Assembly (NCBI GenBank): GCA_964624795.1
Contig: CAZUZS010000016.1
Coordinates: 6,855 to 70,854 of the forward strand
Direction of reading: 5' to 3'
Origin: an uncultured Calditrichaceae bacterium
GTDB taxonomy: Bacteria; Calditrichota; Calditrichia; RBG-13-44-9
Length of the DNA: 64,000 nt
Part shown: in pieces, positions 1-64,000 of the stretch
How the letters are laid out: the number at the start of each line of letters is the position of its first letter
Numbering within the stretch: the first letter of the stretch is position 1
Notes under the pieces: model-generated
Told to the model about the DNA's origin: nothing
The model's input: the letters and a program-made list of their open reading frames with translations, nothing else
Database searches by the model: none
Program-made: the position numbers and the translations under genes

Positions 1-542
1 GGATTCACCGCCAGGTGTTTAGCATTGGCGTACGGGCGATCGGTAGAAACGCCGATCCGTTCCAGCACCGGTGAGTTCACCCAGGCGGTGTGCCAGTCTT
101 TGCTGTCCAGCGCAATAAAATGGCGGGTACTGATGCTGTCCAACTGACGGAAAGTGGGATAATCGGACTCCGGCCACAAATTGTTGTTCCAGCCGCCGCC
201 GGTAACCCATTCGCCTTCCGGCGTTTTGTTTACCTTTTTCTCGATGCGGCTTAGCGCTTCCTGCAAGGAAGTGCAGTCGTACAGGCTCACTTCCTGCTGC
301 CTTTTAACGTAGCCGAGAAAATGGGTGTGGGAATCCTGGAAGGCGGGCAGCAGCAACCTGCCGTCGGCATCGATGCTGGTAGTATGCGGCTGGCGCAGGT
401 GCAGAATGTCCTCATCGGAGCCAACCGCCAGAATCCGGTTGCTGAAAACCGCCAGCGCGGTATCCGGCAGAAAACCTTCCACCGGATCGTAAATGCGGGC
501 ATTGAAAAGAATCAGATCAACAAAATTGTATGGCGCACTCAT
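1..542 (-). CDS. Amidohydrolase family protein (YtcJ-like), 5' part; runs off the left edge
   Basis: Not in the ORF track. Manual translation from the ATG at 542 gives MSAPYNFVDLILFNARIY...RILAVGSDEDI...IDADGRLLLPAFQDSHTHF...GEWVTGGGWN...DWHTAWVNS, with the typical N-terminal beta segment and D-x-H-x-H metal motif; no stop before base 1. Confidence 0.85.
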   Translation of the reverse strand, partial: MSAPYNFVDLILFNARIYDPVEGFLPDTALAVFSNRILAVGSDEDILHLRQPHTTSIDADGRLLLPAFQDSHTHFLGYVKRQQEVSLYDCTSLQEALSRIEKKVNKTPEGEWVTGGGWNNNLWPESDYPTFRQLDSISTRHFIALDSKDWHTAWVNSPVLERIGVSTDRPYANAKHLAVN

Positions 543-562
543 ACGGGTTTATAATAAAATGG

Positions 563-1162
563 TTATTTAAAAAACAGGTTCCGGATGCCGTCCAGTGCCA
601 TGTTAATACCGATGGCGCCAGCGATGAAACCGTTGACCCGCAGAAAATACACCATAAATTTATCGAAAGCTATCTTAAAGCGCTCTGATATAATTTTGTA
701 TTTGATGAGCGTTAATGAAATGATGACAATAAAATTTGCCAGCATGGCAATCATGATTAAAAAAATGGAATCGGGCACCGGGTAGCGGTTACCGATCACC
801 ACACAGATGGAAATGCTGCCGGCGCCCACCATGAAGGGCAGAGCGATCTCGGAAGCCAGCTCGTCCAGATTTCCCCGCAGCGTGATAAACGACTTTTTCC
901 CCTGGATGATGAAAATAAGCGCCATTGAAAAAATAACAATCCCGCCAAAAATGCGGAACGACTCGAAATCGATGGAGAGAAAGCGAAAGAGCGTCATGCC
1001 GAATTCGGAGAAAAACATGAAGATCAGAAGAGAAGTCAGGCTGGCTTTCACCAGCACCTTGTTGAAATCCCGCAAAGACAAGTCGTCCATCACCGGCTTC
1101 AGATAGACAAACAGGGCGAACGGATTGATCAAAACCAAAAGGGAAATCAGGGAAGAAAGCAA
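563..1162 (-). CDS. MarC family integral membrane protein
   Basis: 199 aa, hydrophobic; INPF near the N-terminus, FRIFGGIV and IALPFMVGAGSIS motifs. Confidence 0.85.
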   Translation of the reverse strand: MLSSLISLLVLINPFALFVYLKPVMDDLSLRDFNKVLVKASLTSLLIFMFFSEFGMTLFRFLSIDFESFRIFGGIVIFSMALIFIIQGKKSFITLRGNLDELASEIALPFMVGAGSISICVVIGNRYPVPDSIFLIMIAMLANFIVIISLTLIKYKIISERFKIAFDKFMVYFLRVNGFIAGAIGINMALDGIRNLFFK

Positions 1163-1208
1163 AGGCGGCGCCTCGTGTTTATTGATATTATGGTAAATAC
1201 TCGCCTAA

Positions 1209-1302
1209 CTTCCCGGAAGCTCTCTGCCCACACCTTACTTCGGGAAGATGCGGAAAAACCTCTTTAAACACCTGGGTATTTTTTCAAAAAGCTTCCGGGA
1301 AG
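1209..1302. repeat. Cluster of short palindromic repeats, CTTC(C)[C/G]GGAAG
   Basis: cttcccggaagct (1209-1221) is the exact reverse complement of agcttccgggaag (1290-1302); a third variant cttcgggaag lies at 1238-1247. Confidence 0.6.
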
Positions 1303-1356
1303 CTTACCAAATTACTCTGCCGTGCCGGCATTGTCGCACCTACTGCATCCGAAAAT

Positions 1357-2196
1357 TCACGTTAGAAATTTGTACCATACATTCATGCTTTCCAGCCGCC
1401 CCGAAATGTTAGTATTTTTGATCAGCGTGCCGCTGTAGCGGTAATCCATCCGGGCAAATGTAATATTCATGCCGAACGAGAGCGCCCGTGCGATAGTGTA
1501 GGCGGTCTTGAGTCCGCGTCGCCGCATTTCCTTCTCCATCTCATTCAGCAGAAACACCGCCAACCCGTTCCCACGGTAATCCGGCAACGTAGCGAAATCG
1601 GTCATTTCCACATTCTTCGCTTTCACATCCATCTCGGACGAAGACAGCGCTACCAGCCGCCCGCCTTCCCAAATGCCGAAATAGACAATATTTTCATCCA
1701 TGGTTTTAGCCAGGTATTCCGGGTCGTGGATGGGAAACGGGTAAGTGGCGAACACTTCTTTGTAAACCTCTGCCATCGCCGTGGCGTCCGGCCTTTCGCA
1801 CTTCCGGAAAGCAAATCTCTTATCCAACGCAAGCTCCGGCTCCTCCATTGCTTTGGACTTGGCGGTACGCAGGATGGAATTGATCTTCTCCATATTCTTC
1901 GTGTTTTTCCGGTTGGGCGACAAGTATTTGGCCAGGAAGAAAGCATCCCGTTCTCCTCCGAAAAACTGCGGCACCCGGGCTTCCTTCACATAGCCGTTTT
2001 CCAGGAATTCACTGCTCGCATAGGCGGGGATTTTAGCAAATATCTTGGTATATTTCTGTTTTTCCGCTTTGCGATCCAAAACATCGATAATGCCGGGAAA
2101 TTCGCTTTGCGAAAGCTTCATCAGGTAAATCCGGTCATTGAATTTCCCATGCTGAATCAGGGTGTTGCCAATGGTTTCAATTTGATCGTACATCAT
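1357..2196 (-). CDS. ablB: Beta-lysine N-acetyltransferase (GNAT)
   Basis: C-terminal GNAT fold with [17 protein letters not shown] and [17 protein letters not shown]...NTNISG motifs; two genes downstream of a lysine 2,3-aminomutase. Start set at MMYDQ behind GGAG (track start 2250). Confidence 0.85.
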
Positions 2197-3628
2197 ATTC
2201 TCCGGTTTGTTCAAATTCGGATTGAGGAACAACTGCCAGCGACAGCCCAAAAAAGAAAGCAGCCGAAACGATGATCCCGTAGAAGGCAGGGTCCAATCCG
2301 AAAGGTAAATCGATTTGAAATATTTGTAGAAAGATGGTGGTCAGCCCGCCGGATAACATGCTCCAGAATGCCGCCGAGGCGTTCGATTTTTTCCAGAAAT
2401 AAGCGCCCAGGGTGGGAACAAACAATCCCGATACCATGAATCCGTAGGCGTAAAGAATGGCGTTCAGCACATTGGTAAAAGAGGCGGCGATCACGATGGC
2501 GGTTGCCCCGATCAGCAGGGTTGCCACCTGCGAAATCCGCATGATCTGTTTGTCGGTGACCGATTTAAGAAAATATTTTTCAAGAATGTCATTCACAAAA
2601 TTGCCGGACGACGCCATCAGGCAGCTATCGGCAGTGGACATGATTGCCGAGAAGTAGGAAGCCACCACAATTCCGGTAATGCCAACCGGGAGCACGTTTT
2701 TTATCAGGAGCGGCAGCCCCATTTCGGGATCAACCTGCGGAAAGAGCACTCGTCCGCACAATCCTAAAAAAACGCCCAGGAAGGCCATCACCGGGTATTC
2801 GAAAAATCCGGCAATATACCAGGCGCGTTTGGCTTCCCGGGTATCCTTGCAGGCGTACATTCGCTGGTAGAGCGTCATAGCCACCAGCCAGATGGGAATG
2901 ATGGTGACCATCCAGTTCACAAATGTCGCCCACTCGATGTTCGTAAGGCTGAAAAATTCGGGGGGAAGGACATCCGCCAGCGCCGAAAACCCGCCGATGC
3001 GGATGAGCGCCAGGGGCGTTGCTAAACAGATCAATCCGAAAAGAAGGATAATCCACTGCACGGTGTCGGTGTAAATCACTGCCTTCAAGCCACCCAGAAC
3101 CGTGTAGCCGATGATCACAATGGCAATCACATAAAGCGAAAATTGAAGCGGCGAGATCCCGAATGGCGCTTTGTCGATGAGCGTGGCGGAAGCCAGCTTG
3201 GCGCCGGCCAGTACCTGGGCTCCGGTAAATCCCATGTAGCCAATCCCGGAGATGAGCGAAGCCGCAATCGCGACGCGACCGTTGTAACGAAAGCGCAGAA
3301 AATCCGGGTAGGTCATCATGCCGTGTTTGGCATCAATGGCCTTAATTTTGGGAATGATGAAAACCGCCGAGAGCCACGCACCCACCAGTCCGGTGAACAG
3401 CAGCCAGCTTCCGGCCAGCCCGATGGTAAATCCCAGCCCGCCCAACCCGATGGAAAAACCGCCGCCTACATCGGTGGCCACGATTGACAGTCCCACATGA
3501 GTGGACGAAATCGAGCGGCTTCCCACGTAGTAATCTTCCGCATTTTTGTTCCGGCGGAAAAAGTAGTAGCCGATTCCCAGCACCGTCATCATGTAAAGGC
3601 CGAATATGGCGTAATCAATCAAATGCAT
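2177..3628 (-). CDS. Sodium:solute symporter (SSS) family protein
   Basis: 483 aa with about 13 hydrophobic segments; [22 protein letters not shown] and SAIMSTADS motifs. Confidence 0.9.
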
Positions 3629-3642
3629 GAGCGCTAACCGGT

Positions 3643-4977
3643 TTAATTGCCCTTACCATTCCCATTTTTCCTTCTTCTCATGCGGTCGATATTGCGGGGA
3701 ATGAGCGAATAGGTTTTATCGTGGTCGGACATGAGCTGCGCAATGCCCACCGCCCTGTCCTCTTCGGCATCTTCAAGTTTAAGATACAGCCTGCAGTTGT
3801 CACAGTCCCGGTCGCAAAACACCGGCTCATAGGAATCCGGCTCTTTGTAGGTAGTAATCACTCCTTCATAATTTCGCAGGATCACCTTGTTGGTTGACCA
3901 GGAAATGAGGTATTGCGGCATCACCGGGATTTTGCCGCCGCCGCCCGGCGCATCGATCACAAATGTGGGAACCGCGAATCCACTGGTGTGCCCGATCAGG
4001 CTTTCGATGATTTCGATGCCCTTACCAATCGGGGTGCGGAAATGGGAGAGCCCTTCCGACAAGTCGCACTGATAGAGGTAGTAGGGCCGCACCCGATTCT
4101 GCACCAGTTTGTGTACCAGCGATTTCATGATCCGGGGGCAATCGTTCACGCCGGCCAGCAACACCGATTGATTTCCCAGCGGGATTCCGGCATCCGCCAG
4201 CTTGCGCAGCGCCTCGCGGGATGAAGCGGTAATTTCCCGTGGATGGTTGAAGTGTGTATTGATCCACAACGGGTGGTGTTTCTTCAACATTTCAACCAAT
4301 TCATTCGTTATCCGGTAGGGCAGCACCACCGGCATGCGGGTTCCGATGCGAACCACTTCCACGTGCGGTATCTTTTCCAGCTCACTCAGAATCCAGTCCA
4401 GATAATCGTCCGACAGCATGAACGGATCGCCGCCGGAGAGAAGCACATCCCGCACCGCCGGTGTGTTCCGGATATATTCCAGGCCCTTCAGCATATCTGC
4501 CCGGACCGGAATATGGTCCCGGTCGCCCACTTTTCTTTTGCGTGTGCAGTGCCGGCAATACATGGAGCACACGTTACTGATATGAAAAAGCACCCGGTCG
4601 GGATAGCGGTGGGTGATACCCGGAACCGGACTATCGCGGTCCTCCGCCAGCGGATCTTTCATATCGTGCTTTTGAACCATGGTCTCCGCCGGTTGTGGAA
4701 AAGCCTGCTTGAACACCGGGTCGTTCTGGTAATTCTCGGTTTCAATCAGCGACAAGTAGTAGGGCGTTATCGAAAGCGGGAACTTGCTGATCGTCTCATC
4801 CAGCATTTCCCTTTTCTCCTTACTGAAGCGGATGCCCAGTAATTTCTGGAAAGTACCGATGTCCCGAACGCTATTGCGGATCTGCCATTTCCAATCCTTC
4901 CAATTGGCGATCAATGCCGTGGAACTTATTTTTTCAGCGATTTCCTGCTGCTTATCATTAAAAATCATTTCTATCAA
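3643..4977 (-). CDS. ablA: Lysine 2,3-aminomutase (radical SAM, PLP)
   Basis: CSMYCRHC radical SAM motif; [21 protein letters not shown] and [10 protein letters not shown] motifs; linked to ablB. Confidence 0.93.
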
Positions 4978-5540
4978 CTCCGAGTTGTTTTATTAAAAAT
5001 TCGTGTTCGATCAATTATTCAGGCAGAGCACATTTGACCGGCGCGCACACGGGCGGGGCAATTCCTGCAATTAATCACAAGTGACCGGACATCAGGCGCC
5101 CAATGCAAAAGGCTAACCGGCTGTCTGCCCCAAAATTATTTCAGATTATTAAAGTGGGATGAAAGCCCAGATGTGGACAAAACTTTGCGACAAATTGGTG
5201 AAGGATGATAAAGCTCCTTTGGAGCATTTGCTGAAAATCATGAGAAACAAGCCGGTGTCCCGCAACTGGTTATTGCACTTCAGGCGAAATTTCAGAAAAT
5301 TTATTAAAAGTGGGGTTTCGACTCGTTTTATTTTGCTCATCTTTGTTCGCAAATCATTTATCTTCAACACCATCAATAATATAGAGAAGACCAGCAGGAG
5401 CATCAAGGATTAATATATTCTTCCACAATTGCGGCTTGTTGCCGGACGGCGTCCGGCACTAATCTTTGGCGTTTCACCGCCGCCTCGAAATAAATATTTA
5501 CTGACAAAGATGGGGTGCAAAACAAAATCAATAAACAAGA

Positions 5541-5560
5541 AACCCCGCCGCAGCGGGGTT
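5541..5560 (-). terminator. Intrinsic terminator downstream of rpoZ
   Basis: aaccccgc-cgca-gcggggtt 8-bp stem followed on the minus strand by TCTTGTTT. Confidence 0.7.
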
Positions 5561-5568
5561 CGCAAAAT

Positions 5569-5868
5569 CTATCGTTTGGTCGGTTCGTAATGGAAATTCA
5601 ACTGGTCCGTTAAAAACTCCCGCTGGGCGGTGATCATCGGATTTTCCTCAGATTCTATCGGTTCTTCCTCCTCCACCCGCTCTTCTTCGGTGTTCAGGAA
5701 TTCTTCTTCGAATTCTCCTTCCAGTTCCTCCAGAATCTGGCGATCCCTTTTCTTCTGAAAAAGCTCTTCGTTGATCTGCCGTGCCCGGCGGGCCACTACC
5801 ATGGCCGATTCGTATAAATTGACCGAATTTTCCAAGAACTGTTTTATATCTTGCGTCTCTGCCGGCAT
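5569..5868 (-). CDS. rpoZ: DNA-directed RNA polymerase subunit omega (Bacteroidota/Chlorobi-like)
   Basis: NLYESAMVVARRARQIN motif, acidic middle segment and NPMITAQREFL C-terminal motif. Confidence 0.8.
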   Translation of the reverse strand: MPAETQDIKQFLENSVNLYESAMVVARRARQINEELFQKKRDRQILEELEGEFEEEFLNTEEERVEEEEPIESEENPMITAQREFLTDQLNFHYEPTKR

Positions 5869-6182
5869 AAATTCTCTCCTTCTCTTCGTACTAATTTTTT
5901 AGCCTGCAAATATAAAGAAAGAATAGAATTATTCCAAAGGATTTAATTTTTGCAGGGAATGGCATTTGGGGTGAATAGCCGCAGTGTAATTACTGCGAGA
6001 TTGGAACGCCCGAGTAATGGAGTTGCGCATTCCGCAAAGTGGAAACGGCAGATCACCCGACACCCATTCGCTGCAACATATCGCTGCCCACGAGCAAGGC
6101 TTTGCCAAAATCTACGTTCCCCTATTGGAAAGTATATTGCCATCTCGTATATTCTGCAGACATCTATTGGAAAGGAAGAATC

Positions 6183-7973
6183 ATGTTTCAGAGTGTCGTT
6201 CAGATCCTGCTCAACAGCATTGAAAGCTACCCCGACAAGCCCGCCCTGCTCTACAAAGAAAACGGCAAATACCTGGAAATATCCTACCGTGAATTGGGAA
6301 ACCGGATTGAGAAGATCGCCCGCGGATTGCTCGCCTCGGGATTACGGGCCGGAGACCGAATTGCCATTCTTTCTTACAACCGCCCGGAATGGACGATCAG
6401 CGATTTCGCTATTTTTTCGATGGGCGGGGTTGTGGTGCCTATTTACCACACACTGCCGCCAAACCAGATTGCCTACATTTTGAAGGATGCCGGAGTGCGG
6501 GCGATTTTTGTGGAAGACCAAACTCAGTATGAAAAAATCACACAAATCAAATCCACCTGCCCGGAGCTGGAATTTATTTTCCCATTTGGAGAAATCGATT
6601 CTGCACAGGAAGAGTTGGCCTCGTTCACCGAACTGCTGGAACGGGGAGAGGCTCACCGCCAGGCGAACCCCGGCCTGTATCGCCAAACAGTAGATGCAAT
6701 TGATCCCGCAGCCATTTGCAGCCTGGTTTACACATCCGGCACCACCGGTAATCCCAAAGGTGTTATGCTAAACCACGAGGGATTTGTGATCGACATTGTA
6801 GATAGCGAAGCGATTTTTGGAATCTACCCGGAAGATGTGTTTCTTTCGTTCCTGCCGCTCAGCCACCTCTACGAAAGATTGGGCGGGCACTGGTGCCCGC
6901 TTTATCGGGGCGCTACCATCGCTTATGCAACCGATATTACCACCGTTGTCGATAATATCCAGTTGGTGCGGCCGACCGTAATGGTAAGCGTGCCAAGGCT
7001 CTATGAAAAGATCAGCAGCAGCGTGATTGAACAAGTGGAATCCGGTTCCGGGCTGAAGAAGAAACTGTTCTACTGGGCGTTGAAAACCGGGCGGCGCTAT
7101 CACGACAAGAAATTCGAAAATCGTTCGGATGTTTTCACTTCGGCAAAATACCGTCTGGCCGACAAAGTCGTTTTCAGCAAGATCAAGAAGAAACTGGGCG
7201 GCCGTTTCCGCTTTCCCATCTCCGGCGGGGCGCCGCTGCCAACCGAAACCCTGAAATTCTTCGAGGCAATCGGGCTTCAAATCATTGAAGGATACGGAAT
7301 GACCGAAACCCATCTCATTATTGCGCTCACCCCGCCCGGGAAAACAAAATACGGCTCGTGCGGTAAAACGATCCCTCACGTGGAAGTGAAAGTAGATGCA
7401 GATGGTGAAATTTTGGTGCGGGGCAAAACCGTCATGTGCGGATATTACAACAGACCGGAGCTCACCAGTGAGGCAATTGACAAAAACGGATGGCTGCACA
7501 CCGGCGACATCGGCCATCTGGACGAGGACAACTACCTTTTCATCACCGACCGCAAGAAGAACATTCTGGTCACCGCCGGGGGCAAGAACATTGCGCCGGC
7601 GCCCATTGAGAATGTCCTCAAACTAAGCAAATACATAGACGATATCTGCCTGATTGGCGACAAGCGCAAATTCATAAGCGCCATCATCATTCCCAATTTT
7701 GATCATTTGAAAAAATGGGCTGATGAAAACGGGATACCGGACGGCGACAATCAAAAGCTGGCCAGCGATCCGAAGGTTCAACAAATGATGGCGGACAAGA
7801 TCGAAGCGCTTCAGACCGACTTTGCCCGTTACGAAAAAGTGAAGAAATTTTTGTTACTGCCTGAGCCGCTCACCATTGAAAATGGCGAACTGACCCCCAG
7901 CCTGAAAATCAAACGCAACGTGGTGGAGAAGCGTTTTAAATCCGAGATCGACAAGCTGTACGCAGAGTTATAA
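6183..7973 (+). CDS. Long-chain fatty acid--CoA ligase (AMP-binding)
   Basis: YTSGTTGNPKG, EGYGMTE, WLHTGDIG and DRKK motifs. Start moved to MFQSVV behind AGGAAG (track start 6039). Confidence 0.92.
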   Translation: MFQSVVQILLNSIESYPDKPALLYKENGKYLEISYRELGNRIEKIARGLLASGLRAGDRIAILSYNRPEWTISDFAIFSMGGVVVPIYHTLPPNQIAYILKDAGVRAIFVEDQTQYEKITQIKSTCPELEFIFPFGEIDSAQEELASFTELLERGEAHRQANPGLYRQTVDAIDPAAICSLVYTSGTTGNPKGVMLNHEGFVIDIVDSEAIFGIYPEDVFLSFLPLSHLYERLGGHWCPLYRGATIAYATDITTVVDNIQLVRPTVMVSVPRLYEKISSSVIEQVESGSGLKKKLFYWALKTGRRYHDKKFENRSDVFTSAKYRLADKVVFSKIKKKLGGRFRFPISGGAPLPTETLKFFEAIGLQIIEGYGMTETHLIIALTPPGKTKYGSCGKTIPHVEVKVDADGEILVRGKTVMCGYYNRPELTSEAIDKNGWLHTGDIGHLDEDNYLFITDRKKNILVTAGGKNIAPAPIENVLKLSKYIDDICLIGDKRKFISAIIIPNFDHLKKWADENGIPDGDNQKLASDPKVQQMMADKIEALQTDFARYEKVKKFLLLPEPLTIENGELTPSLKIKRNVVEKRFKSEIDKLYAEL

Positions 7974-7998
7974 GTCTCCAAATAGACCTTTCCCGCAA

Positions 7999-8028
7999 CC
8001 TCCTCCCCCAATGCACCAGGGGAGGAGG
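7999..8028. terminator. GC-rich hairpin after the acyl-CoA ligase (terminator or REP-like element)
   Basis: cctcctcccc / ggggaggagg 10-bp stem with a 10-nt loop; no clear U-tract. Confidence 0.4.
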
Positions 8029-8180
8029 AGAGAAGTGCGGTGCAGAATCGTCGCAGATAAACATTTATTCAGCATGAAAAACTTAGCATTGATTTTTTGT
8101 ATTAATTTCTTGGCGCCTTTGCGGCTTGGCGAGAGATTTTTGGCAAATCTTCAGTAAGAATAAAATGAAAGGAAAATAAA

Positions 8181-9368
8181 ATGCCGAAATTATCCAAATG
8201 GGATTTGAACTCCCGCTTTGTCCACAGCGGCAGCGATATAGATTATTCGAAAGTGCGCACGCCCAATCCCCCCATATTCCAGACCAGCAACTTTCTATAC
8301 GAAGATGTGGAAAGCGGCACGGACATCCTGGTGGGGAAAAAACCGGGCTTCATCTACAGCCGTTACAGCAATCCAACCGTGGATGTGCTGAATGCAGTGA
8401 TGGCCGATATGGAGGGCGGCGAGGCGGCACTCAGTTTTGGCACCGGGCTGTCCGCCATCTCCTCGGCGGTAATGGCCTACTGCAAACCGGGCGATCATAT
8501 CGTTTCCTCATCGCTCATTTACGGCGGAACATTCCATCTCTTCCAGGATCACTTTGCCCGGCTGGGCGTGGAGACCACATTTGTCGATCCCACCGATCTG
8601 GAGCAGGTGGAAGCCGGCATTCGTCCCAACACCCGCATTCTCTATACCGAGCCGCTGGCCAATCCCACGCTGGTCAGCTCCGACATTTTCAGTTGGGCAG
8701 TTTTGGCACACCAGCACAAATGCAAACTCCTGGTGGACAATACGTTCACGCCCCCGCCAATCTTCCTGCCGCTGGATGCCGGGGCGGATGTGGTGCTTCA
8801 CAGCGCCACCAAGTACCTGGGCGGGCATTCCGACCTCACTGGCGGGGTGGTCGTGGCCTCAAAGGAGGAGATGGAAAAAATTGAGCCATATTTAAAATAC
8901 CACGGTGGGGTGATCTCGCCCATGATTGCCTGGCTGCTGGTGCGGGGCATTCGCACCATGGGAATTCGCCTGGAGCGGCAGTGCGACAATGCCATGGCAA
9001 TTGCTCAATTCCTGGAAAAACATACCGCGGTAGCGAAGGTAAATTACGCCGGACTGCCGACGAACCCGCAGTATGAATTTAATCAGCGGCATTTCAAGAA
9101 ATTCAGCGGAATGCTCTCTTTCGAGGTGAAAGGTGGATTTGCGGCAGCTAAGAAGGTCATGCAGAGGCTGGAGCTGATTCTTTTCACAGTCAGCCTTGGC
9201 GATGTTGCCAGCCTGGTTTCGCATCCCGCATCCACATCCCATATTTATCTCACCCCGGAAGAGCGGGCCGCTATCGGCGTGACGGAAGGCTTGCTGCGGC
9301 TGTCGGTGGGCATCGAATCTGCAGACGATCTGATCAACGACCTGGACAATGCGCTTAGCGGGCTGTGA
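8181..9368 (+). CDS. PLP-dependent trans-sulfuration enzyme (methionine gamma-lyase / cystathionine gamma-synthase family)
   Basis: YSRYSNPT, VDNTF, HSATKYLGGHSD (PLP lysine), VSLGDVASL and LLRLSVGIE motifs. Confidence 0.9.
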   Translation: MPKLSKWDLNSRFVHSGSDIDYSKVRTPNPPIFQTSNFLYEDVESGTDILVGKKPGFIYSRYSNPTVDVLNAVMADMEGGEAALSFGTGLSAISSAVMAYCKPGDHIVSSSLIYGGTFHLFQDHFARLGVETTFVDPTDLEQVEAGIRPNTRILYTEPLANPTLVSSDIFSWAVLAHQHKCKLLVDNTFTPPPIFLPLDAGADVVLHSATKYLGGHSDLTGGVVVASKEEMEKIEPYLKYHGGVISPMIAWLLVRGIRTMGIRLERQCDNAMAIAQFLEKHTAVAKVNYAGLPTNPQYEFNQRHFKKFSGMLSFEVKGGFAAAKKVMQRLELILFTVSLGDVASLVSHPASTSHIYLTPEERAAIGVTEGLLRLSVGIESADDLINDLDNALSGL

Positions 9369-9500
9369 TTCGATCATAAACAGGTAGGTGGCATTGCCCC
9401 TCTTTGGGTACCAGGCGCTACGCAATCACACAAATCTCTTGATCAACTCGCCTGATTTCCTTAATATCCTTATTAGTCTTGAGAGAAACCTGGATTTCGT

Positions 9501-10301
9501 TTGAATTACGTTCTCATTTTCCTGTTAGCCATTCTTTCCTCCACCGCCAGCGCCATGGTAGGCCTGGGCGGCGGACTGCTGTTGATCCCATTCCTGATTC
9601 TGATCTTTGACCTGCCGGTGAAATATGTAGCGGGCACCATGCTGTTTGCCATGGTGCCGTTTACGTTAGTCGCCACTATCCGCAATTTCCGGCAAGGATT
9701 CGTCAATCTCAAAATCGGAATGATTATGGAAGCCGGTTCCGTCCTGGGGGTGATCTCGGGAGCCAATTTCTCAACAATGATTCCCGATTTTGCTTTGAAA
9801 ATTCTGTTTGTGCTGGTCGTTCTGTACCTCATGTTCACGCTCAAGATTCCGTCCGATTCGCCATACAATTATGTGGCCCGTGTCTTCCGGGTGCTCAATC
9901 ATATCCCGCCTACCATAAAATGCGACCCGTGCCGGGGGAACAACAGGCTCAGCATTCCGGCATTAATATTGGTTGGAATGACCGCCGGACTTTTCAGCGG
10001 AATGCTGGGGATTGGAGGCGGATTTCTAAAAACGCCGGTGCTTATAGTGGGGGTTATGCTGGCGCCAAAGCTGGCAGTCGGAACTGCGCTTTCCATGATC
10101 TTCGTCACCGCCTCCTTTGGCACCATTACACATGCCTTCCTGGGACATATTTTTTACCCGATCGCACTTATCGTTTCCGCCGGTATGATTATCGGTGCCT
10201 ACTGGGGAACGAAAATCATGAAAACCCTTCCCGAAGAACGGATAAAGAAATTCATTTTCTACGCCATGCTTGCCGCGGGAGTGTTGACGTTTTTTAGATA
10301 G
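9501..10301 (+). CDS. TauE/SafE (TSUP) family sulfite exporter
   Basis: Two repeats of the GLGGG/GIGGG motif; hydrophobic throughout; TTG start. Confidence 0.85.
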   Translation: MNYVLIFLLAILSSTASAMVGLGGGLLLIPFLILIFDLPVKYVAGTMLFAMVPFTLVATIRNFRQGFVNLKIGMIMEAGSVLGVISGANFSTMIPDFALKILFVLVVLYLMFTLKIPSDSPYNYVARVFRVLNHIPPTIKCDPCRGNNRLSIPALILVGMTAGLFSGMLGIGGGFLKTPVLIVGVMLAPKLAVGTALSMIFVTASFGTITHAFLGHIFYPIALIVSAGMIIGAYWGTKIMKTLPEERIKKFIFYAMLAAGVLTFFR

Positions 10302-10398
10302 TACAGTGATTAAATTAATTTGGCATTCCCCCTCTCAAAATTCGCTTTTATAAAAATTTCCCTTTTCCTATATTCCAACCGAAATTAAGCTGAAGGAT

Positions 10399-11343
10399 TT
10401 GATGATGGACGAAAATTCCGGCAAACTGACCCGCACACCGGTGGAAGCGCTGGATGAGATTTTGGGTAAGCCATTCAAAGTACTGGACGACGGCTTTGTC
10501 CGGGTCATCGATTACATGGGTTCGGATGAGTCCATCGTGCAGGCGGCGCGTGTTTCCTACGGCAAAGGAACCAAGAAAGTACACCAGGATCGGGGGCTGA
10601 TCCGCTACCTGATGCGGCATCGCCACACCACACCGTTCGAAATGTGCGAGATCAAGCTGCACATTCGGGTACCCATGGATTGCTGGCGGCAGTGGATACG
10701 GCACAGAAGCGCCAATGTCAACGAATATTCCACTCGCTATTCAGTGGCCATCGACGCCGCCCAGGTCACGCTGCCGGGCGAATGGCGTTTGCAGGCTACC
10801 GGCAACCGGCAGGGCAGCGCCGGGCTCCTCGACGAAAAAACAGGCGAAGAATTCAGCCGAAAAGAAAAAGAGCTGCAGCAACTGGCGCGGCAGGTTTACA
10901 ACAAGCGGCTGGAAGCCGGGATCGCCCGTGAACAGGCGCGCAAAGACCTGCCGCTATCCACCTACACCGAAGCTTACTGGAAAATCGACTTGCACAACCT
11001 GCTTCATTTCCTGGGGCTGCGCATGGATATTAACGCCCAGTACGAAATCCGCAGCTACGCCAATATTATCGGCAACGAAATCGTCAGCCGCTGGTGCCCC
11101 ACGGCGTGGGAGGCATTCAATGATTACCACATGAATGCGATCAGTTTTTCACGTCTGGAGCTGGAGATTATTCAGGCGGTTGCCGCCGGGAAAAACAACG
11201 TTGCTGTGGAACGTGCCCGCAGTTTCGGCTGGCTGGAGGAGAAAGAAGGCCGCCTGAAAAGCAACCGGGAAAGAACAGAATTCGAGGAAAAGCTGATCGG
11301 GCTGAAGTTGTCCATTCCATGGCGCGAGCTTCTTTCCATGTGA
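10399..11343 (+). CDS. thyX: FAD-dependent thymidylate synthase
   Basis: RHR-x7-S signature (RHRSANVNEYS); HTTPFE, AREQAR and AQYEIR motifs. Confidence 0.95.
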   Translation: MMMDENSGKLTRTPVEALDEILGKPFKVLDDGFVRVIDYMGSDESIVQAARVSYGKGTKKVHQDRGLIRYLMRHRHTTPFEMCEIKLHIRVPMDCWRQWIRHRSANVNEYSTRYSVAIDAAQVTLPGEWRLQATGNRQGSAGLLDEKTGEEFSRKEKELQQLARQVYNKRLEAGIAREQARKDLPLSTYTEAYWKIDLHNLLHFLGLRMDINAQYEIRSYANIIGNEIVSRWCPTAWEAFNDYHMNAISFSRLELEIIQAVAAGKNNVAVERARSFGWLEEKEGRLKSNRERTEFEEKLIGLKLSIPWRELLSM

Positions 11344-11357
11344 GATTGCATGAAGCT

Positions 11358-11502
11358 TACCACGGAATCTCACAGATCTTTCACAGACGCGCATTTGCTG
11401 CTCAGATATTGGTGGTTTAACAACGATGGAGAATCCGATGTTGAAATTTCATTGTGCGAGCGACCGCACCATTTTTTGTGTCTTTCGTGTATTTCGTGGT
11501 TA
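11358..11502. repeat. Short element bounded by imperfect inverted, internally iterated repeats
   Basis: Left end accacggaatctcacagatctttcacaga; right end tttgtgtctttcgtgtatttcgtggtt; no credible ORF between. Confidence 0.45.
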
Positions 11503-11518
11503 AAAATATTATTCATCA

Positions 11519-12697
11519 ATGTTCTCATCACGTTTAAACTGGAATCAGGAAACCAACCGCCTGGTGCGCATACTGGAAGAAAAGCGACGCGCCGGTGAAA
11601 TAATTCTGGATTTGACCGAATCCAATCCAACCCGTGCCGGATTTAAATATCCCGAACAGGAAATTTTGGGTGCACTGTCGCAGACAGAATCCCTGCGCTA
11701 TGAACCTTCTCCGCGGGGACTGTTGAAAGCAAGAGAAGCAGTTGCCGCCTACTACAGAATGCGCGGGAAAGAAACCGATACCGATTCAATTTTCCTCACT
11801 GCCAGCACCAGCGAGGCCTACGCCGATCTGTTCAAACTGCTTGCCGATCCAGGGGACGAGATCCTGGTTCCCGCCCCCGGTTACCCGCTTTTCGAGATGC
11901 TGAGCGCACTGGAATCGGTAAAACCGATTTTCTATCCGCTGAAATACGATGAAAACCACGGTTGGCGGATCGATCTTGAAATGCTGCAAATGAGTGTCAG
12001 CACTAAAACCCGTGCCGTTGTCGTGGTGAATCCCAACAATCCCACCGGTTCCTATCTGAAAATCGGGGAGCTGGAGATCATAAATGAGATTTGCGCCGAA
12101 CACCAACTGGCGCTGATTGTGGACGAGGTTTTCTCCGATTACCGCTTATCTGCGAACGAACAGATTGTCTTGTCGGCTGCCGGCAACCAGCCGGTGCTTA
12201 CATTTGTGCTGAACGGCTTCTCAAAAATCCTGGGCCTGCCGCAGCTCAAACTGGCCTGGATTCTGGTCAACGAACCGCAGTCGCTTGTTTCAGATGCCAT
12301 TCACCGGCTGGAATTTATCGCAGACACCTTCCTTTCGGTTTCCGCAAGTGTGCAGCACGCCGCCCCGGAACTGTTTCGGTTGCGGGATTCCATTCAAAAA
12401 CAGATCCAATCCCGCACAAACGACAATTATAAATATCTGGAAATTACCGGAAAACAGTCCGGCACTTTCCGTGTTCTGAAACGGGAGGGCGGCTGGTATG
12501 CGGTTGTGCAACTTCGCGGAGCGCAGTCTGCCGAAACAACCAGTTACAGGCTGCTGGAAGAAAAAAATGTCTATCTGCATCCCGGTTATTTCTATAATTT
12601 TAAGAAGGATGAATTTCTGGTAGTCAGTCTGCTCCCACCGGTTGAGAGTCTCCGGGAAGGAACTTCCCGGCTGGCAGCGTTATTGAAAAATAGCTAA
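11519..12697 (+). CDS. Class I/II PLP-dependent aminotransferase
   Basis: NPNNPTG, VDEVF and LNGFSKILGLPQLKLAW motifs. Confidence 0.88.
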   Translation: MFSSRLNWNQETNRLVRILEEKRRAGEIILDLTESNPTRAGFKYPEQEILGALSQTESLRYEPSPRGLLKAREAVAAYYRMRGKETDTDSIFLTASTSEAYADLFKLLADPGDEILVPAPGYPLFEMLSALESVKPIFYPLKYDENHGWRIDLEMLQMSVSTKTRAVVVVNPNNPTGSYLKIGELEIINEICAEHQLALIVDEVFSDYRLSANEQIVLSAAGNQPVLTFVLNGFSKILGLPQLKLAWILVNEPQSLVSDAIHRLEFIADTFLSVSASVQHAAPELFRLRDSIQKQIQSRTNDNYKYLEITGKQSGTFRVLKREGGWYAVVQLRGAQSAETTSYRLLEEKNVYLHPGYFYNFKKDEFLVVSLLPPVESLREGTSRLAALLKNS

Positions 12698-12720
12698 TAC
12701 TTCCTTTCAAGGAGCAAATT

Positions 12721-13734
12721 TTGAACAGCCGTCAACGGATCAAAAAAATCATTGGAGGGGAAGCTGCCGACCGCTGCGGTTTCTGGCTGGGAAATCCCCA
12801 CCGGGACACTCTGCCCATCTGCCATAAATATTTCGGGACATCCACCGAGGAGGAACTTCACCAAAAACTGGGCAGTGATTTCCGTTGGATTTGTCCGCAA
12901 TACATGGATACCACCTACCGCCACCCGGACGGAAAGGGGATTTTCGACCTATGGAAGCACAAGAAATCGCTCGGGGAGGCGGGACCGCTTGCTACCTGCG
13001 AGAATGTAGAGGAGGTTGAGCAGTTCGATTGGCCAAATCCCGATTACCTGGATTTTGGCGAGGTGCGGACGGTTCTGGAAAATGCCGGCGATTACTACCG
13101 GGCGAGCGGCTTCTGGGCGCCATTTTTCCATGACGTCATGGATTTGGTCGGAATGGAAAACTACCTCGTCAAAATGTTCACCAACCCAGTGATCATTCAC
13201 GCCATTACCGCGCGGGTATGCGGTTTTTACCTGGAAGCAAATGAGCGTTTTTACCGCGCCGCCGGCGATCTGGTGGACGGCTATTTTTTCGGAAACGATT
13301 TCGGCACGCAAATCGATCTGCTTCTCACGCCGCAGCAGTTCGATGATTTCATTCTGCCCTGGTTTCGCAAGTTTATCCGGCAGGCACACGATCACGGCTG
13401 CCAGGTGATTCTTCATTCCTGCGGATCGATACATCGCATCATTGGCAAACTAATTGAGGAAGGCGTGAATTGCCTGCACCCCTTGCAGGCCAAAGCCCGG
13501 AATATGGACGCCGACACGCTGGCACGGGATTTCAAGGGGCAGATTGCCTTCATGGGTGGAATAGACACCCAGGATCTGCTGGTACATGCATCGCCGGCTG
13601 AAGTAAAAGAGGCGGTGCGCCGGGTGAGGCAATTGCTCGGGCCCGGCTACATTGTGAGTCCCAGCCACGAGGCACTGCTTCCTGACGTGCCGCCGCAAAA
13701 TATCGCCGCAATGGCGGAGGCGGCGCAGGAGTGA
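12721..13734 (+). CDS. Uroporphyrinogen decarboxylase-like (URO-D/MtaA/CmuA) family protein
   Basis: FGNDFG, LHSCGS, MGGIDTQ and SPSHEALLPDVP motifs of the URO-D/MetE TIM-barrel family. Confidence 0.8.
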   Translation: MNSRQRIKKIIGGEAADRCGFWLGNPHRDTLPICHKYFGTSTEEELHQKLGSDFRWICPQYMDTTYRHPDGKGIFDLWKHKKSLGEAGPLATCENVEEVEQFDWPNPDYLDFGEVRTVLENAGDYYRASGFWAPFFHDVMDLVGMENYLVKMFTNPVIIHAITARVCGFYLEANERFYRAAGDLVDGYFFGNDFGTQIDLLLTPQQFDDFILPWFRKFIRQAHDHGCQVILHSCGSIHRIIGKLIEEGVNCLHPLQAKARNMDADTLARDFKGQIAFMGGIDTQDLLVHASPAEVKEAVRRVRQLLGPGYIVSPSHEALLPDVPPQNIAAMAEAAQE

Positions 13735-13854
13735 GGGGCCGAGACTCTTCTGTACCGGATATTTCTATTTTGAAATGAATTTACTGGATGAGGGGCGATT
13801 CCGGGTCAAGCGCTAATGCTCGTCGTCTCTCATCTAAATCGCAAAAAACAAAAG

Positions 13855-13929
13855 GTCATTTCGAGGAGCTGGCGACAAGGAATCTTTTCCTGCGGTTGTC
13901 TTAAGATTTCTCACTTCATTCGAAATAAC
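13855..13929. repeat. Palindromic intergenic element, GTCATTTCGA...TCGAAAT(G/A)AC type
   Basis: gtcatttcga at 13855 pairs with tcgaaataac ending at 13929 (1 mismatch); inner arms gaatct and agattt. Confidence 0.6.
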
Positions 13930-14052
13930 ACTATCGATTATTTTTTCACTTCCAGGTGAGGCTTAACAATTGTTCTGAGAAAAGACTGTCTTATATTACG
14001 GGGGTTTACTAAATTGCCCTGAATTTAAGTGGGGAAGAACCGGGAGAAGAAC

Positions 14053-14445
14053 GTGGACTGTCCTGTCTGTAAATCGTCGATGGTGATTTTGGAATTCCAA
14101 GGAGTGGAGGTTGACTACTGTCCTTCATGCCACGGCATCTGGCTTGACCAGGGTGAGCTGGAGCTGCTGCTCGATATGAAAGAAAAACCGCTTGATCTTT
14201 CCGATATTCCTTCTGCGCAGAAGGGAGAGCGGCGCTGCCCGCGCTGCCGCAGGAAAATGCAAAAGGGCGATTTCCCGGGCACCAGTGTGGAAGTGGACAT
14301 CTGCCCGCGGGACAACGGTTTATGGCTGGACAAAGGGGAGCTGCTCACCATTGCCCGCTCCCAGGCTTCCGGCGAAGCCGTGGAAAAGGTAAGCAATTTT
14401 TTTTCATCGCTGTTCCGGGAAGAACATCATATAGAGGAGAAATAG
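14053..14445 (+). CDS. Double zf-TFIIB-type zinc-finger protein
   Basis: CPVC...VDYCPSCHGIWLDQGEL and CPRC...VDICPRDNGLWLDKGEL. GTG start behind GGAG (track start 14029). Confidence 0.85.
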   Translation: MDCPVCKSSMVILEFQGVEVDYCPSCHGIWLDQGELELLLDMKEKPLDLSDIPSAQKGERRCPRCRRKMQKGDFPGTSVEVDICPRDNGLWLDKGELLTIARSQASGEAVEKVSNFFSSLFREEHHIEEK

Positions 14446-14446
14446 A

Positions 14447-14998
14447 ATGGCCTATTTGATTGTGCTTGGCGTTATTGTATTGCTCGTGATTTGGATAATC
14501 GGGATGTACAACGGGCTGGTGCGGCTGCGCAACCAGGTGAAGAATGCCTGGTCTCAGATCGATGTGCAGCTTAAACGGCGGCACGACCTGATTCCCAACC
14601 TGGTGGAAACCGCGAAGGGATATATGAAACATGAGCGGGAGACGCTGGAAGAAATCACCAAGGCCCGCAACCTGGCGGTGCAGGCAGGGAGTGTGGCGGA
14701 GCAGGGAAAGGCCGAGGGGCAGCTCAACAGCGCACTCAGCCGTTTTTTGATGGTTGTGGAAAACTACCCGGATTTGAAGGCCAACCAGAATTTTCTGGCG
14801 CTACAGGAGGAATTAACGTCCACTGAAAACAAGGTGGGTTTCGCCCGCCAGTTTTACAATGACCAGGTGCAGCAATTCAATACCCGGATCGAGAGCTTCC
14901 CAACCAATATGATGGCCAATATGTTTGGGTTTAAACAGGCCGATTTCTTTGAGATCGAAACCCCGGCCGAACGCGAGGTGCCAAAAGTGAAATTTTAA
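14447..14998 (+). CDS. lemA: LemA family protein
   Basis: N-terminal TM helix; YNGLV, AWSQIDVQLKRRHDLIPNLV, ENYPDLKAN and RQFYND motifs. Confidence 0.95.
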   Translation: MAYLIVLGVIVLLVIWIIGMYNGLVRLRNQVKNAWSQIDVQLKRRHDLIPNLVETAKGYMKHERETLEEITKARNLAVQAGSVAEQGKAEGQLNSALSRFLMVVENYPDLKANQNFLALQEELTSTENKVGFARQFYNDQVQQFNTRIESFPTNMMANMFGFKQADFFEIETPAEREVPKVKF

Positions 14999-15028
14999 TT
15001 TGCACCGTGAAATGACAGGGACTTAAGC

Positions 15029-16291
15029 ATGTGGGAAGTTATTCGCCAAAATAGAGTAAAATCCGTCTGGCTCATCGTCATCATGACGCTGGTTCTGGCG
15101 GCACTGGGTGGCAGCATCGGGTACTATCTGCAACCGGCTTACCCGGCGGATGGCCTTTTTTGGGGCATTCTGGCCGCAATGGGTGTCTGGATTGTCATGC
15201 TGCTGATCAGCCTGGCTGGCAGCGAAAAAATCCTGTTGGCGACTGCCGGCGCCCGCGAGGTGAGCAAAAAAGACGCACCGCAGCTTTACAACATTGTGGA
15301 GGAAATGAAAATTGCGGCAGGCCTGCCGGCCGTGCCGAAAGTCTATATCATCGATTCCAGCGTCCCCAATGCATTTGCGGTGGGGCTAAAGCCGGAACGC
15401 GCAGCAGTGGCGGTTACCACCGGCCTGATGGCCAAGCTGAACCGGGATGAGCTGCAGGGCGTAATTGGGCACGAAATCGGACACATTACCAACCGCGACA
15501 CGCTGTTTATGACACTTGCCGGGGTCACGGTTGGCGCCATCGTTATTTTGGCTGATCTTTTTATGCGTGGGCTCTGGTTCAGCAGCATCACCGGCTCCCG
15601 CCGGCGCTCGCGGGACAGCGGCGGCGGACAGGCAGCTATTGTCATCCTGATTGTCAGCATTGTCATGGCAATTTTGGCGCCGTTGCTGGCGCAGCTTCTC
15701 TACTTTGCTACTTCCCGCCGCCGGGAATACCTGGCGGATGCCAGCTCCGCGCAATTCACCCGCTACCCGGAAGGTTTGGCATCGGCACTGGAAAAAATCT
15801 CTGCCGGACAGAGCAAGAATTTCTCCAAAAGCCGGACACTGGCGCCGATGTACATTGTGAATCCGATGGCCGCTTCCGGGCGCGCTGCCGGGCTGTTCAG
15901 CACCCATCCGCCCACCGAAGATCGCATCCGCATTCTGCGTGGTATGGCGAAAGGCTCTTCCCTGGCGGCGTATGAACAGGCATTTCGCGCGGAGCACAAT
16001 GCCGGATTAATAGGCTCCGGAGACTTGAAGTCATCGCAAGAAAAAGGAATTCGTCAGCCAACAGCGCCGGCGGAGCACAACCATCAGCAGAGCTTGCGAC
16101 AAGCCAAAGACATCCTGCACAAAACGGCAGGTTATGCAATCATTTCATGTGCCTGCGGTTTGAATCTGAAAATTCCGCCAGATTTCGGCCAAAACAAAGT
16201 GCGCTGTCCCCGTTGTGGAACAACCCACGAAATTCCGGTCGAATTTCTGGCCGCAACGTCTGCAGGCCTGGAACAATTAGGGAAAAAATAA
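15029..16291 (+). CDS. htpX: M48 family zinc metalloprotease (HtpX-like) with C-terminal zinc ribbon
   Basis: PNAFA, HEIGH (HExxH), SRRREYLADA and STHPPTEDRI motifs; extra C-terminal CACG-x-CPRC. Confidence 0.88.
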   Translation: MWEVIRQNRVKSVWLIVIMTLVLAALGGSIGYYLQPAYPADGLFWGILAAMGVWIVMLLISLAGSEKILLATAGAREVSKKDAPQLYNIVEEMKIAAGLPAVPKVYIIDSSVPNAFAVGLKPERAAVAVTTGLMAKLNRDELQGVIGHEIGHITNRDTLFMTLAGVTVGAIVILADLFMRGLWFSSITGSRRRSRDSGGGQAAIVILIVSIVMAILAPLLAQLLYFATSRRREYLADASSAQFTRYPEGLASALEKISAGQSKNFSKSRTLAPMYIVNPMAASGRAAGLFSTHPPTEDRIRILRGMAKGSSLAAYEQAFRAEHNAGLIGSGDLKSSQEKGIRQPTAPAEHNHQQSLRQAKDILHKTAGYAIISCACGLNLKIPPDFGQNKVRCPRCGTTHEIPVEFLAATSAGLEQLGKK

Positions 16292-16501
16292 GTCTCGTAA
16301 ATCATTCAAGAACATACCCTCTTTTCGTGTGTTTCAGTTCTTCTCCGCAGGAGAATAAAGCGGGAAGTTTTTATTTGGAGAGCGAGTCAGTCATATGAAG
16401 GGCGGCGAACAGGCTATGGTCTGAATGCGAAGAAAAGCCCCGCATATATTGCCGATCAGGAAACACAGAACGTTTATGAACCAATTAATACAAAAACGGG
16501 A

Positions 16502-18991
16502 TTGAACATTTTGGAATCAAAAATAAGGAACAAAGCCGGGTTCGCGGCGAAATTATTATTCCTCCTGTCATTGCCGGCGCTGGCGCTCGGATTTACGCCG
16601 CAACCGGACAGCCCGCTCGCCAATCATTCACATCCGAGGCTTCATCTCACACAAAAAAACCTGCCGGCCTTCCGCCAGGAATTGGGAAAGTATTTCAATA
16701 AGGAGTACCAGCAACTTGTAACCTGGGCGGCAAATGAGGATGTGGACAGCAAGGGAAATACGATTTCGGATTCCCGGCACAATCCTTTGCGGGCTTTGCT
16801 GGTTAACCAGGCATTCATCGCGGCAATTGGTAAGGTGGACGGCATTGGGTACCCGATTCCGTTGGAGGCATATGCCGAGAGAGCAATATCGCGGCTCATC
16901 GATCAGTTAAAGGACGGAGAAACGCTTTCCTACGCGGCAGCTTTAACATACGACTGGACATTTAACTTCATGACCGTGGCTCAACGCCAGGAAATAGCGA
17001 ATATGATGCTGGAGCGCAACATTTCAAACAAGGCCATTGATCACTCGATTGCAAATCCCGTCTTTACACCGGACCAGCTTTTCAGTTCCAAGTATTTCGA
17101 GGGCTGTTACGCCTGGTACATCGCCCTGGCATTTTGGGGAGACGGTTTCATCGACAAACAAGCAGACCGTGCAGTGGATACCTTTTATGACATCATGCTG
17201 AATTACGGTTACCTGGATGCACAAAATTTTGTGGCGGACGGCGCCGGCGGCTGGGCGGAATGGATTGGTTATTCAAGCTGGCACCCCCGCACACATCTGC
17301 TGCTGGTGGATGGATGGCGCACCGCCACCGGCGAAGATTTTATCTCAAAGAACACCCTTGATGATGGAAATGCGATAAAAAATTACCCGACTTTCATCTC
17401 CTACGCCGTCGACCCCTTTGAATACGCAAATAAGTTTTACACCTACCTGCGAATGGGCGACGCCGAAACAAGTGAAACATCCCTTGAGCACGGATCGATG
17501 CGCGAGCAGTTTTTCACATTAACCGGCATTTTGTCAAGATCGGGATTGATGGGCCAGGCGGGTCTGGTTAAAAGGGTGATTAAAAAATATAAAGCGGGGT
17601 GGCCAGATAAGGACTTGCCCAGCCTGTGGTTTTTTTTGGGAATGGAAGGTTCGGTTCCCGCAAAATCTCCGGAGGAATTGAATTTTAAAAAGTCGATGTG
17701 GTCCAGGAACCTGGGTGTTTTTATTGCCCGCACCGGTTTTGAAAATCAAGCCGACGGCGTGTTTTTCGTTACCGCCAGCCACTTTCTTTACGACGGACAC
17801 GACGGGCCGGACGACCGAATCGGATTCGGCCTTGTAAAATACGGGGCGCTTGTGAATACCCGCGAGGTCGCCCACCGGGGTTACGGAAACCTGGAAGATT
17901 ATCCTGGTGCTCATAGGGAAAATTCCGTCTTCTTCGAAGGAGATCACCGGCTTCATCACAAAATGCTGAATAATCCTTCCGACCTGAAGCAGGCATCAAA
18001 TGAAAGAAGAAATTTTGACCAGGGAGGAATTGAACAGGTAACCTCTTTGGACAACGCCTTTTTCCATGTGCGGGTAAATTTCGACCGCCAGCTGGACAGC
18101 ACAGTTTCTCACACCCGGGAATACGTCTGGCTGCCGGGGAATAACCCGTCAACAGACTCGGATTTTCTGGTAGTTTACGACCGTTGCAAGGCGCCTTCCC
18201 GCCCCCATTGGATTTATCACGTGCCCTGGAAACCCTCAGTAACCAATTTTAAATCGAGTGAAAACATCACTACCGGAAGAGGCACAAAAGATCGTCTGGG
18301 AGAAGGATTTACGGGAAAAAGCATGGTTATTAAATCCCTCAACGGCACCGGCGGCGAGAAGGACAGCGATGGCGGCAAGCAGGATTTTACCGCCGGACTG
18401 GGCGCGCACGGCGTATGCTTCTCCAGGACACTTCTGCCCGCCACCGCCAGAGTAGAGATTTCGAGGGTGGCTTCGCTGGACAAGCAGGTTCTGAAGCGCC
18501 AACACCATCTCGCCATCAAATCTCATCGCTGGCAGATCGATATTATGCCTGTGGAAAATAGCCGTGAGCAGCGGTTTTTGAACATTTTTCAGACCGCCGA
18601 TGCGAACACAACCTCGTCAATGGCACAATGCTCGGCAATTGATGCCGGCAGCTCACTGCAAGGAGTATGGATTGCCAGCGAGGCGAAAGACCGCCCAAAT
18701 ATTGCAGTTCTATTCAATAAACAGTATGAATTGATACGCGGGGCGATCCGGTATTCTGTGAATGGAATCGGCAAAGTGAGACATGTAATCGTTGGTCTGC
18801 GACCGGAATTTTCTTACGACATCAAAATCGATGGTCCGAGTGGTGCGAAGATACTTCACAAAAAGCCGGAAACGGATGTCCGTTTATGGGACTATAAAGG
18901 AATTCAGGAAAACAAGGAAAGTGGCGTCCTGTATTTCGAATCCGAAATCGGGGGACTGACGACCATTGACATTACACCCGCAGGAAATTAA
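16502..18991 (+). CDS. Secreted heparinase II/III-like (polysaccharide lyase-like) protein, copy 1
   Basis: Signal-peptide-like N-terminus; GGWAEWIGY, GVFIARTGF, FLVVYDR..PHWIYHVP and RWQIDIMP...RFLNIFQ blocks resemble the heparinase II architecture as recalled. Confidence 0.6.
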   Translation: MNILESKIRNKAGFAAKLLFLLSLPALALGFTPQPDSPLANHSHPRLHLTQKNLPAFRQELGKYFNKEYQQLVTWAANEDVDSKGNTISDSRHNPLRALLVNQAFIAAIGKVDGIGYPIPLEAYAERAISRLIDQLKDGETLSYAAALTYDWTFNFMTVAQRQEIANMMLERNISNKAIDHSIANPVFTPDQLFSSKYFEGCYAWYIALAFWGDGFIDKQADRAVDTFYDIMLNYGYLDAQNFVADGAGGWAEWIGYSSWHPRTHLLLVDGWRTATGEDFISKNTLDDGNAIKNYPTFISYAVDPFEYANKFYTYLRMGDAETSETSLEHGSMREQFFTLTGILSRSGLMGQAGLVKRVIKKYKAGWPDKDLPSLWFFLGMEGSVPAKSPEELNFKKSMWSRNLGVFIARTGFENQADGVFFVTASHFLYDGHDGPDDRIGFGLVKYGALVNTREVAHRGYGNLEDYPGAHRENSVFFEGDHRLHHKMLNNPSDLKQASNERRNFDQGGIEQVTSLDNAFFHVRVNFDRQLDSTVSHTREYVWLPGNNPSTDSDFLVVYDRCKAPSRPHWIYHVPWKPSVTNFKSSENITTGRGTKDRLGEGFTGKSMVIKSLNGTGGEKDSDGGKQDFTAGLGAHGVCFSRTLLPATARVEISRVASLDKQVLKRQHHLAIKSHRWQIDIMPVENSREQRFLNIFQTADANTTSSMAQCSAIDAGSSLQGVWIASEAKDRPNIAVLFNKQYELIRGAIRYSVNGIGKVRHVIVGLRPEFSYDIKIDGPSGAKILHKKPETDVRLWDYKGIQENKESGVLYFESEIGGLTTIDITPAGN

Positions 18992-19537
18992 TCGAGCGCT
19001 GACTGACTATTTTGAATCCGCCGAAAATTCTTCTCTAATTTTCTCGCAGCCCGGTTTTGGCCATTAAAATCCATTCGCCTTAACCGGTGATTTGGAATAC
19101 GCTCACCATTACGGAATATCATTAAATCGCTCCTGCCGAACGATGTGAGTGAAAATCGTCCTAAACATGTTCGGCAACTTTGTCGTCTTGTCAGGCGCTT
19201 AGAAATAATCGGCCTCATTCTGCAAAATTGCTGGCACAATAAAATGGTTGGATTAGAAGAATTCGCTCCTTTATTAAGCTCTGAATACCCCGACCGCCGG
19301 CATCTCGAATAATCCTGGCCATGCCATTTGGTATGGAAATTGCGCATTTTAAAACAGGGATTTGATGTTGAAGGGAAATAACATGATGTTTGAATTTGAA
19401 AATGGATTTTCTGTAAAGGGATTGCACATGAATTATGTTACGCCTTTCCCTACCGATCCATTCGAGAAACACTGCGCACAAATGCCAGAGAAGGGATTCA
19501 TTAGTAAGAAATGAAGTTTAACATGGAGGAGCCAAAA

Positions 19538-22060
19538 ATGATAAATGTTTTAAGCATGAAGAGCGTTTTAAAAAACCTGTTCATTCTATTCCTGATTCCG
19601 CTTGCGGCTTTTGCCTACACCCCGCAGCCCGGAAGTCCGCTGGCAAATCACAGCCACCCCAGGCTTCACTTAACCCAGGCAAGCCTGCCGGAAATCCGCA
19701 ATATTCTGTCGAGCGAATATGCCGCAGACTACCAGGCGCACGTAACGTGGGCGGCAAATCAGAGCACGAATAATGAAGATAATATCATCTCGGAAGCGGG
19801 GCACAATCCGCTAAGGGCATTAATGGTGCACCAGGCATTTATTGCAGCGGTTGGAACAGTTCCGGGTATCAACTATCCCATTTCTCTGGATGAATTTGCG
19901 AACCGGGCAATTTCGCGGCTGATCAGCCAGTTGAATTCCGGCGAAGAGCTTTCCTACGTGGCGGCATTGACTTACGATTGGACCTACAATTACATGACAA
20001 GCGCGCAAAGATCGCAAATCGCCAACCTGATGGTGAATCGCCGCGTTACGCACAAAGTATTTAATTTTTCTATTGCCAATCCCAACGCAAATCCGGAGCA
20101 AATGTTCAGCAGCAAATATTTTGAGGGGTGCTACCCGTGGTATATCGCGCTCGCCTTCTGGGGGGACGGTCTGATAGATGCTGCTGCGGACAACGCCGTT
20201 GATACATTTTTCAGCACAATGCTAAATTATGGTTACCTGGATGCGCATAATTTCGCAGCTGGCGATGGCGGCGGCTGGACGGAGTGGATCGGATATTCAA
20301 GCTGGCACCCCCGTACCCACCTGCTGCTCATCGATGGGTGGCGGACCGCCACAAACGAGGATTATGTAACACAGAATACGATGGGCGGGAACGCGATAAA
20401 GAATTACAGCAAATTCATGGCCTATGCTATGGACCCGCATAAATATTTTAACCAATATTATACTTATGTCAGAATGGGCGGCGCGCAAACAACCGATGCT
20501 TCGCTGGAGCATTTGTCCATGCAACAGCAGATGCTGACCCTGCCTCGCATTTATGTCAAATCGGGCATGGCAGATGAGGCTGGATTGTTGCGGCAGTTGA
20601 TCGATCAATATGATGTGGGATGGCCTCACTACCAGCAGGATATTCTATGGATCTATCTGGGACTTGCACGGTCAGTTGCGCCAAAAACTGCGGTGGAGTT
20701 GGGACTCCAGCATTCCCTGTGGTCGAAAAACATGGGCATTTTTTTAGCCCGAACCGGCTTCGACAACGACGCCGAAGGAGTGTTTTCGATAACCGCCAGT
20801 CATTTCACCTATGATGGTCACGAAGGTCCGGATGACTTCAACGGATTTGGGCTCGTCAAATTCGGAACCCTGGTAAACACCCGTTACGTGGCCCATCGCG
20901 GTTACGGCAATTTGAATGACTATCCCGGCGCGACGAAAGACAACACTGTCATTTTCGATGGCGGCCACAGCGTGATGCATCCTTCAATTGATGAGCCGTC
21001 CGAATTGCAGAGCGTATTCAACGGGCAGGGTTCATACGATCAGGGCGGGATCGAGCAGGTGACGGCAAGGGACGGAAGTTTTTATCATGTGCGAATAAAC
21101 CTGGACCGCCAGCTTGCCACCGGCTTCTCGCACACCCGGGAATATCTCTGGATGCCGGGGAGCAATCCCCAGACCGATTCCGATTTCCTGATAGTGTACG
21201 ATCGCACCAGTGGGTCCAGCACACCACATTGGACCTATCATGTTCCGTGGCTGCCCGAAGCCGGTAATTACTCCTCCTCGGAAGATATATCTACCGGTAG
21301 CGGAACAACAGACCGGATAGGCACGGCATATTTAGGTTCGAACATTCTCATAAAAGAACTCAACAGCCTGGGCGGTGAGCAGGACAATGACGGCGGGACG
21401 GCCAGCTACACTGGCGGCGGTGTAGCGCATGGCGTGGCATTCGTCCGGACCATTTTACCGGCGAACAGCCGGGTTGAGGTCACCCGGGTTGCTCGTTTTG
21501 ACAATGATGTGCTGAACAGGCAAGGCCCGCTGGCAATAAAATCCCACCGCTGGCAAGTGGATGTTATTCCCCAACAAACAGCTAACGAGCATGAGTTTCT
21601 CAATGTTTTCCAAACAGCCGATGCAAATTCCCACAGTTCGATGACGGCCACCTCCCTGATCGAGGTTGGAAATGTGATGCAGGGAGTCTGGATTCAAAAA
21701 GAGTCTGCGAACCAGCCGAACTACGTTGCTCTTTTCACGAAACAGAACCAGGTCACCAATAGTGCCGTTACCTATACCGTTAGCGGTACCGGGACAGTGA
21801 AGCATGTTATCGTCGGCCTGAATTCCTACACGAATTACGATATTGTAGATGAAAACAGCGGTAGTTCCACAACATTTTCCAGAACAACCGAACCGGGAAT
21901 CCAGGTTTGGGATTACAAGGGTGTGGCAACCAACTACACCGCGGGCGTTCTCTACTTCGAAACCAGCATTTCCGGCAGCCACACTTACCGGATAACCATT
22001 TCGGGAACACAAAACACAACTCCGCCCCAGACGCCGACCAACTTGCGCGTCACTCCTTAA
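19538..22060 (+). CDS. Secreted heparinase II/III-like protein, copy 2 (paralog of 16502..18991)
   Basis: Shares long identical blocks with copy 1 (PLANHSHPRLHLTQ, FSSKYFEGCY, EWIGYSSWHPRTHLL, AHRGYGNL, DQGGIEQVT, LAIKSHRWQ). Start at the ATG behind GGAGGAG (track start 19511). Confidence 0.6.
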   Translation: MINVLSMKSVLKNLFILFLIPLAAFAYTPQPGSPLANHSHPRLHLTQASLPEIRNILSSEYAADYQAHVTWAANQSTNNEDNIISEAGHNPLRALMVHQAFIAAVGTVPGINYPISLDEFANRAISRLISQLNSGEELSYVAALTYDWTYNYMTSAQRSQIANLMVNRRVTHKVFNFSIANPNANPEQMFSSKYFEGCYPWYIALAFWGDGLIDAAADNAVDTFFSTMLNYGYLDAHNFAAGDGGGWTEWIGYSSWHPRTHLLLIDGWRTATNEDYVTQNTMGGNAIKNYSKFMAYAMDPHKYFNQYYTYVRMGGAQTTDASLEHLSMQQQMLTLPRIYVKSGMADEAGLLRQLIDQYDVGWPHYQQDILWIYLGLARSVAPKTAVELGLQHSLWSKNMGIFLARTGFDNDAEGVFSITASHFTYDGHEGPDDFNGFGLVKFGTLVNTRYVAHRGYGNLNDYPGATKDNTVIFDGGHSVMHPSIDEPSELQSVFNGQGSYDQGGIEQVTARDGSFYHVRINLDRQLATGFSHTREYLWMPGSNPQTDSDFLIVYDRTSGSSTPHWTYHVPWLPEAGNYSSSEDISTGSGTTDRIGTAYLGSNILIKELNSLGGEQDNDGGTASYTGGGVAHGVAFVRTILPANSRVEVTRVARFDNDVLNRQGPLAIKSHRWQVDVIPQQTANEHEFLNVFQTADANSHSSMTATSLIEVGNVMQGVWIQKESANQPNYVALFTKQNQVTNSAVTYTVSGTGTVKHVIVGLNSYTNYDIVDENSGSSTTFSRTTEPGIQVWDYKGVATNYTAGVLYFETSISGSHTYRITISGTQNTTPPQTPTNLRVTP

Positions 22061-22108
22061 ATGATTTAGACTGCAAGGCGCTTTTTTCAAACAACTCTAT
22101 CTTGCATT

Positions 22109-22135
22109 GCCCCGGATATATTTCCGGGGCTTCTT
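22109..22135 (+). terminator. Intrinsic terminator after the second lyase-like gene
   Basis: gccccgga-tatatt-tccggggc followed by ttctt. Confidence 0.65.
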
Positions 22136-22255
22136 ATAATGGTGTCCAAATGCCATCTAAACAAAGGAGCAATTTCTCTCATTCATGCCCAATAGAAAAA
22201 CTTTTTATGATTCTTCCCGTAATTTTATTAATTTTCAATTTTGAGGAAGCAATCG

Positions 22256-22843
22256 ATGATACACACCGACAACCCAAAACCAGATTTTAGATTTGCTCCT
22301 CTTGGCAAAACGAACTGGAAGGATTTCGAGCAACTGTTTGGCGAGAGAGGCGCATGCGGCGGATGCTGGTGCATGTGGTGGCGCCTGACCCGGCCGGAAT
22401 TCGAGCAGCAGAAAGGCGGTGGAAACAAAACTGCCATAAAAAACCTGGTTGAAGCCGGCAAGACACTGGGTATCCTGGCGTACGATAAAAACAATGCCGT
22501 CGGCTGGTGCGCAATTGCTCCGCGGGAAGAATACCCGAGGCTTGACAGATCGAGAATCCTGCAAAAAGTGGACGATAAAGCAGTGTGGTCGGTAACCTGT
22601 TTCTTCATCGATAAGAAACACCGGAAACAGGGACTAACCATCAAACTCTTAAATGCGGCCGGGGAGCATGTAAAAGAACACGGTGGCAGGATCATTGAGG
22701 GGTATCCGGTTGAGCCGAAAAAAGAGAGCGTGCCGGATGTGTTTGTATACACCGGCCTGGCATCCGCATTCAGGAGCGCCGGCTTTAAAGAGGTCCTCAG
22801 GCGTTCCGAAACCAGGCCAATCATGCGATATGAGATAGAATAA
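22256..22843 (+). CDS. GNAT family N-acetyltransferase with CGGCWC motif
   Basis: CGGCWCMWWR, GWCAIAPREEY, WSVTCFFI...RKQG and IEGYP motifs. Confidence 0.8.
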   Translation: MIHTDNPKPDFRFAPLGKTNWKDFEQLFGERGACGGCWCMWWRLTRPEFEQQKGGGNKTAIKNLVEAGKTLGILAYDKNNAVGWCAIAPREEYPRLDRSRILQKVDDKAVWSVTCFFIDKKHRKQGLTIKLLNAAGEHVKEHGGRIIEGYPVEPKKESVPDVFVYTGLASAFRSAGFKEVLRRSETRPIMRYEIE

Positions 22844-22934
22844 TTGGCCGGTCTTTCATTCCCCGGTATCCAGAAAAAATAGTGGGGACACAGATCAGAA
22901 CTGTTCATAATTTTGAAGAAACGGGGGTACTAAA

Positions 22935-23912
22935 ATGCAATATTTCAACGAAAGCACCATCCGCTCCCAACTGACCGAAAGACGCCACAAGCTGAATGAA
23001 GCGCTGGCCAGGAATAAAGAGATGCCCGATCTCCACCGGCTTCTAAATGAAGTAGATCTGGCGTTGGAAAGAATGGATAACGGAACCTACGGCCTTTGCG
23101 AAACATGCCATGATGAAATTGAGCCGGAGCGTTTGGCAGTGGATCCGCTCCTGCGCTTCTGCCTCGACCACCTGAATTTTGATCAGCAACGTGCGCTCGA
23201 ACAGGATTTGGTGCTGGCGTCGCAAATACAGGGCGCGCTGCTGCCCAAAAGAGACATGTCCACCGGGATATGGGATGTTTCATATCACTATAAACCGGCC
23301 GGCCCGGTAAGCGGCGATTATTGCGACCTGGTGAGCAACAATAATGGTGAGCTATTTTTTATCTTGGGAGATGTTTCCGGGAAAGGGGTTTCGGCCTCTA
23401 TGTTGATGACGCATCTTCATGCCATATTCCACAGCCTGGTAACGTTCGATCTCTCTGCAAGCCAGTTGATGGAGAAAGTGAACTCTCTTTTTTGTGAAAG
23501 CACGCTTTCCACCCATTATGCGACTCTGGTATGCGGAAAAACCGGTCCCACCGGGGAGGTAGAAATCTGCAACGCCGGACACCCGCCCATTTTCCAGATC
23601 AGGGATGGAGAAGTTCTTGGCATTGAAGCGACCGGCCTTCCAATCGGGTTGTTTTGCAATGGACAGTACACCGCAAAACACATAAATTTGGCACCCGGTG
23701 AAAAACTCTTCCTTTATACTGACGGACTGTCCGAATCGTGGAACGAAAAAGAAGAATACGGAATAGACCGCATCGCAAGGCTGGCAGGTACGCTGTACGA
23801 CAAAAGTCCGGCTTTGCTGATAAGCTCGTATATGAAAGACCTCAGCACATTTATGTCCGGCCTGCCGGGAAAAGATGATTTATCCATGCTGGTTATTCAG
23901 CGGTCAAGATAG
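22935..23912 (+). CDS. PP2C/SpoIIE (RsbU-like) phosphatase with N-terminal DksA/TraR-type zinc finger
   Basis: C-terminal SGDYCD, LGDVSGKG, CNAGH, LYTDGL and DDLS motifs; N-terminal ALERMDNGTYGLCETC...ERL..P..RFCLDH. Confidence 0.88.
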   Translation: MQYFNESTIRSQLTERRHKLNEALARNKEMPDLHRLLNEVDLALERMDNGTYGLCETCHDEIEPERLAVDPLLRFCLDHLNFDQQRALEQDLVLASQIQGALLPKRDMSTGIWDVSYHYKPAGPVSGDYCDLVSNNNGELFFILGDVSGKGVSASMLMTHLHAIFHSLVTFDLSASQLMEKVNSLFCESTLSTHYATLVCGKTGPTGEVEICNAGHPPIFQIRDGEVLGIEATGLPIGLFCNGQYTAKHINLAPGEKLFLYTDGLSESWNEKEEYGIDRIARLAGTLYDKSPALLISSYMKDLSTFMSGLPGKDDLSMLVIQRSR

Positions 23913-24156
23913 AACCCAAATATTGGATTTTGCCGCCATAATCGGATGTTTCCGGATTGGTGGCTGCGACGCGTTCAAAATGCGCCACGGTGCAACCGGA
24001 ACCTTTTTCTTGAAACTGTTTGTAATTCAAAGAACAACTGCGATTGGCTTTTCATTGTACCGACTCTTATGTAAGATTCTTTTTCATTAAAATAGAATTT
24101 GTTTCCCGATCAAAATAAGGAGTGAGAATTAATCATCTAAACAGGAGGGCAATTCA

Positions 24157-25641
24157 ATGAAAAGCATCAAGTTATTTGCGATTCTGTTTCTTCTAATCAT
24201 CTTCATATCCTTTCCGGTTCAAAATGCGGGCGGGCAGGATTACGTATTAATTGGCTGGAACGACCTGGGAATGCACTGCTCCAATAAGAATTTCTCTAAA
24301 ATTGCGGTGCTGCCTCCCTACAACAACATCTATGCGCAATTAATAATGAAAATGCCGGGGCAGCTTCCGCAAGTTGTTACTACCGGATACGAGATATCGT
24401 ATTCAATTCCATATAATACGTATTCTGTTGGAAAAACCGATTTCTGGACCTATGCCCAGCAGCTTTTTGGTCTGGCCAATCCCTTGCCGGACAATATTGG
24501 CTTAACCGGGAAAGGGCTGACCGGAACTCTGGATATTAATGGCAATTACTTCCGGGCAGAGGGCATTCCGTTGACTCCCTACCCCGATACCAGCCTGACC
24601 CACGAAGAGCCGTTCCAGCTCATTCATCTGGAAGCGCGTGAGACCGGCGGAAGCACAATTCTGGCAACCACCGATGCCGTTATACCAGTAAGCAATGAAA
24701 TGGGCTGTGTCCAGTCGGGCTGCCACTCATCCGAGCAGGATATCTTGAACCAACATGAAAATGTTGCCGGATTTAATATCAACGGCCCAAATCTTTGCGC
24801 GAGCTGCCATGCAGACAATGCGCTTGGAACAACCGGAACGAGCGAAGCCGGAATATTTTCTTATCGGATGCACCGCCAACATGCGGAATTGAATCTGCCC
24901 AACACAATCGAAACATGCTACATGTGTCATCCAGGCCCGACAACACAGTGCCTTAGGGGTGTTATGCGAACCGGGATTTCAAATCCCCTAATTTGCCAGG
25001 ATTGCCACGGAAGCCTGAGCCAGGTTGCGCAATCGATCTCTGCCGGACGTGAACCCTGGCTGGAGGAGCCCCGTTGTGGCGATGCCGCCTGCCACGGGAG
25101 CAATTTTGCCGAAGAGCCCGGCCTTCTCTTCCGGCAATCGCAGGGCCACGGCGCATTATTTTGCTCTGCCTGCCACGGAAGTCCGCACGCCATCTTCCCC
25201 ACCCGAGAAGCGAACGACAATCTTCAGAACATAAGATTGCAAGGTTATGCCGGAATCCTGCGGGATTGTATGGTGTGCCACACTTCGGTGCCTTCCTCGC
25301 CGGGGCCTCATGGTGTAATGTTTACAAATATCACTGCAAGCAACAATGCTCTGCCGGGCGATTTCCGCCTGGCCCAAAACTACCCCAATCCTTTTAATCC
25401 GGTGACAAATATTTCCTTTGAAATATCGCAAACCGCTTTCGTAACCATGACGATTTACGACGTTTTGGGAAAAAGGGTGGAAACCATCGTGAACCAGAAA
25501 ATGAAACCGGGCAGATACGAAGTCAAATGGAATGCCGGGGAATCCACGAGCGGTTTGTATTTTTACAGATTGATGGTGGTTCCGGAGAATCCATCAATTG
25601 CTGTCTTTGAAATGATGAAGAAAATGGTTCTTATGAAGTAA
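24157..25641 (+). CDS. Multiheme c-type cytochrome with T9SS C-terminal sorting domain
   Basis: Signal peptide; 5 CxxCH and 2 CX4CH motifs; C-terminal QNYPNPFNPVTNISF...IYDVLGKRV...GLYFYRL...KKMVLMK. Confidence 0.88.
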   Translation: MKSIKLFAILFLLIIFISFPVQNAGGQDYVLIGWNDLGMHCSNKNFSKIAVLPPYNNIYAQLIMKMPGQLPQVVTTGYEISYSIPYNTYSVGKTDFWTYAQQLFGLANPLPDNIGLTGKGLTGTLDINGNYFRAEGIPLTPYPDTSLTHEEPFQLIHLEARETGGSTILATTDAVIPVSNEMGCVQSGCHSSEQDILNQHENVAGFNINGPNLCASCHADNALGTTGTSEAGIFSYRMHRQHAELNLPNTIETCYMCHPGPTTQCLRGVMRTGISNPLICQDCHGSLSQVAQSISAGREPWLEEPRCGDAACHGSNFAEEPGLLFRQSQGHGALFCSACHGSPHAIFPTREANDNLQNIRLQGYAGILRDCMVCHTSVPSSPGPHGVMFTNITASNNALPGDFRLAQNYPNPFNPVTNISFEISQTAFVTMTIYDVLGKRVETIVNQKMKPGRYEVKWNAGESTSGLYFYRLMVVPENPSIAVFEMMKKMVLMK

Positions 25642-25703
25642 GGTTATTGCTTTCAAAAAGGTAAATATCCGAGCGGCTTGATAGAAACTCCACGCTCATC
25701 ATA

Positions 25704-25746
25704 AAAGACCGGTCCGGGATAAATATGAATTCCCGAACCGGTCTTT
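25704..25746. terminator. Probable bidirectional terminator between convergent genes
   Basis: aaagaccggt-c-cggga...tcccg-a-accggtcttt long stem with A and T flanks. Confidence 0.65.
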
Positions 25747-25835
25747 GAAATTGTTACAATTATTGATCCTGATTTCGATCAGCTAAGCAGCGTCCAAGCG
25801 CCGAGTACATCGAATTTACCAGATTGCAGTAGAAA

Positions 25836-26852
25836 TCAGTATTTTGCCAGGTCTTCGCCTGCTTCGCTTCTTAACTTGTCCAGCAGTGCGATGTAAGCTT
25901 CGTGCTGTTTTGTTTGTTCCAACCTCTGCTTAATTTCGTCCCGAACTTCGTCAAGTGGACGTGTTTCCTTTTTTCTGTTAATCACCTTTAAAATATGGTA
26001 ACCATAGCGGGTTTCAATGATTCCGCTGAATTGGCCTACCGGGACGCTGAAAGCAGCATCTTCAAACGGCTTTACCATCTGGCCGCGGGGAAAATTCTCA
26101 TACAAACCGGCATTTTGCTTAACGCCCGGGTCTTCCGAATACTTTTTCACCAGTTGTTCAAAATTCTCGCCTTTTTTCGCACGCGCCAGGAGATCTTCCA
26201 TTTTTTTGTAAATTTCCTGTTTCGCCGAATCACTTTTTCCCTGTGTGCTGAGCAGGAGATGTCTTACCGTTGCGGTTTTGTCTTCGTTATAAGCTTCTTT
26301 GATCTCATCTTCCGTCACTTCGGTATCTTGTGCCAGAGCATTTTTTAGATATTGCTGGATGGTGAGTCCGGTTCGTATTTGTTCTTTGACAAAATCCAGC
26401 TTCACACCATTTTTGGTCAATAACTCCGCAAATTTTTCTTCGCCACCGGCTCGCTTATACTGTTCGTTTAAGGCGCTGTCCAATTCTGCTTGTGGCAGGA
26501 CTATGTTGGTTTTTTCGGCAGCAGTCAGCAATATTTTTTTATCCGCCAGATCTTCAGCAATCTTATTTATGATCTCCTTTATCCGTGTGCTGTCCATATT
26601 CTTCAACTGATTGGCCTGGTTTCCGTAACTCGCCTGAATCTGTTCGAAGACCTCACCGGTTGTGATGTTAAAATCGGTCGCGGACACGATAATGTTGTTT
26701 TTGTCCGGATCATAAAACGGTGTTTTGGTTGAAATATCCTTTGCCAACTGGTATGCTGCTGTCCCTTCTTCCAGTTTTACATTTGACTGTTTCTTTCCGC
26801 AGCCAAATACGAGTATATTCAGCAACACGGCAAAGACGAAAATTTTCTTCAT
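25836..26852 (-). CDS. Parvulin-type peptidyl-prolyl isomerase lipoprotein (PrsA/SurA-like)
   Basis: Lipobox VFGC; SurA-like helical N-terminus; ATVRHLL, YSEDPG, GQMVKPFEDAAF and TRYGYHILKV motifs. Confidence 0.9.
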   Translation of the reverse strand: MKKIFVFAVLLNILVFGCGKKQSNVKLEEGTAAYQLAKDISTKTPFYDPDKNNIIVSATDFNITTGEVFEQIQASYGNQANQLKNMDSTRIKEIINKIAEDLADKKILLTAAEKTNIVLPQAELDSALNEQYKRAGGEEKFAELLTKNGVKLDFVKEQIRTGLTIQQYLKNALAQDTEVTEDEIKEAYNEDKTATVRHLLLSTQGKSDSAKQEIYKKMEDLLARAKKGENFEQLVKKYSEDPGVKQNAGLYENFPRGQMVKPFEDAAFSVPVGQFSGIIETRYGYHILKVINRKKETRPLDEVRDEIKQRLEQTKQHEAYIALLDKLRSEAGEDLAKY

Positions 26853-27219
26853 GCTTATCCCCTTAAATAGTTGTTGTTTTCATTCCGGTTAATCCTAAAG
26901 CTTAACAAAGTAGCAAAATAATTTAATTATTCATAATGTTAAAATAAAACCCCGACTCCCCAAAGAGCAGGTAAAATCGATATCCAATGGCACTTCAAAA
27001 AAATAGCACAGTATTTCGAATTACTGTGCCAATTATAATAAACTCCTCTTAAAACTATCTCAACCCGGTTTCATATATTTATGATAATTACGATAGTTCC
27101 GCAAAAAAATAAATGCTTTTGGGAAGCTCGGGATTATCGGAATTTTCTGGTAGTTGCTTGCTTCAAAGCTTTATTTTTTGGATATTTCAGGTCGATTTTT
27201 TTACAAACGGAGGTTTCAA

Positions 27220-29232
27220 ATGCGTTTTTTGGTTTTTGCAATTCTGCCGTTCTTTCTTCTGCTTTCGTGCAGTTCCTCTAAAGAGGATGCTTATAAAGAA
27301 ATGCGCAAGATGGAGTATGCCAGGAATATTAATCATGGGAAATTTGTTCATTTGTTGAACAGCAAGGATGCCGATATCCGCTTAAGAGCTGTTGAAACGC
27401 TCGGCAGGGTGCAGGATTCCACGACGATAGTGCTTGTGGCAAATCAACTTTCGGATGAAGATTTCAGAATTCGCGAAGCGGCAGCTTTTGCATTAGGGCA
27501 GTTTCCTTCACGAAACATCGAACAATTGATCGAGGACGGCATGCGCTATGAAACAAATGATAGCGTTCGTCTCCAGTCTTTAGAAGCTTTGGGAAAAGTT
27601 GGTACCGACAAATCCTATTTACGTTTCACGGATTACCTCCAGGATACGAAATCGGACTTCGTGAAAGCGGCAGCCGTTGCTTGTGGAATTTCCGCATACC
27701 GGGGCTACCCTCCATTTTCTGCGGTAAACAGCCTTGTCGCCCAGCTTAAAATGTCAACAGAACCCGATGTTAGATGGCGGTGTGCTTATGCACTGTACCG
27801 AATCGGATCGCCTGCAGCATTGGCAGAACTTTACCAGGCTTTGGATAAAGCCGATCCCATGACCCGATTTTTCGATCTCAAGGCCTTGAATGCGATTGTC
27901 GGGCTGATGCAATCTCACCAGTTCGATAAATACAGAAATACCGAATCAGCAAGAAAGATACAGGTTGCCGCCCAATCACCTGAATTTGTTAACGCCCTTG
28001 AAGAAACCATGCAGGATTCCGCATGGTACGTCCGTTACGCCGATTTAAAATTGATGGGAACACTGGCATATCCCACTTTGTGGCACACGGTTGAACAGGG
28101 CTTAAAAGATCGCCAGGCACACGTGAGAGAGGCTGCTTTGGAGGCTGCTGCTAATTATCATAATTCTGCTTCCGAAGTATTGTTGACTGATTTCATCATA
28201 GGAACTGATAATTGGAGAGAGAAAGGAATAGCGCTTGGATCGCTCGCCGAAATCGATTCGATGAAAGTATTAGATATTATAAAAAAATCGATTGACGGCA
28301 GTTCCTGGCCGGAAAATTATTATCTCATAAAAGTGCTGCAGGAGATTGATTCGCCGGCTTCTACAAATTTGTTGATAAAGATGGCGGAAGTCCCCAACAT
28401 GGCGCAGGTGAGTTTGGTGTTTGAAGGTTTGGTTAATCAATCCACCGTTCCATTGGGTTTGCTAATTGAAAAATTACAGCTAAATGATCCCGCGGTAACA
28501 ACTATTATTGCCAGTAAGCTGGCTTTAGTCAAAGATACCACAACCGTGCCGGCACTAATTTCTACATATAAGAAACTACATGCTCCTGTTGATATTGAGC
28601 CGATGCAGCAGATTTTGGTAGCTTTGGACAGCATAAACAGCAGGAAAGCTGTGCCGCTCCTGGAACAAGAATTGGCCAATCCGTTTCCGTTAATTCATAA
28701 TTCGGCTAGAGAAGCACTCAAACACATTACCTCGCAGGACTATCAACTGCCTGCTGTTGCCAATCAGTCGATGACGCGCTGGAATTTTCCATCGGTGGAT
28801 CCAAAATCAAGACCAAAAATTAAATTCACAACTACCAAAGGTGATTTTGTAATTGTTCTATATCCTGATAAAGCTCCGGTAACTGTCGCTAATTTTATTC
28901 AGCTCGTTAATTCAGAATTTTATAACGATATCTATTTTCACCGGGTGATCCCCGGCTTTGTTATTCAGGGAGGAGATCCAAGAGGCGACGGCTGGGGCGG
29001 CCCGGGTTACACCATCCCGTGTGAATACAACGACATATTTTATGACCGCGGTGTTGTTGGCGTCGCACATGCTGGCAAGGATACGGGGGGAAGTCAATTT
29101 TTTATAACACAGACACCTCAACCACATTTGAATGGAAAACATACGGCATTTGGCCGGGTAATTTCCGGAATGAAGGTTGTTGATAAAATACAAATATTCG
29201 ATAAAATTTTAAAGGCGGAACTTATAAAATAA
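27220..29232 (+). CDS. HEAT-repeat lipoprotein with C-terminal cyclophilin PPIase domain
   Basis: Lipobox LLSC after the ATG behind GGAGG; repeated HEAT/PBS units; FHRVIPGFVIQGGDP, GGSQFFIT and HLNGKHTAFGRV motifs. Confidence 0.88.
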   Translation: MRFLVFAILPFFLLLSCSSSKEDAYKEMRKMEYARNINHGKFVHLLNSKDADIRLRAVETLGRVQDSTTIVLVANQLSDEDFRIREAAAFALGQFPSRNIEQLIEDGMRYETNDSVRLQSLEALGKVGTDKSYLRFTDYLQDTKSDFVKAAAVACGISAYRGYPPFSAVNSLVAQLKMSTEPDVRWRCAYALYRIGSPAALAELYQALDKADPMTRFFDLKALNAIVGLMQSHQFDKYRNTESARKIQVAAQSPEFVNALEETMQDSAWYVRYADLKLMGTLAYPTLWHTVEQGLKDRQAHVREAALEAAANYHNSASEVLLTDFIIGTDNWREKGIALGSLAEIDSMKVLDIIKKSIDGSSWPENYYLIKVLQEIDSPASTNLLIKMAEVPNMAQVSLVFEGLVNQSTVPLGLLIEKLQLNDPAVTTIIASKLALVKDTTTVPALISTYKKLHAPVDIEPMQQILVALDSINSRKAVPLLEQELANPFPLIHNSAREALKHITSQDYQLPAVANQSMTRWNFPSVDPKSRPKIKFTTTKGDFVIVLYPDKAPVTVANFIQLVNSEFYNDIYFHRVIPGFVIQGGDPRGDGWGGPGYTIPCEYNDIFYDRGVVGVAHAGKDTGGSQFFITQTPQPHLNGKHTAFGRVISGMKVVDKIQIFDKILKAELIK

Positions 29233-29325
29233 TATTGTAAAAAATTCATAATTTACGGGAGCTTATGAAACTTTTATGTATCAAATGGCATCTAAAATTA
29301 TGTAATATTTTGTGGAGGAATTAAA

Positions 29326-29568
29326 TTGCCAACCTATCATTATCATTGTAAGGAATGTGGTTATGAATTCGAACGGTTCAGTTCGATTACATCATACAGT
29401 AAAGAACTGGAATGTCCTGTTTGCAGGGGGAAAGCATCCCTTTCTATTTCGGGAGGTACGGGAATGATATTCAAAGGGAGTGGTTTTTATATTACAGATT
29501 ATCAACGAAAGAATTCTTATTCTTCCGGAAATGGAAAGGATTCCAAAAAGGAAGATAAAAAGGAATAG
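29326..29568 (+). CDS. FmdB-family zinc-ribbon protein
   Basis: MPTYHYHCKEC...CPVC...FKGSGFYITDY; TTG start behind GGAGG. Confidence 0.85.
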   Translation: MPTYHYHCKECGYEFERFSSITSYSKELECPVCRGKASLSISGGTGMIFKGSGFYITDYQRKNSYSSGNGKDSKKEDKKE

Positions 29569-29857
29569 AACCTGAGTGACATGAATTGAGAAATATTATT
29601 TTATTAAATAAAAGTAATTTATAGAATCTTAAAAAGTAACCATCATTATAATAACAATGTGAACTACTATAAATAAGCTTAAGAAGTCAGCAATAAAAGA
29701 GGTGTCAATGTGAATTTTATATGAAAATGACAAGATGCATCTTTGAGGGATGGTAGTATTTGGAGACATACACCAAGAAAGCATTCATATAAACTCACAT
29801 TTTGTTCACAACGAATCGCAGACACTTCAACAAAAGTTCAAATCAATAATAACAAAT

Positions 29858-30679
29858 TTAAACATTGACATTAAAATCTCTCAGGACCTGGTTTAGGGTC
29901 ACTTTTTTTTCTGTTGATTCCTTCCTTTTCCCAATAATCAATGCACATTGCACCTGATATTCACCTGCGGGGAATCTTTTTGTGTAGGTACCAGGAATAA
30001 CCACCGATCTTTCGGGAACGGTACCTTTATATTCTATCGTTTCAGGTCCCGAAACATCCAGGATACGGGTTGAGGCGGTTAGAATGACGCCAGCGCCTAA
30101 GACCGCTTCTTTACGAACCCAAACACCCTCCATGACGGATACTGCCGAGCCCACAAACACATCATCTTCAACTATAACCGGCCGACCCTGCGGCGGCTCT
30201 AACACGCCACCAATACGGGCAGCTCCCGCCAAATGAACGCGTTTGCCCACCTGTGCGCAGGAACCAACCGTTGCATGGGTGTCTATCATCGTTCCACTGT
30301 CGACATAAGCCCCGATATTGACATAACCGGGCATAAGCACCACCCCCGGCGCCATGAAAGAACCGTATCGTGCGGTCCCGGGAGGCACAACCCTAACCTG
30401 CTGTTCATCAAAGCCCTTTTTCAGTGGTATTTTGTCATAATACTCAAACGGGCCGATTTCAATCCTCGAAAAACCCTGAAAGCGGAAATAGAGAAGAATT
30501 GCCTTTTTTATCCACTCGTTTACAATCCAGGCATTTTCCCTTTTTTCCGCGACACGGACCTTACCGCGGTCCAGCAAGTCTATGGTCGTTTTAACTGCTT
30601 CTACTATTGCTTCATCTTTAATGAAATTTTCCGGGTAACCTTTATTCACGAGCTCAGCAATTTTTTCAATGTTCACCAT
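29858..30679 (-). CDS. dapD: Tetrahydrodipicolinate N-succinyltransferase
   Basis: WIKKAILLYFR, YYDKIPLK, RVVP, VNIGAYVDSGTMID and GGVLEP motifs with hexapeptide repeats. Confidence 0.93.
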   Translation of the reverse strand: MVNIEKIAELVNKGYPENFIKDEAIVEAVKTTIDLLDRGKVRVAEKRENAWIVNEWIKKAILLYFRFQGFSRIEIGPFEYYDKIPLKKGFDEQQVRVVPPGTARYGSFMAPGVVLMPGYVNIGAYVDSGTMIDTHATVGSCAQVGKRVHLAGAARIGGVLEPPQGRPVIVEDDVFVGSAVSVMEGVWVRKEAVLGAGVILTASTRILDVSGPETIEYKGTVPERSVVIPGTYTKRFPAGEYQVQCALIIGKRKESTEKKVTLNQVLRDFNVNV

Positions 30680-30845
30680 ATTCCCCTTTTTTAAGAAATA
30701 TATCGAAAAGAACAGGCGGAAGGAAGTTTTGGAAAGAAAATTTTTTAGGTGTCGTGGGGCAAGGCACCGAGATGGCTAATGCGTTTACCCCGCACGTGAG
30801 ATTCGGTTGACGATTTATAAAAGAAAAGTTGAAAATTCTTGGAAT

Positions 30846-30923
30846 TGGTGGGCGCTACTGGATTCGAACCAGTGACCTCCGCCTTGTAAGGGCGGCGCTC
30901 TGAACCAGCTGAGCTAAGCGCCC
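30846..30923 (-). tRNA. tRNA-Val (anticodon TAC)
   Basis: 78-nt cloverleaf: GGGCGCT/AGCGCCC acceptor stem, CCGCC-CTTACAA-GGCGG anticodon arm, TTCGAAT T-loop, encoded CCA. Confidence 0.97.
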
Positions 30924-30928
30924 CGGTA

Positions 30929-31201
30929 TTACTGTTTTTCTGTTTTTTCCCGGTAGAAAAGACCGATTGGAATGATGATCAAATAAGAAAACACCAGCAG
31001 AATCGGCGACAGGGTTCGGGTCATGAAAGCATCCGGATTATCCGGAATTGCCATTAATATGTATCCCACAATCAAGACGACAACGCCTAAGAGTATTATC
31101 AAGAAATTTGTTCGCGTAAGCGGAAAATGAAAGCGGGATTCCGGCTCGCCCTTCTTCGCCTTCTGTTTTTCTTTTTCCTTAATCTTTGCCATAATGAACA
31201 T
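30929..31201 (-). CDS. DUF3098-like small membrane protein
   Basis: FPLTRTNF..ILLGVVVLIVGYILM...TLSPILLVFSY pattern with two TM helices; the true start may be MAKIKE. Confidence 0.7.
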   Translation of the reverse strand: MFIMAKIKEKEKQKAKKGEPESRFHFPLTRTNFLIILLGVVVLIVGYILMAIPDNPDAFMTRTLSPILLVFSYLIIIPIGLFYREKTEKQ

Positions 31202-31337
31202 AAACCTGTTTTAATGAACGAAAAATTTAACCGAAAGCGATGTGTAATGCAAGAAAATTTAGAAAAGAAAACAGCTCCCTGCAGAGTATGAAATTGTCTA
31301 CTAACCGAGCTTTCCAAGACACGTTACTTTTATATCG

Positions 31338-31850
31338 TTATTTGATTTGATTCAACAGTTTTTCAGCAATCAGTGGAATTCGTTCTTCATTCTCTTCTCC
31401 TGCCAGTGCCCTTGAGAGCGCTTCGATATCATCTCTGTTTCGGCCTTCCTTAAAATAATGCAGCACGTGGTGGGCACCATCCCGCAACAACTTCGAAGTG
31501 GATTGATTGACCAGCGCTTCCAATAATGGTTTCAGGGAATCCGATCCCAGCCGGATGAGACCTTCCGCAGCAATCCAGCGAACGTCCGCATCATCGTCCT
31601 CCAGGGCATTCAGAAAAAGCGGGACTGAAATCGGATCTGCAATTTGCTCCATTGCCTTTATCGCTTCCCAGCGCAGGACATTTTTTGGGGATTCCATTAG
31701 CTCGGCCAGGTAATCTATCGCCGGCCGGCCCATTCCGACAAATTTGCGGCGGGCTTCCTGGCGGACCAGCCCATCGCCGTTTCCCATTTCTTCGACCAGA
31801 GATTTTATGGACTCCGATGCATTTTCAATTTTCGAATTATTTTGTTTCAT
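31338..31850 (-). CDS. HEAT/PBS-lyase repeat protein
   Basis: Repeated VR..A..AL helical units (VRQEARR, LRWEAIKAM, DVRWIAAEGL). Start at MKQNN behind GGGAG (track start 31892). Confidence 0.8.
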   Translation of the reverse strand: MKQNNSKIENASESIKSLVEEMGNGDGLVRQEARRKFVGMGRPAIDYLAELMESPKNVLRWEAIKAMEQIADPISVPLFLNALEDDDADVRWIAAEGLIRLGSDSLKPLLEALVNQSTSKLLRDGAHHVLHYFKEGRNRDDIEALSRALAGEENEERIPLIAEKLLNQIK

Positions 31851-31885
31851 CAGCAACTCCCATTTTTTCCTTTTGTTTATTCCGC

Positions 31886-33193
31886 TTACCACAACTGTGT
31901 TCCGGTTGCCTGTTCGAGCCGGTATTGGCTTGTCACGTAATCGTATTTGGCCCGGAGAAAAACTTGGTTTGCCTGTGCATTAGACGTTTCCGCATCCAAC
32001 AGGTCAAGATTGGTGATCACACCGGCCTGGTAGCGAACCTTGGCCATGGAGAGCGCCTGCTCTGCCTGCCGGACCTGCAGCTCGGCATTCTTCAGTTTTT
32101 CATTACTGGTCCGTACTTCCGAAAAAGCCTGTTTCACCTGGGAAACAACGAGATTGGTCATGTCGTCCTGATGGTGGATTGCGGCGCGAACTCTCGCGTG
32201 TGATTCTTCCTTTCGATAGCGGGTGCGGAATCCCTCAAAAACAGGCACCTGCAGGCGCATCCCGGCAACCCAGTTCGCCTTAAGGGCATTTAAATTCGGG
32301 AAGTAACCATTCTTGAAACCGTAACTCAGGCTCATGTTGATCATTGGCATCTTTCCCATGGAGGCCAATTTGTATTGAATGCGGGCGGCAGATTCAGAAT
32401 CCTTCGACAGTAGGATTTCAGGACGCTGATTAAGAGCCAGCGAAATTAACGGACCGACACTATCCGGCGGTGGATTAATCGTAAATTCGCCTTTCAGGCG
32501 GAGCGGCGCATCATCTGAGACCGCCAGTAATTGGCGAAGACGGATATTCTGTTTTTTCAACATATCAACAATATCCAATTTTGCGCTCTGTGCGGATGCC
32601 ACTCTTACCCGGGTTGTCAAAACATCAAATTCGGTAGCCGATCCGGTCTGAACCCTTTTCTCGGCAATTTTTTGGTGCTGTTCCAAGTCGAATATCTGGT
32701 TTTCAACGACTGCGATATTTTCTTGCAGCAACAGAATTGTATAAAATGTCTGGATCGTCTGGTAGGCAAGGCTCGATTTTACAGCATCCAAATTGTCCCG
32801 GCTGAGTTTCACTCCCGATTTTGCCAATTCAACACCTGCGGATCTTCTGCCAAAATCATAAACATTTTGCTGTAATCCCAGACTTATGTCATAATTGTTT
32901 TCCGGAAAAAGCGAAAAGGAACCCAGGCCGGGGACGGTTAATTCCTGTACCGGACCTATCCGGGAATACGAGGCTGATCCGTTCATGTCCGGGAAATAAG
33001 AACTGCGGCTTTGTTTAACGCCGGCTTCGGTAGCATTAATATCATCAGCCGCTTTCATTATCGCCGGATTGTTTCGGATTGCGATGCGAACGGCTTCTTG
33101 TACGGAAAGAGAGTCCTGAACCGGCGTTTGGGCAATTGCTGCTCCGGCAGTTAGCAAAATGAAGAATGGTGTGTAGATCTGGCGGAATTTCAT
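31886..33193 (-). CDS. TolC-family outer membrane efflux protein
   Basis: Signal peptide, two OEP repeats, ends with YRLEQATG; downstream of EmrAB-like genes. Confidence 0.9.
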   Translation of the reverse strand: MKFRQIYTPFFILLTAGAAIAQTPVQDSLSVQEAVRIAIRNNPAIMKAADDINATEAGVKQSRSSYFPDMNGSASYSRIGPVQELTVPGLGSFSLFPENNYDISLGLQQNVYDFGRRSAGVELAKSGVKLSRDNLDAVKSSLAYQTIQTFYTILLLQENIAVVENQIFDLEQHQKIAEKRVQTGSATEFDVLTTRVRVASAQSAKLDIVDMLKKQNIRLRQLLAVSDDAPLRLKGEFTINPPPDSVGPLISLALNQRPEILLSKDSESAARIQYKLASMGKMPMINMSLSYGFKNGYFPNLNALKANWVAGMRLQVPVFEGFRTRYRKEESHARVRAAIHHQDDMTNLVVSQVKQAFSEVRTSNEKLKNAELQVRQAEQALSMAKVRYQAGVITNLDLLDAETSNAQANQVFLRAKYDYVTSQYRLEQATGTQLW

Positions 33194-33214
33194 AAGAACC
33201 TCTTGTTACAGTAT

Positions 33215-34834
33215 TTATTCAACAGAAAATGAGCCCGAACTACGCGACTTTTTCCGGCCGTGCAGGAAAAATACCGGTATCAGGCTGGCAAGCAAAATGA
33301 ATCCCGCGATCAGGAAAACGTCGTCCACGGCGGAAATAAATGCCTGCTGCTGAATGAAAGATCCCAGCAGAACCTGTGCACGACTTGCGGCCTCGGAAAT
33401 GGTTCCGCCCACGGCATGTTGTGCAAAATGCCGGAGGCCCATAATTGTCGTTTTAAAGGCTTCGGAATATTGATTTACCTGCTCTCCGTAAATGGTCGCA
33501 TGGTAAATTGTCCTTTGCGTGAGTATGGTTCCAAAAATCGCGACCCCAAAACTCCCGCCAATTTGGCGGATTACATTTATCAGCCCGGAAGCTTGCGCCA
33601 TTTTCTGGTTCGATATATCTGCAATTGAAATAGTGGTCAACGGCGAAAATATGAGCCCCATTGCCACGCCTCGAATATATAGCGGCAACATAACCTGGGA
33701 TTTTTCGGAAAACAGCGAAAGAAAACTGAACTGGTAGAATGTAAGTGCCAGTAATCCGAGTCCGATAATTGGGGGAATTTTTGCGCTGACTTTGTCCGAG
33801 AAAATGCCGGCAAGCGGGGAAGTAATACCCAGGATTATTCCCACCGGCAGGAAAACCTGGCCGGCCTGCAACGGCGTGTAGCCCAACGAGTTTTGTAAAT
33901 AGATGGGCAGCAGGAAATTGCTGCCGAACATCCCTAATCCGAAAATAAATAGAACCAGGTTGCTCATTGTAAAATTAAAGTTCTTAAAGAGCTGCAATTC
34001 AATCAGCGGGTGTTTGACGGAAAATTCTGCAATGAAAAAAATAGTAAACCCAACCAACGAAACAGCAAATGAAACCAGTATGAAACTTGATGTCCAGCCA
34101 CCGGTATTCCAGTCGGAATTTCCGTTTGATAAAGCAAGCAGCAGCGCGGTAAGTCCGGCAGCCAGGGAAAGAAAACCAATTATGTCAAATGAGCGCGTGT
34201 CTTCGGATTTGTATTCGCGCAAAATAATAAAGGATGCTATTATTCCGAAAATACCCACCGGGACATTAACGTCAAAAATGGTGTGCCATGAAAAATGGTC
34301 AATGAGATAGCCGCCAATTGTCGGACCCAATGAAACGGATGCCGAGGCCGAAACCGCCCAGAACCCCAGCGCAATCCCCCTCTTTTCGGGAGGAAATTCG
34401 CGGGTAATAATGGCCATGCCCACCGGCATCAACAAGCCGGCTCCGGCGCCCTGAATTACCCGGAAAGCGATGAGAATGTTGAAACTCCACGAGAGGCTGC
34501 ACAAAAAAGAGCCGGCCGTAAACAGGAATAGGGAAGTAAGAAAGATTTTCTTATACCCAATATGGTCTGCGAACCAGCCGGACGAAGGCAGCATTACACC
34601 GAAAATCAGGAGGTACGCGGTCAGAACCCACTCTACGGTGTAAACCGGCACGCCGAAGGCGGCCATAAGTTTGGGCAGTGCCACATTGACAATTGTGGCA
34701 TCCAGCACAGCCATGAAGGTACCTATCATAACCGAAGAAAGAACGAGCCAGCGGTAAACATCAGATTTGGGATTCAACAGAGGAATCTGGGCGGCAAGAC
34801 GTTCATGAAAGTTTGTTAACCGGCTGCCTGCCAT
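33215..34834 (-). CDS. DHA2 family MFS efflux pump (EmrB/QacA-like)
   Basis: FMAVLDATIVNVALP, RVIQGAGAG, LGPTIGG and RQIGGSFG motifs; 14-TM pattern. Confidence 0.92.
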   Translation of the reverse strand: MAGSRLTNFHERLAAQIPLLNPKSDVYRWLVLSSVMIGTFMAVLDATIVNVALPKLMAAFGVPVYTVEWVLTAYLLIFGVMLPSSGWFADHIGYKKIFLTSLFLFTAGSFLCSLSWSFNILIAFRVIQGAGAGLLMPVGMAIITREFPPEKRGIALGFWAVSASASVSLGPTIGGYLIDHFSWHTIFDVNVPVGIFGIIASFIILREYKSEDTRSFDIIGFLSLAAGLTALLLALSNGNSDWNTGGWTSSFILVSFAVSLVGFTIFFIAEFSVKHPLIELQLFKNFNFTMSNLVLFIFGLGMFGSNFLLPIYLQNSLGYTPLQAGQVFLPVGIILGITSPLAGIFSDKVSAKIPPIIGLGLLALTFYQFSFLSLFSEKSQVMLPLYIRGVAMGLIFSPLTTISIADISNQKMAQASGLINVIRQIGGSFGVAIFGTILTQRTIYHATIYGEQVNQYSEAFKTTIMGLRHFAQHAVGGTISEAASRAQVLLGSFIQQQAFISAVDDVFLIAGFILLASLIPVFFLHGRKKSRSSGSFSVE

Positions 34835-34835
34835 C

Positions 34836-35861
34836 TTATTCACCTGCGACCCGGACTTTGACAGTTACCGACATTCCCGGAAGAAGCGAGGACGGGGAAT
34901 CCGATGAACCTGAATTTACCTGTTTTATTGAAATTTTGAATGGTACCCGCTGGGCAACTTTTGTAAAATTTCCCGAAGCGTTATTCGGCGGTATCAACGA
35001 AAATTGTGAAGCAGCCGCGGCGCCAATCTGGTATACATGCCCCTCAAATTTTTGGGCGGAATATGCATCTACCGAGATTTGAACAGGATCGTTTAGGCGA
35101 ATTGAAGAAATTTTTGTCTCATCAAAATTGGCCTCCACCCAGATATTTTTGGTATCATAGACAGTAAATATCGGCTGTGCCGGTTGAACAACATCTCCGG
35201 CCATCACCCACCGCTTTGCGATTATTCCTGAAAACGGTGCTGTTATGTGGGCATTGGCCAAATTGGTTTCGACAATTATGATTTGCGATTTGGCTGTCTT
35301 TATCTGAGCCAGGGCCACGTTGTACTGCGCCCGGGCACGATCCAGCGCTTGCCTGGCATGATCGTACTGTTCCTGCGGAATTATTTTGCTTTTATATTGT
35401 ACCTCCGCACGATTGAAATCCTCTTGTGCCAGGCTCAGGTTCACCTGCATCAGGGTAGAATTTTCCTGGGCGTATTTCAAATTTGATGCTGCCTGCATCC
35501 TTTGCGCATGCAAGTCGCTGGTATCCAATTGGGCCAGAAACTGGTCCTTTCTGACCGTATCACCTTCATCCACAGTCAGCTCGGTTATGCGGCCCAACAT
35601 TTTTGAGCTTATTGCCACCCGGTTCCCCGCAATATACGCGTCATCTGTGGAGACATATCCCCTCAGGTAGGTGTCCCAGTACCAGAAAACCGCCAGACCG
35701 GCAATAATTAAAAGAGCGATCGGAATCAGTACTTTTTTCTGGAAATACCATGCCTTGCGGCGGGGCTCCATTTTGCTATTCTCTGCTTCCTGGGTGGAAA
35801 CGCCGGCGCCTTGTGCGTCCGGTCGGGATGGAGTATTTGATGATTGTCTTTCATTTTCCAT
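34836..35861 (-). CDS. HlyD/EmrA-family membrane fusion protein
   Basis: STDDAY, ITAPFSG, WVEANFDET and PPNNASGNFTKVAQR motifs. Confidence 0.92.
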   Translation of the reverse strand: MENERQSSNTPSRPDAQGAGVSTQEAENSKMEPRRKAWYFQKKVLIPIALLIIAGLAVFWYWDTYLRGYVSTDDAYIAGNRVAISSKMLGRITELTVDEGDTVRKDQFLAQLDTSDLHAQRMQAASNLKYAQENSTLMQVNLSLAQEDFNRAEVQYKSKIIPQEQYDHARQALDRARAQYNVALAQIKTAKSQIIIVETNLANAHITAPFSGIIAKRWVMAGDVVQPAQPIFTVYDTKNIWVEANFDETKISSIRLNDPVQISVDAYSAQKFEGHVYQIGAAAASQFSLIPPNNASGNFTKVAQRVPFKISIKQVNSGSSDSPSSLLPGMSVTVKVRVAGE

Positions 35862-36079
35862 TTATCGCTTTTCCTTTGAGTCGTTTAATCCATCTTTTAA
35901 ATCAGGCACCGTTTTAGGAAAACATTAATCGGGGCTTTAGACAGCTATTGGAAATTGATCCCCAGCGACCATATCAGGTTTTCTATGGCGGAATAATATG
36001 GCAGGGGAATCATAAAGTAAACATGCCGATTTTCTGAAAAGAATTTTCATTGAATTTTCGCATTGCGTGATAATCGGAT

Positions 36080-36754
36080 TCAGTTTGTGCTAATTGTAAG
36101 AACCTCGCCGTTCCCCGCATCCACAATTACCTCATAACTCGTGTTTTCATAGAAATCTGAAATATCGTACACCAAATACCCATGCATATTTTTGAGCGCT
36201 ATTTGGCGGATTTGTCCTCCTACAATTTTACCGGCTGCAGTTTCCGCCTGGTGTTGGTCGATAACAGGCCTGCCTTTGCTCTGGGTAGTAGCATCTACGG
36301 GGAGCGAGCCGATCCAGCCGTGTTCATCCCCAATTTCCACATGTGACGTATATGCGATATCTTTCCTGTTATACTGATACTCTTCAAGCGTCTCTTCTCT
36401 TTGAATCCCCGGTGCGGCAGGTCCCGCAAGTCCGCTTAATTGCGGTCTCCTTCCAACTCCCTGCACGGAAATAATAGTGCCGTCCAGGGCATTTACCATG
36501 ACCTCCATCTGCCGGCCACCAGGTGTTTCTATGAAAAAGGAGTACGCCAAAAGGCCATTCTCCAACTCCAGCCTGCCGTTTAGTACTTTACCCTGAGTTT
36601 GTTTTAGCGCCAAGGTCTGGGCATCGGCTAGATTAATTTTAGCGAGCTTCTCGAAGGGAGACAGCACGGCTTTTGGTTTCTCTTTATTACAGCCATTCAA
36701 TATTGGGAATGAGAAAGCTATGATAAAAATTACGATAAGTGGCAGCGGTTTCAT
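36080..36754 (-). CDS. Lipoprotein with two PepSY-like domains
   Basis: Lipobox LNGC; INLADAQTLAL...EVMVNALDGTII and IDQHQAETAA...EVIVDAGNGEVL units. Confidence 0.75.
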   Translation of the reverse strand: MKPLPLIVIFIIAFSFPILNGCNKEKPKAVLSPFEKLAKINLADAQTLALKQTQGKVLNGRLELENGLLAYSFFIETPGGRQMEVMVNALDGTIISVQGVGRRPQLSGLAGPAAPGIQREETLEEYQYNRKDIAYTSHVEIGDEHGWIGSLPVDATTQSKGRPVIDQHQAETAAGKIVGGQIRQIALKNMHGYLVYDISDFYENTSYEVIVDAGNGEVLTISTN

Positions 36755-36812
36755 TTTTAACTCCGTTAGGGAAATTATGTAATTACACAGTAATTGATTT
36801 TCCTTTTTGAAT

Positions 36813-37475
36813 TCATTTCGAAAAAAGCCCTTCCAGTTCGTCCACTAAATCCAGAATCCGGTTCCCTTCTTCTGCAATCCGTGCGGGCGCCGGATGTTTT
36901 GCCAGAATAGCCATAGTGTCATCTACTTTTAACGACACAGGGGTGCCACCATGCTCGTCAACTACCGGTTTTATTTTCGTCCAGGCATCCTGCAATTGGT
37001 TTATTCTGGTATTTAGCAGTCCGTAATTTTTGGGCAGCTTGCTTAGCAAAACTATCTCGCGCCCATAATAATCCATGAGGGAAATTTCAATCGGGGCAGA
37101 GCGTGCGTAATGAACTTCCAATTCCATCAAAATAGCGGTAACCTGATTTGCGGTTAATGCCGCAAGAAGCGGTTCGGCCTTCTGATTGGTGAGCTCGTTT
37201 AAGCGAAAAATGAAATATTCGAATTCATTCAGCGAAAATTGGGGCATCTGATCCTTTACAAATACTCCTTTTGTATCATTTTCCGCCTGGTTTATTTTAC
37301 CCAGCAGCATGGATGCCCCCACCCAATTGTTTTGCACGTACAGATCAATAATATCCTCGCAGCTTTCGGCAATTGTGTGCACCGAAGCTGGCAGCGTGGC
37401 CTGGCTATCTTGCGCCGATAAACCGGCAAAGAATATTGGAATAAAAAATATAATTAACCCAAAATATTTGTTCAT
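36813..37475 (-). CDS. Hypothetical secreted, probably alpha-helical protein
   Basis: Signal peptide MNKYFGLIIFFIPIFFAGLSAQ behind GAGG; about 220 aa; no motif recognised. Confidence 0.7.
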   Translation of the reverse strand: MNKYFGLIIFFIPIFFAGLSAQDSQATLPASVHTIAESCEDIIDLYVQNNWVGASMLLGKINQAENDTKGVFVKDQMPQFSLNEFEYFIFRLNELTNQKAEPLLAALTANQVTAILMELEVHYARSAPIEISLMDYYGREIVLLSKLPKNYGLLNTRINQLQDAWTKIKPVVDEHGGTPVSLKVDDTMAILAKHPAPARIAEEGNRILDLVDELEGLFSK

Positions 37476-37745
37476 CGTTTCCTCAGTTTTGCTTAAACAA
37501 TAAAATATATCAAAATGAAGGGATAATGAAGGCTGACAAGCGGAAAAGCCTGTTTCAAAAATGTTTGTTGAAAAGATGATTCCCATAGAGATAGCGGGCC
37601 AGGATACCAGCCCCGGAGGATGGTAGCGGAATATCTATGTTGGCCACAGCCAGTGGAGAGAATTGAATAAATTTGTTCATGAAGCCGCACATCCGACTTC
37701 AATGAGGCCGGCGTGTTAGTCCCCGCACAGGTATAAAACCCAAAA

Positions 37746-37768
37746 GCCGGCCCTCAATTCGGGCCGGC
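37746..37768 (-). terminator. Intrinsic terminator downstream of the radical SAM pair
   Basis: GCCGGCCC-GAATTGA-GGGCCGGC followed by TTTTGGGTTTT on the minus strand. Confidence 0.7.
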
Positions 37769-37902
37769 CAGAGCGATGTTCTACATATCGAAAATTTTAT
37801 AGAAAGGCTTTCCTGCCAAACATCGTGAAGCGAAATGATAGACGCCCTCAAGTCCTGATAGTATGAGTATCCCGTTGTTCAACGGGCCGTTTTTTCAGCG
37901 GA

Positions 37903-39354
37903 CTAGTGCTTAACACGATGCGCAAAGCCATCATTCCACATGGGATCCAGAAGCTTGCCGATTTTGTTATCGTAGTCGGTTAATTTTTCAAAATACTCCG
38001 GATCTTCAATTGCCCGAGCCGCATCTGGGTCCATGGGTTTGGCCTCGAAACGCTTGATAGTCTTGTGAGCAAATTTATAATGGTCGCGGATGGGGCACGG
38101 TCGGAACAGATTTTTCACATCATGCCCATTTTTTCTATTAGTATAAGCATCTTGCCAGGAGCGTATGGATTTAAAATATTTTGATTTAATCACGGAAGTG
38201 AGGTTGTCGCCACTTTCATAAAGATCATAAATATTTGCGATATGGTAAGGAAAAAATACGCATGGCGCCACATTGCCATTCCAGTCAATGTAAAAGTAAC
38301 CGCCGGAGCGCGCTGCTCCAATGCAGCCGAGCGACATGGGGCCGCCATTCCAGAAATCGATCAGGAATAAATTTTTATTGTATATCATTTCCAATTCCTG
38401 TTCCAGCATCCATCGCCGCTGCTCGGGGGTTACCATCATATCGATGGTAAAGCTCCGGCCAATGGGCATGTATTGGAAAATCCACCCGTATATGGCCCCC
38501 TTCTGGTTGAAATAGTAGTCCATAAAATCCTCGGAGAGGACCGTTTCGGCATTGTCTTTGGTTGCCGTTACCGATATACCAAATGGCACACCTTCGGCCC
38601 GCAGGTTGTCCATTGCTTCCTGGATTTTGCGATAAACGCCCTTGCCGCGCCTGTAATCCGTTTCTTTTTCCCATCCCTCAACTGATATGGCTGGGGTGAG
38701 ATTGCCAACCTCAGCCATTCTTTTGGCCATATCTCTGTCGATTAGCGTTGAGTTGGTGTACATCATAAAATAGTTGTCATTATTGGTTTTCAGGATGTCA
38801 AACAGGTCTTTTCCATCACTGCTGTACATCAAAGGCTCACCGCCGGAAATGACAGTAAAATGGGATCCCCAAATCTGCCGTTTTTCGTCGATAATTTTTT
38901 GAAAAATATTATAGGACAAGGTGTTATCATTTTTTACAGAACTGGCGGCATAGCAACCCTTGCAAGCCAAATTGCATTTCTTGGTGGGGCTTATTGTCAA
39001 GAAAGAAGGCGGGTTGAATCCGAATTCTTCCCGAAAAGGTTGTTGGCGTTCATGTTCGCCCAAAATTACTTTTCCAATAAAATTCTTAATAATGTTCTTT
39101 CTTACCTGCGGAGAAATCCTGCCATCGGCTAGCGCATTGTTCACTGTGTGAAGCAGGTTCGTTAGCGCCCGGTAGCGCATTTCCTGAACTTTTACCGGGA
39201 GATCCTCCTCATTTTCGACGAGGAAAAAATTGTGGAATCCCCGCTCTCCTTTTTTTAATGCCCACTGCCGAAATGCCTGCGACCGCACAGCAATGTCCAA
39301 AACTCCGGTTGACATCGATTGCCACAAGCTGCTGAAATCCAAGGACTGTTTCAT
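37903..39354 (-). CDS. Radical SAM protein with SPASM/twitch-type C-terminus (possibly Mss-like)
   Basis: CNLACKGC, SGGEPL and YTN motifs; DFWN...CIG...YIDWNGNVAPC...RPCPIRD auxiliary-cluster region. Confidence 0.9.
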   Translation of the reverse strand: MKQSLDFSSLWQSMSTGVLDIAVRSQAFRQWALKKGERGFHNFFLVENEEDLPVKVQEMRYRALTNLLHTVNNALADGRISPQVRKNIIKNFIGKVILGEHERQQPFREEFGFNPPSFLTISPTKKCNLACKGCYAASSVKNDNTLSYNIFQKIIDEKRQIWGSHFTVISGGEPLMYSSDGKDLFDILKTNNDNYFMMYTNSTLIDRDMAKRMAEVGNLTPAISVEGWEKETDYRRGKGVYRKIQEAMDNLRAEGVPFGISVTATKDNAETVLSEDFMDYYFNQKGAIYGWIFQYMPIGRSFTIDMMVTPEQRRWMLEQELEMIYNKNLFLIDFWNGGPMSLGCIGAARSGGYFYIDWNGNVAPCVFFPYHIANIYDLYESGDNLTSVIKSKYFKSIRSWQDAYTNRKNGHDVKNLFRPCPIRDHYKFAHKTIKRFEAKPMDPDAARAIEDPEYFEKLTDYDNKIGKLLDPMWNDGFAHRVKH

Positions 39355-39373
39355 TATAACCTCCCAATTTGGT

Positions 39374-40762
39374 TTATGATTTACTATGATTGATTAGCCT
39401 GGAAATAAAAACAATGGTGCGAATATAATCGACGAGTTTTTTGATCTGGGTCGGCCTGATTACTACCTCCTTAAGCGCTTTTATAATGTTGGAGAGTCTC
39501 ATATAGTATCGCCTATAAGCCGTCCTTACCAACCTTTCCAAATGGTTGACCTGAAAGTTGGGATTTTTAAACACCAGGTGCAGGCCGTCGTACAGATCCC
39601 AGTCCCGGGTTGTTAGTTGTTGAGATTTATCCAGCTGCTGAAAAAGACGAGAGCCAGGGTAAGGAGTGAGCAATGAGAATTGACATGTTTCCGGCTTTAG
39701 TCTTATCGCAAGTCTTATTGTTTTCTTTACCATTTTGGAATTCTCATGCAGCTCCCCAAGTATGAAGCTACCATAAATTCTTATATTGTTTTCTCTTAAT
39801 AATTTGACTGCCTGCTCCTGTTGCTCCAACGTGATCCGCTTTTGATAATTATTGAGGATATCCTGGTCAGCGCTTTCCAGGCCCAGGAAAACCGTGCTGG
39901 CGCCGGCATCGGCCATTTTTTTGACCATTTCCGGATGCCTTACCAGCGTATCGACCCTTGAAAAGCACCACCACCGGATATCCCATTTCCGGGAAATAAC
40001 TTCATCGCAAAAATCAATGGTGCGGCGGTAATTCAGTGTGAAATTATCATCAATAAAAATAAAGGAGGAATGACCATTCCGAAGAAGATAATCCAATTCG
40101 GAGAAAACCGAGTCCAGTGACCGGGTCCTCCATTTCAGGCCCGCCAGTCTGCTGCTAGCGCAAAAATAGCAATCGTAGGGGCAGCCGCGGCTGGTTACTA
40201 TGGTCGCCATTCTTCGGCCTTCGAAAGTGGACAGGTAATGATCTGCTTCAAACAATTCTCTCTTGGGAATGGGGAGCTCATCAAGATTTTTGATGAGTTC
40301 TGCTGGTTCGTTACGATGCAGTAATCCGTTAGGTTTATACGCAAGTCCTTTTATTCTGCTCAAGTCGCCCCCATGTTCCAGCATGTCGACTAGATTGACC
40401 AGAGTATGCTCTCCTTCGCCTTTGATAACAAAATCGGCCGCTCCTTTTGTAAAGGGCTCCTCGTCCAAGAACGACGTATGGTAACCTCCGAAAACTACTT
40501 TGGCGCCTTCGGACCTCGCTTTCTGACCGATTTGAACTGCAGAATTAAAACGAGGCGTATCGCTAGAAATACCGACCAGATCAAAATCCTTGAATTTGAT
40601 TTTCTTTTCATCAATTGATTCTGTTTGATAATCTGTGACAGATACCGAGTGTCCGGCTTGTTCAAGCATGGCTGCCAGATATCCGATACCAAGTGGCATC
40701 AGATTCAGGCCGACCTCGCTATAATAATTTTTAGTGGGTGGATCGATTAAAAGTACGCGCAT
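39374..40762 (-). CDS. Cobalamin-binding radical SAM protein (class B methyltransferase-like)
   Basis: N-terminal B12 domain (PLGIGYLAA...GGYHTS...GEGE); TSRGCPYDCYFC, DDNF, GLES and TPYPGS motifs. Confidence 0.9.
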   Translation of the reverse strand: MRVLLIDPPTKNYYSEVGLNLMPLGIGYLAAMLEQAGHSVSVTDYQTESIDEKKIKFKDFDLVGISSDTPRFNSAVQIGQKARSEGAKVVFGGYHTSFLDEEPFTKGAADFVIKGEGEHTLVNLVDMLEHGGDLSRIKGLAYKPNGLLHRNEPAELIKNLDELPIPKRELFEADHYLSTFEGRRMATIVTSRGCPYDCYFCASSRLAGLKWRTRSLDSVFSELDYLLRNGHSSFIFIDDNFTLNYRRTIDFCDEVISRKWDIRWWCFSRVDTLVRHPEMVKKMADAGASTVFLGLESADQDILNNYQKRITLEQQEQAVKLLRENNIRIYGSFILGELHENSKMVKKTIRLAIRLKPETCQFSLLTPYPGSRLFQQLDKSQQLTTRDWDLYDGLHLVFKNPNFQVNHLERLVRTAYRRYYMRLSNIIKALKEVVIRPTQIKKLVDYIRTIVFISRLINHSKS

Positions 40763-41225
40763 TTGGGCCTCCCGTATTTTACTTCTACCCCAAGCTCCTG
40801 ATTAATGGAATTCTATCTGACCAGTGGTTTTTCTCCTCATTTTAATCCGAACTGAAATATGCGAACTTAACATGGCCGCTGCAAATCTGCTTAAAGCGGG
40901 ATTCCAATCAGACATTTAAGCAATAAATTCCGGTCATGACAGTACGGAAATCGCCAAGCGATTAATATCCGAAAAACTAATTCTCGCTTTCGGTTTTAAG
41001 AATTACCTCCGGCGCCCTCACCGGTACAAGAAAATCTATAACGGATCTATAGGAATAAATAGTATTTACGGGAAGGTTACTGATTGTAGAATCGTATTCA
41101 TTGAAATATTGGGTAATTAAATGTTTTTCTTTTCTTTTTGAATAACACATTGGTCAAATCTCTATTATGCTACTTACCGCTATGGGCGGCAAGTGAGGTT
41201 GCAATATTCAAATTCATTTCAACTC

Positions 41226-41750
41226 TTAATATGCAATTCCCGGCGAGCAAATAACCCATCCCTCTTTGAGCGAAGAAATCGGTTTTGATATTTCGCCCGG
41301 TTTAACTTTTAAGCCGGTAGAATCAGCTATAAACTGCCCATTTTGTGTAATGTTGAAAAAATTGCTTTTGGCAACGATATTAGAGTCGTTTACGGTAATT
41401 GTGATCGGTTCAGTTAGTTTCTCTATGGGTTCGTTCGTCCCAAGGTTTGTAGCGCGAAATGCGAAAGCAAGTATGGGCAAATTTCCGGCCGGTGCTTTTG
41501 CCCTGAAATTAGCCGGATCCCCGGTTAAAATCTCAAATTTAACCGGCGAATTGAATTCACCTTCGGGAAACTGAATACGATAGGGTGAAATGTTCAAGGT
41601 GTCGGCTTGCGTTGCAGGTATTTGCCTGGCGGTGAAAAGTGTAGGATAGCCGGTTTCTTCCAGGCTTGGAACAGCCCCCTTTTTTGAACTACAGGAATAA
41701 TTTAGTATGAAAAAAGAAATGACGGAAATAATGAGGACCGCTTTTCCCAT
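41226..41750 (-). CDS. Hypothetical lipoprotein
   Basis: Lipobox-like NYSC after a hydrophobic stretch; RBS GGAGGAG; no family recognised. Confidence 0.65.
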   Translation of the reverse strand: MGKAVLIISVISFFILNYSCSSKKGAVPSLEETGYPTLFTARQIPATQADTLNISPYRIQFPEGEFNSPVKFEILTGDPANFRAKAPAGNLPILAFAFRATNLGTNEPIEKLTEPITITVNDSNIVAKSNFFNITQNGQFIADSTGLKVKPGEISKPISSLKEGWVICSPGIAY

Positions 41751-42127
41751 CTCCTCCTCCCTTTCTTTGATGGTTAAATGCGCGGTTTCAAAACTACATA
41801 TTTTCTACTAAGCTATATTTAAAAATCAACCAAACATTCTTTCTGTTCCTCAAAAATTGATCTCAAAAAACCTTATCGCTTAAAATTGAGCAAATCATTT
41901 TGATCTCCCCTGAAGCGAAATTGACCTTTAAGCTGCAAAACGTTAATTTCTCAAAATGAAGATTTGATGAAATTTGCTTTCATCTCCAAGCTATTGACCC
42001 CCAAGCATCATCTTCCTTGAATTTAGCAGTTCGAATTCTCTGCCATGATCTTTTCAAAATCGCTATCCTTGAAAATTTGACCAATCTATGATCAATAAAT
42101 CACAGTTCACTTGTTTGTAAACATAAA

Positions 42128-43072
42128 TTAGAAGACACTTATATGCATATACTTTTTGGGATTCTTCTTAATATCTTCCACCAATTCATTCAGTGAATTT
42201 GTAACATTTAAGAGATTCTGGTACAGCTCCTTATTATTGACCAGCTCACCAGCAGTTCCGCGTGTTGTTTCCAATCTTGACAAAAGCGCGTCGGTTCGGG
42301 CCGAAATAGCAAGCAACTTACCATAAAGGGTTGTGTCAGAAATCAACCGACCGAACATACCTTCGCCCCGCCGGATCTTGCTGCTAATTTCATTCATATT
42401 GTAAAAAGTCTGATTAAAGTTATGAAACATTGCTGTATCCTGCAAAAACCTGCCGGCGTTTCCTTCTCCCTGCGATATACGATTGGTAATATATTTCACC
42501 TCCGAAATCACACTCCTAAGATCATCCCCCATTTTCTGATCTCGCAACAACATGCCCAAAGTTCCCTTGCCGTTCATAACATCCCGGGCAATCGTATTCA
42601 GTTGTTCCACGGCCTGTGAGGCTTGCCGGGCAATATCCTCAAGATTTATTGAGCTTCTGGTTGCGACAAATGAATTCGGAACCAAAGTGGTGTCAGTTGC
42701 TCTCCCCAGGGAAATATCGACGTATTTGTTCCCCAAAACTCCCATTGTCTTTATGCTTGCAAAAGAGGTTTTTTTGATTAGGTCCGCATACTTATCTTTA
42801 ATTTTCAATTGGGTCACAATACCCGGTTCTCCCTTCCTTTGTACAATTTTTAGATACCCGACAACGCCGGCTTTCATCCCGGCAATGGTAACGAGAGCAC
42901 CAGGTTCCAATCCCTGCACATTGGGTAAAAAGATATAATAGGTTTCCGTCGGACTAAATAACTCTTGGTAGGTACCAACTGTGTAAAAAATAAAAAGTAT
43001 CAGAAACAGGGCCAAAACAATAAGAGAGACAACACCGACTTTCACCGTTCGGTTTTTATTTGAAATCTCCAT
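42128..43072 (-). CDS. mlaD: MlaD/MCE family protein
   Basis: N-terminal TM helix; VQGLEPGALVTIAG..G.V and GVLGNKYVDISLG MCE motifs; helical tail with GTLGMLL repeats. Confidence 0.88.
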   Translation of the reverse strand: MEISNKNRTVKVGVVSLIVLALFLILFIFYTVGTYQELFSPTETYYIFLPNVQGLEPGALVTIAGMKAGVVGYLKIVQRKGEPGIVTQLKIKDKYADLIKKTSFASIKTMGVLGNKYVDISLGRATDTTLVPNSFVATRSSINLEDIARQASQAVEQLNTIARDVMNGKGTLGMLLRDQKMGDDLRSVISEVKYITNRISQGEGNAGRFLQDTAMFHNFNQTFYNMNEISSKIRRGEGMFGRLISDTTLYGKLLAISARTDALLSRLETTRGTAGELVNNKELYQNLLNVTNSLNELVEDIKKNPKKYMHISVF

Positions 43073-43811
43073 TTGCACCCTCAATTAATTTTTTACTGAT
43101 AACGACCTCATTTTCATCTTCAAATTTGTCAAATATCGCCATATCTACCTTCCCATCGTAAACAATTGTACCGGATTTCAACATCAGCAAGCGATCTCCG
43201 ATTGTATTAAAATGTTGAATGATGTGTGTAACAATAAGGGCAGTGTGATTCAGACTTTTTTGAAGAGCATAAATTAAATCCACCACCCTTTTGGATGTCA
43301 CCGGATCCAGCCCAGCAGTGGGTTCGTCGTAAAGCAAAATTTGAGGATTAGCAGCAATAGCCCGGGCAATGGCTACCCGCTTTTTCATTCCACCGCTCAG
43401 TTCTGCCGGATAATAGTTCAAGAAATTTTCCATTCCCAATAGGCTCATAATTTCCTCCACCCGCTGCTTTACTTTTTTGTCGGAGAGCCTTAGATTCTCT
43501 CTGAGAAAAAAACCGACGTTTTCCCCAATTGTGAGAGAATCGAACAATGCGCCGTCCTGAAAGACCAACCCGCACTTAAACCGGATATTATTCATTTCGT
43601 TTTCAGAAATATCCGAAATATCTTTCTCAAAGACCTTTATTGTGCCGCTTGTTGGCCAGATTAATCGCAAAATCAATTTTAATATGGTGGTCTTACCGGC
43701 TCCGCTGCTGCCCACCAATAAAACAGTTTCATTTTGGTTCAGCTTAAAGGTCAAATCGTCCAGCACCTTACGCTGGTTTAGTATTTTTGTAACATTCCGG
43801 AACTCGATCAA
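43056..43811 (-). CDS. mlaF: MlaF-type ABC ATP-binding protein
   Basis: GSSGAGKT, FQDGALFDSL, LSGGMKKRV and LYDEPTAGLDP motifs. Confidence 0.9.
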   Translation of the reverse strand: MIEFRNVTKILNQRKVLDDLTFKLNQNETVLLVGSSGAGKTTILKLILRLIWPTSGTIKVFEKDISDISENEMNNIRFKCGLVFQDGALFDSLTIGENVGFFLRENLRLSDKKVKQRVEEIMSLLGMENFLNYYPAELSGGMKKRVAIARAIAANPQILLYDEPTAGLDPVTSKRVVDLIYALQKSLNHTALIVTHIIQHFNTIGDRLLMLKSGTIVYDGKVDMAIFDKFEDENEVVISKKLIEGANGDFK

Positions 43812-44614
43812 TGCCTCACCCCTATTACAGAGAGCAGAATTTTGGTTAGGAGGAAATCCAATATCAGGATGCCTATTGAGTTAGTCACCACCGTTTTAGT
43901 TGTGGATTGCCCCAACTCCTCTGCCCCGCCATGAGTTGTATACCCTAAATAGGCGCTATTTATGCCAATGAAAAGGCCATAGAAAATGGGCTTAATAATG
44001 CCCACCAACAAATCCCCAACAAACAAGACATCACGGGCAGCCAACCAGAAAAATTTCGGGTCCACCCCTTGCCACAAAACAACAGCAAACCAGCCGGCGA
44101 TAATTCCCATCACATCGGCAATAATTGTTAAAGGCGACATCACCAGTAGTGAAGCAAAAACACGAGGGACAATCAGACGTTTGATTGGATCGGTGCCGAA
44201 AGCTCGCAATGCATCAATTTGTTCGGTAAGCACCATATTTCCGATTTCCGAAGAAATCCGGGCACCGGTTCTGCCAGCCAGTATAAGCCCGACAACGATA
44301 GGGCCAATTTCCCGGATGATGGCCACTGAGATAATGCTGCCCATGGCAGTTTTAGCGCCGAACGGGGCCAACTCGGTTGCCCATTCCAGGGCTAGCGCCA
44401 TGCTCACAAATACTGAAGAAAAGATAACGAGGGGCAGGGCTTGATTTCCCAAAACATAAATTTGCTTGAAGGTCTCGCCGGGATATTTGAAAATATAATG
44501 AGAATTCAGAATGGATTTTGAAAAGAAATTAATCCAATTATAAAAGCCGAGGCCCCTCCGGAAGAGAAAGCTCTTCCGATATTTCAGGGTGATTTCTTTT
44601 GCAAACTTGGCCAT
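43808..44614 (-). CDS. mlaE: MlaE-type ABC permease
   Basis: REIGP, AGRTG..ISSEIG.M..TEQIDAL, PRV and GGAEELGQSTT..VV motifs. Confidence 0.9.
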   Translation of the reverse strand: MAKFAKEITLKYRKSFLFRRGLGFYNWINFFSKSILNSHYIFKYPGETFKQIYVLGNQALPLVIFSSVFVSMALALEWATELAPFGAKTAMGSIISVAIIREIGPIVVGLILAGRTGARISSEIGNMVLTEQIDALRAFGTDPIKRLIVPRVFASLLVMSPLTIIADVMGIIAGWFAVVLWQGVDPKFFWLAARDVLFVGDLLVGIIKPIFYGLFIGINSAYLGYTTHGGAEELGQSTTKTVVTNSIGILILDFLLTKILLSVIGVRH

Positions 44615-44856
44615 ATCAGCTAAAATCCCCGGATAATTTAGATTTTGCCATCTTTTGTTTCAGTTCATCAAATATTGCCGAACTCCGAAAAGCCCCTTGA
44701 CAAGCGACGCACCTGAATAATTAATGACCCGCGGGGCAAGCTATTCGCTGGATGGCCATCGGAAAATGTCCGCAAACGACAAATATTTGAGCCGGCAAAA
44801 ACAAGAAATTGTTGCCCTACTTTGGGCCGCTTATCGGTCAGAGCAAATTCTCATCT

Positions 44857-45375
44857 TTATTGTTTCTTTCCCAACCAGGGCACATTTGCATAAATTGGAA
44901 TTCCCTTCGAGATCCACTGGTAATATGTCAGAATAGCTAACATCTCCTTGCTGTCTGGAGCCATAGGCTTGCCTTTCAGGGCACCCTTGAGACATGCATT
45001 GGTCTGCATTACCAGATCCACCGTCCCATTCGCTCTCTTTTTAAATTTCGGAAATACCGCCGCTACTCCTACCAGCGGAAGTGCCTGTTCATCCATTCCG
45101 GCGTTTTTATGGCAGGTGCTACAATTCATATCATTTCCCACGTATTCTTTCGCGTACTCCTGGGTATTTTGGACAATATTGTAGCCCATCATCACCATAT
45201 CTTTGATTTCCGCGGGTGCATCCTGCGGCTTTGGTGGACTAAATTTTAGCGTGCTTTCTGTTGCTTGATCCTGTGCTTTCCCGCCTGAAAAAAGGAATAA
45301 AGAAGATAACAGTATTCCCATTATGAGTATGACTCTCGCCGAAAAAGGATTAAAAAACGATAGCAGCTTTTTCAT
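44857..45375 (-). CDS. Monoheme c-type cytochrome resembling the N-terminal (heme 1) domain of TsdA
   Basis: Signal peptide; YVGNDMNCSTCH; downstream Cys in QTNACLKGALKG; DSKEMLAILTYYQWISKG; ends after PWLG. Confidence 0.75.
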   Translation of the reverse strand: MKKLLSFFNPFSARVILIMGILLSSLFLFSGGKAQDQATESTLKFSPPKPQDAPAEIKDMVMMGYNIVQNTQEYAKEYVGNDMNCSTCHKNAGMDEQALPLVGVAAVFPKFKKRANGTVDLVMQTNACLKGALKGKPMAPDSKEMLAILTYYQWISKGIPIYANVPWLGKKQ

Positions 45376-45540
45376 GTTGCCTCCTTAGTGATTTGGTTGG
45401 TTCTAAACCTGTAAATCGTTTGTTACCAAAAACAATCGGATTTTCTCAGATTGCACTTAGTGTATGTTAAAAGTGGTTTTACATCCTTCCGCCATTTTTG
45501 CTCGCTCGATGCACGGTATTCAAAAAAAGGGCAATTTTTG

Positions 45541-46086
45541 TCAGTCCGTCATAAGGGCATAGCCCTTTAACTGGAATGTGGGCAATACAACTTGAGCCGA
45601 AAGCGCCACTGTTATATCGGCATTTACCCAATTTTCCTGGTAATTGAAATCGGCAAGCGACTGCCCGCAGACAAAAAGCTGAACTCCGGCCTTTTTCAAC
45701 TGACTGATAATATTCGTATTGGGATTATCCTTGCCGGTTTTTTCTTTGTAAATATCATTATTCAGAACAATTGAAGTGGCATCGGAATGGATTATAACTA
45801 CCAGCTTCATCTGGGCCGGCTGTACTCCGGCCGTTGCGAATACATTGATAAATCTTGCTACATGCCAGAGTGCCGCATTAATGCCATCTGAGTTTTCTGT
45901 CGATTTCTTTACATCAAAAATCACCCTGTATTCAAGATCTTTATCGGGCTGGATTGCTGCTTCAGGCAATGGATGCGCCTTTCCGTAATCCTTAATTACC
46001 GGGTGCACCCATTCCTGGGATGATGAATTACTTGCGCCAGCCGAAAGAAGCAAAACCACTATGAATAAAAGCCACGGATTTCTCAT
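45541..46086 (-). CDS. Periplasmic DsrE/DsrF-like family protein
   Basis: Signal peptide; VIFDV, LVVIIHS and AGVQLFVCGQS with the conserved Cys. Start at MRNPW behind GGAGG (track start 46146). Confidence 0.8.
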   Translation of the reverse strand: MRNPWLLFIVVLLLSAGASNSSSQEWVHPVIKDYGKAHPLPEAAIQPDKDLEYRVIFDVKKSTENSDGINAALWHVARFINVFATAGVQPAQMKLVVIIHSDATSIVLNNDIYKEKTGKDNPNTNIISQLKKAGVQLFVCGQSLADFNYQENWVNADITVALSAQVVLPTFQLKGYALMTD

Positions 46087-46190
46087 AAAAAAGCCTCCTC
46101 CCAATATTGTTTTGCGGGCGGGCAAATTGCGCCACATATAACCCATTCCAGGAGAAATATTGTTGGCAGCAATTACCCGGTCCGGCTTAT

Positions 46191-46688
46191 TTATTTGGTT
46201 TTTTCCTGCGAAGCATACTCCCGCAAGTATTCCAGTATCGCCCTCGCCTGCTCTTCCGATATTCCCAGGCTGGGCATGGGAATGTGATACTGAGAAATCA
46301 TTTTTTTGACATTCTCATCTTTTTGCTCCATTTCCGAAGTGTTTATTATCATGTTCATGATAAACTCCGGAGTTCTCTGGTTCACCACGTCGCCCAGCGG
46401 TGGCCCTACCACTTTGTTGTTCATGCTGTGGCAGGAAGTGCAGGTGCTGTTGAACACGCGTTTCCCTTCTGCTGCGAGCTTGGGATCGATCGGCCCCAAT
46501 TTCAGTTCCTTAACCGGGCCGAATCCCTTGTCCTCGCTTTGCGCACTATCTTTTTGTGGATCCTGAGCTTTCTTTTGGATCGTCTTGCTGGTGTTTTCTG
46601 TGGCAGCCTTTTGATCCTGGTCTGCCTGGCCGAAAACAGTTGCAGAAAACAATCCAATGAGTATGACTACAACAAATGAATATTTCAT
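46191..46688 (-). CDS. Class I monoheme cytochrome c
   Basis: Signal peptide; CTSCH; VGPPL; probable Met ligand in YHIPMP. Confidence 0.88.
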   Translation of the reverse strand: MKYSFVVVILIGLFSATVFGQADQDQKAATENTSKTIQKKAQDPQKDSAQSEDKGFGPVKELKLGPIDPKLAAEGKRVFNSTCTSCHSMNNKVVGPPLGDVVNQRTPEFIMNMIINTSEMEQKDENVKKMISQYHIPMPSLGISEEQARAILEYLREYASQEKTK

Positions 46689-46803
46689 GCTAACCTCCTT
46701 TAAAAATTGTGTTATTAAATTAGAAATTTATTAATTTACCCTTCATCTTTTGCACTACAAACGAAACGCCAATGCCCGAACTACTCCACCGGTTGATTAT
46801 CCC

Positions 46804-47574
46804 TCACTGCGCTACGACCAACTGGTTGTTCACACTTATAGCATCAGTTCCGAATTGCACAAGGTCTGCAGCGTGTCCTCTGGCAAACTCCGAAGTGACC
46901 ACACCTTCCAGAATAACTCTCCCATTGTCCACAATAATATGAATGGGCGGGCTGGTGTTATCTGCATAGTTCTCGAATGCCGGGTCGTTGTAGATCAGGC
47001 GTGCCGCCTGTGCCCGGATCTGGTCGTCGGTGCTGGAAATTGGAAGAACCGTGATGTCGTTGATCACCTTTTTCACTCCGGCAGCTTTTGCCGCCTCCTG
47101 CCCAAATTCCGGTTTGTGCCAGGGAACATAGACCCAGCCTTTCAACGTGACATTTCCCGAATCGGCCTCCACCACAACCCAATCGAAGATGCTGTAAAAA
47201 ATATGTTTTTGAAATTCCTTTATAACGTTATCAGCTACCTGTTGGTTTGTGGCGTTCGGATTCTTAACCACCAAATTATCCACAATCTTATACGATTCCT
47301 CGACCTGGTGGGCATCTTTCTCTGCTTGCTGCTTTTGTTCCAGGGTACCAACAGTACCGTTGAGGGTGATTGTGTTATTGGAAACCGTTACTTGCACATT
47401 GTCATTTTCGAGTATGTGCTGCATCCTTAGTTTGTGTTCGAGAACGATTTGTATTGCTTTGTTTGTTGATTGCTCGTTCTCTTGCGCCGACAACCCGGAT
47501 GGGTATGAGAACAGCCCCAAACCAATTGCTGCCAGAAATAGCGCAAATACGCCGTTCCGAATTTTGCTGGTCAT
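46804..47574 (-). CDS. Periplasmic BON-domain protein (three BON repeats), copy 1
   Basis: Signal peptide; three V.V..G.VTL.G.V repeats. Confidence 0.85.
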   Translation of the reverse strand: MTSKIRNGVFALFLAAIGLGLFSYPSGLSAQENEQSTNKAIQIVLEHKLRMQHILENDNVQVTVSNNTITLNGTVGTLEQKQQAEKDAHQVEESYKIVDNLVVKNPNATNQQVADNVIKEFQKHIFYSIFDWVVVEADSGNVTLKGWVYVPWHKPEFGQEAAKAAGVKKVINDITVLPISSTDDQIRAQAARLIYNDPAFENYADNTSPPIHIIVDNGRVILEGVVTSEFARGHAADLVQFGTDAISVNNQLVVAQ

Positions 47575-47673
47575 GACCTCTTTCCTCCCCTAATATTTCT
47601 TACTCTTCGTCTTGCCATAACGACCCGCACCCGTCAAACCGGTTTCTTGCTGTCGCTATAGCGTCAATAGATT

Positions 47674-48447
47674 TTATTTATTCAATATTTTGAGCTCGTT
47701 GTCCACCGAATATGCGTCGGTGTGCAAGCTGATGAGATTTTCCGCCAGATCACTGTCAGACTGCGACTTAACGACTCCTTCGAGCACCACATTTCCGTCC
47801 CGGACGATTATATGAATGGACGGAACCAGTTCGTAGGCGTAAGGCTCGAACACCGGGTTGTCGTAGATTAATCTCGCCGCATGGATTCTTATTTGATCGT
47901 CGAAGCTCGATTTTGGCAGAACGATGAGACTATCGGCCACGGCTCTCACTCCCGGTACTTTTTGCGCCTGACTGACAAATTCGCTTTTGTGCCAGGGCTC
48001 GTAAACCCACCCGTTCAGGGTCACATTACCGTTGTCTGAAGAAACTGTCACCCAATCGAAGATGCTGTAGAAAACCCTGCGCTGCAAAGCAGCGACAACA
48101 CTATCGGTGAGCTGCTGGTTGGTCATATTCATCGCTTTGATTACGAGCTGATTGTTAACACGGTAACTTTCTTCGGCCGCGGCCGCATCTCTTCCGGCCT
48201 GAATTTTTGCCCCAATCGATTGCACTGTTCCCGACAGCGTGATGATCCTGTCTTTCACGGAAACAGTGATATCGTTATTCTTCAATATGCGCTGCTTGCT
48301 CAGTTTATTTTTCACCACACTGATTATGGTATTTGCCGGAAGCTCATTTTCGCCCTGGCTTCTTCCCGATTCGGGAAATGCGAGAATCACCAGAGCGAAA
48401 AAAGCCAATAAATAGCTGACGATTCTTATTTGATATTCTCTTTTCAT
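47674..48447 (-). CDS. Periplasmic BON-domain protein (three BON repeats), copy 2
   Basis: Same layout as copy 1; shares FYSIFDWV, PWHK.EF, DDQIR..AARLIY and IHIIV..G.V.LEGVV. Confidence 0.85.
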   Translation of the reverse strand: MKREYQIRIVSYLLAFFALVILAFPESGRSQGENELPANTIISVVKNKLSKQRILKNNDITVSVKDRIITLSGTVQSIGAKIQAGRDAAAAEESYRVNNQLVIKAMNMTNQQLTDSVVAALQRRVFYSIFDWVTVSSDNGNVTLNGWVYEPWHKSEFVSQAQKVPGVRAVADSLIVLPKSSFDDQIRIHAARLIYDNPVFEPYAYELVPSIHIIVRDGNVVLEGVVKSQSDSDLAENLISLHTDAYSVDNELKILNK

Positions 48448-48615
48448 GGATGTTCTCTCCCTCTTTTATCCTTTATTTATGTTTGTTTCTGTCTTAAAAT
48501 ATCTATTCCTAATTTGATTTTTCTTTTTTCATTTTAATTTCCAACCCGAAAAATGATGCCGCCAGGAAACGACGCTTTTTGGAGATGCAGTGTTTTGCTG
48601 AACAAATTTCTATCA

Positions 48616-50973
48616 TCAGGCATCCCCCCATTTCCAGTTCTTTATTTCCGGAATATCGTCGTCGTACCGGTCGATATAAGCCTTATGTTCGCTCAATTTT
48701 CGGGTGAACTCATCGATAACAATGCCGGCATGTGAACGCAGCCGCGGCACCCGCTTTAATGCCGCAATGGCCAGGTGGAAGCGGCTGATTTTGTTCAAGA
48801 CCCGCATATCGAACGGGGTCGTCGTCCGGCCTTCCTCTATGTAACCATGAACATGGAAGCGTTGCGGGTTGGCCCGGTGATGCACCAGCTCATGGATGAC
48901 CCTCGGATAACCATGAAATGCAAAAATCACCGGTTTGTCCGTGGTAAAGATCTGTTCGAAGGCGTCCTCATCCAATCCGTGAGGATGGTCCCGATGGGAA
49001 ATAAGTGTAAAAAGATCCACAACATTAATCAGCCGGACTCGCAATTCCGGTAGCTGCTGTCGAAGCAGCCAGGTGGCGGCTACGGATTCTTCAGTTGGTA
49101 CATCGCCAGCGGAAGCCATTATTACATCGGGATTTCCCTCATCATTGCTGCCCCACTCCCACACCGAAACTCCGCGTGCACAGTGTTTTATGGCTTCATT
49201 CATACTCAGATATTGCGGGTTCATCTGTTTTGATGCGACGATGAGGTTCACATAATCCTTGCTTTTCAGGCAGTGATCTGCAACGGAAAGCAGACAGTTC
49301 GCATCCGGTGGCAGGTAAATCCGGGCGACCGAGCTTTTTTTATTCACAATATTGTCGATGAAGCTGGGAACCTGGTGGGTGTAACCGTTGTGATCCTGCC
49401 TCCAAACATGGGAGGTAAGCAGGTAATTCAAAGAAGCAAGCGGATTGCGCCACGGGATTTCCCGGGAAACTTTCAGCCATTTTGCATACTGGTTGAGCAT
49501 GGAATCGATTATGGGGATGAAAGCCTCATAGCAGGCAAACAATCCATGGCGCCCGGTAAGTAAATATCCTTCCAGCCAGCCTTCGCAGGTGTGTTCGCTC
49601 AGGATTTCCATGACCCGTCCATCGCGTGCAAGGAATTCGTCGGTTTCCACCAGCGGCCACATAAATGCTCTCTGTGTCGCTTCAAAAATATGCTCCATAC
49701 GGTTGGATGTGGTTTCATCGGGACAGAAAAAGCGGAAGTTCTTTTCCTCTTCATTGTTTCGAAACACATCACGGATGAACTTGCCCAGCTCCCGTGTGCC
49801 CTCTACGCGTATCGCCGCCGGCCCCCGCACATTCAGTGCGTAATCTTTGAAGTCGGGCAGTTGCAGCGGCTTCAGAATCCGGCCGCCGTTGGCGTGCGGA
49901 TTCATGCCGATGCGCCGCTCACCCTCCGGGCAAACGTCAATAATCTCCTGTGAAGGCTGTCCGTCTGAATCAAATAGTTGATGCGGTTTGTAGCTGCGCA
50001 GCCAGGATTCCAGCGCCTCAAGGTGTTTGGGATTGTGCGCCGGATCAGGGATCGGGATCTGGTGGGAATGAAATGTTCCTTCAACTGGTTTTCCGTCCAG
50101 AGTTTTGGGACCGGTCCATCCTTTGGGGGTGCGGAGAATGATCATCGGCCACATGGGACGATCCGGCATCTTTCCTGAGCGGGCTTTGGTCTGCAGCGCC
50201 CTGATCTCGGAATATGCCCAATCCATGGTTTTCCACATCGCCGGATGAACGGCATCAGGATCTTCGCTGGTAACGATTCGCACCTGGTAGCCGTAGCCGC
50301 TAAACATGTTCTCCAATTCCTCGTCCGTCATCCGGCCCATAAGGGCGGGGCCTGATAGTTTGTAACCGTTTAGATGAAGAATTGGGAGAACGGCGCCGGA
50401 ACTTGCCGGGTTCAGAAATTTCCCCGAATGCCACGCGGCAGCCAGCGGACCGGTTTCCGCTTCCCCGTCTCCCACAATGCAGGCGACAATTAAATCCGGA
50501 TTATCCAGCGCCGCCCCGAAGGCATGGCTCAGGCTGTAGCCCAGCTCTCCGCCCTCATGGATCATACCCGGGGTTCCGGGAAAGAGATGGCTGGGCATGC
50601 CGGTTGGAGTTGAAAATTGCCGGACGAATCGCGTAAGCCCATCCAAACCGAATTTTAAATCCGGGTAAAATTCACCAAGGGTGCCCTCAAGATAGAGGTT
50701 GGACAGTATTCCCGGCGCACCATGCCCGGGACCTACGATCAGCATTACGGAGGCGTCTTCATCCTGAATCAATCGGTTTAAATGGGTGTAAATCAGATTT
50801 AGGCCGGGCTGTGTTCCCCAGTGCCCAAGCAGTCGCGGCTTGATGTGTTCCGGTTTCAGCGGGGCCAGCAGCAACGGATTGTCGGTAAGGTAAAGCTGTG
50901 CCGCGCCTAGGTAATTTGTTGCGTTCCAGTAGCGATGAAGCTTCTGTAAACGCTCTTGTGTAATTTCTTTCAT
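48616..50973 (-). CDS. xfp: Xylulose-5-P/fructose-6-P phosphoketolase
   Basis: LLGHWGT, GPGHG, HEGGELGY, GDGEAETG, PDET.SNR, LSEH and WRQDHNGYTHQ motifs. Start at MKEITQ behind GGAGG; the track extension to 51474 overlaps the ATPase gene and is spurious. Confidence 0.93.
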   Translation of the reverse strand: MKEITQERLQKLHRYWNATNYLGAAQLYLTDNPLLLAPLKPEHIKPRLLGHWGTQPGLNLIYTHLNRLIQDEDASVMLIVGPGHGAPGILSNLYLEGTLGEFYPDLKFGLDGLTRFVRQFSTPTGMPSHLFPGTPGMIHEGGELGYSLSHAFGAALDNPDLIVACIVGDGEAETGPLAAAWHSGKFLNPASSGAVLPILHLNGYKLSGPALMGRMTDEELENMFSGYGYQVRIVTSEDPDAVHPAMWKTMDWAYSEIRALQTKARSGKMPDRPMWPMIILRTPKGWTGPKTLDGKPVEGTFHSHQIPIPDPAHNPKHLEALESWLRSYKPHQLFDSDGQPSQEIIDVCPEGERRIGMNPHANGGRILKPLQLPDFKDYALNVRGPAAIRVEGTRELGKFIRDVFRNNEEEKNFRFFCPDETTSNRMEHIFEATQRAFMWPLVETDEFLARDGRVMEILSEHTCEGWLEGYLLTGRHGLFACYEAFIPIIDSMLNQYAKWLKVSREIPWRNPLASLNYLLTSHVWRQDHNGYTHQVPSFIDNIVNKKSSVARIYLPPDANCLLSVADHCLKSKDYVNLIVASKQMNPQYLSMNEAIKHCARGVSVWEWGSNDEGNPDVIMASAGDVPTEESVAATWLLRQQLPELRVRLINVVDLFTLISHRDHPHGLDEDAFEQIFTTDKPVIFAFHGYPRVIHELVHHRANPQRFHVHGYIEEGRTTTPFDMRVLNKISRFHLAIAALKRVPRLRSHAGIVIDEFTRKLSEHKAYIDRYDDDIPEIKNWKWGDA

Positions 50974-51014
50974 AATTTCCTCCTTCTCCACTAACTCTGA
51001 ATTCCTCTCCCGCT

Positions 51015-53519
51015 TTATGGCGTTGCATGAGAGTGAAGGGATGTTTGCACCCTTCCAAGAAACTTTCGGTGGTGTTTGCCACTCAAGTCGAGGTGCCTGT
51101 AAACATGCAATTTTGCCCAGTCCTCGATGAACGCCCATACAATGCAGTATCCCCAGACAAATGCAATTAATTCCCAGGGGATTTTTGCCATCAAAAAACC
51201 AAAGCCCACAATCAGCGCCGCAACTGTCTGGGTCAGAAAGATGGCGACCAGCAAAATGGTGGCGGGGTAAGGTTTGGTGACGAACGATTTCCGGCTGCGG
51301 ACGACAAAAAGCGTCATGTGTCCGGCTACAGCCAGCTTGAGATAAACCAAAGATTGCAGCGGCGGCCCGTCCATTTTCAGCAGCAACTTGCCGATGAGCA
51401 AGAGTCCGAATGTTTCGGCCACCCCAATCAAACCCAGCACGGTGGCGACCGTGATGACGCGCCGCATATTCCATTTAACAGGTTGCGGATCCAGCCAGGT
51501 GTTGTCGTATGCGATGGTCATAATGGGCAAATCGTTGAGCAGCGCCAGAAGAATAATCATCACGGTGGTGATGGGATAAAAATTGAAAACCACCATAGCC
51601 AGCACCACAAAAAACATGATGCGAATGGTCTCAGTAATTCGGTAAATAGCGTAACTGTTCATTCGTTCAAAAATGCGGCGTGCTTCTTCCACCGCCCGTA
51701 TGATGACCGATAATCCAGGGGCGGTAAGCACCAGGGAGGCTGCTGCCTGTGCGGCATTGGTTGCACCCGATACCGCGATCCCGACATCGGCTTGCTTTAG
51801 GGCCGGCGCATCATTGACGCCATCGCCGGTCATCGCCACCAGGTGCCCGCGGCTTTGCAGCGCTTTAACGATATCGTATTTGTGCTCCGGAAAAACCTGG
51901 GCGAAACCGTCTGCTTTTTCTATTTCAGTAATCGCCCGTCCGGATAAATTGTCAACATCCTCCTCTTCGGAAAAGATTTTATCTGCAGGCTGAATGTCGG
52001 ACTGTAAACCAAGCTGCCTGGAAATTTCCCTGCCGATAGCAACGTTGTCGCCGGTTACCATCTTTACGTGGATACCATGTTCTTCGGCGCGCCGGATGGT
52101 TTCTTTGGAATCTTCACGCGGCGGATCGTAAAGCGGAAGAATGCCCAGGAATTGCCACCGACCCTCCTCCTTCTCTGCCCTTGCAACACCCAATGTACGA
52201 TAACCCTTTGCGGCCAAATCATTTACTGTTTTGTCGGCTTTTGTTTGATCTTTTTCGTTTAGCCGGCAGAGGCCCATAATTACCTGCGGCGCCCCTTTTG
52301 CGACGATAAATGTTCCGCCGCTATTGTCTTTTATTGTTGCTTCGGTGCGCTTGCGATTGGGGTCGAACGGCACAAATTTTAATTGTTGATACGATTTGAG
52401 AATATCAGGAGTAGTAAGTCCGCCGATTACTGCCTGATCGATGGCGTCGCGATCTTCCTCCTTGGAAGCCAGCGCGGCGGCGAGGATTAACTCCCCCTCG
52501 TCTTTTGCACTAAAGGTTACCGGATCTCCCAGGGTCAGCTTATTCTGTGTCAAGGTACCGGTTTTATCGGAGCAGAGAATGTCGATACCTGCAATTTCTT
52601 CGATGGATTGCAGCCGGGAGACGATCGCCTTCATGCGCGAAAGCACCAGCGCCCCCAGGGCCATGGTAACCGACAAAACGGCCGGCATGGCAACAGGAAT
52701 GGCAGCTACGACCAGGATGAGAACAAATTGAAAAATGGTAAGGAAAGCGTCTCCTCGCACCAGTTGGGCCAGCACCAGAAAGATCGCCAGCCCCAGGCTG
52801 ATGTAGATCAAATAATCACCAATTGTCAGCACCGCTTTCTGAAAGTGCGACACCGCTCCGGCACTCTCCACCAATTTTGCAGTGCGGGCAAAGTATGTGT
52901 TCTCTCCCGTTCCGGCCACCAGCGAAACCATTTCTCCCTGTTTGATAGCGGAACCGGAATAGGCAAGATCGTTGATTTTTTTCTCCACAGGGAGCGATTC
53001 GCCGGTAAGGGCGGATTGATCTACCATGAGGTAATCCCCATCGATAAGCTTGACATCGGCGGGCACAATGTCTCCCAGGCGGAGGCGGATCACGTCACCG
53101 GGAACCAGCTCGCCGGCCGCAATCTCCCGCCATTTTCCGTCCCGCAGAACACGCGCTTTAAGGGCAAGCTCATTTTTCAGTGCTTCCAACGCATTGGAAG
53201 CCTGGAATTCCTGCCAGAAACCCACTATTGCATTAAAGACCAGAAGAATTGAGATAATAATGAAATCCGTCCAGTGTTGGACAACAAGGGAGAGGATTGC
53301 CGCAACCTCGATCATCCAGGGAATTGGTCCCCAAAAGTAACCAAGAAATTTAAGTAAAGGATTTTGTTTCTTTTCTACGATAGCGTTCGGCCCGTATTGC
53401 GTCAGCCGCTTTTGTGCTTCTTCGCTGTTCAATCCCTCCGGGCTGGCGGCGAGAGTCTTAAAAAGTGTTTCTTTGCTTTCTTTTTGTGCTTGTTCGCTGG
53501 TAATAATGTTTGTATCCAT
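51015..53519 (-). CDS. P-type H+-exporting ATPase (P3A/PMA1-like)
   Basis: LTGES, AAIPVAMPAVLSVTMALGA, CSDKTGTLT, KGAPQVI, MVTGDN, FAQVFPEHK and TGDGVNDAP motifs. Confidence 0.9.
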   Translation of the reverse strand: MDTNIITSEQAQKESKETLFKTLAASPEGLNSEEAQKRLTQYGPNAIVEKKQNPLLKFLGYFWGPIPWMIEVAAILSLVVQHWTDFIIISILLVFNAIVGFWQEFQASNALEALKNELALKARVLRDGKWREIAAGELVPGDVIRLRLGDIVPADVKLIDGDYLMVDQSALTGESLPVEKKINDLAYSGSAIKQGEMVSLVAGTGENTYFARTAKLVESAGAVSHFQKAVLTIGDYLIYISLGLAIFLVLAQLVRGDAFLTIFQFVLILVVAAIPVAMPAVLSVTMALGALVLSRMKAIVSRLQSIEEIAGIDILCSDKTGTLTQNKLTLGDPVTFSAKDEGELILAAALASKEEDRDAIDQAVIGGLTTPDILKSYQQLKFVPFDPNRKRTEATIKDNSGGTFIVAKGAPQVIMGLCRLNEKDQTKADKTVNDLAAKGYRTLGVARAEKEEGRWQFLGILPLYDPPREDSKETIRRAEEHGIHVKMVTGDNVAIGREISRQLGLQSDIQPADKIFSEEEDVDNLSGRAITEIEKADGFAQVFPEHKYDIVKALQSRGHLVAMTGDGVNDAPALKQADVGIAVSGATNAAQAAASLVLTAPGLSVIIRAVEEARRIFERMNSYAIYRITETIRIMFFVVLAMVVFNFYPITTVMIILLALLNDLPIMTIAYDNTWLDPQPVKWNMRRVITVATVLGLIGVAETFGLLLIGKLLLKMDGPPLQSLVYLKLAVAGHMTLFVVRSRKSFVTKPYPATILLVAIFLTQTVAALIVGFGFLMAKIPWELIAFVWGYCIVWAFIEDWAKLHVYRHLDLSGKHHRKFLGRVQTSLHSHATP

Positions 53520-53626
53520 TATTCTGTCCCGGACCCAAATTGGGTCAAGTTTTTTGATCCGCCGACAGGGAATCGCTGTTGGTCGATAAAGTGTTCATTA
53601 TCTTTTGCGCAAAAGTCGTTTGCGGA

Positions 53627-55054
53627 TCATGTTGTTTCATTTATTTCCTCCAGGGCACCGGATCCTCTGCGGTTTGCATACGATGCCGCCTGCCTTGATT
53701 TCAAACCAAGCGATGCCAACAGACCGATGCCGGCCACGATGGCTACCATCAGGAAGATTTCATGAAATCCGTGCAAGCCGGTGGGATTTGAAGCGAAGAA
53801 TGCCCCGGCCAAAGCGGTACCCGTCATTAATCCGAAACTGCCGGCCAGGCTTACCAGACCTTGTGCGGATGCCCGCTCCAAATCGTTGGTTTGGGAAAGC
53901 ACTACATAGCGAACCGGCGCTCCCAACAGCGCGCTGAGACCAATTCCCAGCACAACCTGGTAGCCGATAAAAGTCCAGATGCTAAATGCTTCTATCAATA
54001 GGAATGCACCGAGAGCGGTAAAAAATGTCCCGATCAGCAATACAATCCGGACGCCGGCCTTGTCGATCAGCATGCCCATCGGCCCGGTAAATAAGAATAG
54101 TGTGAGCGCAATCGCCAACATTAGCGATCCGGCGGAGCCGACCCCGATATTTAATGCTTTCATGGCATAGAATGGCAGGAATACCATGCCGGCTTCGGTA
54201 ATTCCACCTACGAAGCCTAAAAATATTCCGATGTCCAGTTGCTTTTTGGAAAAGAGATTGAGCGAAATTATTGGCGCTTTGGGATGACGTTCCACATTGG
54301 CGAAACCGATAAGAAGAATAATAGCGGCGGCCAGCCAGGGCCAAACTTTCAGACTACTGATGCTGCGCAACAAATCTGAACTCTGCAACTGGTTAAGGCC
54401 GTAGGCAAGGCTTGCCAGACCCGCTCCCAGCAATATCATTCCGGAAATGTCCAGCGGATGTTCATGAACACCGGCATCGAGGGGAAGTGCCCGCCACGCA
54501 AAAATTAAAAGGAACACGGCGATGGGAATATTCAAGAAAAATATTGCCTCCCAGCTGAACCACTGGGTAAGCCAGCCGCCCAGCGGCGGGCCGAAAATAC
54601 CGGCGGCCCCCCATACCAAGCCCACAAAGCCCAGCGCCATCCCCCTCCGTTCTTCCTGAATATTTTCGCCGATTACAGTAGTGGCGATGGGGAAAAGGCC
54701 GCCCGCGCCCATTGCCTGAATCCCCCTTCCTGCCAGCAGAAAACCAAAACTCCCAGAAAATGCTGCCCACAACGAGCCTAATCCGAAGATGGCCACATTT
54801 GCCATGAATATTCTCTTGCGCCCATAACGATCCGACAACGCGCTCATTAGAGGAGTAGAGACCACATAAACCAGGATGTAGAGCGTAATTATCCACGGGA
54901 TTTGCCTTTGGCTCATCGACAGGCTTTTGGCAATAATGGGAATGGCAGGAGCGACAATGGAAATATCCAGGGCGCCCATGAATACGCCCACCATCAGAGA
55001 AATCAAAATGCCCCACTGTTTGCGGGTAATTGTGATTTTTTCCTTTTCCGCCAC
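53627..55054 (-). CDS. MFS transporter (DHA2-like, 14 TM)
   Basis: MGALDISIV, SDRYGRK, GRGIQAMGAGG and GPPLGG motifs. Confidence 0.88.
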   Translation of the reverse strand: MAEKEKITITRKQWGILISLMVGVFMGALDISIVAPAIPIIAKSLSMSQRQIPWIITLYILVYVVSTPLMSALSDRYGRKRIFMANVAIFGLGSLWAAFSGSFGFLLAGRGIQAMGAGGLFPIATTVIGENIQEERRGMALGFVGLVWGAAGIFGPPLGGWLTQWFSWEAIFFLNIPIAVFLLIFAWRALPLDAGVHEHPLDISGMILLGAGLASLAYGLNQLQSSDLLRSISSLKVWPWLAAAIILLIGFANVERHPKAPIISLNLFSKKQLDIGIFLGFVGGITEAGMVFLPFYAMKALNIGVGSAGSLMLAIALTLFLFTGPMGMLIDKAGVRIVLLIGTFFTALGAFLLIEAFSIWTFIGYQVVLGIGLSALLGAPVRYVVLSQTNDLERASAQGLVSLAGSFGLMTGTALAGAFFASNPTGLHGFHEIFLMVAIVAGIGLLASLGLKSRQAASYANRRGSGALEEINETT

Positions 55055-55435
55055 GATTTTCCCCGCCCCGTCAATTCACATTTGCAAAATGATTCATTAT
55101 CCAACCATAAGAATTATGTATTTCAGTATAGGGGGCCAGTGATAAAGGTTTAAAGGAATGGGCCTTTAAAATCCCCCCCAAACTACCTTTAATAATTTAG
55201 GAAGGATTATGAAGATTTTATGAAAACCTGCTGGATGTACTAAGGAATGAAATCGGGATTCTGATTTGCGATAATAAGAAAAATCAGGTCGGAGAGTGTC
55301 CTGCGGTACGACTAAAATCTTTTTTTCATTAAGATCAGTCCTCATGGAGAAGAAATGTTCATGGTAAGCTCGTTTCCCTTGATAAATGAGTGCTGCGAAC
55401 ATTTTTGCATCCCGGGCATTGGCTTATTTCGATCT

Positions 55436-56161
55436 TTAGAAAAACAGAGACGGTTTTGCCTTGAAAATGGGCACCAGGACAATGCCGATGAAATCCTGCA
55501 AAAAGTGCATCACCATCGGCGCCACCAGGCTCCTTCTCCAGAGGTAAACAACGGCGAACACCAATCCCATAAATCCGACGGTAAGCACACCGGCAGTACC
55601 CTCGTAGCCATGACCCAGCGAGAAAATAAAAGCGGAAAGGAATACCGCAGCAGTCATATTGGAGGTAATATTTTCCAGCCGCAGGATCAGGTACCCGCGA
55701 AAAATGGTTTCCTCCGAAAAGGCAACAATTACCACCAGAATGAAGCCCAGAATGGACTCCGGGATACCGCCCGTTGCTTCCAGCGACGGGAGCGGGGTGG
55801 CGGGCGAAGAAAAGCCAACGTTAATCAAAACACTTTCCAAAATGCCTGCGGCGTAAAACATCGGAACAAAGAGGATGATGCCGATGATTGCTTCCTGCCA
55901 GAAATTTTCAAATTGCCAGCCAAGCAATTTGGTGGGTTCACCATTTCGCCACAGAAAAAACAGGATAAGGCTAACCAGGGCCAGGTCCCTTAAAATGGTG
56001 GATACCGCCACCAGGACAAAGCTTAAGGTGCCTTGCTTCACAGCAAAAAATGATAGTGCCATTGATGGAAAAATGAGAAATAAAAAAACCAGAAGTTCAA
56101 TAAGTTGCGCTTTTTGAGAGGGCGATTTCAGTTGTGTGGTGCCGTTTACATTCTCTGACAT
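55436..56161 (-). CDS. CPBP/Abi (CAAX-protease-like) intramembrane metalloprotease
   Basis: SEETIFRGY, FSLGHGY and MVMHFLQD motifs. Confidence 0.88.
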   Translation of the reverse strand: MSENVNGTTQLKSPSQKAQLIELLVFLFLIFPSMALSFFAVKQGTLSFVLVAVSTILRDLALVSLILFFLWRNGEPTKLLGWQFENFWQEAIIGIILFVPMFYAAGILESVLINVGFSSPATPLPSLEATGGIPESILGFILVVIVAFSEETIFRGYLILRLENITSNMTAAVFLSAFIFSLGHGYEGTAGVLTVGFMGLVFAVVYLWRRSLVAPMVMHFLQDFIGIVLVPIFKAKPSLFF

Positions 56162-56186
56162 ATTTGACTCCCTTGGTTGCTATGGA

Positions 56187-57734
56187 TTAATTCTCTAGCG
56201 CCGATTGATAAAAACCGGCGACATCTTTTGTCAATTGCTTCAGCGAAGCCGGGTCATTGTAAATCTGGTGCCCTGAAAAATAAACATGATGGATAAGGTT
56301 TTTTTGCAATTGCGGATTAATTCCAAGATGATCGTAAGAATACATTTGCGAAAGAAACGGCGTGGTAAGATCATAATAACCGGAGCCGGTGAAAACTTTC
56401 AAGTGGTTGTTCTGGGTCATTGCTTCCGCCAGTCTGCCGCCCATACTCAGGTAGCCCTGTCCGCCGATATCCCATTTCCACCCCTCATTAACGCTCATCG
56501 ATAAAAACTCGTAAGGCTTATCGGTGAAGAATTTCAGATCATTTCTTATATATTCATTGAAAGGGGCAACAAAGGGCCCGGTTACCAGGAACATGGCGGG
56601 ATCGAACCGTTCATATTCGGCAGTTGGCGAAATAGAGTAACTTTTTACCCGACTGTCCAGCAAACCCAGCGACTGCCCGTCATTCCGTAGCAGCTCCTTG
56701 ATGAACCGGTAGGTGCTGATGCGCAGATTGCTGTTCCGGATATATGATTCGGAAAGCCCAGTGTACATGGCCAGCTTTTTAGTAATGGCGGTTCTTTCCG
56801 AATCCGCCAATTGATCTCCCCTCCCCAACGCGGCCACATAGCTGTTCGAAGCCCATTTTCGCACTTCGTTTATCGTCTTTTGAAAATCGGCTTGCGGGCC
56901 TGAGGAAAGCTTTTTGTGATAGTAGGCAGCTGCGGAGAGGGATGGCAAAGCCAGCCAGTAGGCAAGGTCGTTGCCATGCCCATATACAAATGCCTGGAAA
57001 TTTAAAGCCGACGAGAGCATCACCAGCCCTTTCAGGTTGATGCCCATCTCAATTTGCAGATATTTGGCCAGTCCCGCGGCGCGGGTGGTTCCGTAACTTT
57101 CTCCGGCAATAAATTTAGGGGACATCCAATTCCGGTATTTGGTAATATAAAGCCGAATAAAGCGGGCATTGGACTGAATATCGCCATCCACATTGTAGAA
57201 TTTGTCGGGATTTACTCCCCGGAATGCGCGGCTGTACCCGGTGCCCACCGGATCGACAAATACCAGATCTGTAAAATCCAGCCAGGTGTACTCGTTGTCA
57301 ATCAGCTTATCCGATTTTGGCAATTCGGTTCCGGCCTCTGCCAGAATCACCCGTTTGGGTCCCAGCGCACCCAGGTGCAGCCAGATGGAGGAAGCGCCCG
57401 GCCCGCCGTTGAAAGCAAATGTGAGGGGGCCGTTCGCCGCCTCGCTCTTACCTTCTTTTTTGTAGGCAACAAAGAATATTTTTGCTTCCATTTTGCCGGA
57501 GTCATCTTGCAGTGGGATAAATCCGGCAGTAGCAGTATAATTTAATGTTTTTCCGTTAATTGAAATTGAGTGATGCGTAACGACCGGTTCCTCTACTGCT
57601 GCCTCTTTTGCTGGTACCTCCGCATTTGTTTTCGCGGAAGCGGCCGACTTGTTTTGAGCGACGAGCTTAGTCGAAAAACTTACGCTTAATAAAATTGTAA
57701 TAATGATAAATCCGTCCAATACCATTCGTCTCAC
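56187..57734 (-). CDS. Peptidase S10 family serine carboxypeptidase, secreted
   Basis: FNGGPGASS, DPVGTGYS, GESYG nucleophile, GYYDL and SGHQIY motifs. Confidence 0.9.
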   Translation of the reverse strand: MRRMVLDGFIIITILLSVSFSTKLVAQNKSAASAKTNAEVPAKEAAVEEPVVTHHSISINGKTLNYTATAGFIPLQDDSGKMEAKIFFVAYKKEGKSEAANGPLTFAFNGGPGASSIWLHLGALGPKRVILAEAGTELPKSDKLIDNEYTWLDFTDLVFVDPVGTGYSRAFRGVNPDKFYNVDGDIQSNARFIRLYITKYRNWMSPKFIAGESYGTTRAAGLAKYLQIEMGINLKGLVMLSSALNFQAFVYGHGNDLAYWLALPSLSAAAYYHKKLSSGPQADFQKTINEVRKWASNSYVAALGRGDQLADSERTAITKKLAMYTGLSESYIRNSNLRISTYRFIKELLRNDGQSLGLLDSRVKSYSISPTAEYERFDPAMFLVTGPFVAPFNEYIRNDLKFFTDKPYEFLSMSVNEGWKWDIGGQGYLSMGGRLAEAMTQNNHLKVFTGSGYYDLTTPFLSQMYSYDHLGINPQLQKNLIHHVYFSGHQIYNDPASLKQLTKDVAGFYQSALEN

Positions 57735-57871
57735 GGGAATCCCCCAATTTTTTGTTAGCTACAAAAAAGTCAAAATGCGAATACGATTAAGAAACGGTTG
57801 TCCACATAACTGCCGTTCAGCAAATTCCTGAAATCCTCGATGGCAAAATATTGGTGAACCGGAAGGTGCTA

Positions 57872-59473
57872 TCATTCTCCGGGCAGCGCAAATGCCGAAA
57901 GTTGGCTATCCCCATCCGTAATATACAGGACGCCATTGGCAACAATCGGGCTTTGCCAGTGTATCGCGCCAATGTCGGAATTGCGCCACAACTCTTTGCC
58001 GTTTTCGGGATCGAGTGCCCGTACTGTGTAATTGAAAGCATAAAATAGAACGCTGTTGGCAATAATGGGCGATGTTCCGCCGGTGGCATCTTGCCAGATT
58101 ATTTGCAGGTTCGGGATGCCGTTCGAATAGACCAGCTTAAAAGCTGAAATGCCATTGGAATTTGCAATGAATATCCAAGTGGTACCATCCTTGGGATTTA
58201 CCCAGACGGCGGGCTGTGTCAAGACCGGGCCGCCCTGCGGAATGCCCATCTCGGCTATCTCACCACCGGCAAGCCCCACCGCATTTTGTCCGCTCATATT
58301 GTCCAGATTAATCAATCGAACCTGACCGTCCTTTCCGCTTTGCAGCGCAAGATGCCTGATTTTATTCTCCGGTGAAACCGGCAGAATGGCTGGGGCTGTG
58401 CTGCCCAGGTCGAGATCAAATTTTTGCAGCTCCATGAAATTGGTTGGCGTGTAACTATCCAGTGGATCGCCGTTTGAACCGGTGCCATCGGGATTAAGAG
58501 AGAAAACCGTATCTCCCCAATTATGGTTTAGCGGATCAAAAGGGCCATTCCCGGTCGCCATATAAATTCTGTTTGTTCCCTTATCATACACTACACCGGC
58601 CCGCGCCCAGATCCCGGAGCGCCGGGCGGGACAGTCCGTCTGCCCCTTGCTGGAGTCAAAATGAACGGCCTGATTGCTACAGTTTGCATTGAAAACATTC
58701 TGGCCATCAGTTGCGAGATTGATTGCCGTAACGTGTCCCTGGTAATCCCCCCGGTCCCCAAGATAGCCGCTGTTTGCGACATATAGATAGGTGCTGTCTT
58801 GTGGCGTGGTGGCTATACTCAACGCTGAAGATCCCTTCTCATCCCACGGTTTCAAAGTGACCGTTTGCGGCCAGCGAGTGTTGATGATTTCATTCCCATC
58901 ATAAACCTTGTGTTTGTGCACATTCCCATCCAGGCCGTAACGATATATGTACTGTCCGTTGGGGCCGATGGCGGGGGAGGAGGTTGTGTAGCACGGCTCG
59001 TTTCCATTGTTGATATAACAGGTATCGGGAGAAATATTGGGCTGTGCCCAAATCAGATTCCCGCTGTGTGCATCGTAAGCGTAGATGTGGCCGGCCTTGG
59101 TGGTGACAAACAGAACATCTTTCTTCCCGGCAATGGTATTTGCTCCGCTCAAATATACCGGTGCCCCATCCGAAACATCATCCAAGGTGATCTGAAAAAT
59201 CCGGTGCAGTTTGCTCACGTTCTCAGCAGAGAGCCTTTTTTCGGCGGTGTTGTTGCCGCTATGCTGCGCATCGAAATTAAACTGCATCCAATCGTAGCTG
59301 CCGGCTGCAGTCTTCATTTGTTGGTTGTAAATCATTTTCGCGGCATCCTGCCCGAATGATGGCAGCGACATGGCAAGAATAATGATCAATGCAAATAAGC
59401 AATAATTACGAAAGCGGCTATATTTAGATTTGTATTTGTTGTAGTTCTGCAAATTCCGGGTACCGTTCTTCAT
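57872..59473 (-). CDS. Secreted PQQ-like beta-propeller repeat protein
   Basis: Signal peptide; YAYDAHSGNLIW, ALDPENGKELW and SPIVANG repeats; paired Cys residues. Confidence 0.75.
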   Translation of the reverse strand: MKNGTRNLQNYNKYKSKYSRFRNYCLFALIIILAMSLPSFGQDAAKMIYNQQMKTAAGSYDWMQFNFDAQHSGNNTAEKRLSAENVSKLHRIFQITLDDVSDGAPVYLSGANTIAGKKDVLFVTTKAGHIYAYDAHSGNLIWAQPNISPDTCYINNGNEPCYTTSSPAIGPNGQYIYRYGLDGNVHKHKVYDGNEIINTRWPQTVTLKPWDEKGSSALSIATTPQDSTYLYVANSGYLGDRGDYQGHVTAINLATDGQNVFNANCSNQAVHFDSSKGQTDCPARRSGIWARAGVVYDKGTNRIYMATGNGPFDPLNHNWGDTVFSLNPDGTGSNGDPLDSYTPTNFMELQKFDLDLGSTAPAILPVSPENKIRHLALQSGKDGQVRLINLDNMSGQNAVGLAGGEIAEMGIPQGGPVLTQPAVWVNPKDGTTWIFIANSNGISAFKLVYSNGIPNLQIIWQDATGGTSPIIANSVLFYAFNYTVRALDPENGKELWRNSDIGAIHWQSPIVANGVLYITDGDSQLSAFALPGE

Positions 59474-59538
59474 GTTGTCCTCACCAATTTGTTTTGGATT
59501 GTTGTCACTGTTTCTTCATTAATCGTGGGTCCGGGGAG

Positions 59539-60384
59539 TCAAACATCTTTGTAGGTAAGGACTCGTCCCCACAGGCTTTTGGTGCCCCATAATCCGGAGC
59601 GAAGACATTCCAATTGTACTATCTGACTGTGATCGACAAAGAGATTGACCTCCGGCCCATAATTTTTTATGTACCACGCGAAAACATCCGGATCAGCGGC
59701 TTCGAACATCGGTTTTTCCAGCCCCAGCGAGTTGATGATTTTTGCTACAACACCAGTGCGCCATTCATTCACATTTTCAGTAATACCTTCCGATTCAATC
59801 ATAATCATGTAGGCCCCTGCGTCGATAAAGCGCTTGGCCTGCAAGATAGCCCATTCCGGATCGCTGGTGCCTTCCGCTTCCAACTCTGCGACGGTGGTTG
59901 CGCCACCCGCACCGAATTGAATACCGACTTCCGGTTTCGCTTTCAGGCCAGCCTTCTGCACTTTCTCTATCAATCGCAGCCAGTCATCTGTCGGGATGGA
60001 AATAAATCCGCTTGAAATTTCAATGATGTCGAAGCCGATTTCCTTGCATTCGCGGATATAATAATCCACGGCTTCTGCACCCTGGGTTAGCACATGTTCA
60101 ATGAATCCGCCGGTGGAAACCAGAACTTCATGCTGATGGCACAATTCAAGTAGCTCTTTCACAGCCTTGCGAGGCATCAGACTAAAAGAGCCGCCGGCAA
60201 ATTTGAGCACGTCTACATAATTGCCCATTGTTTCCAGAACATCCTGCAAATACCGTTTCCCCATAACAGAATAGTATGGTCCCCGAATCTCTGTAACACC
60301 GTTTTTGCGGGGCTTGGAACTGCGTTTATTTATGCTCAATTTGCTAAATGCTCTTTCTTCCAGGTCAGTCTTAACTTGCTCCAT
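59539..60384 (-). CDS. Phosphosulfolactate synthase (ComA) family protein, HSA32-like subgroup
   Basis: KPRKNGVTEIRGPYY, VDVLKFAGGS, GFDIIEIS, KAKPEVG, MIESEG and NLFVD motifs. Confidence 0.85.
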   Translation of the reverse strand: MEQVKTDLEERAFSKLSINKRSSKPRKNGVTEIRGPYYSVMGKRYLQDVLETMGNYVDVLKFAGGSFSLMPRKAVKELLELCHQHEVLVSTGGFIEHVLTQGAEAVDYYIRECKEIGFDIIEISSGFISIPTDDWLRLIEKVQKAGLKAKPEVGIQFGAGGATTVAELEAEGTSDPEWAILQAKRFIDAGAYMIMIESEGITENVNEWRTGVVAKIINSLGLEKPMFEAADPDVFAWYIKNYGPEVNLFVDHSQIVQLECLRSGLWGTKSLWGRVLTYKDV

Positions 60385-60405
60385 TTTTTTATACCTCCAT
60401 AAAAT

Positions 60406-61776
60406 TTAATAATTCCGAACTGCCAACAGCAATCGGGTCAGCTCGGTGATTTGGATGAATTCCAGATTGTCAATCGCGCCGATAATCTCATCCTGCAACG
60501 AACTGGCTATTTGGGATTCACCGAGTCTCCTGAATTTCTCAACCACCCTCCCCCAGGAGACTGGCCTTGTAACAAATCCTTCGTAATCTTTTTTCTCTTT
60601 TTTGAGTACCTCCCCGTTTTTAAAGGAGATAGAAATTCGGCATGGCATCTCCTCTGGAAAGCGTTGGCTGAACTCAGGCGAAGGACTTACCTTGATTTTT
60701 CGAATCAAATCCTGAACATCCGGCCGCCGGATTCGCTCGGGAAGATACTGCGCCGGCATCACCTGCCCGTCCAGCAATGCCACGGCCACCATATAATGCA
60801 GGCTGTGATCGGCCTCTTCTTTGGTTCGGACCACAGTTTTGTCACCTTCCTCCCCCCCGCCGATGATGTTGAAGGCCACGTCGAATGTATCGATTTCGAT
60901 CCGCTCAATTTCGCTGGCCTTTGTTTGGTGTTCCTCTTTTAATTCCAACGCGCCTTCAATTGTGGCCTGAGAATGGATTTCGGCATTGTATTTTTTCACA
61001 ATGGTGCGGGTTACTCTTTCCAGATTTTCCTTTCCCCAGTCTATTTTGAACTGTCCGGCAATGGCGTCCATAAATCCTTTGTTTCCCTCGAACACACCAA
61101 GCGGGCCGGTTATGCCCCGCATAGCCAGGAAAGCCGCATGGGTGGCACCCAAAGCGGTATTTGGGTAAGCCAGCCCCTTCCAATTGGAGAGCATCCCGGT
61201 GCGGGTTACGCGCAAGGAGTTGTAAGATGTACCACTAATTGCGATTGCATTTGCAGTTTGTTCTTTATTCAGCCCAAGTGCCCGGGAAACACCAGCAGCC
61301 ACTGCGTATGCACCTTGAGTCGTATGATCGAAACCTTTTGCCCGGACCGGTGCAACGTCGCTTAAACGGCATTGGATATGATAGGCTGCCGCCAGTGCGG
61401 TCATGAATTCGCGCCCGTTTTGCTTTGCATATTCGCTGGCAGACAGGACAGACGAAATATTATCGCTGGGATGGCATGTTTCGCCCTTTGCAAGATAGCT
61501 GTCGTTGAAATCCAGGTAACGAACCAGAGCGCCGTTAAAAAAGGCAGCCCGGTCGGGAGATGATTTACCACTGCCAATTAATGTGCAATGGTCATTGCCG
61601 CCAAAATCCTTGGTCTGTGCCTCTACGGCCCGAATCGGTTCTGCCCCCAGCGCACCGATGGCGCAGCCCAGCGCATCCAGCGTACGAATCTTTAGATGGC
61701 CCCGAGCGGAAGATGATAAATCGCCATAGGAGGATTCCGCGACAAAATCTGCAAGGGATTCTACCATATACGCCAT
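60406..61776 (-). CDS. MmgE/PrpD family protein (2-methylcitrate dehydratase-like)
   Basis: LVRYLDFNDSYLA..TCHPSDN, GFDH, KYNAEIHSQ and ADHSLHY motifs. Confidence 0.9.
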   Translation of the reverse strand: MAYMVESLADFVAESSYGDLSSSARGHLKIRTLDALGCAIGALGAEPIRAVEAQTKDFGGNDHCTLIGSGKSSPDRAAFFNGALVRYLDFNDSYLAKGETCHPSDNISSVLSASEYAKQNGREFMTALAAAYHIQCRLSDVAPVRAKGFDHTTQGAYAVAAGVSRALGLNKEQTANAIAISGTSYNSLRVTRTGMLSNWKGLAYPNTALGATHAAFLAMRGITGPLGVFEGNKGFMDAIAGQFKIDWGKENLERVTRTIVKKYNAEIHSQATIEGALELKEEHQTKASEIERIEIDTFDVAFNIIGGGEEGDKTVVRTKEEADHSLHYMVAVALLDGQVMPAQYLPERIRRPDVQDLIRKIKVSPSPEFSQRFPEEMPCRISISFKNGEVLKKEKKDYEGFVTRPVSWGRVVEKFRRLGESQIASSLQDEIIGAIDNLEFIQITELTRLLLAVRNY

Positions 61777-62055
61777 ACCCCACACTCCCCTTTAAAATGC
61801 TAAAACTTTATTAATGATAAATTTTCTGTATGAAGGAAGGATGAAGAATTCAGGCCGCTGTTTATGCATGAATCGCAAGGTGTCCGCATCAAAATGGGAC
61901 AAAATCCCGGGAGAGGGGTTGTTGGTTCCCAAAGATAAGATGCCGGAAAATTCAAAAGAAGTTGGCCTTCAAGCTCTTCGGCGGTTCACTGACGAGCGCT
62001 AATCCCAATTTTGGAGGCACGATACAGAAGTGTTGTTTCCTGCAAGAAATATCGA

Positions 62056-62910
62056 TTATGTGGCGGCGGCTTTCCGTGCCTTCATTACTTCCCTTAATGA
62101 GAAAATAAAGGCGGGGACTGCAACCGTAAACATGAAAATTCCCACCAGTACGTAGCCGGTATCTACCGGCAGATGTTGCGTAAGTCCGTATATTGTTGCG
62201 GCTCCGAATAAAAGGAAGATCAGCCCGCCGAAGAATAGCGTTCGTCCGCCGGTTCGGGCACCAATCTGCCGGATCTCCGATTCCGATAAACGATGACCCC
62301 ATCGCAGAGATGCGCCAAACAGTGCGCCGATAATCACCAGCATGATCATGGTGCCGATGCCAAATAGCATACCAGGCAAAAAACCCAACCAGGCGCTTTT
62401 CATGGCTGGCGCTGCAACCGTATTGATATATAATGAAAAGCCGCCAAACCCGAAACCGGCGATAAATCCATGTATCAATGTCCACCTGACCGGCGGGGCT
62501 GCTGCAACCGCATTTTGTGGTTGGTGCTGTTTGCGCAGCAACTGGCTGCTGGTCTCCATCCTCTCAGGTTCCTCATGGTGATGCCCGAAAAGATGAAAAT
62601 GGAGGTAACGGTTTTTGCGCAAAACAATTGTGCCGGCAATGGACATGACCAACCCGACAACGATGTAAACAATACCGTTGATTCCGGGGGACCGCAGAAA
62701 GGGAGCCAACGCAAGGTAAGCCAATTCCGAGACCACCGCCCGCTGAATAGTAAAAGCTCCTGAAAAGTAGAGACCGGCTTTCATTCCCTCTTTCCCGCTT
62801 GCCCCGCCGATGGCGTAGCTGAATGTGATCGGCCAGGTGTGTTCATCGGGAAGGATCCCGTGGAGCAATCCGAATAAAAATGCGTAAATCAGCGCCGCCC
62901 ATGGGTCCAT
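62056..62910 (-). CDS. Putative Ni/Co permease-like membrane protein (NiCoT/UreH/DsbD_2-like)
   Basis: GLLHGILPDEH in TM1, His-rich loop HFHLFGHHH, second HGFIAG motif and GMLFGIGTM. Confidence 0.6.
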   Translation of the reverse strand: MDPWAALIYAFLFGLLHGILPDEHTWPITFSYAIGGASGKEGMKAGLYFSGAFTIQRAVVSELAYLALAPFLRSPGINGIVYIVVGLVMSIAGTIVLRKNRYLHFHLFGHHHEEPERMETSSQLLRKQHQPQNAVAAAPPVRWTLIHGFIAGFGFGGFSLYINTVAAPAMKSAWLGFLPGMLFGIGTMIMLVIIGALFGASLRWGHRLSESEIRQIGARTGGRTLFFGGLIFLLFGAATIYGLTQHLPVDTGYVLVGIFMFTVAVPAFIFSLREVMKARKAAAT

Positions 62911-63058
62911 GTCAAATCCCTCGTCCCGGGGTCAAGATCAAGACAGCAAGATCAAAATCGAAATCCAGACACTTCAATAGAGCCATTTCTCACCTCTCTC
63001 CCGTTTTGGCTTCTTTTTGGCAATCTAACGCCGAAATCCGAATTTAGTTTTGGTTGAG

Positions 63059-63080
63059 GATAGGTGAAATCCCACCTATC
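63059..63080. promoter_or_regulatory. Perfect palindrome in a divergent intergenic region (candidate operator)
   Basis: gataggtg-aaatcc-cacctatc. Confidence 0.35.
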
Positions 63081-63168
63081 TTATATATAATGATCTTGCT
63101 TATTCTGCAATCTGTTCTAAATTACAAAGCATTAGATGGGTGATAATTGATGATGCGAGGAGGTGAAT

Positions 63169-63963
63169 ATGGAGCTTGGTCTGCAAAACAGGGTGGCGAT
63201 GGTTTCTGCGGCTTCAAAGGGGATTGGCAAAGGAATAGCCAAATCGCTGGTGCGGGAAGGTTGCCTTGTGTCAATCTGTGCCCGGAGCCAGGACGCGTTG
63301 CAGGAAGCGCGAGAGGATCTGATTAAAGAAAATCCCGGCGCACGTGTGCTGGCATTTTCTTGCGATGTGAGTAAACCGGACGAGCTTAAGAACTGGCATT
63401 CTGCCACCGTCCGGGAACTTGGCGATGTGGACATCCTGGTGACCAACACCGGTGGGCCGCCGCCAGGCCGGTTTTCGGAGATCACCGAAGAAAAATGGAA
63501 ATTGGGTGTGGAATCGACTCTGATGAATGTGATTCGGCTCTGCAACCTGGTCCTTCCCGGAATGAAGGAGCGTGGCTGGGGACGAATCGTGCACATTACC
63601 TCACTTGCCGCCAAACAGCCAATCGATATTCTTACCATCAGCAACACTTTGCGTGCCGGAATCTCTGCGCTTACAAAAACGATGTCCAATGAATTTGCGG
63701 CGAGCGGCATTTGTGTGAATGCCCTGTTGCCGGGGCATATTCTCACTGACCGCCAAATGGAGCTTAACCAAATTAAAGCAAAGGAGCGGGGGATCACCGT
63801 TGATGAATATGCCAAAAGGTCGCAAAGCCATATTCCTGCCGGCCGCTACGGCACAACACGGGAAATAGGCGACGTTGTCGCATTCCTCTGCAGCGACCGG
63901 GCAAGCTATGTGAGCGGTGTTTCCCTGCAGGTGGACGGCGGGCTGATAAAGAGCACTTTCTAA
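63169..63963 (+). CDS. SDR family oxidoreductase (BKR-like)
   Basis: SAASKGIG dinucleotide motif, [23 protein letters not shown] and VDGG; ATG behind GGAGG. Confidence 0.9.
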
Positions 63964-64000
63964 CGATTGGAAGCCGGAATTGATTGCGGAAAATAGCTCC

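Follow-up and report, generated by a model that had tools for sequence, protein, structure and literature searches.

We consider it rather likely that a gene in the 64-kb stretch of DNA analysed here (the whole stretch is referred to as the window) encodes a Sec-exported, seven-haem c-type cytochrome that is a cargo of the T9SS and works as an extracellular electron-transfer protein. In the pathway that we infer, which runs from haem attachment, ligation pattern and disulfide to actual secretion, anchoring or release, the way in which electrons flow and the protein's physiological partner, the signal peptide would first take the protein to the periplasm, where five CXXCH and two CX4CH sites would then receive covalently bound haem. 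The protein would fold with all haems six-coordinate, with seven histidines outside the motifs as distal ligands, including H40 from the N-terminal beta-sandwich, and with a C41-C265 disulfide stapling the N-terminal domain onto the haem domain. The C-terminal beta-sandwich would be recognised, the folded protein would cross the outer membrane, and the tag would be cut off, leaving the protein anchored on the cell surface or released. Outside the cell it would serve in electron transfer rather than catalysis, and minerals, humics, shuttles or other cells would be its partners, as acceptors or donors. What the analysis itself shows are the sequence features and how well they are conserved, the identities of the domains, and the differences in C-terminal appendage among relatives. 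The features on which this proposal draws are collected in Table 1.

Table 1. Positions in the window of the cytochrome gene, its predicted domains and sites, and its flanking signals.
Feature	Positions	Strand	Basis
Shine-Dalgarno AGGAGG, 8 nt 5' of the ATG	24143..24148	+	read from sequence
Whole ORF, 494 aa + stop codon	24157..25641	+	ORF list
Predicted Sec signal peptide, residues 1-26, without lipobox Cys	24157..24234	+	by eye + alignment
N-terminal domain, residues 27-180, Ig-like beta-sandwich, no named family	24235..24696	+	AF2, Foldseek
GWNDLGMHC motif, residues 33-41	24253..24279	+	conservation in aligned domains
Predicted seven-haem domain, residues 181-390	24697..25326	+	Pfam profiles
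Predicted haem site 1, CVQSGCH (CX4CH), C184	24706..24726	+	conservation
Predicted haem site 2, CASCH, C214	24796..24810	+	conservation
Predicted haem site 3, CYMCH, C254	24916..24930	+	conservation
Predicted haem site 4, CQDCH, C280	24994..25008	+	conservation
Predicted haem site 5, CGDAACH (CX4CH), C307	25075..25095	+	CXXCH in close orthologues
Predicted haem site 6, CSACH, C336	25162..25176	+	conservation
Predicted haem site 7, CMVCH, C371	25267..25281	+	conservation
Flexible linker, residues 391-408	25327..25380	+	AF2 pLDDT <50 at 391-400
T9SS type-A C-terminal sorting domain, residues 409-494, ending KKMVLMK	25381..25638	+	PF18962, TIGR04183, AF2
Hairpin, likely bidirectional terminator, between convergent genes	25704..25746	.	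fold + arm complementarity

Haem sites and candidate axial ligands

The initial annotation had counted seven haem motifs in this frame, and all seven are present where it had placed them. By our own estimate, chance would give about 0.01 such motifs in 494 amino acids, far fewer than the seven observed. Of the 16 cysteines of the protein, 14 belong to the haem motifs, leaving only C41 and C265 outside them. Every motif cysteine and histidine is near-invariant across 566 aligned domains wherever the position is aligned, and the alignment covers more than 340 relatives. The two CX4CH sites had been called atypical. Their spacing is indeed present, but it is not exotic, as it alternates with CXXCH in orthologues: site 5 is CXXCH in close orthologues (such as P0011, P0019 and P0026), and members of the Eisenbacteria and Chloroflexota types have CXXCH at all seven sites, site 1 included. 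Because sites 1 and 5 are near-invariant and are CXXCH in some relatives, we take both to be genuine haem sites. Class III cytochromes, too, have CX4CH as an ordinary variant of the haem motif.

Seven histidines outside the motifs (residues 40, 200, 239, 242, 331, 344 and 385) are also near-invariant in the 566 aligned domains, giving one conserved candidate distal axial ligand for each haem, which would be enough for bis-His ligation of every haem. M270 is replaced by histidine in 24 relatives, which makes position 270 an apparent eighth candidate for axial ligation and the ligation scheme proposed here provisional. With haem-attachment motifs conserved among its relatives, the protein is predicted to be a multihaem cytochrome c with seven conserved haem sites.

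Comparison with known profiles points to distant affinities of the haem domain. The Cytochrome_C7 profile (PF14522) scored 25.7 against a cut-off of 24.8 over residues 213-284, a borderline match that indicates domain-level resemblance only. The profile of MtrC/MtrF domain II/IV (PF22113) scored 25.6 over residues 188-314, covering haems 1-5, which is below its threshold of 30; it matched 28 of 47 relatives at E<=1e-3, and the threshold was exceeded by relatives P0238 (34.2), P0193 (36.7) and P0155 (30.9). Judging by these scores, a distant kinship between the haem domain and the MtrC/MtrF domain is probable. In the PDB, neither the single sequence nor a full-length profile (A1) nor a diverse haem-domain profile (A3) found a significant relative of solved structure, the best E values being 0.3-0.8. 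The full-length AF2 model has a pLDDT of 75.3, and its haem-domain part is of moderate confidence only.

The domains flanking the haem module

A signal peptide had been claimed for the protein, and both inspection by eye and the alignment agree with it. The N-terminus has a K-rich start and a hydrophobic core and lacks a lipobox Cys, and the aligned relatives show variable hydrophobic N-termini followed by a conserved mature start, Q(Q/E/D)Y. By the same two lines of evidence the protein carries an N-terminal Sec (SPI) signal, as expected of T9SS type-A cargo. Cleavage probably exposes Q27, and this predicted mature start fits the Q-rule, an N-terminal Gln after cleavage, which has been reported for Bacteroidetes and Ignavibacterium album (PMC5837995).

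The N-terminal domain was modelled by AF2 with a pLDDT of 92.9 and a pTM of 0.88. It had no match in Pfam or NCBIfam, and Foldseek against the PDB gave generic Ig-like matches only among the 50 listed, with a best E of 4.7e-3 and TM values of at most 0.45 by query length and 0.50 by target length. It is a new domain family without a Pfam, NCBIfam or PDB counterpart. A homologue search with this domain alone returned short proteins only, and the ten that were inspected resemble truncated or frameshifted fragments of longer genes; these short matches were used solely to diversify the alignment.

The motif WNDLGMHC had been singled out in this domain, and its longer form, GWNDLGMHC, proved to be almost invariant: in the 566 aligned domains W34 is kept in 427, M39 in 457, H40 in 456 and C41 in 443, the remainder being mostly gaps. 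Its conservation makes H40 a candidate distal haem ligand. C41 covaries perfectly with C265 (both positions are Cys in 283 pairs, neither is Cys in 10, and there are 0 mixed pairs), which suggests a C41-C265 disulfide.

In the mature protein H40 would stand at about position 14, and in both AF2 models, the full-length one and that of the N-terminal domain alone, confidence is lowest over the GMHC segment. In OmcS filaments, a histidine near the N-terminus ligates a haem of the neighbouring subunit. By analogy, the exported subunits might polymerise into a surface cytochrome filament in which the near-invariant H40, close to the mature N-terminus, would ligate the haem of the next subunit. We hold this to be very improbable: an intramolecular staple is a simpler account of the perfect C41/C265 covariation, no sequence similarity to filament cytochromes was detected, and the SLH- and CTD-anchored forms of the family suggest envelope-tethered monomers.

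A copper site in the N-terminal domain was considered as well, as the full-length model matched CopC, PmoB/AmoB and AA10 LPMO and the motif reads M-H-C. We rejected this idea as unsupported because the confident model of the domain gave generic Ig-like matches only and because C41 co-varies with C265.

At the other end of the protein, a type-A T9SS C-terminal domain (CTD) had been proposed, and the profile searches bear this out at both curated cut-offs: over residues 409-472, PF18962 scored 32.6 bits against a cut-off of 27 and TIGR04183 scored 31.3 against 23. The domain extends to the last residue, 494, as type-A domains do, and AF2 modelled it as a confident beta-sandwich (pLDDT 82-97 at residues 421-490). 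PorU-type cleavage would be expected in the linker before it, at residues 391-408, where FN3, Ig or other inserts are found in relatives. PF18962 is matched by 37 of 47 relatives. The domain also scored weakly against FlgD_ig, at 19.7 bits.

Family spread, gene neighbourhood and proposed route out of the cell

An identity look-up found no record of the exact sequence of the protein, whose relatives are 54-69% identical to it over the full length. Its closest homologues come from Ignavibacteria, at about 63% identity. The core, consisting of the N-terminal domain and the haem module, is represented at E<=1e-30 by 344 clusters (50% identity level). At least 591 species genomes contain it, and many of the carriers are labelled Bacteroidales, Prolixibacteraceae or Ignavibacteria. 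All but 3 of 146 representatives have the N-terminal domain followed by the haem domain, and those 3 are short one-domain sequences. The two parts are a single evolutionary unit, which belongs to no named family.

What follows the core is interchangeable. Of 52 loci with an FCB-phylum label, 31 were found to have the CTD, as against 0 of 7 Chloroflexota loci, whose members have no C-terminal appendage after the core. In some relatives SLH or dockerin modules replace the CTD or are added to it (SLH, 98 bits in P0172; dockerin, 30.4 bits in P0155), and in long forms FN3 or Ig spacers precede the CTD. A Calditrichaeota MAG (L034) has a CTD-bearing member of the family, and other Por_Secre_tail cargo was found in the related lineages L001 and L085, the latter a relative of the host lineage. 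The variable appendage supports a putative extracytoplasmic, cell-surface or extracellular role.

The window itself contains no T9SS core gene (SprA/Sov, PorK/L/M/N or PorU/V) within its 64 kb. We asked whether the protein could instead be a periplasmic electron carrier. Its C-terminal beta-sandwich would then be an Ig-like domain of structural use, or the relic of a tag in a host that has no functioning T9SS. The periplasm is where most multihaem cytochromes reside, the type species of Calditrichota, to which the host appears to belong, is reported to be without the Bacteroidetes-type gliding machinery, and the weak FlgD_ig score of the CTD points the same way as the missing core genes. Nonetheless we regard a periplasmic carrier as quite unlikely: the CTD exceeds the two curated T9SS cut-offs, forms the very end of the chain after a disordered linker, and recurs in 37 of 47 relatives, where FN3 or Ig spacers often precede it. 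The use of SLH or dockerin on the same core in other relatives and the absence of the CTD from all 7 Chloroflexota-labelled members argue in the same direction, as do the CTD-bearing member in the Calditrichaeota MAG and the further Por_Secre_tail cargo in the relative of the host lineage.

Secretion through the T9SS, our preferred reading, would start from a protein loaded with haem in the periplasm of a diderm cell. Genes for a TolC-like OEP, for MlaDEF and for a SurA-like protein lie within the window, and we therefore take the host to be diderm. No Ccm/Ccs gene lies within the 64-kb window, in which the sole item related to maturation is a DsbD_2/CcdA-like membrane protein (62056-62910); the host makes other c-type cytochromes besides the seven-haem protein. 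T9SS cargo is known to fold in the periplasm before export, and the system has been reported in several FCB phyla beyond Bacteroidota (PMC11285876).

The gene had been described as monocistronic with its own terminator, and its surroundings are in keeping with this: a 244-nt gap upstream, its own Shine-Dalgarno sequence, a strong hairpin before the convergent gene, and neighbours that vary among relatives. The hairpin has 16-nt arms that are 94% complementary and an 11-nt loop, with a dG of -25.1 kcal/mol and a z of -4.76, and 0 of 200 shuffles folded equally well. It was not picked up by a simple terminator scan with a loop limit of 3-8, probably because the 11-nt loop exceeds that limit. In the window, the neighbours of the gene encode a GNAT acetyltransferase, a PP2C phosphatase and PPIases. 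Recent horizontal transfer was considered. The GC content of the gene (49.6%) and its GC3 (55.6%) match those of neighbouring genes and so give no sign of it, but in a syntenic Calditrichia MAG different genes occupy the position of the cytochrome gene, and with the closest homologues in Ignavibacteria the gene may still have been acquired by transfer.

Clustering of all ORFs from 84 loci revealed no conserved operon partner. Apart from spurious frames overlapping the cytochrome gene, the commonest neighbour clusters occur in at most 8 of the 84 loci, and these are, from their sequences, a sigma-54-type regulator, a short-chain dehydrogenase and an aldehyde dehydrogenase. A second multihaem gene (at least 3 CXXCH) lies within 10 kb at 5 of the 84 loci only, and the 64-kb window holds no porin-cytochrome partner of the seven-haem gene.

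A gene standing alone among unrelated housekeeping genes, with no linked trans-outer-membrane conduit, would also suit a soluble redox protein that is secreted by the T9SS and released, and that acts outside the respiratory chain in Fe(III) reduction for uptake, as a diffusible shuttle or fermentation electron sink, or in oxidant detoxification. Cargo with a type-A CTD can end up either anchored or released (PMC10202324). The labels of many carriers (Bacteroidales, Prolixibacteraceae, Ignavibacteria) are consistent with such a role, and in one clade the gene is divergent to two TonB-dependent receptors (L001, L002). This linkage is confined to three closely related loci, however, and seven close-set, fully ligated haems would be characteristic of electron wires but uncommon in a protein that assists iron uptake. 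We therefore think a released protein of this kind rather unlikely.

For the preferred extracellular electron-transfer protein, it had further been argued that the T9SS provides a route to extracellular electron transfer (EET) distinct from porin-cytochrome systems. One part of this argument holds, as the T9SS tag marks a route for the protein; the tag says nothing on how electrons cross the outer membrane. The claim of an electron route is overstated because the T9SS delivers protein, not electrons, as the T2SS does for MtrC.

A wider reading, which we put forward tentatively, is that bacteria across the FCB phyla use the T9SS to display a dedicated seven-haem cytochrome at their surface, with a trans-outer-membrane link that is not of the Mtr/Pcc kind, and that the SLH- or dockerin-tagged core does the same job in other relatives. 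It takes in MAGs labelled Bacteroidales, Ignavibacteria, Calditrichota, Zixibacteria, Eisenbacteria and others. If true, it would mean an unrecognised capacity for extracellular electron exchange in largely fermentative or organotrophic bacteria. EET is known mainly from Shewanella and Geobacter, whose surface cytochromes rely on the T2SS and porin-cytochrome complexes, and no EET mechanism is known for Bacteroidota/Ignavibacteria, for which the seven-haem family is a concrete candidate. Many multihaem proteins of Bacteroidota, Ignavibacteria among them, are predicted to be extracellular, and Bacteroidota and Ignavibacteria rise under Fe(III) dosing (PMC11495043).

The family is large and well conserved, and its C-terminal tag names an export machine; we found no published characterisation of it and, in the literature searched, no experimental study of any member. 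The genome papers of Melioribacter, Caldithrix and Labilibaculum do not describe the seven-haem protein. Our literature search returned no paper that joins the T9SS with multihaem cytochromes or shows a c-type cytochrome as T9SS cargo, and none on the Por secretion system together with cytochrome c and EET. If exported, the protein would be the first covalently cofactor-loaded cytochrome to pass through the T9SS translocon.

Comparison with known systems

Like MtrC, OmcA and MtrF of Shewanella, the protein would be a multihaem c-type cytochrome outside a diderm cell that combines a beta-rich domain with a haem domain, and the stretch carrying haems 1-5 resembles PF22113, for which several relatives are above threshold. 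The Shewanella proteins, however, have ten haems in four domains, two of them split beta-barrels, whereas here seven haems accompany one beta domain and one haem domain, and the Ig-like N-terminal domain has no Foldseek match to MtrC. They also carry a lipoprotein signal and use the T2SS, in contrast to the missing lipobox Cys and the T9SS tag here, and the window has no mtrA/mtrB-like genes adjacent to the cytochrome gene. Membership of the MtrC family was rejected on these differences in haem number, layout, signal and gene context and on the profile scores (TIGR03507, 12.6 against 209.3; PF22113, 25.6 against 30).

OcwA of Thermincola potens and OmhA of Carboxydothermus ferrireducens are described as cell-surface multihaem terminal reductases of monoderm bacteria that are not in porin-cytochrome complexes (PMC7829351, PMC6703420). 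The likeness lies in this stand-alone arrangement at the surface, and relatives of the seven-haem core bear SLH, a cell-wall anchoring module. There is no significant similarity to OcwA (chain 6i5b_A, E 2.4), the haem numbers differ, and OcwA and OmhA have experimental support whereas the seven-haem protein is predicted from its sequence.

The class III c3/c7 cytochromes and the Geobacter CX4CH/CXXCH family (TIGR01904) share with the protein the predicted bis-His multihaem packing and the mixed CX4CH/CXXCH spacing, and the Cytochrome_C7 profile is just passed (25.7 against 24.8). Those cytochromes differ in being small periplasmic proteins with three or four haems and without an N-terminal beta domain or an export tag, and the TIGR01904 score, 15.8, is below the cut-off of 27.

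The overall plan of the protein is that of T9SS type-A cargo, such as the gingipain RgpB and HBP35 of Porphyromonas gingivalis and secreted enzymes of Flavobacterium johnsoniae, in which a Sec signal is likewise combined with a linker and a TIGR04183/PF18962 beta-sandwich. HBP35 binds haem non-covalently. The cargo described here differs from canonical T9SS cargo in having seven predicted covalently bound cofactors.

Haem core and sorting domain of the cytochrome

The ORF at 24157-25641 almost certainly encodes a multihaem cytochrome c. An AGGAGG Shine-Dalgarno sequence lies 8 nt 5' of the ATG, and the gap to the previous same-strand gene is 244 nt. A strong hairpin beyond the gene (see table) bears out the claim of the initial annotation that the gene has its own terminator. 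The N-terminus, MKSIKLFAILFLLIIFISFPVQNAGG, is free of cysteine and would act as a typical Sec signal. Five CXXCH motifs (C214, C254, C280, C336 and C371) and two CX4CH motifs (C184 and C307), whose coordinates are exactly those annotated initially, hold 14 of the 16 cysteines; C41 and C265 lie outside them. The C-terminal domain scored 32.6 bits against Pfam PF18962 (cut-off 27) and 31.3 bits against NCBIfam TIGR04183 (cut-off 23), confirming the type-A T9SS sorting domain (CTD) proposed at the outset. In the AF2 model, a disordered linker leads into a beta-sandwich that is predicted with confidence at residues ~416-492.

The N-terminal domain (residues 27-180) had no match in Pfam or NCBIfam. 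Modelled alone, it adopted an Ig-like beta-sandwich (pLDDT 92.9), and no PDB entry emerged from Foldseek as a specific structural relative (best E 4.7e-3; TM of the 50 matches listed at most 0.45 by query length and 0.50 by target length). A haem domain follows it in all but 3 of 146 representatives, the exceptions being short, single-domain sequences, so that the two domains constitute one evolutionary unit. The haem domain gave borderline matches to Cytochrome_C7 (25.7 bits, cut-off 24.8) and, across haems 1-5, to the MtrC/MtrF domain II/IV model (25.6, cut-off 30). The latter model matched 28 of 47 relatives at E<=1e-3, and three remoter relatives passed its threshold (34.2, 36.7 and 30.9 bits). 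No solved structure was detectable as a sequence relative of the haem domain, a diverse profile included. Public annotation calls the relatives merely 'T9SS type A sorting domain-containing protein' or 'hypothetical protein'; the core (N-terminal plus haem domain), and its N-terminal domain especially, is uncharacterised.

The top 120 database relatives (54-69% identity) keep all seven haem positions. C307, at site 5, belongs to a CXXCH or a CX4CH motif depending on the close orthologue, and members of the Eisenbacteria and Chloroflexota types have CXXCH at every one of the seven. Because the two motifs alternate among relatives, both atypical sites are genuine haem sites. For the core (residues 27-395), exhaustive HMMER scanning at the 50% identity level returned 344 clusters with E<=1e-30; relaxing the limit to E<=1e-10 raised the number to 913. 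With one genome per species scanned, at least 591 species have a relative. Among 566 aligned domains, the haem motif residues were near-invariant wherever aligned, as were, at aligned positions, seven non-motif histidines (40, 200, 239, 242, 331, 344 and 385). C41 and C265 covaried in these domains without exception (both cysteine in 283 pairs, neither in 10, mixed in 0). The simplest reading of this conservation is that all seven haems are six-coordinate and bis-His, H40 being supplied by the N-terminal domain, and that a C41-C265 disulfide staples the N-terminal domain to the haem domain. Position 270, a methionine here and a histidine in 24 relatives, looks like a further axial ligand, which makes the exact ligation scheme provisional. 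Some relatives (protein P0121 and loci L030 and L054) carry two full cores per polypeptide, with 14 haem sites in 900-1035 aa.

Appendages behind the core

The core is constant among relatives and the C-terminal appendage varies. At FCB-labelled loci (Ignavibacteria, Kapaibacteria, Bacteroidales, Prolixibacteraceae, Calditrichaeota, Zixibacteria, Eisenbacteria, Krumholzibacteria, Fibrobacter and Gemmatimonadetes) the match usually extends into the CTD, whereas in Chloroflexota, Sumerlaeota and one deltaproteobacterial MAG it ends at about residue 385-391. With a strict family-specific model, we found the CTD at 31 of 52 FCB-labelled loci and at none of 7 Chloroflexota loci. Three loci that bear the CTD are not labelled FCB, probably through errors in binning. 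Other relatives carry SLH domains (P0172, 98 bits) or a dockerin (P0155, 30.4 bits), some have FN3 or Ig spacers before the CTD, and others have tandem core duplications. SLH domains, dockerins and T9SS CTDs all display proteins beyond the cytoplasmic membrane, and their exchange on one core is hard to reconcile with a purely periplasmic function. This exchange is the strongest comparative argument that the cytochrome would reside at the surface.

In CTD-less Chloroflexota-type relatives it is common to find either a short '(V/I)YLP(L/V)xxR' tail at the C-terminus (loci L075, L078 and L080 included) or 'YLPLIF/YLPFIM' right behind the N-terminal hydrophobic segment (proteins P0281, P0300 and P0330); P0152, P0154, P0167, P0173 and P0183 are further examples of this motif set. 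The motif may serve sorting or anchoring in a lineage-specific way. An unannotated module of ~150 aa, WN[LM]VS[VL]P..GYW[IL]KF..GWNLVGSIS..AYWVK, is terminal in CTD-less FCB members (P0114-P0120, L009 and L012) and lies between FN3 and CTD in forms of 750-865 aa (P0011, P0023 and P0083). It had no Pfam match.

Genomic setting of the gene

The neighbours of the cytochrome gene in the window are unrelated housekeeping genes. The neighbourhoods of its relatives differ from one another, and no conserved partner gene was found among the 84 loci compared. The closest homologues of the cytochrome are from Ignavibacteria; the best named relatives of the PPIase neighbour are from Calditrichia and Caldithrix (55-60% identity). 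A Calditrichia MAG shares the synteny of PPIase, HEAT-cyclophilin, THDPS and ThyX but carries other genes at the position of the cytochrome, so that the adjacency of cytochrome and PPIase genes is probably coincidental. From the PPIase relatives and this synteny, the host probably belongs to Calditrichota. The composition of the gene bears no sign of recent transfer.

Features of the window
Feature	Position	Strand	Remark
Two adjacent paralogues, 829 and 849 aa	16502-18991, 19511-22060	+	no Pfam family
SpoIIE/PP2C-type phosphatase	22935-23912	+	N-terminal DksA/TraR C4 zinc finger; directly upstream of cytochrome gene
Cytochrome, 494 aa	24157-25641	+	from ORF list
Hairpin	25704-25746		between cytochrome and convergent SurA-like PPIase genes; dG -25.1 kcal/mol, z-score -4.8
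Two PPIases	25836-29232		3' of cytochrome gene; SurA-like parvulin (convergent) and HEAT-repeat-cyclophilin fusion
GNAT acetyltransferase			neighbour of cytochrome gene
Radical SAM/SPASM enzyme and B12-binding radical SAM enzyme	37903-40762	-	adjoining
Two small c-type cytochromes and two tandem BON-domain proteins	44857-45375, 46191-46688, 46804-48447	-	adjoining
Phosphoketolase, 952 aa	48616-51474	-	
P-type ATPase	51015-53519	-	
CPBP/myxosortase-like intramembrane protease	55436-56161	-	
DsbD_2/CcdA-like membrane protein	62056-62910	-	sole gene of the window with any cytochrome c biogenesis link

The 64-kb window contains neither T9SS core genes nor Ccm/Ccs genes. It does encode diderm markers (a TolC-like OEP, MlaDEF and BON proteins) and two small c-type cytochromes, one weakly SoxA-like and the other monohaem and c550/c551-like, which indicate that the host matures c-type cytochromes. 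The 829- and 849-aa paralogues match the heparin/heparin-sulfate lyase HepB model weakly at their C-termini (36 and 43 bits, cut-off 600), and the radical SAM pair may form a cluster for peptide modification or for a cofactor. The phosphoketolase and ATPase ORFs overlap by ~460 nt and the phosphoketolase Pfam match starts at residue 171, so that the phosphoketolase gene probably begins well inside the listed ORF rather than at the first in-frame start codon.

Proposed export path and comparison with known systems

T9SS cargo folds in the periplasm, and T9SS is reported across several FCB phyla (PMC11285876). Following the path established for such cargo, the cytochrome would be exported via Sec, receive its haems and fold in the periplasm, be guided by the CTD through T9SS, lose the tag, and be anchored or released. 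The protein has the sequence-level features of T9SS cargo, and we consider this assignment quite likely. The gliding machinery of the Bacteroidetes type has core parts in common with T9SS. This machinery is reported absent from Caldithrix abyssi (PMC5317091). Against the caution that this absence invites weigh a CTD-bearing family member in a Calditrichaeota MAG (L034) and other Por_Secre_tail cargo in a related lineage (L085). Because no open coordination site is evident, the cytochrome is best viewed as an electron wire, not an enzyme; that it acts in extracellular electron exchange is, from sequence, about an even call.

The initial annotation had proposed T9SS export as a route of extracellular electron transfer independent of porin-cytochrome systems. 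The seven-haem, T9SS-tagged protein stands, but the proposal conflated protein export with electron conduction: MtrC of Shewanella is exported by T2SS and still requires MtrAB. Full-text searches found no paper linking T9SS to multihaem cytochromes. Many extracellular multihaem proteins have been predicted in Bacteroidota, including Ignavibacteria, with the export route not named (PMC11495043). Thus multihaem cytochromes and T9SS tags are each familiar and their combination is undescribed. How FCB bacteria might interact with external electron acceptors is a long-standing gap, and the large family offers a hypothesis for it that can be tested directly. Although not a member of the MtrC/OmcA, OcwA or OmhA families, the cytochrome would be functionally closest to these surface terminal reductases.

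What the first reader, a model, noticed from the sequence alone, without database searches (positions are those of the whole stretch)
37903..40762. Radical SAM pair possibly making and methylating membrane-spanning lipids
Seen in sequence: a cobalamin-binding radical SAM gene 19 bp upstream of a 483-aa radical SAM/SPASM gene, ending at a shared terminator, with no precursor peptide ORF nearby. Recalled (unverified): the second protein's motifs (PT..CNL.C.GC, SVEG.E.ETD.RRGKG, GW.FQY.PIG, DFWN.G....GCI, RPCP) match a widespread anaerobe family that I believe includes the membrane-spanning lipid synthase Mss of Thermoanaerobacter. Established: class B radical SAM enzymes methylate unactivated carbons (HpnP/HpnR) or form rings in tetraether lipids (GrsA/B). 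Inference: a two-gene chain-coupling plus methylation module for diabolic-acid or brGDGT-like lipids.
Basis: partly seen in the sequence, partly recalled or inferred. Interest (0 to 1): 0.75.

Follow-up and report, generated by a model that had tools for sequence, protein, structure and literature searches.

The report
Membrane-spanning lipid synthase with B12 partner
Two adjacent genes in a probable Calditrichota-like anaerobe encode a relative of the bacterial enzyme that joins two fatty-acid tails into membrane-spanning lipids, plus a conserved, uncharacterised B12-type radical enzyme that most likely modifies the same lipid.

Summary
Two minus-strand genes, a B12-binding radical SAM gene (39374-40762) and a 483-aa radical SAM/SPASM-like gene (37903-39354), lie 19 bp apart. 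Each has a GGGAGG ribosome-binding site, and one terminator-like hairpin follows the pair.

The second protein belongs to the Mss (membrane-spanning lipid synthase) family. It is 36% identical (237 bits, E 5e-77) to Thermotoga maritima TM0824, the protein I take to be the verified Mss Tmari_0825. It shares every family-wide invariant block. It is not Tes or Gms.

The B12 protein fits no curated family; BchE, HpnJ and HpnR all score far below cut-off. All eight homologues of at least 47% identity that I examined sit directly upstream of an Mss homologue, and identities of the two partners co-vary. About 70 of 80 species with an Mss homologue have no B12 radical SAM gene within the flank fetched (up to 7 kb). 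Other B12 radical SAM clades were recruited to mss loci separately.

MlaEFD lipid-transporter genes adjoin the pair in several loci. No precursor peptide is conserved.

The most likely reading is a lipid chain-coupling enzyme plus a tailoring enzyme. Methylation is favoured but unproven; ring formation or desaturation remain open. A preprint figure legend already notes grs homologues in mss clusters.

The parts
39374..40762 (-). Class B (B12-binding domain) radical SAM gene, 462 aa; first gene of the pair; uncharacterised clade
   Evidence: Pfam PF02310 (75 bits) and PF04055 (77 bits). CX3CX2C at C194/C198/C201 is invariant in 32 homologues. No NCBIfam model passes its cut-off: BchE 216 vs 481, HpnJ 198 vs 578, HpnR 175 vs 650. 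AlphaFold model pLDDT 89.6; best PDB folds are AprD4 (TM 0.75), TsrM, MgmA, OxsB, CysS and TokK.
37903..39354 (-). Mss-family radical SAM gene (membrane-spanning lipid synthase homologue), 483 aa; second gene of the pair
   Evidence: 36% identity, 237 bits, E 5e-77 to T. maritima MSB8 TM0824 (AAD35906.1/AGL49750.1). Family-wide invariant blocks and six invariant Cys: C127, C131, C134, C344, C365, C420. More than 4400 homologues at E<=1e-10. Model pLDDT 88.3.
39355..39373 (-). 19-nt intergenic spacer; the GGGAGG ribosome-binding site (39365-39360) lies 5 nt before the Mss start codon
   Evidence: Read directly from the sequence. The gap is also 19 nt in L171. In other loci it ranges from a 23-nt overlap to a 46-nt gap, with 223 nt in L002.
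37735..37769 (-). Terminator-like hairpin (9-bp stem, 8 G-C pairs) followed by a T-rich tail; probable end of the two-gene transcript
   Evidence: Consensus scan and sequence. This is a pattern match only, not proof of termination.
40763..41225 (-). 463-nt upstream non-coding region containing the GGGAGG for the B12 gene (40773-40768); promoter not identified
   Evidence: Sequence. No Rfam match. Sigma-54 consensus matches are at chance level. One weak sigma-70-like site at 41192-41164.
42128..44614 (-). MlaE (43808-44614), MlaF ATPase (43056-43811) and MlaD (42128-43084): a phospholipid-transport ABC system on the same strand just upstream; recurrent neighbour of the pair
   Evidence: Pfam MlaE 228 bits, ABC_tran 127 bits, MlaD 50 bits. 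MlaEFD also follows the pair in L169, overlapping it. It follows Mss plus a B12 radical SAM gene in L021, and MlaD lies 6-8 kb upstream in L002.

Best explanation
This is a two-gene operon for making and tailoring a membrane-spanning lipid in an anaerobic FCB-group (probably Calditrichota) bacterium.

The downstream protein is an Mss-family radical SAM enzyme. By analogy with the verified T. maritima and T. ethanolicus enzymes, it reductively cleaves SAM, abstracts a hydrogen at or next to the omega end of a glycerolipid-bound fatty acyl chain, and forms a C-C bond with the tail of a second chain. The product is a diabolic-acid or iso-diabolic-acid type lipid that spans the membrane.

The upstream protein is a class B radical SAM enzyme (B12-binding domain) that is inherited together with this Mss. 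It acts on an unactivated carbon of the same alkyl chains, either before or after coupling. C-methylation through methylcobalamin is the most likely chemistry.

Shown here: gene structure, family membership of both proteins, conserved synteny, co-variation of the two partners, and the lipid-transport context. Inferred: the substrates, the coupling position, cobalamin use, and the chemistry of the B12 enzyme.
For: 1. Mss membership. The protein is 36-37% identical over 376 aa (237 bits, E 5e-77) to the Thermotoga cluster that contains T. maritima MSB8 TM0824. All reader-recalled motifs are invariant family-wide. Published homologue thresholds (E<=1e-50, identity >=30%, length >=400 aa) are met. 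The phyla in which I find this family match the published Mss list.

2. Tight linkage. Eight of eight examined B12 homologues at >=47% identity sit immediately upstream of an Mss homologue: L171, L001, L168, L008, L172, L169, L002, L170. So do L011, L026 and L070. Gaps run from -23 to +46 nt in most, and flanking genes differ between loci.

3. Co-variation. B12/Mss identities to the window are 66/72, 63/78, 62/65, 60/66, 56/69, 55/67, 50/57, 47/56, 43/51 and 41/43. The linked B12 proteins form one clade in a rough neighbour-joining tree.

4. Independent recruitment. Other class B radical SAM clades lie next to Mss in other lineages: Nitrospirota L009/L010/L013, L021, L019 and L089.

5. Lipid context. 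MlaEFD adjoins the pair in the window, L169 and L021.

6. Precedent. Archaeal lipid radical SAM enzymes pair with B12 radical SAM tailoring enzymes: Gms-Gmm, and Tes with Grs, GDGT methylases and Ted (PMC11214058; bioRxiv 10.1101/2025.10.20.683597; PMC13459092).
Against: - No member of the window's Mss clade (FCB, Spirochaetota, Nitrospirota, candidate phyla) has been tested experimentally. 36% identity allows a shift in substrate or position.
- The mapping of Tmari_0825 to the 482-aa TM0824, rather than to the adjacent 323-aa radical SAM gene, is inferred. It rests on the >=400-aa criterion, the accession and the phyletic pattern; it is not read from the paper's tables.
- The T. ethanolicus Mss could not be compared.
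- Most Mss-bearing genomes lack any nearby B12 radical SAM gene, so the partner is dispensable for coupling.
- Nothing in the sequence separates a methylase from a ring synthase or desaturase.
- The best structural match, AprD4, does not use cobalamin.
- No Ger/PlsA ether-lipid gene is in the window.
- Mla adjacency is seen in only 3-4 loci.
Confidence: 0.55

Rival explanations
1. Same lipid module, but the B12 radical SAM enzyme is not a methylase. It would form cyclopentane rings (GrsA/B-like) or desaturate the chain (Ted-like) in the membrane-spanning lipid.
For: Lipid-acting B12 radical SAM enzymes include ring synthases and a desaturase as well as methylases (PMC13459092; bioRxiv 10.1101/2025.10.20.683597). 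Garcia et al. noted grs homologues in Aerophobetes gene clusters that contain mss. The best NCBIfam scores are to the non-methylases BchE (216 bits) and HpnJ (198 bits), ahead of HpnR (175 bits). brGDGTs with cyclopentane rings exist.
Against: Most characterised class B enzymes are methylases (PMC12931638). All NCBIfam scores are far below cut-off, so their ranking says little. No GrsA/B or Ted sequence was available for comparison.
Confidence: 0.25
2. The window's Mss-like clade performs a different radical reaction on a different hydrophobic substrate, and the B12 enzyme is a step in that unknown pathway. Examples would be a mid-chain cross-link or a non-glycerolipid substrate.
For: Identity to the verified enzyme is only 36%, and the N-terminal ~78 residues do not align. 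No clade member has been tested. The published authors themselves note that Mss homologues do not always coincide with membrane-spanning lipids. Stand-alone genes sit in unrelated contexts.
Against: Length, domain order, all six Cys and every conserved block are shared with the verified enzyme. Lipid-transport genes adjoin the pair. No alternative pathway genes are conserved around it.
Confidence: 0.12
3. The pair matures a ribosomal peptide: a SPASM/twitch radical SAM cross-linker plus a B12 radical SAM C-methyltransferase.
For: This enzyme combination is typical of RiPP clusters. The nearest solved folds for the 483-aa protein are the peptide maturases SuiB, anSME and SkfB. Weak NCBIfam hits to RiPP maturases appear for both proteins.
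Against: No small ORF is conserved in any of the 11 or more related loci. No protease, exporter or RiPP-recognition element is present. The 237-bit match to a verified lipid enzyme compares with <=92 bits to any peptide or cofactor maturase model. The gene stands alone in most genomes.
Confidence: 0.05
4. The adjacency has no functional meaning: two unrelated radical SAM genes that happen to be neighbours.
For: Most Mss homologues have no such neighbour. B12 radical SAM paralogues at 40-44% identity can be unlinked, as in L088.
Against: Eight of eight close B12 homologues are linked, with overlapping or near-abutting reading frames, co-varying divergence and changing flanks.
Confidence: 0.03

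Closest known systems
Mss, membrane-spanning lipid synthase (T. maritima Tmari_0825; T. ethanolicus WP_129545148.1; Sahonero-Canavesi et al. 2022, PMC13159169)
   Same: Same family: 36% identity and 237 bits to the T. maritima protein. The length matches (483 vs 482 aa). Both have the radical SAM CX3CX2C motif plus three further invariant Cys, and all family-wide conserved blocks. The family has already been reported in Calditrichaeota, FCB, Spirochaetes and Nitrospirae.
   Different: It belongs to an untested clade with a diverged N-terminal ~78 aa. It is preceded by a co-inherited B12 radical SAM gene, which the T. maritima locus lacks; that locus has a 323-aa AhbD-like radical SAM gene and a TetR gene instead. 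The coupling position (omega or omega-1) is unknown.
Archaeal Gms-Gmm pair (GMGT synthase plus B12 radical SAM GMGT methylase; Garcia et al. 2024, PMC11214058)
   Same: The logic is the same: a SPASM/twitch-type radical SAM enzyme that makes a C-C bond between lipid chains is encoded next to a B12 radical SAM enzyme that modifies the product. The genes are overlapping or abutting.
   Different: Gms is a close AhbD homologue (36% identity) with a COG4001 N-terminal domain. The window protein scores only 75 bits on the AhbD model and has 3 C-terminal Cys rather than about 7. Gene order is reversed here (B12 first). Only 15 bacterial Gmm homologues were reported, whereas this B12 family has thousands of bacterial relatives.
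GrsA/GrsB GDGT ring synthases, archaeal GDGT methylases and the Ted desaturase (B12 radical SAM lipid-tailoring enzymes)
   Same: They are class B radical SAM enzymes that act on unactivated carbons of membrane-spanning lipid chains. grs homologues were noted in Aerophobetes clusters with mss.
   Different: Those enzymes act on isoprenoid chains of archaeal tetraethers, whereas a fatty-acid-derived chain is expected here.
HpnR/HpnP hopanoid methylases, HpnJ and BchE
   Same: They are the best-scoring curated models for the B12 protein, so they belong to the same broad class B subgroup.
   Different: All scores are far below the family cut-offs. No hopanoid or bacteriochlorophyll genes are in the window.
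Tes / GDGT-MAS (archaeal tetraether synthase, PDB 7TOL)
   Same: It is a radical SAM enzyme that performs the analogous tail-to-tail coupling.
   Different: There is no sequence match at E<=1e-3. The fold match ranks only 46th (TM 0.38), behind generic SPASM enzymes.

Membership tests
Mss (membrane-spanning lipid synthase) | Homology to a verified Mss at the published thresholds: E<=1e-50, identity >=30% (Sci Adv 2022) and length >=400 aa (Garcia et al. preprint) | tested here: met
   36% identity over 376 aa, 237 bits, pairwise E 5e-77 to T. maritima MSB8 TM0824; length 483 aa. By my arithmetic, 237 bits against an nr-sized database still gives about 1e-57. Caveat: equating TM0824 with Tmari_0825 is inferred.
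Mss (membrane-spanning lipid synthase) | Radical SAM CX3CX2C motif plus the conserved family blocks and C-terminal cysteines | tested here: met
   Residues invariant across 20 sequences from Thermotogota, Enterobacterales, Bacillota, Synergistota, Atribacterota, Planctomycetota and the window clade: P123 T124 C127 N128 L129 C131 G133 C134; S224 E226 G227 T232 R235 R236 G237 G239; W291 P297 G299; D333 F334 W335 G338 G343 C344; C365 F367; N415 P419 C420 D424.
Mss (membrane-spanning lipid synthase) | Homology to the second verified enzyme, T. ethanolicus WP_129545148.1, and placement inside the clade bounded by both verified enzymes | not testable with these tools
Bacillota members of the same family exist.
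Mss (membrane-spanning lipid synthase) | Produces diabolic or iso-diabolic acid type diacids | not testable with these tools
   Needs expression or lipidomics.
Tes / GDGT-MAS | Sequence and fold similarity to the archaeal tetraether synthase | tested here: not met
   Absent from PDB sequence hits at E<=1e-3. Foldseek places 7TOL at rank 46 with TM 0.38.
Gms (GMGT synthase) | Close AhbD homologue (about 36% identity) with a COG4001 N-terminal lipid-binding extension | tested here: not met
   The AhbD model TIGR04545 scores 75 bits (cut-off 500) and covers residues 124-308 only. The clade has three, not about seven, conserved C-terminal Cys. COG4001 itself was not tested.
Class B (cobalamin-dependent) radical SAM | N-terminal B12-binding Rossmann domain followed by a radical SAM core with CX3CX2C | tested here: met
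   PF02310 at 75 bits (cut-off 32) and PF04055 at 77 bits. The predicted fold matches TsrM, MgmA, OxsB, CysS and TokK. Cobalamin binding itself is inferred; the top fold match, AprD4, does not bind it.
HpnR / HpnJ / BchE / PhpK equivalogs | Score at or above the NCBIfam curated cut-off | tested here: not met
   BchE 216 vs 481; HpnJ 198 vs 578; HpnR 175 vs 650; PhpK 152 vs 600.
GrsA/GrsB, Gmm, Ted | Placement within the clade of the characterised archaeal enzymes | not testable with these tools
   No reference sequences or models were available. The literature reports only 15 bacterial Gmm homologues at E<=1e-65.
RiPP radical SAM maturase pair | A conserved precursor peptide gene in the cluster | tested here: not met
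   Small ORFs around the pair have no tblastn match in any related locus. Gene calls in 11 loci show no shared short ORF.

The most novel reading that the evidence does not exclude
The Mss-linked B12 radical SAM clade is the first bacterial methylase for membrane-spanning fatty-acid-derived lipids. It would add the extra methyl branches, possibly iteratively, seen in penta- and hexamethylated or overly branched GDGT-type lipids of anoxic waters and sediments. That would give those palaeoclimate proxy lipids a genetic marker and a set of anaerobic candidate producers: Calditrichota, Latescibacterota and related FCB or candidate phyla.
Probability: 0.2. Interest if true: 0.85.

Novelty: new variant of a known kind. 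Interest (0 to 1): 0.6.

Why it matters
Branched tetraether and diabolic-acid lipids underpin widely used temperature and pH proxies. Their degree of methylation and cyclisation carries the signal. Yet no bacterial enzyme that methylates or cyclises these chains has been identified, and the anaerobic producers are unknown.

A B12 radical SAM gene that is co-inherited with an Mss homologue gives a concrete, clonable candidate for such a tailoring step. It also gives a gene-pair marker for screening metagenomes. Separate recruitment of different B12 radical SAM clades to mss loci suggests that chain tailoring of bacterial membrane-spanning lipids is common and diverse, as it is in archaea.

If the pair instead proves inactive on lipids, that would caution against the current practice of calling every Mss homologue a lipid synthase.

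Tried and rejected
- Riboswitch or other RNA in the long 5' region: no Rfam match at E<=1 in 37500-42200. The whole window gives only tRNA-Val.
- Sigma-54 promoter, suggested by sigma-54 regulators upstream of the pair in L002 and L170: 72 matches against 72 expected by chance, and none convincing upstream of the pair.
- Precursor peptide: the 57-aa ORF (40977-41150), the 174-aa lipoprotein and the 257-aa downstream ORF have no counterpart in related loci.
- Tes and Gms membership: rejected.
At 40-44% identity, L088 is unlinked, L089 has Mss upstream and L090 cannot be judged.
- Retrieving T. ethanolicus Mss: two rounds of cluster look-ups reached Bacillota MAGs and Thermosipho/Thermotoga, but not Thermoanaerobacter.
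- Cross-checking my Bacillota accessions against the AEM 2026 supplementary list of Mss homologues: nothing found, and the stored file is truncated.
- Supplements of the Sci Adv and PNAS papers are not held.
- Look-up of the window's own contig failed, so the organism is inferred only from nearest relatives (Calditrichia at 78%) and a T9SS sorting domain.
- I considered that Tmari_0825 might be the adjacent 323-aa radical SAM gene. I rejected this because of the >=400-aa criterion used for Mss homologues and the matching phyletic pattern.
- The neighbour-joining tree is rough and has no support values.
Full report
**Observation**

The window carries two minus-strand ORFs exactly as described. 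One runs 39374..40762 (462 aa) and the other 37903..39354 (483 aa). They are separated by 19 nt. That spacer holds a GGGAGG site 5 nt before the second start codon. A second GGGAGG precedes the first gene.

Pfam finds B12-binding plus Radical_SAM in the upstream protein. It finds Radical_SAM, Fer4_12 and a marginal SPASM hit in the downstream protein. One strong terminator-like hairpin (9-bp stem, 8 G-C pairs, T-rich tail) lies at 37769-37745 on the minus strand, about 134 nt past the stop codon. Nothing comparable lies between the genes.

**What the 483-aa protein is**

No NCBIfam model reaches its cut-off. The best hits are NirJ2 (92 bits), mycofactocin maturase (79 bits) and AhbD (75 bits), and they cover only the radical SAM core. 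The protein has more than 4400 relatives at E<=1e-10 in the word-indexed search. The top 120 are all at least 52% identical and come from Spirochaetota, Calditrichota and Nitrospirota MAGs. The exhaustive search finds 375 cluster representatives at E<=1e-30.

One representative is a Thermosipho protein. Searching with it reached the Thermotoga cluster. That cluster contains the T. maritima MSB8 protein AAD35906.1/AGL49750.1, annotated 'AstB/chuR-related'. The window protein aligns to it over 376 residues at 36% identity, 237 bits, E 5e-77.

Gene order in the T. maritima genome places this 482-aa protein at TM0824. The order runs Fe-ADH, pheS, pheT, TetR, the 482-aa radical SAM gene, then a 323-aa radical SAM gene. 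This placement takes the Fe-ADH to be TM0820, which I recall from memory.

Sahonero-Canavesi et al. showed that T. maritima Tmari_0825 and T. ethanolicus WP_129545148.1 form C32-C34 diacids when expressed anaerobically in E. coli (PMC13159169).

**Is TM0824 the verified Mss?**

I infer that Tmari_0825 is the 482-aa protein and not its 323-aa neighbour. There are three reasons:
- Garcia et al. define Mss homologues by E<=1e-50 and a length of at least 400 aa.
- The accession AGL49750.1 comes from the record I believe carries the Tmari locus tags (CP004077; recalled, not checked here).
- The phyla in which I find this family match the published list of Mss-bearing phyla. They are Thermotogota, Bacillota, Synergistota, gamma- and deltaproteobacteria, Atribacterota, Spirochaetota, Calditrichota, Nitrospirota, Elusimicrobiota, Armatimonadota, Chloroflexota, PVC and many candidate phyla.

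The 323-aa neighbour is only 25% identical to the window protein (78 bits) and is a generic AhbD/NirJ-like enzyme.

**Family features**

I aligned 20 sequences spanning the window clade, Thermotogota, Enterobacterales, Bacillota, Synergistota, Atribacterota and Planctomycetota. So are six cysteines: C127, C131, C134, C344, C365 and C420.

The protein is not Tes. There is no PDB sequence hit to GDGT-MAS, and Foldseek ranks 7TOL 46th at TM 0.38, behind SuiB, anSME and SkfB. It is not Gms either. Gms is 36% identical to AhbD and carries a COG4001 extension.

**What the 462-aa protein is**

It has the class B architecture and an invariant CX3CX2C motif. Its confident model (pLDDT 89.6) superposes on AprD4, TsrM, MgmA, OxsB, CysS and TokK. 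The best curated models are BchE (216 bits against a cut-off of 481), HpnJ (198 against 578) and HpnR (175 against 650). It therefore belongs to none of them.

Identity among its homologues falls quickly, from 66% to 47% within the first 30 hits. A plateau of hundreds of paralogues at 40-46% follows.

**Linkage of the two genes**

Every B12 homologue of at least 47% identity that I examined lies immediately upstream of an Mss homologue. These are L171 (the same 19-nt gap), L001 and L169 (23-nt overlaps), L168, L008, L172, L170 and L002. L011 (Calditrichaceae, B12 gene frameshifted), L026 (Latescibacterota) and L070 (Planctomycetota) show the same order.

Flanking genes differ from locus to locus, so the pair is the only conserved unit. 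Identities of the two partners to the window fall together, from 66/72 down to 41/43. In a rough neighbour-joining tree the upstream-linked B12 proteins form one clade.

Linkage is not universal. Of 80 species-representative loci with an Mss homologue, about 70 have no B12 radical SAM gene within the flank fetched (up to 7 kb). Among the loci read in detail, a Spirochaetota locus, a Nitrospiraceae locus and one unnamed MAG have stand-alone genes.

Other, distantly related class B radical SAM genes lie downstream of Mss in Nitrospirota (L009, L010, L013), a Bacteroidota MAG (L021), L019 and L089. They fall in separate parts of the tree. Class B enzymes therefore seem to have been recruited to mss loci several times.

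**Context**

The window is ordinary chromosomal DNA of an FCB-type bacterium. It has a T9SS sorting domain, OEP/HlyD efflux genes and a composition without anomaly around the pair. The closest Mss relative (78%) is from a Calditrichia MAG.

MlaE, MlaF and MlaD lie directly upstream on the same strand, followed by a 174-aa lipoprotein. In L169 the pair runs straight into MlaEFD with overlapping frames. In L021 the order is Mss, B12 radical SAM, MlaEFD. In L002 MlaD lies 6-8 kb upstream.

No Ger/PlsA-type gene is in the window. No small ORF near the pair is conserved elsewhere. No riboswitch or other Rfam element is present. Sigma-54 consensus hits are at chance level.

**Interpretation**

The best-supported reading is a two-gene lipid module. 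The Mss homologue couples the tails of two glycerolipid-bound fatty acyl chains by radical chemistry, giving a membrane-spanning diacid. The co-inherited class B enzyme modifies an unactivated carbon of the same chains.

Methylation is favoured because it is the commonest class B chemistry and has lipid precedents in HpnP/R, Gmm and the GDGT methylases. Ring synthases (GrsA/B) and a desaturase (Ted) are also B12 radical SAM lipid enzymes. I could not compare sequences with any of them, so the chemistry stays open.

Less likely rivals are:
- a functional shift in this untested Mss clade;
- a peptide-maturation pair, disfavoured by the lack of any conserved precursor and by the 237-bit match to a lipid enzyme;
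- meaningless adjacency, disfavoured by synteny and co-variation.

**Comparison with the literature**

Mss homologues in Calditrichaeota, FCB, Spirochaetes and Nitrospirae are already reported, so the synthase itself is a new member of a known family.

I found no paper that describes a B12 radical SAM gene co-inherited with mss, or a bacterial methylase or cyclase for these lipids. One preprint figure legend does note 'grs homologs' in Aerophobetes clusters containing mss and gms. A 2026 study searched Bacillota for Gmm homologues. The idea is therefore in the air, but this clade and its strict linkage have not been described. I rate the finding a new variant of a known kind.

**Caveats**

- The Tmari_0825 mapping is inferred.
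- The T. ethanolicus enzyme was not compared.
- Cobalamin binding, substrates and products are all predictions.
- The tree has no support values.

Noticed in passing
L173:3948-4919 and L173:6465-7037 (T. maritima MSB8, CP007013.1): The T. maritima Mss gene (TM0824) is flanked by a 323-aa AhbD/NirJ-like radical SAM/SPASM gene directly upstream and a TetR regulator directly downstream. The small radical SAM gene resembles Gms without its N-terminal domain and might also act on the lipid.
   Followed up: partly
proteins P0478-P0511: Mss-family proteins about 47% identical to the Thermosipho enzyme occur in Enterobacterales and Vibrionaceae: Klebsiella, Salmonella, E. coli, an Escherichia albertii plasmid, Edwardsiella, Sodalis and Photobacterium. 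These organisms are not known for membrane-spanning lipids.
   Followed up: no
L002:1964-6265 and L170:148-4234: In two loci the B12-Mss pair is preceded by a HisKA_7TM sensor kinase, a sigma-54-dependent response regulator and a small SPW-family protein. This suggests regulated expression. The window lacks these genes.
   Followed up: partly
L011:5359-6818: In the Calditrichaceae MAG the B12 radical SAM gene upstream of Mss is split into two overlapping frames. This is either a frameshift pseudogene or an assembly error.
   Followed up: no
window 46804-47574 and 47674-48447 (-): Two tandem proteins, each with three BON domains (a putative phospholipid-binding domain), lie a few kb upstream of the MlaEFD genes on the same strand.
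   Followed up: no
window 1357-4977 (-): Lysine 2,3-aminomutase (3643-4977), a sodium:solute symporter (2177-3628) and a GNAT acetyltransferase (1357-2250) lie together. This looks like an AblA/AblB-type N-acetyl-beta-lysine osmolyte cluster.
   Followed up: no
window 44857-46688 (-): A SoxA/TsdA-type cytochrome c, a DsrE-family protein and a further c-type cytochrome lie between the Mla and BON genes. This hints at thiosulfate or sulfur metabolism.
   Followed up: no
window 48616-51474 and 51015-53519 (-): The mechanically called phosphoketolase ORF (952 aa) overlaps the P-type ATPase ORF by about 460 nt. The XFP domain starts only at residue 171, so the true phosphoketolase start is probably further downstream.
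   Followed up: no
window 19511-22060 (+): An 849-aa ORF has no Pfam match at E<=1e-4.
   Followed up: no
window 59539-61785 (-): Phosphosulfolactate synthase (ComA family) lies next to an MmgE/PrpD-family protein. This is an unusual pairing outside methanogens and may relate to sulfonate metabolism.
   Followed up: no

Follow-up and report, generated by a model that had tools for sequence, protein, structure and literature searches.

A stand-alone TsdA/SoxA-type catalytic-domain cytochrome encoded beside an exported DsrE-like protein in Calditrichia: a possible minimal periplasmic sulfur-transfer system

The window examined here, a 64,000-nt stretch of contig CAZUZS010000016.1 from an uncultured Calditrichaceae bacterium, carries on its minus strand a gene for a small cytochrome, designated TsdA-N, together with a series of upstream genes. 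These genes and their principal features are as follows.

46804..48447, minus strand: two tandem triple-BON proteins, further upstream, given as syntenic context only
46191..46688, minus strand: monohaem class I cytochrome c, Rhodothermus marinus type; 165 aa including a signal peptide (PF00034, E 6.7e-11; PDB 3cp5, E 7.6e-27)
46428..46442, minus strand: haem-binding motif C83-T-S-C-H87 of this cytochrome c, read from the sequence
45541..46086, minus strand: exported DsrE3A-like protein of 181 aa including a signal peptide, its gene being the next one upstream of TsdA-N (PF02635, 43.7 bits, cut-off 22.7)
45667..45669, minus strand: Cys140 of the DsrE-like protein, in the motif V-C-G-Q-S/A-L at a strand-to-helix junction, the only invariant Cys of its family (19/19)
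44857..45375, minus strand: TsdA-N gene, for a stand-alone TsdA/SoxA-type haem-1 (catalytic) domain cytochrome, assigned from the ORF and its SD sequence, PF21342, alignment to 4wq7, AF2 and Foldseek
45271..45375, minus strand: N-terminal export segment of TsdA-N, residues 1 to ~35, with a basic n-region and the hydrophobic core VILIMGILLSSLFLF
45109..45123, minus strand: haem-binding motif C85-S-T-C-H89 of TsdA-N, with His89 as proximal ligand (C85, C88 and H89 invariant in 56 homologues)
44727..44741, minus strand: terminator-like hairpin ~115 nt past the TsdA-N stop, a weak match from a consensus scan only

The TsdA-N reading frame starts at an ATG preceded by GGAGG, encodes 172 aa and closes with TAA. 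Its product includes the segments YVGNDMNCSTCH and QTNACLKGALKGKPMAPDSKEMLAILTYYQW, contains a single CxxCH in the whole protein, and is monohaem, its C-terminal end (PWLGKKQ*) lying 5 residues past PWL. A sequence-only reading of this DNA had recognized in the frame the haem-1 domain of the thiosulfate dehydrogenase TsdA, ending at PWLGKKQ; it left the strand (minus) unstated, and the observation itself is borne out by profile and structure comparisons. The SoxA/TsdA cytochrome c domain family PF21342 matches residues 78-161 at 44.1 bits (cut-off 27, E 2.1e-11), and the best solved relative, A. vinosum TsdA (AvTsdA; 4wq7), aligns over its residues 22-133 (E 5.6e-13), with the pocket aligned gap-free by HMMER. 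An AF2 model exhibits pLDDT >93 over residues 41-170, and a Foldseek search with this model returns TsdA first (4wqd/4v2k/4wq7; rmsd 1.8 A, 124-127 columns), followed by TsdBA and then SoxA. The N-terminal segment, residues 12-22 of which form a low-pLDDT helix in the model, is predicted to be either a signal peptide or a signal anchor; attachment of c-type haem requires export. As judged from sequence and predicted structure, these comparisons show TsdA-N to be an exported single-haem protein consisting of the TsdA/SoxA catalytic domain on its own, its haem site being of the His89/Cys128 type. The downstream hairpin suggests that the transcription unit probably ends with TsdA-N, the counts from the promoter and terminator scan being at shuffle level. 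No RNA-seq runs containing the TsdA-N gene were found.

Nearly all homologues of TsdA-N are dihaem proteins of ~280 aa, and the databases do hold frameshifted copies (P0007/P0054, P0077), either of which might cause TsdA-N to be taken for a truncated pseudogene or an assembly artefact. However, none of the six frames of positions 43800-44870, downstream of TsdA-N, contains a CxxCH, and tblastn searches of the DNA past its stop with seven TsdA haem-2 domains produced noise only and no remnant, whereas the same search, serving as a positive control, reveals a haem-2 remnant (E 1e-20 to 4e-26) behind the truly frameshifted P0077/L082. Both the absence of a downstream CxxCH and the exclusion of a simple frameshift, as proposed from the sequence alone, thus stand. 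Intact homologues of similar length, for which that reading had recommended a search, do exist: the 177-aa orthologues P0001/L001/L002 and L009 (a Calditrichia MAG) end in PWLGKK and have the same neighbours as in the window, such that the single-domain ORF is intact with an identical end point in three genomes. All other homologues are dihaem, the exception being this one small Calditrichia clade. Comparison of L001 with L009 gives a dN/dS of 0.076 (~0.08), and of 0.017/0.55 (~0.03) for the mature domain. Contigs from independent metagenome runs span the TsdA-N stop codon without indels and with the same stop, and the variants listed for the mature domain in these contigs fall at third codon positions. 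Purifying selection therefore keeps the single-domain gene in at least two lineages of Calditrichia, which come from salt-marsh and marine sediments, the habitat being sulfidic sediment, and the suspicion of a pseudogene or artefact is effectively refuted.

In a phylogenetic tree, the three single-domain proteins (TsdA-N, P0001 and L009) group in a single clade (SH-aLRT 99) that lies within the dihaem TsdA homologues, indicating that the electron-transfer domain was lost once. A candidate for a further stand-alone lineage, P0077 (209 aa and a single haem, a cytochrome c gene lying upstream), was rejected on the basis of the haem-2 remnant located just downstream in another frame. Other short database matches (P0067, P0084, P0089 and others) appear to be fragmentary or frameshifted; they retain the canonical R..CF.RS.NG motif.

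The gap-free alignment to AvTsdA permits the active-site residues of TsdA-N to be assigned individually.

45034..45036, minus strand: Arg114, kept counterpart of the substrate-binding AvTsdA Arg109 (Arg or Lys), by alignment
45004..45006, minus strand: Gln124, in place of AvTsdA Arg119, by alignment
44992..44994, minus strand: Cys128 (TGT), at the position of the catalytic Cys that ligates the haem in TsdA (Cys123 precursor, Cys96 mature), by gap-free alignment to 4wq7
44980..44982, minus strand: Ala132, in place of AvTsdA Ser127, by alignment; also Ala in P0001 and L009
44974..44976, minus strand: Lys134, in place of an Asn present in 54/54 dihaem homologues

The residue at the position of Cys128 is Cys in 56/56 homologues, in agreement with the earlier proposal that the ligand is kept, and its TsdA equivalent is the haem-ligating catalytic residue (PMC4423706). 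The surrounding context is altered, as that proposal also held, and the changes are conserved in both lineages: where AvTsdA reads rigdCferslng, TsdA-N reads qtnaClkgalkg, and the modified pocket QTN.C..GALKGKP is common to TsdA-N and the orthologues of the second Calditrichia lineage. The position of Arg119 (precursor numbering), which is reported to be invariant in TsdA and SoxA (PMC4423706), is occupied by Arg in 42/54 dihaem homologues and by Gln in TsdA-N, P0001 and L009. Ser127 is likewise reported to be invariant in TsdA (PMC4423706). Replacement of these residues in AvTsdA raises the Km for thiosulfate 20-80 fold (R119A) or 5-20 fold (S127A); the effects are mainly on this Km, and the chemistry is kept, with both variants still turning over (PMC4423706). 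Besides these two residues, five near-invariant positions near both axial ligands are altered, including a Phe following the His that is replaced by Lys, Ala or Val. The clade is further marked, together with Lys134, by Leu/Ile129 (Phe in 53/54 dihaem homologues) and Gly131 (Arg or Lys in 53/54). The ligand Cys and its flanking segment nevertheless constitute the best-conserved stretch of the single-domain protein in both lineages.

As a separate observation on the ligand position, related TsdA genes bear an in-frame TGA at the ligand Cys codon, which probably encodes selenocysteine; a search of these TGA-containing relatives gave no Rfam SECIS match. Such a likely selenocysteine at a haem-ligand position may be of independent interest for haem chemistry.

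The most informative context of TsdA-N, which the sequence-only reading missed, is its recurrent pairing with an exported DsrE3A-like protein and the presence of a separate cytochrome c. An AF2 model of the DsrE-like protein (pLDDT 87) matches 1l1s, 3mc3, 2pd2, 2qs7, 2hy5 and 2d1p in Foldseek, a group that includes MTH1491, DsrE3A (3mc3), DsrEFH and TusBCD. The family is small (18 clusters), and a signal-peptide-like segment at the start of 19/19 sequences distinguishes it from DsrEFH, TusBCD and DsrE3A, which are cytoplasmic. Its Cys140 aligns with the first Cys of YVCVQSLKDMC in Sulfolobus solfataricus DsrE3A (SSO1125, 3mc3), a homologue of the Metallosphaera cuprina protein that takes part in DsrE3A/TusA thiosulfonate transfer. 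In the M. cuprina protein, tetrathionate S-thiosulfonates Cys93 and Cys101, and from the C-x7-C spacing we infer that Cys140 is equivalent to Cys93, the first residue of the S-thiosulfonated pair. Unlike DsrE3A, the DsrE-like neighbour is exported, has a single Cys and an N-terminal extension of ~50 aa, lacks TusA or Hdr-like neighbours, and is paired instead with TsdA-domain cytochromes. This pairing recurs in unrelated lineages, with the DsrE-like gene lying 1-4 genes from a TsdA-domain gene in L003, L004, L006/L007 and L036; a DsrE-like gene is present in 9/43 TsdA-centred metagenome loci, with no called gene between the two in L045, L047, L049, L056 and L070. Genes of this exported type often accompany an SBP_bac_11 binding protein, and sometimes SOR or a CCP-fused TsdA. 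The DsrE-like neighbours found elsewhere go with canonical dihaem TsdA, and thus the pairing alone does not imply direct protein-thiol chemistry.

In both Calditrichia lineages the trio occurs in the order monohaem cytochrome c, exported DsrE3A-like protein and, last, TsdA-N. This synteny runs on into housekeeping genes, so that the order of neighbouring genes inside the clade carries little weight. The possibility that the cytochrome c is a detached TsdA haem-2 domain was rejected, as the likeness is confined to 28 residues around the CxxCH and the closest structure is 3cp5; nor does it resemble SoxX, scoring 18.7 bits against the 61 set for TIGR04485. No SoxYZ was seen among the neighbouring genes scanned.

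Taken together, these features suggest that TsdA-N, the exported DsrE-type protein and a separate cytochrome c could constitute a minimal, previously undescribed periplasmic sulfur-transfer system. We tentatively favour, at somewhat below even chances, a split arrangement in which TsdA-N behaves not as TsdA but as SoxA does within SoxAX. TsdA-N and SoxA share (SoxAX of Rhodovulum sulfidophilum, 1h31, and Paracoccus, 2c1d; monohaem SoxA types) the catalytic fold and a Cys-ligated haem, an electron-transfer haem carried on a separate polypeptide, and an active site that is not closed by a second domain; in addition, the product of the gene next to TsdA-N is small and has just one reactive-type Cys, making it a possible carrier. 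In contrast with SoxYZ, this candidate carrier has a DsrE fold. TsdA-N also differs from SoxA itself: TIGR04484 (thiosulf_SoxA) gives 37.2 bits against a cut-off of 110, in a match confined to the C-terminal catalytic part of the model, and TsdA-N has neither the additional N-terminal domain of SoxA nor the Arg residues that are invariant there.

In the SoxA-like scheme, the Cys-ligated haem of TsdA-N would form or cleave the S-S bond that joins a small sulfur anion, be it thiosulfate or a sulfane or polysulfide species, to a thiol, the latter most likely Cys140 of the DsrE-like protein, which would thereby give or consume a protein Cys-S-thiosulfonate or persulfide. A substrate different from that of TsdA, such as polysulfide or persulfide, had already been inferred by the sequence-only reading. 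Two electrons would move singly to or from a separately encoded cytochrome, for which the Rhodothermus-type cytochrome c two genes upstream is the obvious candidate. The electron-transfer domain of TsdA intrudes into the active site, making it smaller than that of SoxA, which must let in the SoxY peptide (PMC4423706). Loss of domain 2 would take away the residues that make the TsdA pocket narrower than that of SoxA, and the Arg119-to-Gln and Ser127-to-Ala changes should weaken the binding of free thiosulfate; in combination, these alterations would suit a co-substrate that is bulkier and borne on a protein, rather than a second molecule of free thiosulfate. The loss of Arg119 also argues against SoxA-like chemistry, however, because this residue is the one reported to be invariant in both families.

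Alternatively, TsdA-N might be a non-catalytic, low-potential periplasmic electron carrier that has lost its sulfur chemistry and serves, for instance, in extracellular or respiratory electron transfer. Residues held to be catalytic are indeed lost, and a tentative sister clade (support 85) points faintly to simple electron transfer: its members are dihaem TsdA-like proteins with Met, Leu, Val or His at the Arg119 position and Tyr at Ser127, and their genes lie within respiratory-chain operons (nuo, Rieske/cytochrome b). In L001/L009, moreover, the cassette is preceded by two porin-cytochrome-like genes, each followed by a cytochrome c copy, suggesting that the cytochrome c may serve another pathway. 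Proteins of ~440 aa beside the sister-clade genes were considered as counterparts of these porin-cytochrome-like genes of L001 and rejected, having no similarity to them and no CxxCH. A carrier role would not account for the recurrent pairing with a Cys-bearing DsrE-like protein, and it sits poorly with the conservation of the ligand Cys and its surroundings. His/Cys haems have very negative potentials and are seldom simple carriers (in part PMC9562282). We therefore regard a carrier as unlikely, if still a serious competitor of the SoxA-like scheme.

Less probable again is that TsdA-N remains a thiosulfate dehydrogenase/tetrathionate reductase acting on free substrate, with the haem-2 function supplied in trans by the upstream cytochrome c or another, and with the DsrE-like protein only handling the tetrathionate or thiosulfate product, as archaeal DsrE3A does. 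Like TsdA of A. vinosum (4wq7/4v2k) and Campylobacter jejuni, TsdA-N is periplasmic and homologous to the N-terminal catalytic domain, retaining the CxxCH His, the ligand Cys and the Arg109 counterpart, and the continued turnover of the R119A and S127A variants, together with the DsrE-like genes that accompany canonical TsdA elsewhere, would accord with such activity. A dedicated c-type cytochrome partner whose gene adjoins that of the TsdA catalytic unit, or which is fused to this unit, is also known already, namely TsdB in TsdBA of Marichromatium purpuratum (5lo9). TsdB, however, is dihaem and takes electrons from haem 2 of a complete TsdA, whereas the candidate partner here is a monohaem Rhodothermus-type cytochrome c, not a haem-2 homologue, that would need to dock on the catalytic domain. 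With a mature size of ~135 aa compared to ~240 aa for TsdA, TsdA-N lacks the haem-2 domain and with it Gly221, whose backbone contact is thus absent, Arg224 and the Lys/Met-ligated haem. The combined Gln and Ala substitutions predict a very high Km for thiosulfate, and the five further altered positions around both axial ligands also count against this reading.

Ligand-switching Cys-ligated haems serve as sensors in other proteins, and TsdA-N is a small single-domain protein, but a role as a sensor, which had also been proposed from the sequence and would consist in reporting sulfide, polysulfide or redox state to a signalling partner, finds nothing in its support: TsdA-N has no output domain and no kinase, cyclase, chemoreceptor or transcription factor adjoins its gene in the window or in L001/L009, leaving this reading very improbable.

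A broader version of the SoxA-like scheme, which we put forward as speculative and on balance rather doubtful, is that exported DsrE3A-like proteins are an unrecognised periplasmic sulfur (thiosulfonate/persulfide) carrier partnering TsdA-family Cys-haem cytochromes in many anaerobes. Its minimal form would in that case be the Calditrichia trio, in which a one-domain, one-haem SoxA-analogue conjugates sulfur onto the DsrE-like Cys with electrons handled wholly in trans. If true, this would be a second, independently evolved carrier-protein pathway apart from SoxAX-SoxYZ.

TsdA and SoxAX serve as the model systems for catalysis by haem with a cysteine ligand, and the present protein may bear on how a haem of very negative potential drives two-electron thiosulfate oxidation and on the part played by the second haem. 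A version with one domain and one haem, kept by natural selection, would be smaller than any other member of the family and a clean object for spectroscopy, electrochemistry and structure determination. Should the exported DsrE-like protein prove to be the co-substrate, a function would be found for a small orphan family that travels with TsdA genes, and a new periplasmic sulfur-carrier route would be added for sediment bacteria, the drivers of cryptic sulfur cycling.

In a Calditrichia bacterium of sulfidic sediments, the gene for TsdA-N, a stand-alone catalytic (haem-1) domain of the TsdA/SoxA type, is accompanied by genes for an exported single-Cys protein resembling DsrE3A and for a separate cytochrome c:

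46191-46688, minus strand: monohaem class I cytochrome c, two genes upstream of TsdA-N
45541-46086, minus strand: DsrE-family protein (PF02635), 181 aa, with a signal peptide; directly upstream of TsdA-N
44857-45375, minus strand: TsdA-N, an ORF of 172 aa with a TAA stop

A strong Shine-Dalgarno sequence (GGAGG) lies 4 nt 5′ of the TsdA-N ATG, and the product consists of an N-terminal hydrophobic export segment, a low-complexity linker and a single domain (residues ~45-170) with one CxxCH, C85STCH89. The sequence-only reading of this ORF was accurate in all details that could be checked, and its assignment to the haem-1 domain of TsdA is borne out by Pfam (PF21342, SoxA/TsdA cytochrome c domain; 44.1 bits against a cut-off of 27) and by the closest solved structure, residues 22-133 of Allochromatium vinosum TsdA (AvTsdA; E 5.6e-13), to which the alignment is free of gaps from 'FPKFKKRANGTVDLVMQTNACLKGALKGKPM' to 'FPQYSARHGRLITLEQRIGDCFERSLNGRAL'. 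An AlphaFold2 model built with 56 homologues as input has pLDDT values above 93 at residues 41-170, and its structural matches are, best first, the N-terminal domain of TsdA (rmsd 1.8 Å, ~127 columns), TsdBA and SoxA.

The search for other intact homologues that the sequence-only reading had suggested recovered single-domain orthologues of 177 aa, ending in PWLGKKAGN-stop, from two Logan contigs (protein P0001; loci L001 and L002) and a Calditrichia MAG (L009). They share 58-61% identity with the window protein, the corresponding value for the neighbouring MlaE being 83%. In a tree built from 100 homologous N-domains, the window protein groups with P0001 and the L009 protein in a single clade (SH-aLRT 99) that lies inside the dihaem TsdA-like proteins, so there was one loss of the electron-transfer domain. 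Neither HMMER, run exhaustively on 1.8 billion representatives, nor a JGI metagenome scan found a further stand-alone lineage. The nearest group, placed there with moderate support (85), comprises dihaem proteins of 250-262 aa that have Met, Leu, Val or His at the equivalent of Arg119 in AvTsdA and Tyr for Ser127; where contigs are visible, their genes lie within nuo and Rieske/cytochrome b operons. Altered-pocket dihaem genes lacking Arg119 and with Tyr for Ser127 occur within a nuo (complex I) operon, adjoining a hemerythrin-domain gene (L031-L033:6001-6789). A cytochrome b/dihaem cytochrome c protein of 1105 aa, encoded next to a Rieske gene (L034:2617-5934), has a complete two-domain TsdA, with the canonical RTNQCFERSLNG, fused at its C-terminus.

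The cytochrome c encoded at 46191-46688 is a close relative of that of Rhodothermus marinus (3cp5, E 7.6e-27), and as its likeness to TsdA haem 2 is confined to the CxxCH region, it was rejected as a detached haem-2 domain. Both L001 and L009 have two copies of this cytochrome, each following a porin-like protein of ~445 aa with one N-terminal CxxCH; such porin-like genes are absent from the window. These porin-cytochrome neighbours, along with the respiratory operons in which the tentative sister clade occurs, suggest TsdA-N as a non-catalytic low-potential carrier, a role that we consider unlikely. The two paralogous ~445-aa proteins precede the cassette in the sister Calditrichia lineage (L001:2653-3990, L001:4711-6042, L009:3125-4462) and have the architecture of a Cyc2-like porin-cytochrome: a signal peptide, the single CxxCH near the N-terminus (ARQTNL.CN.CHT), then a body that resembles a beta-barrel and ends in LAWLNF; they have no Pfam or NCBIfam match. 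In the window, as in L001, two tandem triple-BON-domain proteins (46804-47574 and 47674-48447) precede the trio. Conservation of gene order within Calditrichia is explained in part by general synteny.

The active site of TsdA (precursor numbering) contains the ligand Cys123, Arg109, Arg119 and Ser127, together with Gly221 and Arg224 from the electron-transfer domain; Arg119 is reported to be invariant in TsdA and SoxA, and Ser127 in TsdA (Grabarczyk et al., PMC4423706). The retained ligand Cys and altered surroundings described in the sequence-only reading correspond to Cys128 for Cys123 and, with Arg109 kept as Arg114, to Gln124 for Arg119 and Ala132 for Ser127, substitutions shared by P0001 and the L009 protein. 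The single-domain clade also departs from 54 dihaem homologues at Leu83, Phe90 (adjoining the His ligand), Ser100, Phe129 (adjoining the Cys ligand) and Asn134, each at least 90% conserved, with Lys replacing Asn134 in all three proteins and Gly replacing the basic residue at 131. Across both lineages QTN.C..GALKGKP is almost unchanged despite just 60% identity between the whole proteins, so the remodelled pocket is itself constrained. The R119A variant of AvTsdA has a Km for thiosulfate 20-80 fold higher and a kcat 2-7 fold lower, and S127A a Km 5-20 fold higher, yet both variants retain turnover. Chemistry at the TsdA-N Cys may therefore be retained, but tight binding of free thiosulfate is unlikely. 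A split TsdA whose substrate is still free thiosulfate or tetrathionate is given a low probability, and a sensor a very low one.

Because nearly all homologues are dihaem proteins (~280 aa), truncation needed to be ruled out. The claim that this is not a simple frameshift holds: no CxxCH occurs in any frame within 1 kb downstream, and tblastn with seven haem-2 domains against the window and the orthologous locus L001 returned noise only; behind P0077, which databases show as 'monohaem' but which is actually frameshifted, the same search gave E 1e-20 to 4e-26. Between L001 and L009, dN/dS is 0.076 overall (mature domain, 0.017/0.55). Independent metagenomes of salt marsh and marine sediment also have contigs with the locus; two of these contigs span the stop codon without indels, and listed variants in the mature domain fall at third codon positions. 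Given the absent remnant, intact orthologues, low dN/dS and independent contigs, a pseudogene or assembly artefact is rejected as scarcely credible. At TsdA-N alone, dS between L001:7503-8036 and L009:5926-6459, from two genomes that are close relatives, reaches 0.52 (~0.07 for the flanking DsrE-like and mlaE genes), which suggests that recombination replaced the allele or that the allele has diverged locally. Several database 'monohaem' proteins are frameshifted dihaem genes: P0077 (L082) has its haem-2 domain just downstream in a different frame, and P0007 and P0054 (L039/L065) have C-terminal tails that look out-of-frame. They serve as negative examples in hunts for true single-domain forms.

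The DsrE-like family is a small one of 18 clusters at 90% identity; every member looks exported, and one Cys (V-C-G-Q-S/A-L) and one His are invariant. The predicted model has a DsrE fold in which the Cys sits where a strand passes into a helix, and a profile search aligns this Cys with the first of YVCVQSLKDMC in Sulfolobus solfataricus DsrE3A (3mc3). In M. cuprina DsrE3A, tetrathionate S-thiosulfonates Cys93 and Cys101. Elsewhere, in contexts unrelated to this one, members of the family are again encoded beside TsdA-domain genes: DsrE-like, SBP_bac_11 and TsdA fused to CCP/MauG (L003, L006/L007, L036), or DsrE-like, SOR, Pyr_redox_2 protein, SBP_bac_11 and TsdA (L004). It is found in 9 of 43 TsdA-centred metagenome loci, five of which have no intervening gene call. 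The TsdAs paired with it in these settings carry the canonical RTNDCFERSMNG motif. TsdA is absent from the L008 context; contigs L035 and L037 end too near the DsrE-like gene to judge. The set of exported DsrE3A-like protein, SBP_bac_11 and TsdA (also in several of L044-L056) is periplasmic and apparently undescribed; its binding protein is weakly CysP/Sbp/ModA-like, its TsdA often has a CCP/MauG dihaem peroxidase domain as a C-terminal fusion (596-663 aa, 4 haems), and the SOR of L004 is a sulfur oxygenase reductase.

Directly downstream of exported DsrE-like genes, two metagenome loci outside the window encode otherwise complete dihaem TsdAs in which an in-frame TGA takes the precise place of the codon for the ligand Cys (M-R-T-N-D-[TGA]-F-E-R-S-M-N-G; L056:3393-3431, L045:803-841). 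The dN/dS is equal on either side (0.107/1.09 before, 0.109/0.89 after), a conserved hairpin lies ~19 nt downstream, Cys occupies this position in the nearest database relatives (79-83% identical), and database fragments P0112 and P0140 stop exactly before it; Rfam gave no SECIS match. The TGA thus looks like a candidate natural selenocysteine haem ligand, of which we found no report in the open-access literature; a 2026 paper on MccSep describes a haem ligated by Cys, with a separate Sec.

TsdA-N is a selected, exported catalytic domain with its ligand Cys kept and a conserved, non-canonical pocket. Neither a one-domain TsdA/SoxA protein nor an exported DsrE-like partner of TsdA was found described in the open-access literature. 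The electron-transfer domain intrudes on the TsdA site, making it smaller than that of SoxA (PMC4423706); TsdA-N differs in lacking this domain and hence the Gly221 and Arg224 contribution, and the Cys face of its haem would be open, as in SoxA, whose site must admit the SoxY arm. We tentatively favour, at somewhat less than even probability, a SoxA-like rather than TsdA-like action, in which a sulfur anion would be conjugated by oxidation to the thiol of Cys140 of the DsrE-like protein, or released from that thiol by reduction, with electrons carried in trans.

Follow-up and report, generated by a model that had tools for sequence, protein, structure and literature searches.

A single-haem TsdA-type domain encoded beside an exported DsrE-like protein: a possible pared-down version of a periplasmic gene set conserved across phyla

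Results

Three genes at the locus

Within the window, the 64,000-nucleotide stretch of DNA analysed here, a monohaem cytochrome c gene, a DsrE-like gene and a single-haem TsdA-like gene follow one another on the minus strand (Table 1). The three open reading frames lie where the original prediction had placed them, and in each gene an AGGAGG-type ribosome-binding site precedes the ATG by 5–7 nt. In the DsrE-like gene, the ATG with such a site is at 46086, giving a 181-aa protein in agreement with the database gene call P0061. Counted from this likely start, the gap to the cytochrome c gene is 104 nt rather than the roughly 45 nt first proposed, whereas the 165 nt given for the other gap stands. 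These 104- and 165-nt gaps allow separate transcription of the genes, and the common orientation of the trio carries little weight, as the genes flanking it share this strand over about 18 kb. A consensus scan predicted no terminator between the three genes, and the promoter and terminator scans operated at chance level, with as many terminator-like sites as expected from shuffled sequence. Rfam gave no match within 44400–47000. The locus was also recovered in low-coverage salt-marsh and marine-sediment metagenome contigs, with no RNA run among them.

Table 1 Features of the locus, by position in the window
Feature	Position	Strand	Remarks
Monohaem cytochrome c gene	46191..46688	-	165 aa; AGGAGG ribosome-binding site
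CTSCH of monohaem cytochrome c	46428-46442	-
Candidate Met ligand codon of monohaem cytochrome c	46275-46277	-
DsrE-like gene	45541..46086	-	181 aa; open ORF reaches 46146
Cys140 codon of DsrE-like gene	45667-45669	-	Single cysteine
Single-haem TsdA-like gene	44857..45375	-	172 aa; PF21342
Haem-attachment motif C85-S-T-C88-H89 of TsdA-like protein	45109..45123	-	Direct translation; aligns with C49xxC52H53 of AvTsdA
Active-site stretch Q124-T-N-A-C128-L-K-G131-A132 of TsdA-like protein	44980..45006	-	Alignment with AvTsdA and 24 relatives
Weak terminator-like hairpin 3' of TsdA-like gene	44727..44741	-	Consensus scan, pattern match only

All three proteins had been expected to carry signal peptides. 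Each does begin with a hydrophobic segment, but that of the TsdA-like protein is long enough to serve as an uncleaved membrane anchor, a feature that is clearer in its orthologues from two syntenic relatives (L001 and L038). Export is predicted here solely from such N-terminal hydrophobic segments.

A TsdA haem 1 domain with a remodelled pocket

The 172-aa protein scores 44.1 bits on PF21342, the SoxA/TsdA cytochrome c domain (cut-off 27), and matches residues 22–133 of Allochromatium vinosum TsdA (AvTsdA; 4wq7) with E = 5.5e-13. At the level of sequence, C88 and H89 of its haem-attachment motif align with C52 and H53 of AvTsdA and Cys128 aligns with the ligand Cys96, in keeping with the Cys-ligated, TsdA-like haem domain originally proposed. 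The protein is the N-terminal catalytic (haem 1) domain of TsdA only, with predicted His/Cys ligation. A single CxxCH occurs in its 172 residues, as opposed to the two haems of a two-domain TsdA, and the chain stops at the interdomain linker, after the residues PWLGKKQ. Beyond the stop codon, a search for a remnant of the haem 2 domain gave nothing but matches to the shared linker.

Most relatives are dihaem proteins of about 280 aa and, as described below, catalytic residues are missing here, which could mean that the 172-aa gene is a truncated tsdA in decay, either a pseudogene or an assembly artefact. Such decay would not account for the intact orthologues in L001/L002 and L038, which end at the same position, or for the clean end of the window gene, and metagenome contigs from the window's own organism (L081) reproduce the sequence independently at 99%. 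Moreover, the L001 and L038 genes differ by 45 synonymous and 16 non-synonymous changes (dN/dS 0.076), and the gene is under purifying selection. This dN/dS value and the three intact orthologues effectively refute the idea of decay, to which we give almost no credence.

In the tree of the family, the proteins of the window, L001 and L038 form a clade (SH-aLRT 98) nested among dihaem TsdAs; the ancestor of the window's haem domain was a dihaem TsdA. Of the residues that form the thiosulfate pocket of AvTsdA (Arg82, Arg92, Arg99 and Ser100), just the equivalent of Arg82 is retained, as Arg114, with Arg92, Arg99 and Ser100 replaced by Q124, G131 and A132 (R92Q, R99G and S100A). Lys134 and Lys136 are also kept and, together with Arg114 and the ligand cysteine, are invariant within the monohaem clade. 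The resulting RQCGA pattern stands alone among the best 150 cluster representatives (80 of them show RRCRS), and a metagenome scan for further members of the clade, by the pattern QTNxC..GAL, found nothing beyond the window's own organism. Arg92, conserved throughout the family, has thus been lost along with Arg99 and Ser100 in a protein of dihaem descent, and TsdA-like activity is therefore not to be assumed. A sister clade that also lacks Arg92 sits inside nuo and Rieske/cytochrome b operons.

The DsrE-like protein

The protein encoded by the middle gene scores 43.7 bits on PF02635 (cut-off 22.7). Its AF2 model (pLDDT 88) has a DsrE fold, for which the best PDB matches found by Foldseek are MTH1491 (1l1s), 3mc3 and 2pd2, with TM scores of 0.75–0.89 on the target; 1jx7 and 2hy5 are further matches. 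The conserved cysteine of the original prediction is Cys140, the only cysteine of the protein and present in 79 of 80 relatives. In the model, it lies at a strand-helix junction, at the end of strand 136–140 and ahead of helix 141–146, and it may correspond to the active-site Cys78 of DsrE/TusD. A conserved extension (WxYPxIKDYG...PLPxAAxQPD in the alignment) precedes the DsrE fold, and an N-terminal export signal is predicted in all 18 of the aligned members. No gene for a DsrF or DsrH partner (TusC, TusB) neighbours the DsrE-like gene. The window protein belongs to a clade whose genes mostly adjoin canonical TsdA genes; its closest relative (L004) is encoded directly upstream of Rieske and cytochrome b genes.

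Conserved pairing with TsdA or DoxDA

A survey with a profile of the DsrE-like family recovered 70 genome loci. The DsrE-like gene is adjoined by a TsdA gene in 28 of these and by a gene for DoxDA (thiosulfate:quinone oxidoreductase; PF04173 and PF07680; NF041179) in 10, so that one or the other is its neighbour in 38 of 70 genomes, far above chance. The enzyme gene is 0–148 nt away or is parted from the DsrE-like gene only by a gene for a CysP/ModA-like binding protein (SBP_bac_11), which is present in 32 loci. These loci cover at least nine phyla, and metagenome contigs supplied eight additional pairs of DsrE-like and TsdA genes. Gene-neighbourhood conservation had been named as a check on the proposed module; for the DsrE-like gene and its TsdA-type partner it held across nine phyla, which strongly supports a functional link between the two proteins. 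We found no description of this association with TsdA or DoxDA in the literature searched.

Because the same accessory genes stand beside two non-homologous enzymes that catalyse the same reaction, the DsrE-like family is tied to thiosulfate/tetrathionate chemistry, and the partnership points to a missing helper of this chemistry in bacteria. In Salinisphaera, the DsrE-like gene stands beside genes for DsbD, TlpA and DsbG, with a persulfide dioxygenase and SQR encoded nearby, a setting in which a reactive thiol that serves sulfur metabolism in the periplasm would be at home. The arrangement in the window is a rare and derived variant that has lost both the second haem domain and the binding protein.

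The adjacent cytochrome c

The third protein scores 43.8 bits on PF00034, and its residues 41–160 match chain positions 7–122 of Rhodothermus marinus cytochrome c (PDB 3cp5) with E = 7.6e-27. This full-length similarity, the single CTSCH and a Met that the alignment places in the distal region agree with its first description as a class I monohaem cytochrome; judged by its sequence, it is an exported R. marinus-type cytochrome c with one haem. A specific relationship to the haem 2 domain of TsdA was considered and rejected, the match being limited to the CxxCH region. Nor is the protein a TsdB, the dihaem cytochrome c encoded beside tsdA, as it has a single CxxCH.

Only the window and its two syntenic relatives (L001/L002 and L038) have a gene for this cytochrome c near the DsrE–TsdA pair, and in both relatives this gene comes after its own cytochrome-porin gene and is separated by 278 nt from the DsrE-like gene. 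The original proposal that the separate monohaem protein substitutes for haem 2 is plausible but weakly supported, because the cytochrome c joins the pair in one syntenic lineage; that the association rests on a single lineage follows from the metagenome scan, in which only the window's own organism appeared.

These neighbourhoods bear on an explanation in which the three genes are neighbours rather than a unit and the cut-down TsdA domain has left sulfur chemistry. It would then be a low-potential respiratory haem for electron transfer or sensing, and the cytochrome c would be a general periplasmic carrier that serves a caa3 or cbb3 oxidase or takes electrons from a cytochrome-porin. The operons of the sister clade and the Rieske/cytochrome b context of the closest DsrE-like relative suggest such a plain electron-transfer role, with which the missing Arg92, Arg99 and Ser100, the cytochrome-porin genes and the long intergenic gaps are also in line. 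Against it, the ligand cysteine and the basic pocket of Arg114, Lys134 and Lys136 are invariant in the clade, the DsrE-like partner has been kept adjacent in all three lineages, and ancestrally that partner is strongly tied to bona fide TsdA. On balance, we consider loss of the sulfur function rather unlikely.

Discussion

The data show the homology of the genes, the conserved neighbourhood of the set to which they belong, the origin of the window's haem gene from a dihaem TsdA and the purifying selection on it. We propose that the DsrE-like and single-haem TsdA-type genes are a reduced descendant of this conserved periplasmic gene set and form a sulfur-redox module, a reading to which we assign a probability of about one half. 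The conserved set brings together an exported DsrE-like protein whose single cysteine is putatively reactive, in most cases a CysP/ModA-like binding protein for oxyanions, and an enzyme for the interconversion of thiosulfate and tetrathionate, either dihaem TsdA or the unrelated membrane enzyme DoxDA. In the reduced module, the Cys-ligated haem could act on a sulfane species or a sulfur oxyanion, forming or cleaving an S–S bond there. The product, being reactive, could be captured by Cys140 in the form of a Cys-S-thiosulfonate or persulfide and then be carried or removed, much as cytoplasmic DsrE3A reacts with tetrathionate. Without haem 2, through which electrons normally leave, the single haem would have to exchange electrons with another carrier directly, and the nearest candidate is the soluble Rhodothermus-type cytochrome c encoded at the locus. 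The module may run oxidatively or reductively.

Features of the window that count against a sulfur module include the loss of Arg92, Arg99 and Ser100 and the absence of the binding protein. Under the sulfur-redox reading, the first of these would reflect a change of substrate. Given that Arg114, Lys134 and Lys136 stay in place but Arg92, Arg99 and Ser100 have become Gln, Gly and Ala, the substrate has probably shifted from two free thiosulfates to a bulkier or different one, possibly carrier-bound sulfur. How Cys140 might directly contact the buried haem-ligand cysteine is not obvious, because the model places it at a strand-helix junction, with no flexible arm.

A bolder version of the sulfur-redox reading would see in the exported DsrE-like protein the periplasmic sulfur carrier that the tetrathionate-intermediate pathway has so far lacked; as a Cys-S-thiosulfonate, it would trap tetrathionate produced by TsdA or DoxDA. 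The window lineage would then have turned this system into a three-protein machine akin to SoxAX/SoxYZ, whose single Cys-ligated haem would act directly on carrier-bound sulfur and pass electrons to the free cytochrome c. We regard this version as unlikely.

There are several implications. To our knowledge, two routes lead from thiosulfate to tetrathionate, through TsdA and through DoxDA, and both the fate of tetrathionate in neutrophilic bacteria and the helper proteins of these enzymes are poorly known. First, DsrE-like and oxyanion-binding proteins shared by the unrelated TsdA and DoxDA across nine phyla are a testable lead to accessory factors, and Maribacter thermophilus HT7-2 (L029) offers a culturable host of the canonical cluster (SBP-DsrE-TsdA). 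Second, the window is a natural experiment in which TsdA has been cut down to its catalytic haem domain and its pocket remodelled with the carrier still paired, so that this variant can reveal the function of the minimal unit and the way out for electrons from haem 1 when haem 2 is gone.

Comparison with known systems

The TsdA of A. vinosum (4WQ7) shares with the window protein a homologous haem 1 domain, CxxCH, an axial Cys ligand and a periplasmic location, but it has two haems, whereas the window protein has one, lacks the C-terminal electron-exit domain and has Arg92, Arg99 and Ser100 replaced. TsdB is a dihaem protein that takes electrons from haem 2 of TsdA. What the TsdB/TsdBA systems may have in common with the window proteins is the principle that the catalytic unit gives its electrons to a distinct c-type cytochrome with an adjacent gene; unlike TsdB, the R. 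marinus-type monohaem neighbour (3cp5) would need the haem 1 domain itself as its docking site.

The parallel with SoxAX/SoxYZ is that both sets would combine, in the periplasm, a Cys-ligated haem of the SoxA family with a His/Met monohaem partner and with a protein whose one cysteine is reactive. Monohaem SoxAX types exist that pair a monohaem His/Cys subunit with a monohaem His/Met subunit, a composition that the window proteins resemble, and TsdA and SoxA form one family (PF21342). The trio could accordingly be imagined as a minimal three-protein entry module of periplasmic sulfur oxidation, its Cys-ligated haem attaching thiosulfate or sulfide to Cys140 by oxidative coupling and its cytochrome c taking the role of SoxX. 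The carrier gene is always adjacent and, by the alignment, Gly and Ala in place of Arg99 and Ser100 would widen the pocket. However, the proteins score far below the equivalog cut-offs for SoxA (TIGR04484; 37.2 versus 110 bits) and SoxX (TIGR04485; 18.7 versus 61 bits), no SoxYZ, SoxB, SoxCD or other downstream enzyme gene was found near the trio, the carrier has a DsrE fold unlike that of SoxYZ, and Cys140 in the model has no swinging arm. The full two-thiosulfate site of the canonical relatives further argues that the ancestral link ran through free tetrathionate. We consider Sox-like conjugation improbable; of the split Sox/Tsd-like system first envisaged, the DsrE–TsdA link holds and the Sox part stays an analogy.

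Among DsrE-family systems, the cytoplasmic DsrEFH/TusBCD heterohexamer differs from the window protein, which has an export signal and no DsrF or DsrH neighbours. A likeness in chemistry is offered by DsrE3A of Metallosphaera cuprina, whose reaction with tetrathionate yields a Cys-S-thiosulfonate (PMC4175335). There too, a DsrE-family cysteine takes tetrathionate, the product of TQO or TsdA, as a thiosulfonate carrier, but the DsrE3A/TusA relay is cytoplasmic and linked to Hdr-like genes (PMC4175335), whereas the present family is exported, has the extra conserved N-terminal segment and adjoins TsdA or DoxDA. In Methylovirgula thiovorans HY1, a periplasmic DsrE-like gene is mentioned, without characterisation, in a sox operon (PMC9371685); this is likewise an exported DsrE-like protein beside periplasmic thiosulfate-oxidation genes, a likeness at the DsrE-like level. 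Finally, the sulfur-induced TQO operon of Acidithiobacillus ferrooxidans (AFE_0042-0046) combines DoxDA with a rhodanese-like protein that is exported and with a solute-binding protein of the periplasm (PMC2754497). It thus matches the canonical set in joining an exported sulfurtransferase-like protein and a binding protein to DoxDA, with the accessory protein being the rhodanese-like P21 in A. ferrooxidans (PMC2754497) and DsrE-like in the family of the window.

Organization of the trio

The three consecutive, co-oriented genes originally predicted at 44857-46688 are present on the minus strand, each supported by an open reading frame, a domain match and an AGGAGG-type ribosome-binding site. 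All three products begin with hydrophobic export segments, and that of the TsdA-like protein may be an uncleaved anchor. The ATG of the DsrE-like gene lies behind GGAGGAGG and gives the product of the public gene call P0061. With this revised start, the intergenic gaps are 104 and 165 nt; the larger of the two spacings first estimated (~45 and 165 bp) is thus retained, and the smaller is not. The locus is present in metagenomes of salt marsh and marine sediment only, at low coverage.

Coordinates of the trio and of other genes discussed in the text (handles beginning with L denote loci of relatives)
Feature	Coordinates	Strand	Product
Cytochrome c, class I monoheme; first (upstream) gene of trio	46191-46688	minus	165 aa
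DsrE-family gene, middle of trio	ORF reaches 46146; start ATG 46086	minus	181 aa
TsdA-like gene, third of trio	44857-45375	minus	172 aa
Multiheme cytochrome c, window	24157-25641		T9SS C-terminal sorting domain (PF18962)
Cytochrome-porin genes	L001:1151-2488, 3209-4540; L038:1783, 3836		~445 aa
DsrE-like gene, then HExxH protein gene	L008:5983-8119		517 aa, exported (HExxH protein)
Divergent monoheme TsdA-N-like protein	L007:4969-5397; L010:4974-5402		142 aa
TsdA with in-frame TGA (JGI metagenome contigs)	L099:3405; L088:817		281 and 283 aa on read-through

The DsrE-like family and its neighbors

An AlphaFold2 model of the DsrE-like protein, built from an alignment of 18 homologs, is confident (pLDDT 88), and its best structural counterparts in the PDB are MTH1491, SSO 3mc3 and ST0148, all DsrE/DsrF-like, with YchN, DsrEFH and TusBCD next. 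Cys140, the sole cysteine, is modeled between a strand end and a helix. All but one of 80 family members (79) keep it, the exception being a truncated ORF, which upholds the conserved cysteine of the original prediction. A conserved stretch of ~30 residues that extends the N-terminus (WxYPxIKDYG..PLPxAAxQPD) distinguishes this exported subfamily. In the locus of the closest relative (L004, 66% identity), Rieske and cytochrome b/c genes come immediately after the DsrE-like gene.

We collected 70 loci with a DsrE-like family profile from contigs of one genome per species and scanned every ORF with HMMs built for this analysis. A TsdA gene adjoins the DsrE-like gene in 28 of these loci, a positive outcome of the neighborhood check named in the original prediction, and 20 of the 28 also carry an SBP_bac_11 gene, whose product is distant kin of sulfate/thiosulfate (Sbp/CysP) and molybdate (ModA) binders and falls under all of their cut-offs. 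The order DsrE-like, SBP_bac_11, DoxDA occurs in 10 of the 70, all Pseudomonadota MAGs, with a DoxDA protein that contains PF04173 and PF07680 and matches the NCBIfam thiosulfate:quinone oxidoreductase (TQO) DoxD model. The enzyme gene lies 0-148 nt off or has just the binding-protein gene in between. These loci come from Bacteroidota, Ignavibacteriota, Kryptoniota, Calditrichota, Balneolota, Thermodesulfobacteriota, Campylobacterota, Gemmatimonadota and Pseudomonadota, and metagenome contigs add eight DsrE-like/TsdA pairs. The association is not universal, with other contexts at ~30 of the 70 loci; in general it is well supported. Because the unrelated TsdA and DoxDA, which share one reaction, keep the same two accessory genes, it provides strong evidence for a function of the DsrE-like family in the thiosulfate/tetrathionate chemistry of the periplasm. 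The Salinisphaera neighborhood, where the DsrE-like gene follows DsbD, TlpA-like and DsbG genes, with persulfide dioxygenase and SQR-like genes nearby, also fits a periplasmic protein with a reactive thiol that takes part in sulfur metabolism.

Several other arrangements were observed. In L008, the DsrE-like gene precedes one for an exported HExxH protein. Canonical TsdA genes (L005, L007, L010, L070, L078, L079) are regularly followed by genes for two multi-pass membrane proteins, of ~454 and ~520 aa, whose C-termini carry cytochrome c domains and which may be the membrane electron acceptor of TsdA in FCB-group and Desulfobacterota bacteria. L007 and L010 also encode a second, very divergent monoheme TsdA-N-like protein (C..GALQGKP, Arg92 retained); its gene lies upstream of the canonical DsrE-TsdA pair, close to an additional DsrE-like copy. 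Finally, two otherwise full-length diheme TsdA genes directly downstream of DsrE-like genes (L099, L088) have an in-frame TGA exactly at the heme-ligand Cys96 codon (LVMRTND*FERSMNG) and a hairpin with compensatory changes beginning ~18 nt past it; a Cys ortholog is in L052. These genes are candidates for a selenocysteine-ligated heme, of which our literature search found no description.

Derivation of the TsdA-like protein

The 172-aa protein matches PF21342 (SoxA/TsdA cytochrome c domain; 44.1 bits) and residues 22-133 of Allochromatium vinosum TsdA (AvTsdA; E = 5.5e-13). The alignment pairs C85xxC88H89 with C49xxC52H53, and Cys128 with Cys96, the axial ligand, in agreement with the predicted Cys-ligated heme domain. 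Its homologs are mostly diheme TsdAs of ~280 aa. In an N-terminal-domain tree, it forms a clade (SH-aLRT 98) with the 177-aa proteins of L001/L002 and a Calditrichia MAG (L038), nested within diheme TsdAs, and all these proteins end at the interdomain linker; the window's heme protein thus descends from a diheme TsdA. No remnant of a second domain was found downstream of the window's gene. The L001 and L038 TsdA-N genes differ at 45 synonymous and 16 non-synonymous positions (dN/dS 0.076), indicating that the gene is kept by selection. A pseudogene reading was rejected. Among adjacent genes, dS between L001 and L038 varies seven-fold (TsdA-N 0.52, DsrE-like 0.07, cytochrome c 0.20), which hints at recombination within the cluster.

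Canonical enzymes beside DsrE-like genes carry RTNxCFxRSMNGK, comprising Arg92, Cys96, Arg99 and Ser100 (AvTsdA numbering), and the window clade has QTNxC..GALKGK (R92Q, R99G, S100A), with the ligand cysteine, Arg114 (the Arg82 equivalent), Lys134 and Lys136 invariant. Among the 150 best representatives out of 1.84 billion clusters, RRCRS occurs in 80, and the window's RQCGA only in its own cluster. This lineage has no binding-protein gene, and the window's version of the pair is derived. Small Gly/Ala residues in place of Arg/Ser, with the lysines kept, suggest a changed substrate, possibly carrier-bound sulfur. The foremost competing reading is of a domain turned into a plain electron-transfer heme of the respiratory chain, as favored by the contexts of a sister clade, whose members (257-262 aa) also lack Arg92 and are encoded within nuo operons or next to Rieske/cytochrome b genes. 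In L075-L078, such proteins occupy the nuoG-nuoH interval with a porin-like protein and a diheme cytochrome, or follow a Rieske/cytochrome b fusion bearing its own SoxA/TsdA domain.

Candidate electron partners

A monoheme TsdA needs an external electron partner, and by position the adjacent cytochrome c (PF00034, 43.8 bits; full-length match to Rhodothermus marinus cytochrome c, PDB 3cp5, E = 7.6e-27) is the nearest candidate. The original prediction that it could replace heme 2 keeps this much; we found no specific kinship to the TsdA heme 2 domain, and among the scanned loci only the window, L001 and L038 have a relative of this cytochrome close to the pair; they make up a single syntenic lineage (BON, BON, ..., DsrE, TsdA-N, MlaEFD). 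L001 and L038 have two cytochrome c copies, each after a gene for a 445-aa protein that combines a signal peptide and an invariant CxxCH with a porin-like β-barrel, and the second copy lies 278 nt from the DsrE gene. No such cytochrome-porin occurs in the window's 64 kb.

This uncharacterized family has at least 8,000 relatives, no Pfam domain, CxxCH near the N-terminus and a predicted barrel of 16-18 strands, resembling a Cyc2-like fused cytochrome-porin; the cytochrome c gene after each is of the Rhodothermus type. Separately, the window's multiheme cytochrome c with a T9SS sorting domain suggests that this organism transfers electrons at its surface, and it assigns the organism to the FCB group.

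Proposed mechanism and relation to known systems

The sequences show homology, conserved pairing, diheme-TsdA origin and purifying selection; a chemistry can be proposed. The Cys-ligated heme would form or cleave an S-S bond, the reactive product could be taken up on Cys140 of the DsrE-like protein, as thiosulfonate or persulfide, and electrons would pass to or from a soluble cytochrome c. A precedent for this capture comes from Metallosphaera cuprina, whose cytoplasmic DsrE3A reacts with tetrathionate in like manner (PMC4175335). Alternatively, and less probably, the trio could perform SoxAX/SoxYZ-like conjugation. The specific role of this reduced trio is only moderately supported.

The 172-aa protein belongs to the SoxA/TsdA domain family but lacks two defining features of TsdA proper, the two hemes and the arginine pocket, and it does not reach the SoxA or SoxX equivalog cut-offs. 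No account of the DsrE-like/SBP/TsdA-or-DoxDA association turned up in the full-text literature, searched with incomplete coverage; a periplasmic DsrE-like gene is mentioned in the sox operon of Methylovirgula thiovorans (PMC9371685). A parallel in gene architecture is the TQO operon of A. ferrooxidans, which encodes P21 (exported and rhodanese-like), DoxDA and a binding protein of the periplasm (PMC2754497): where that operon has a rhodanese, a DsrE fold appears here.
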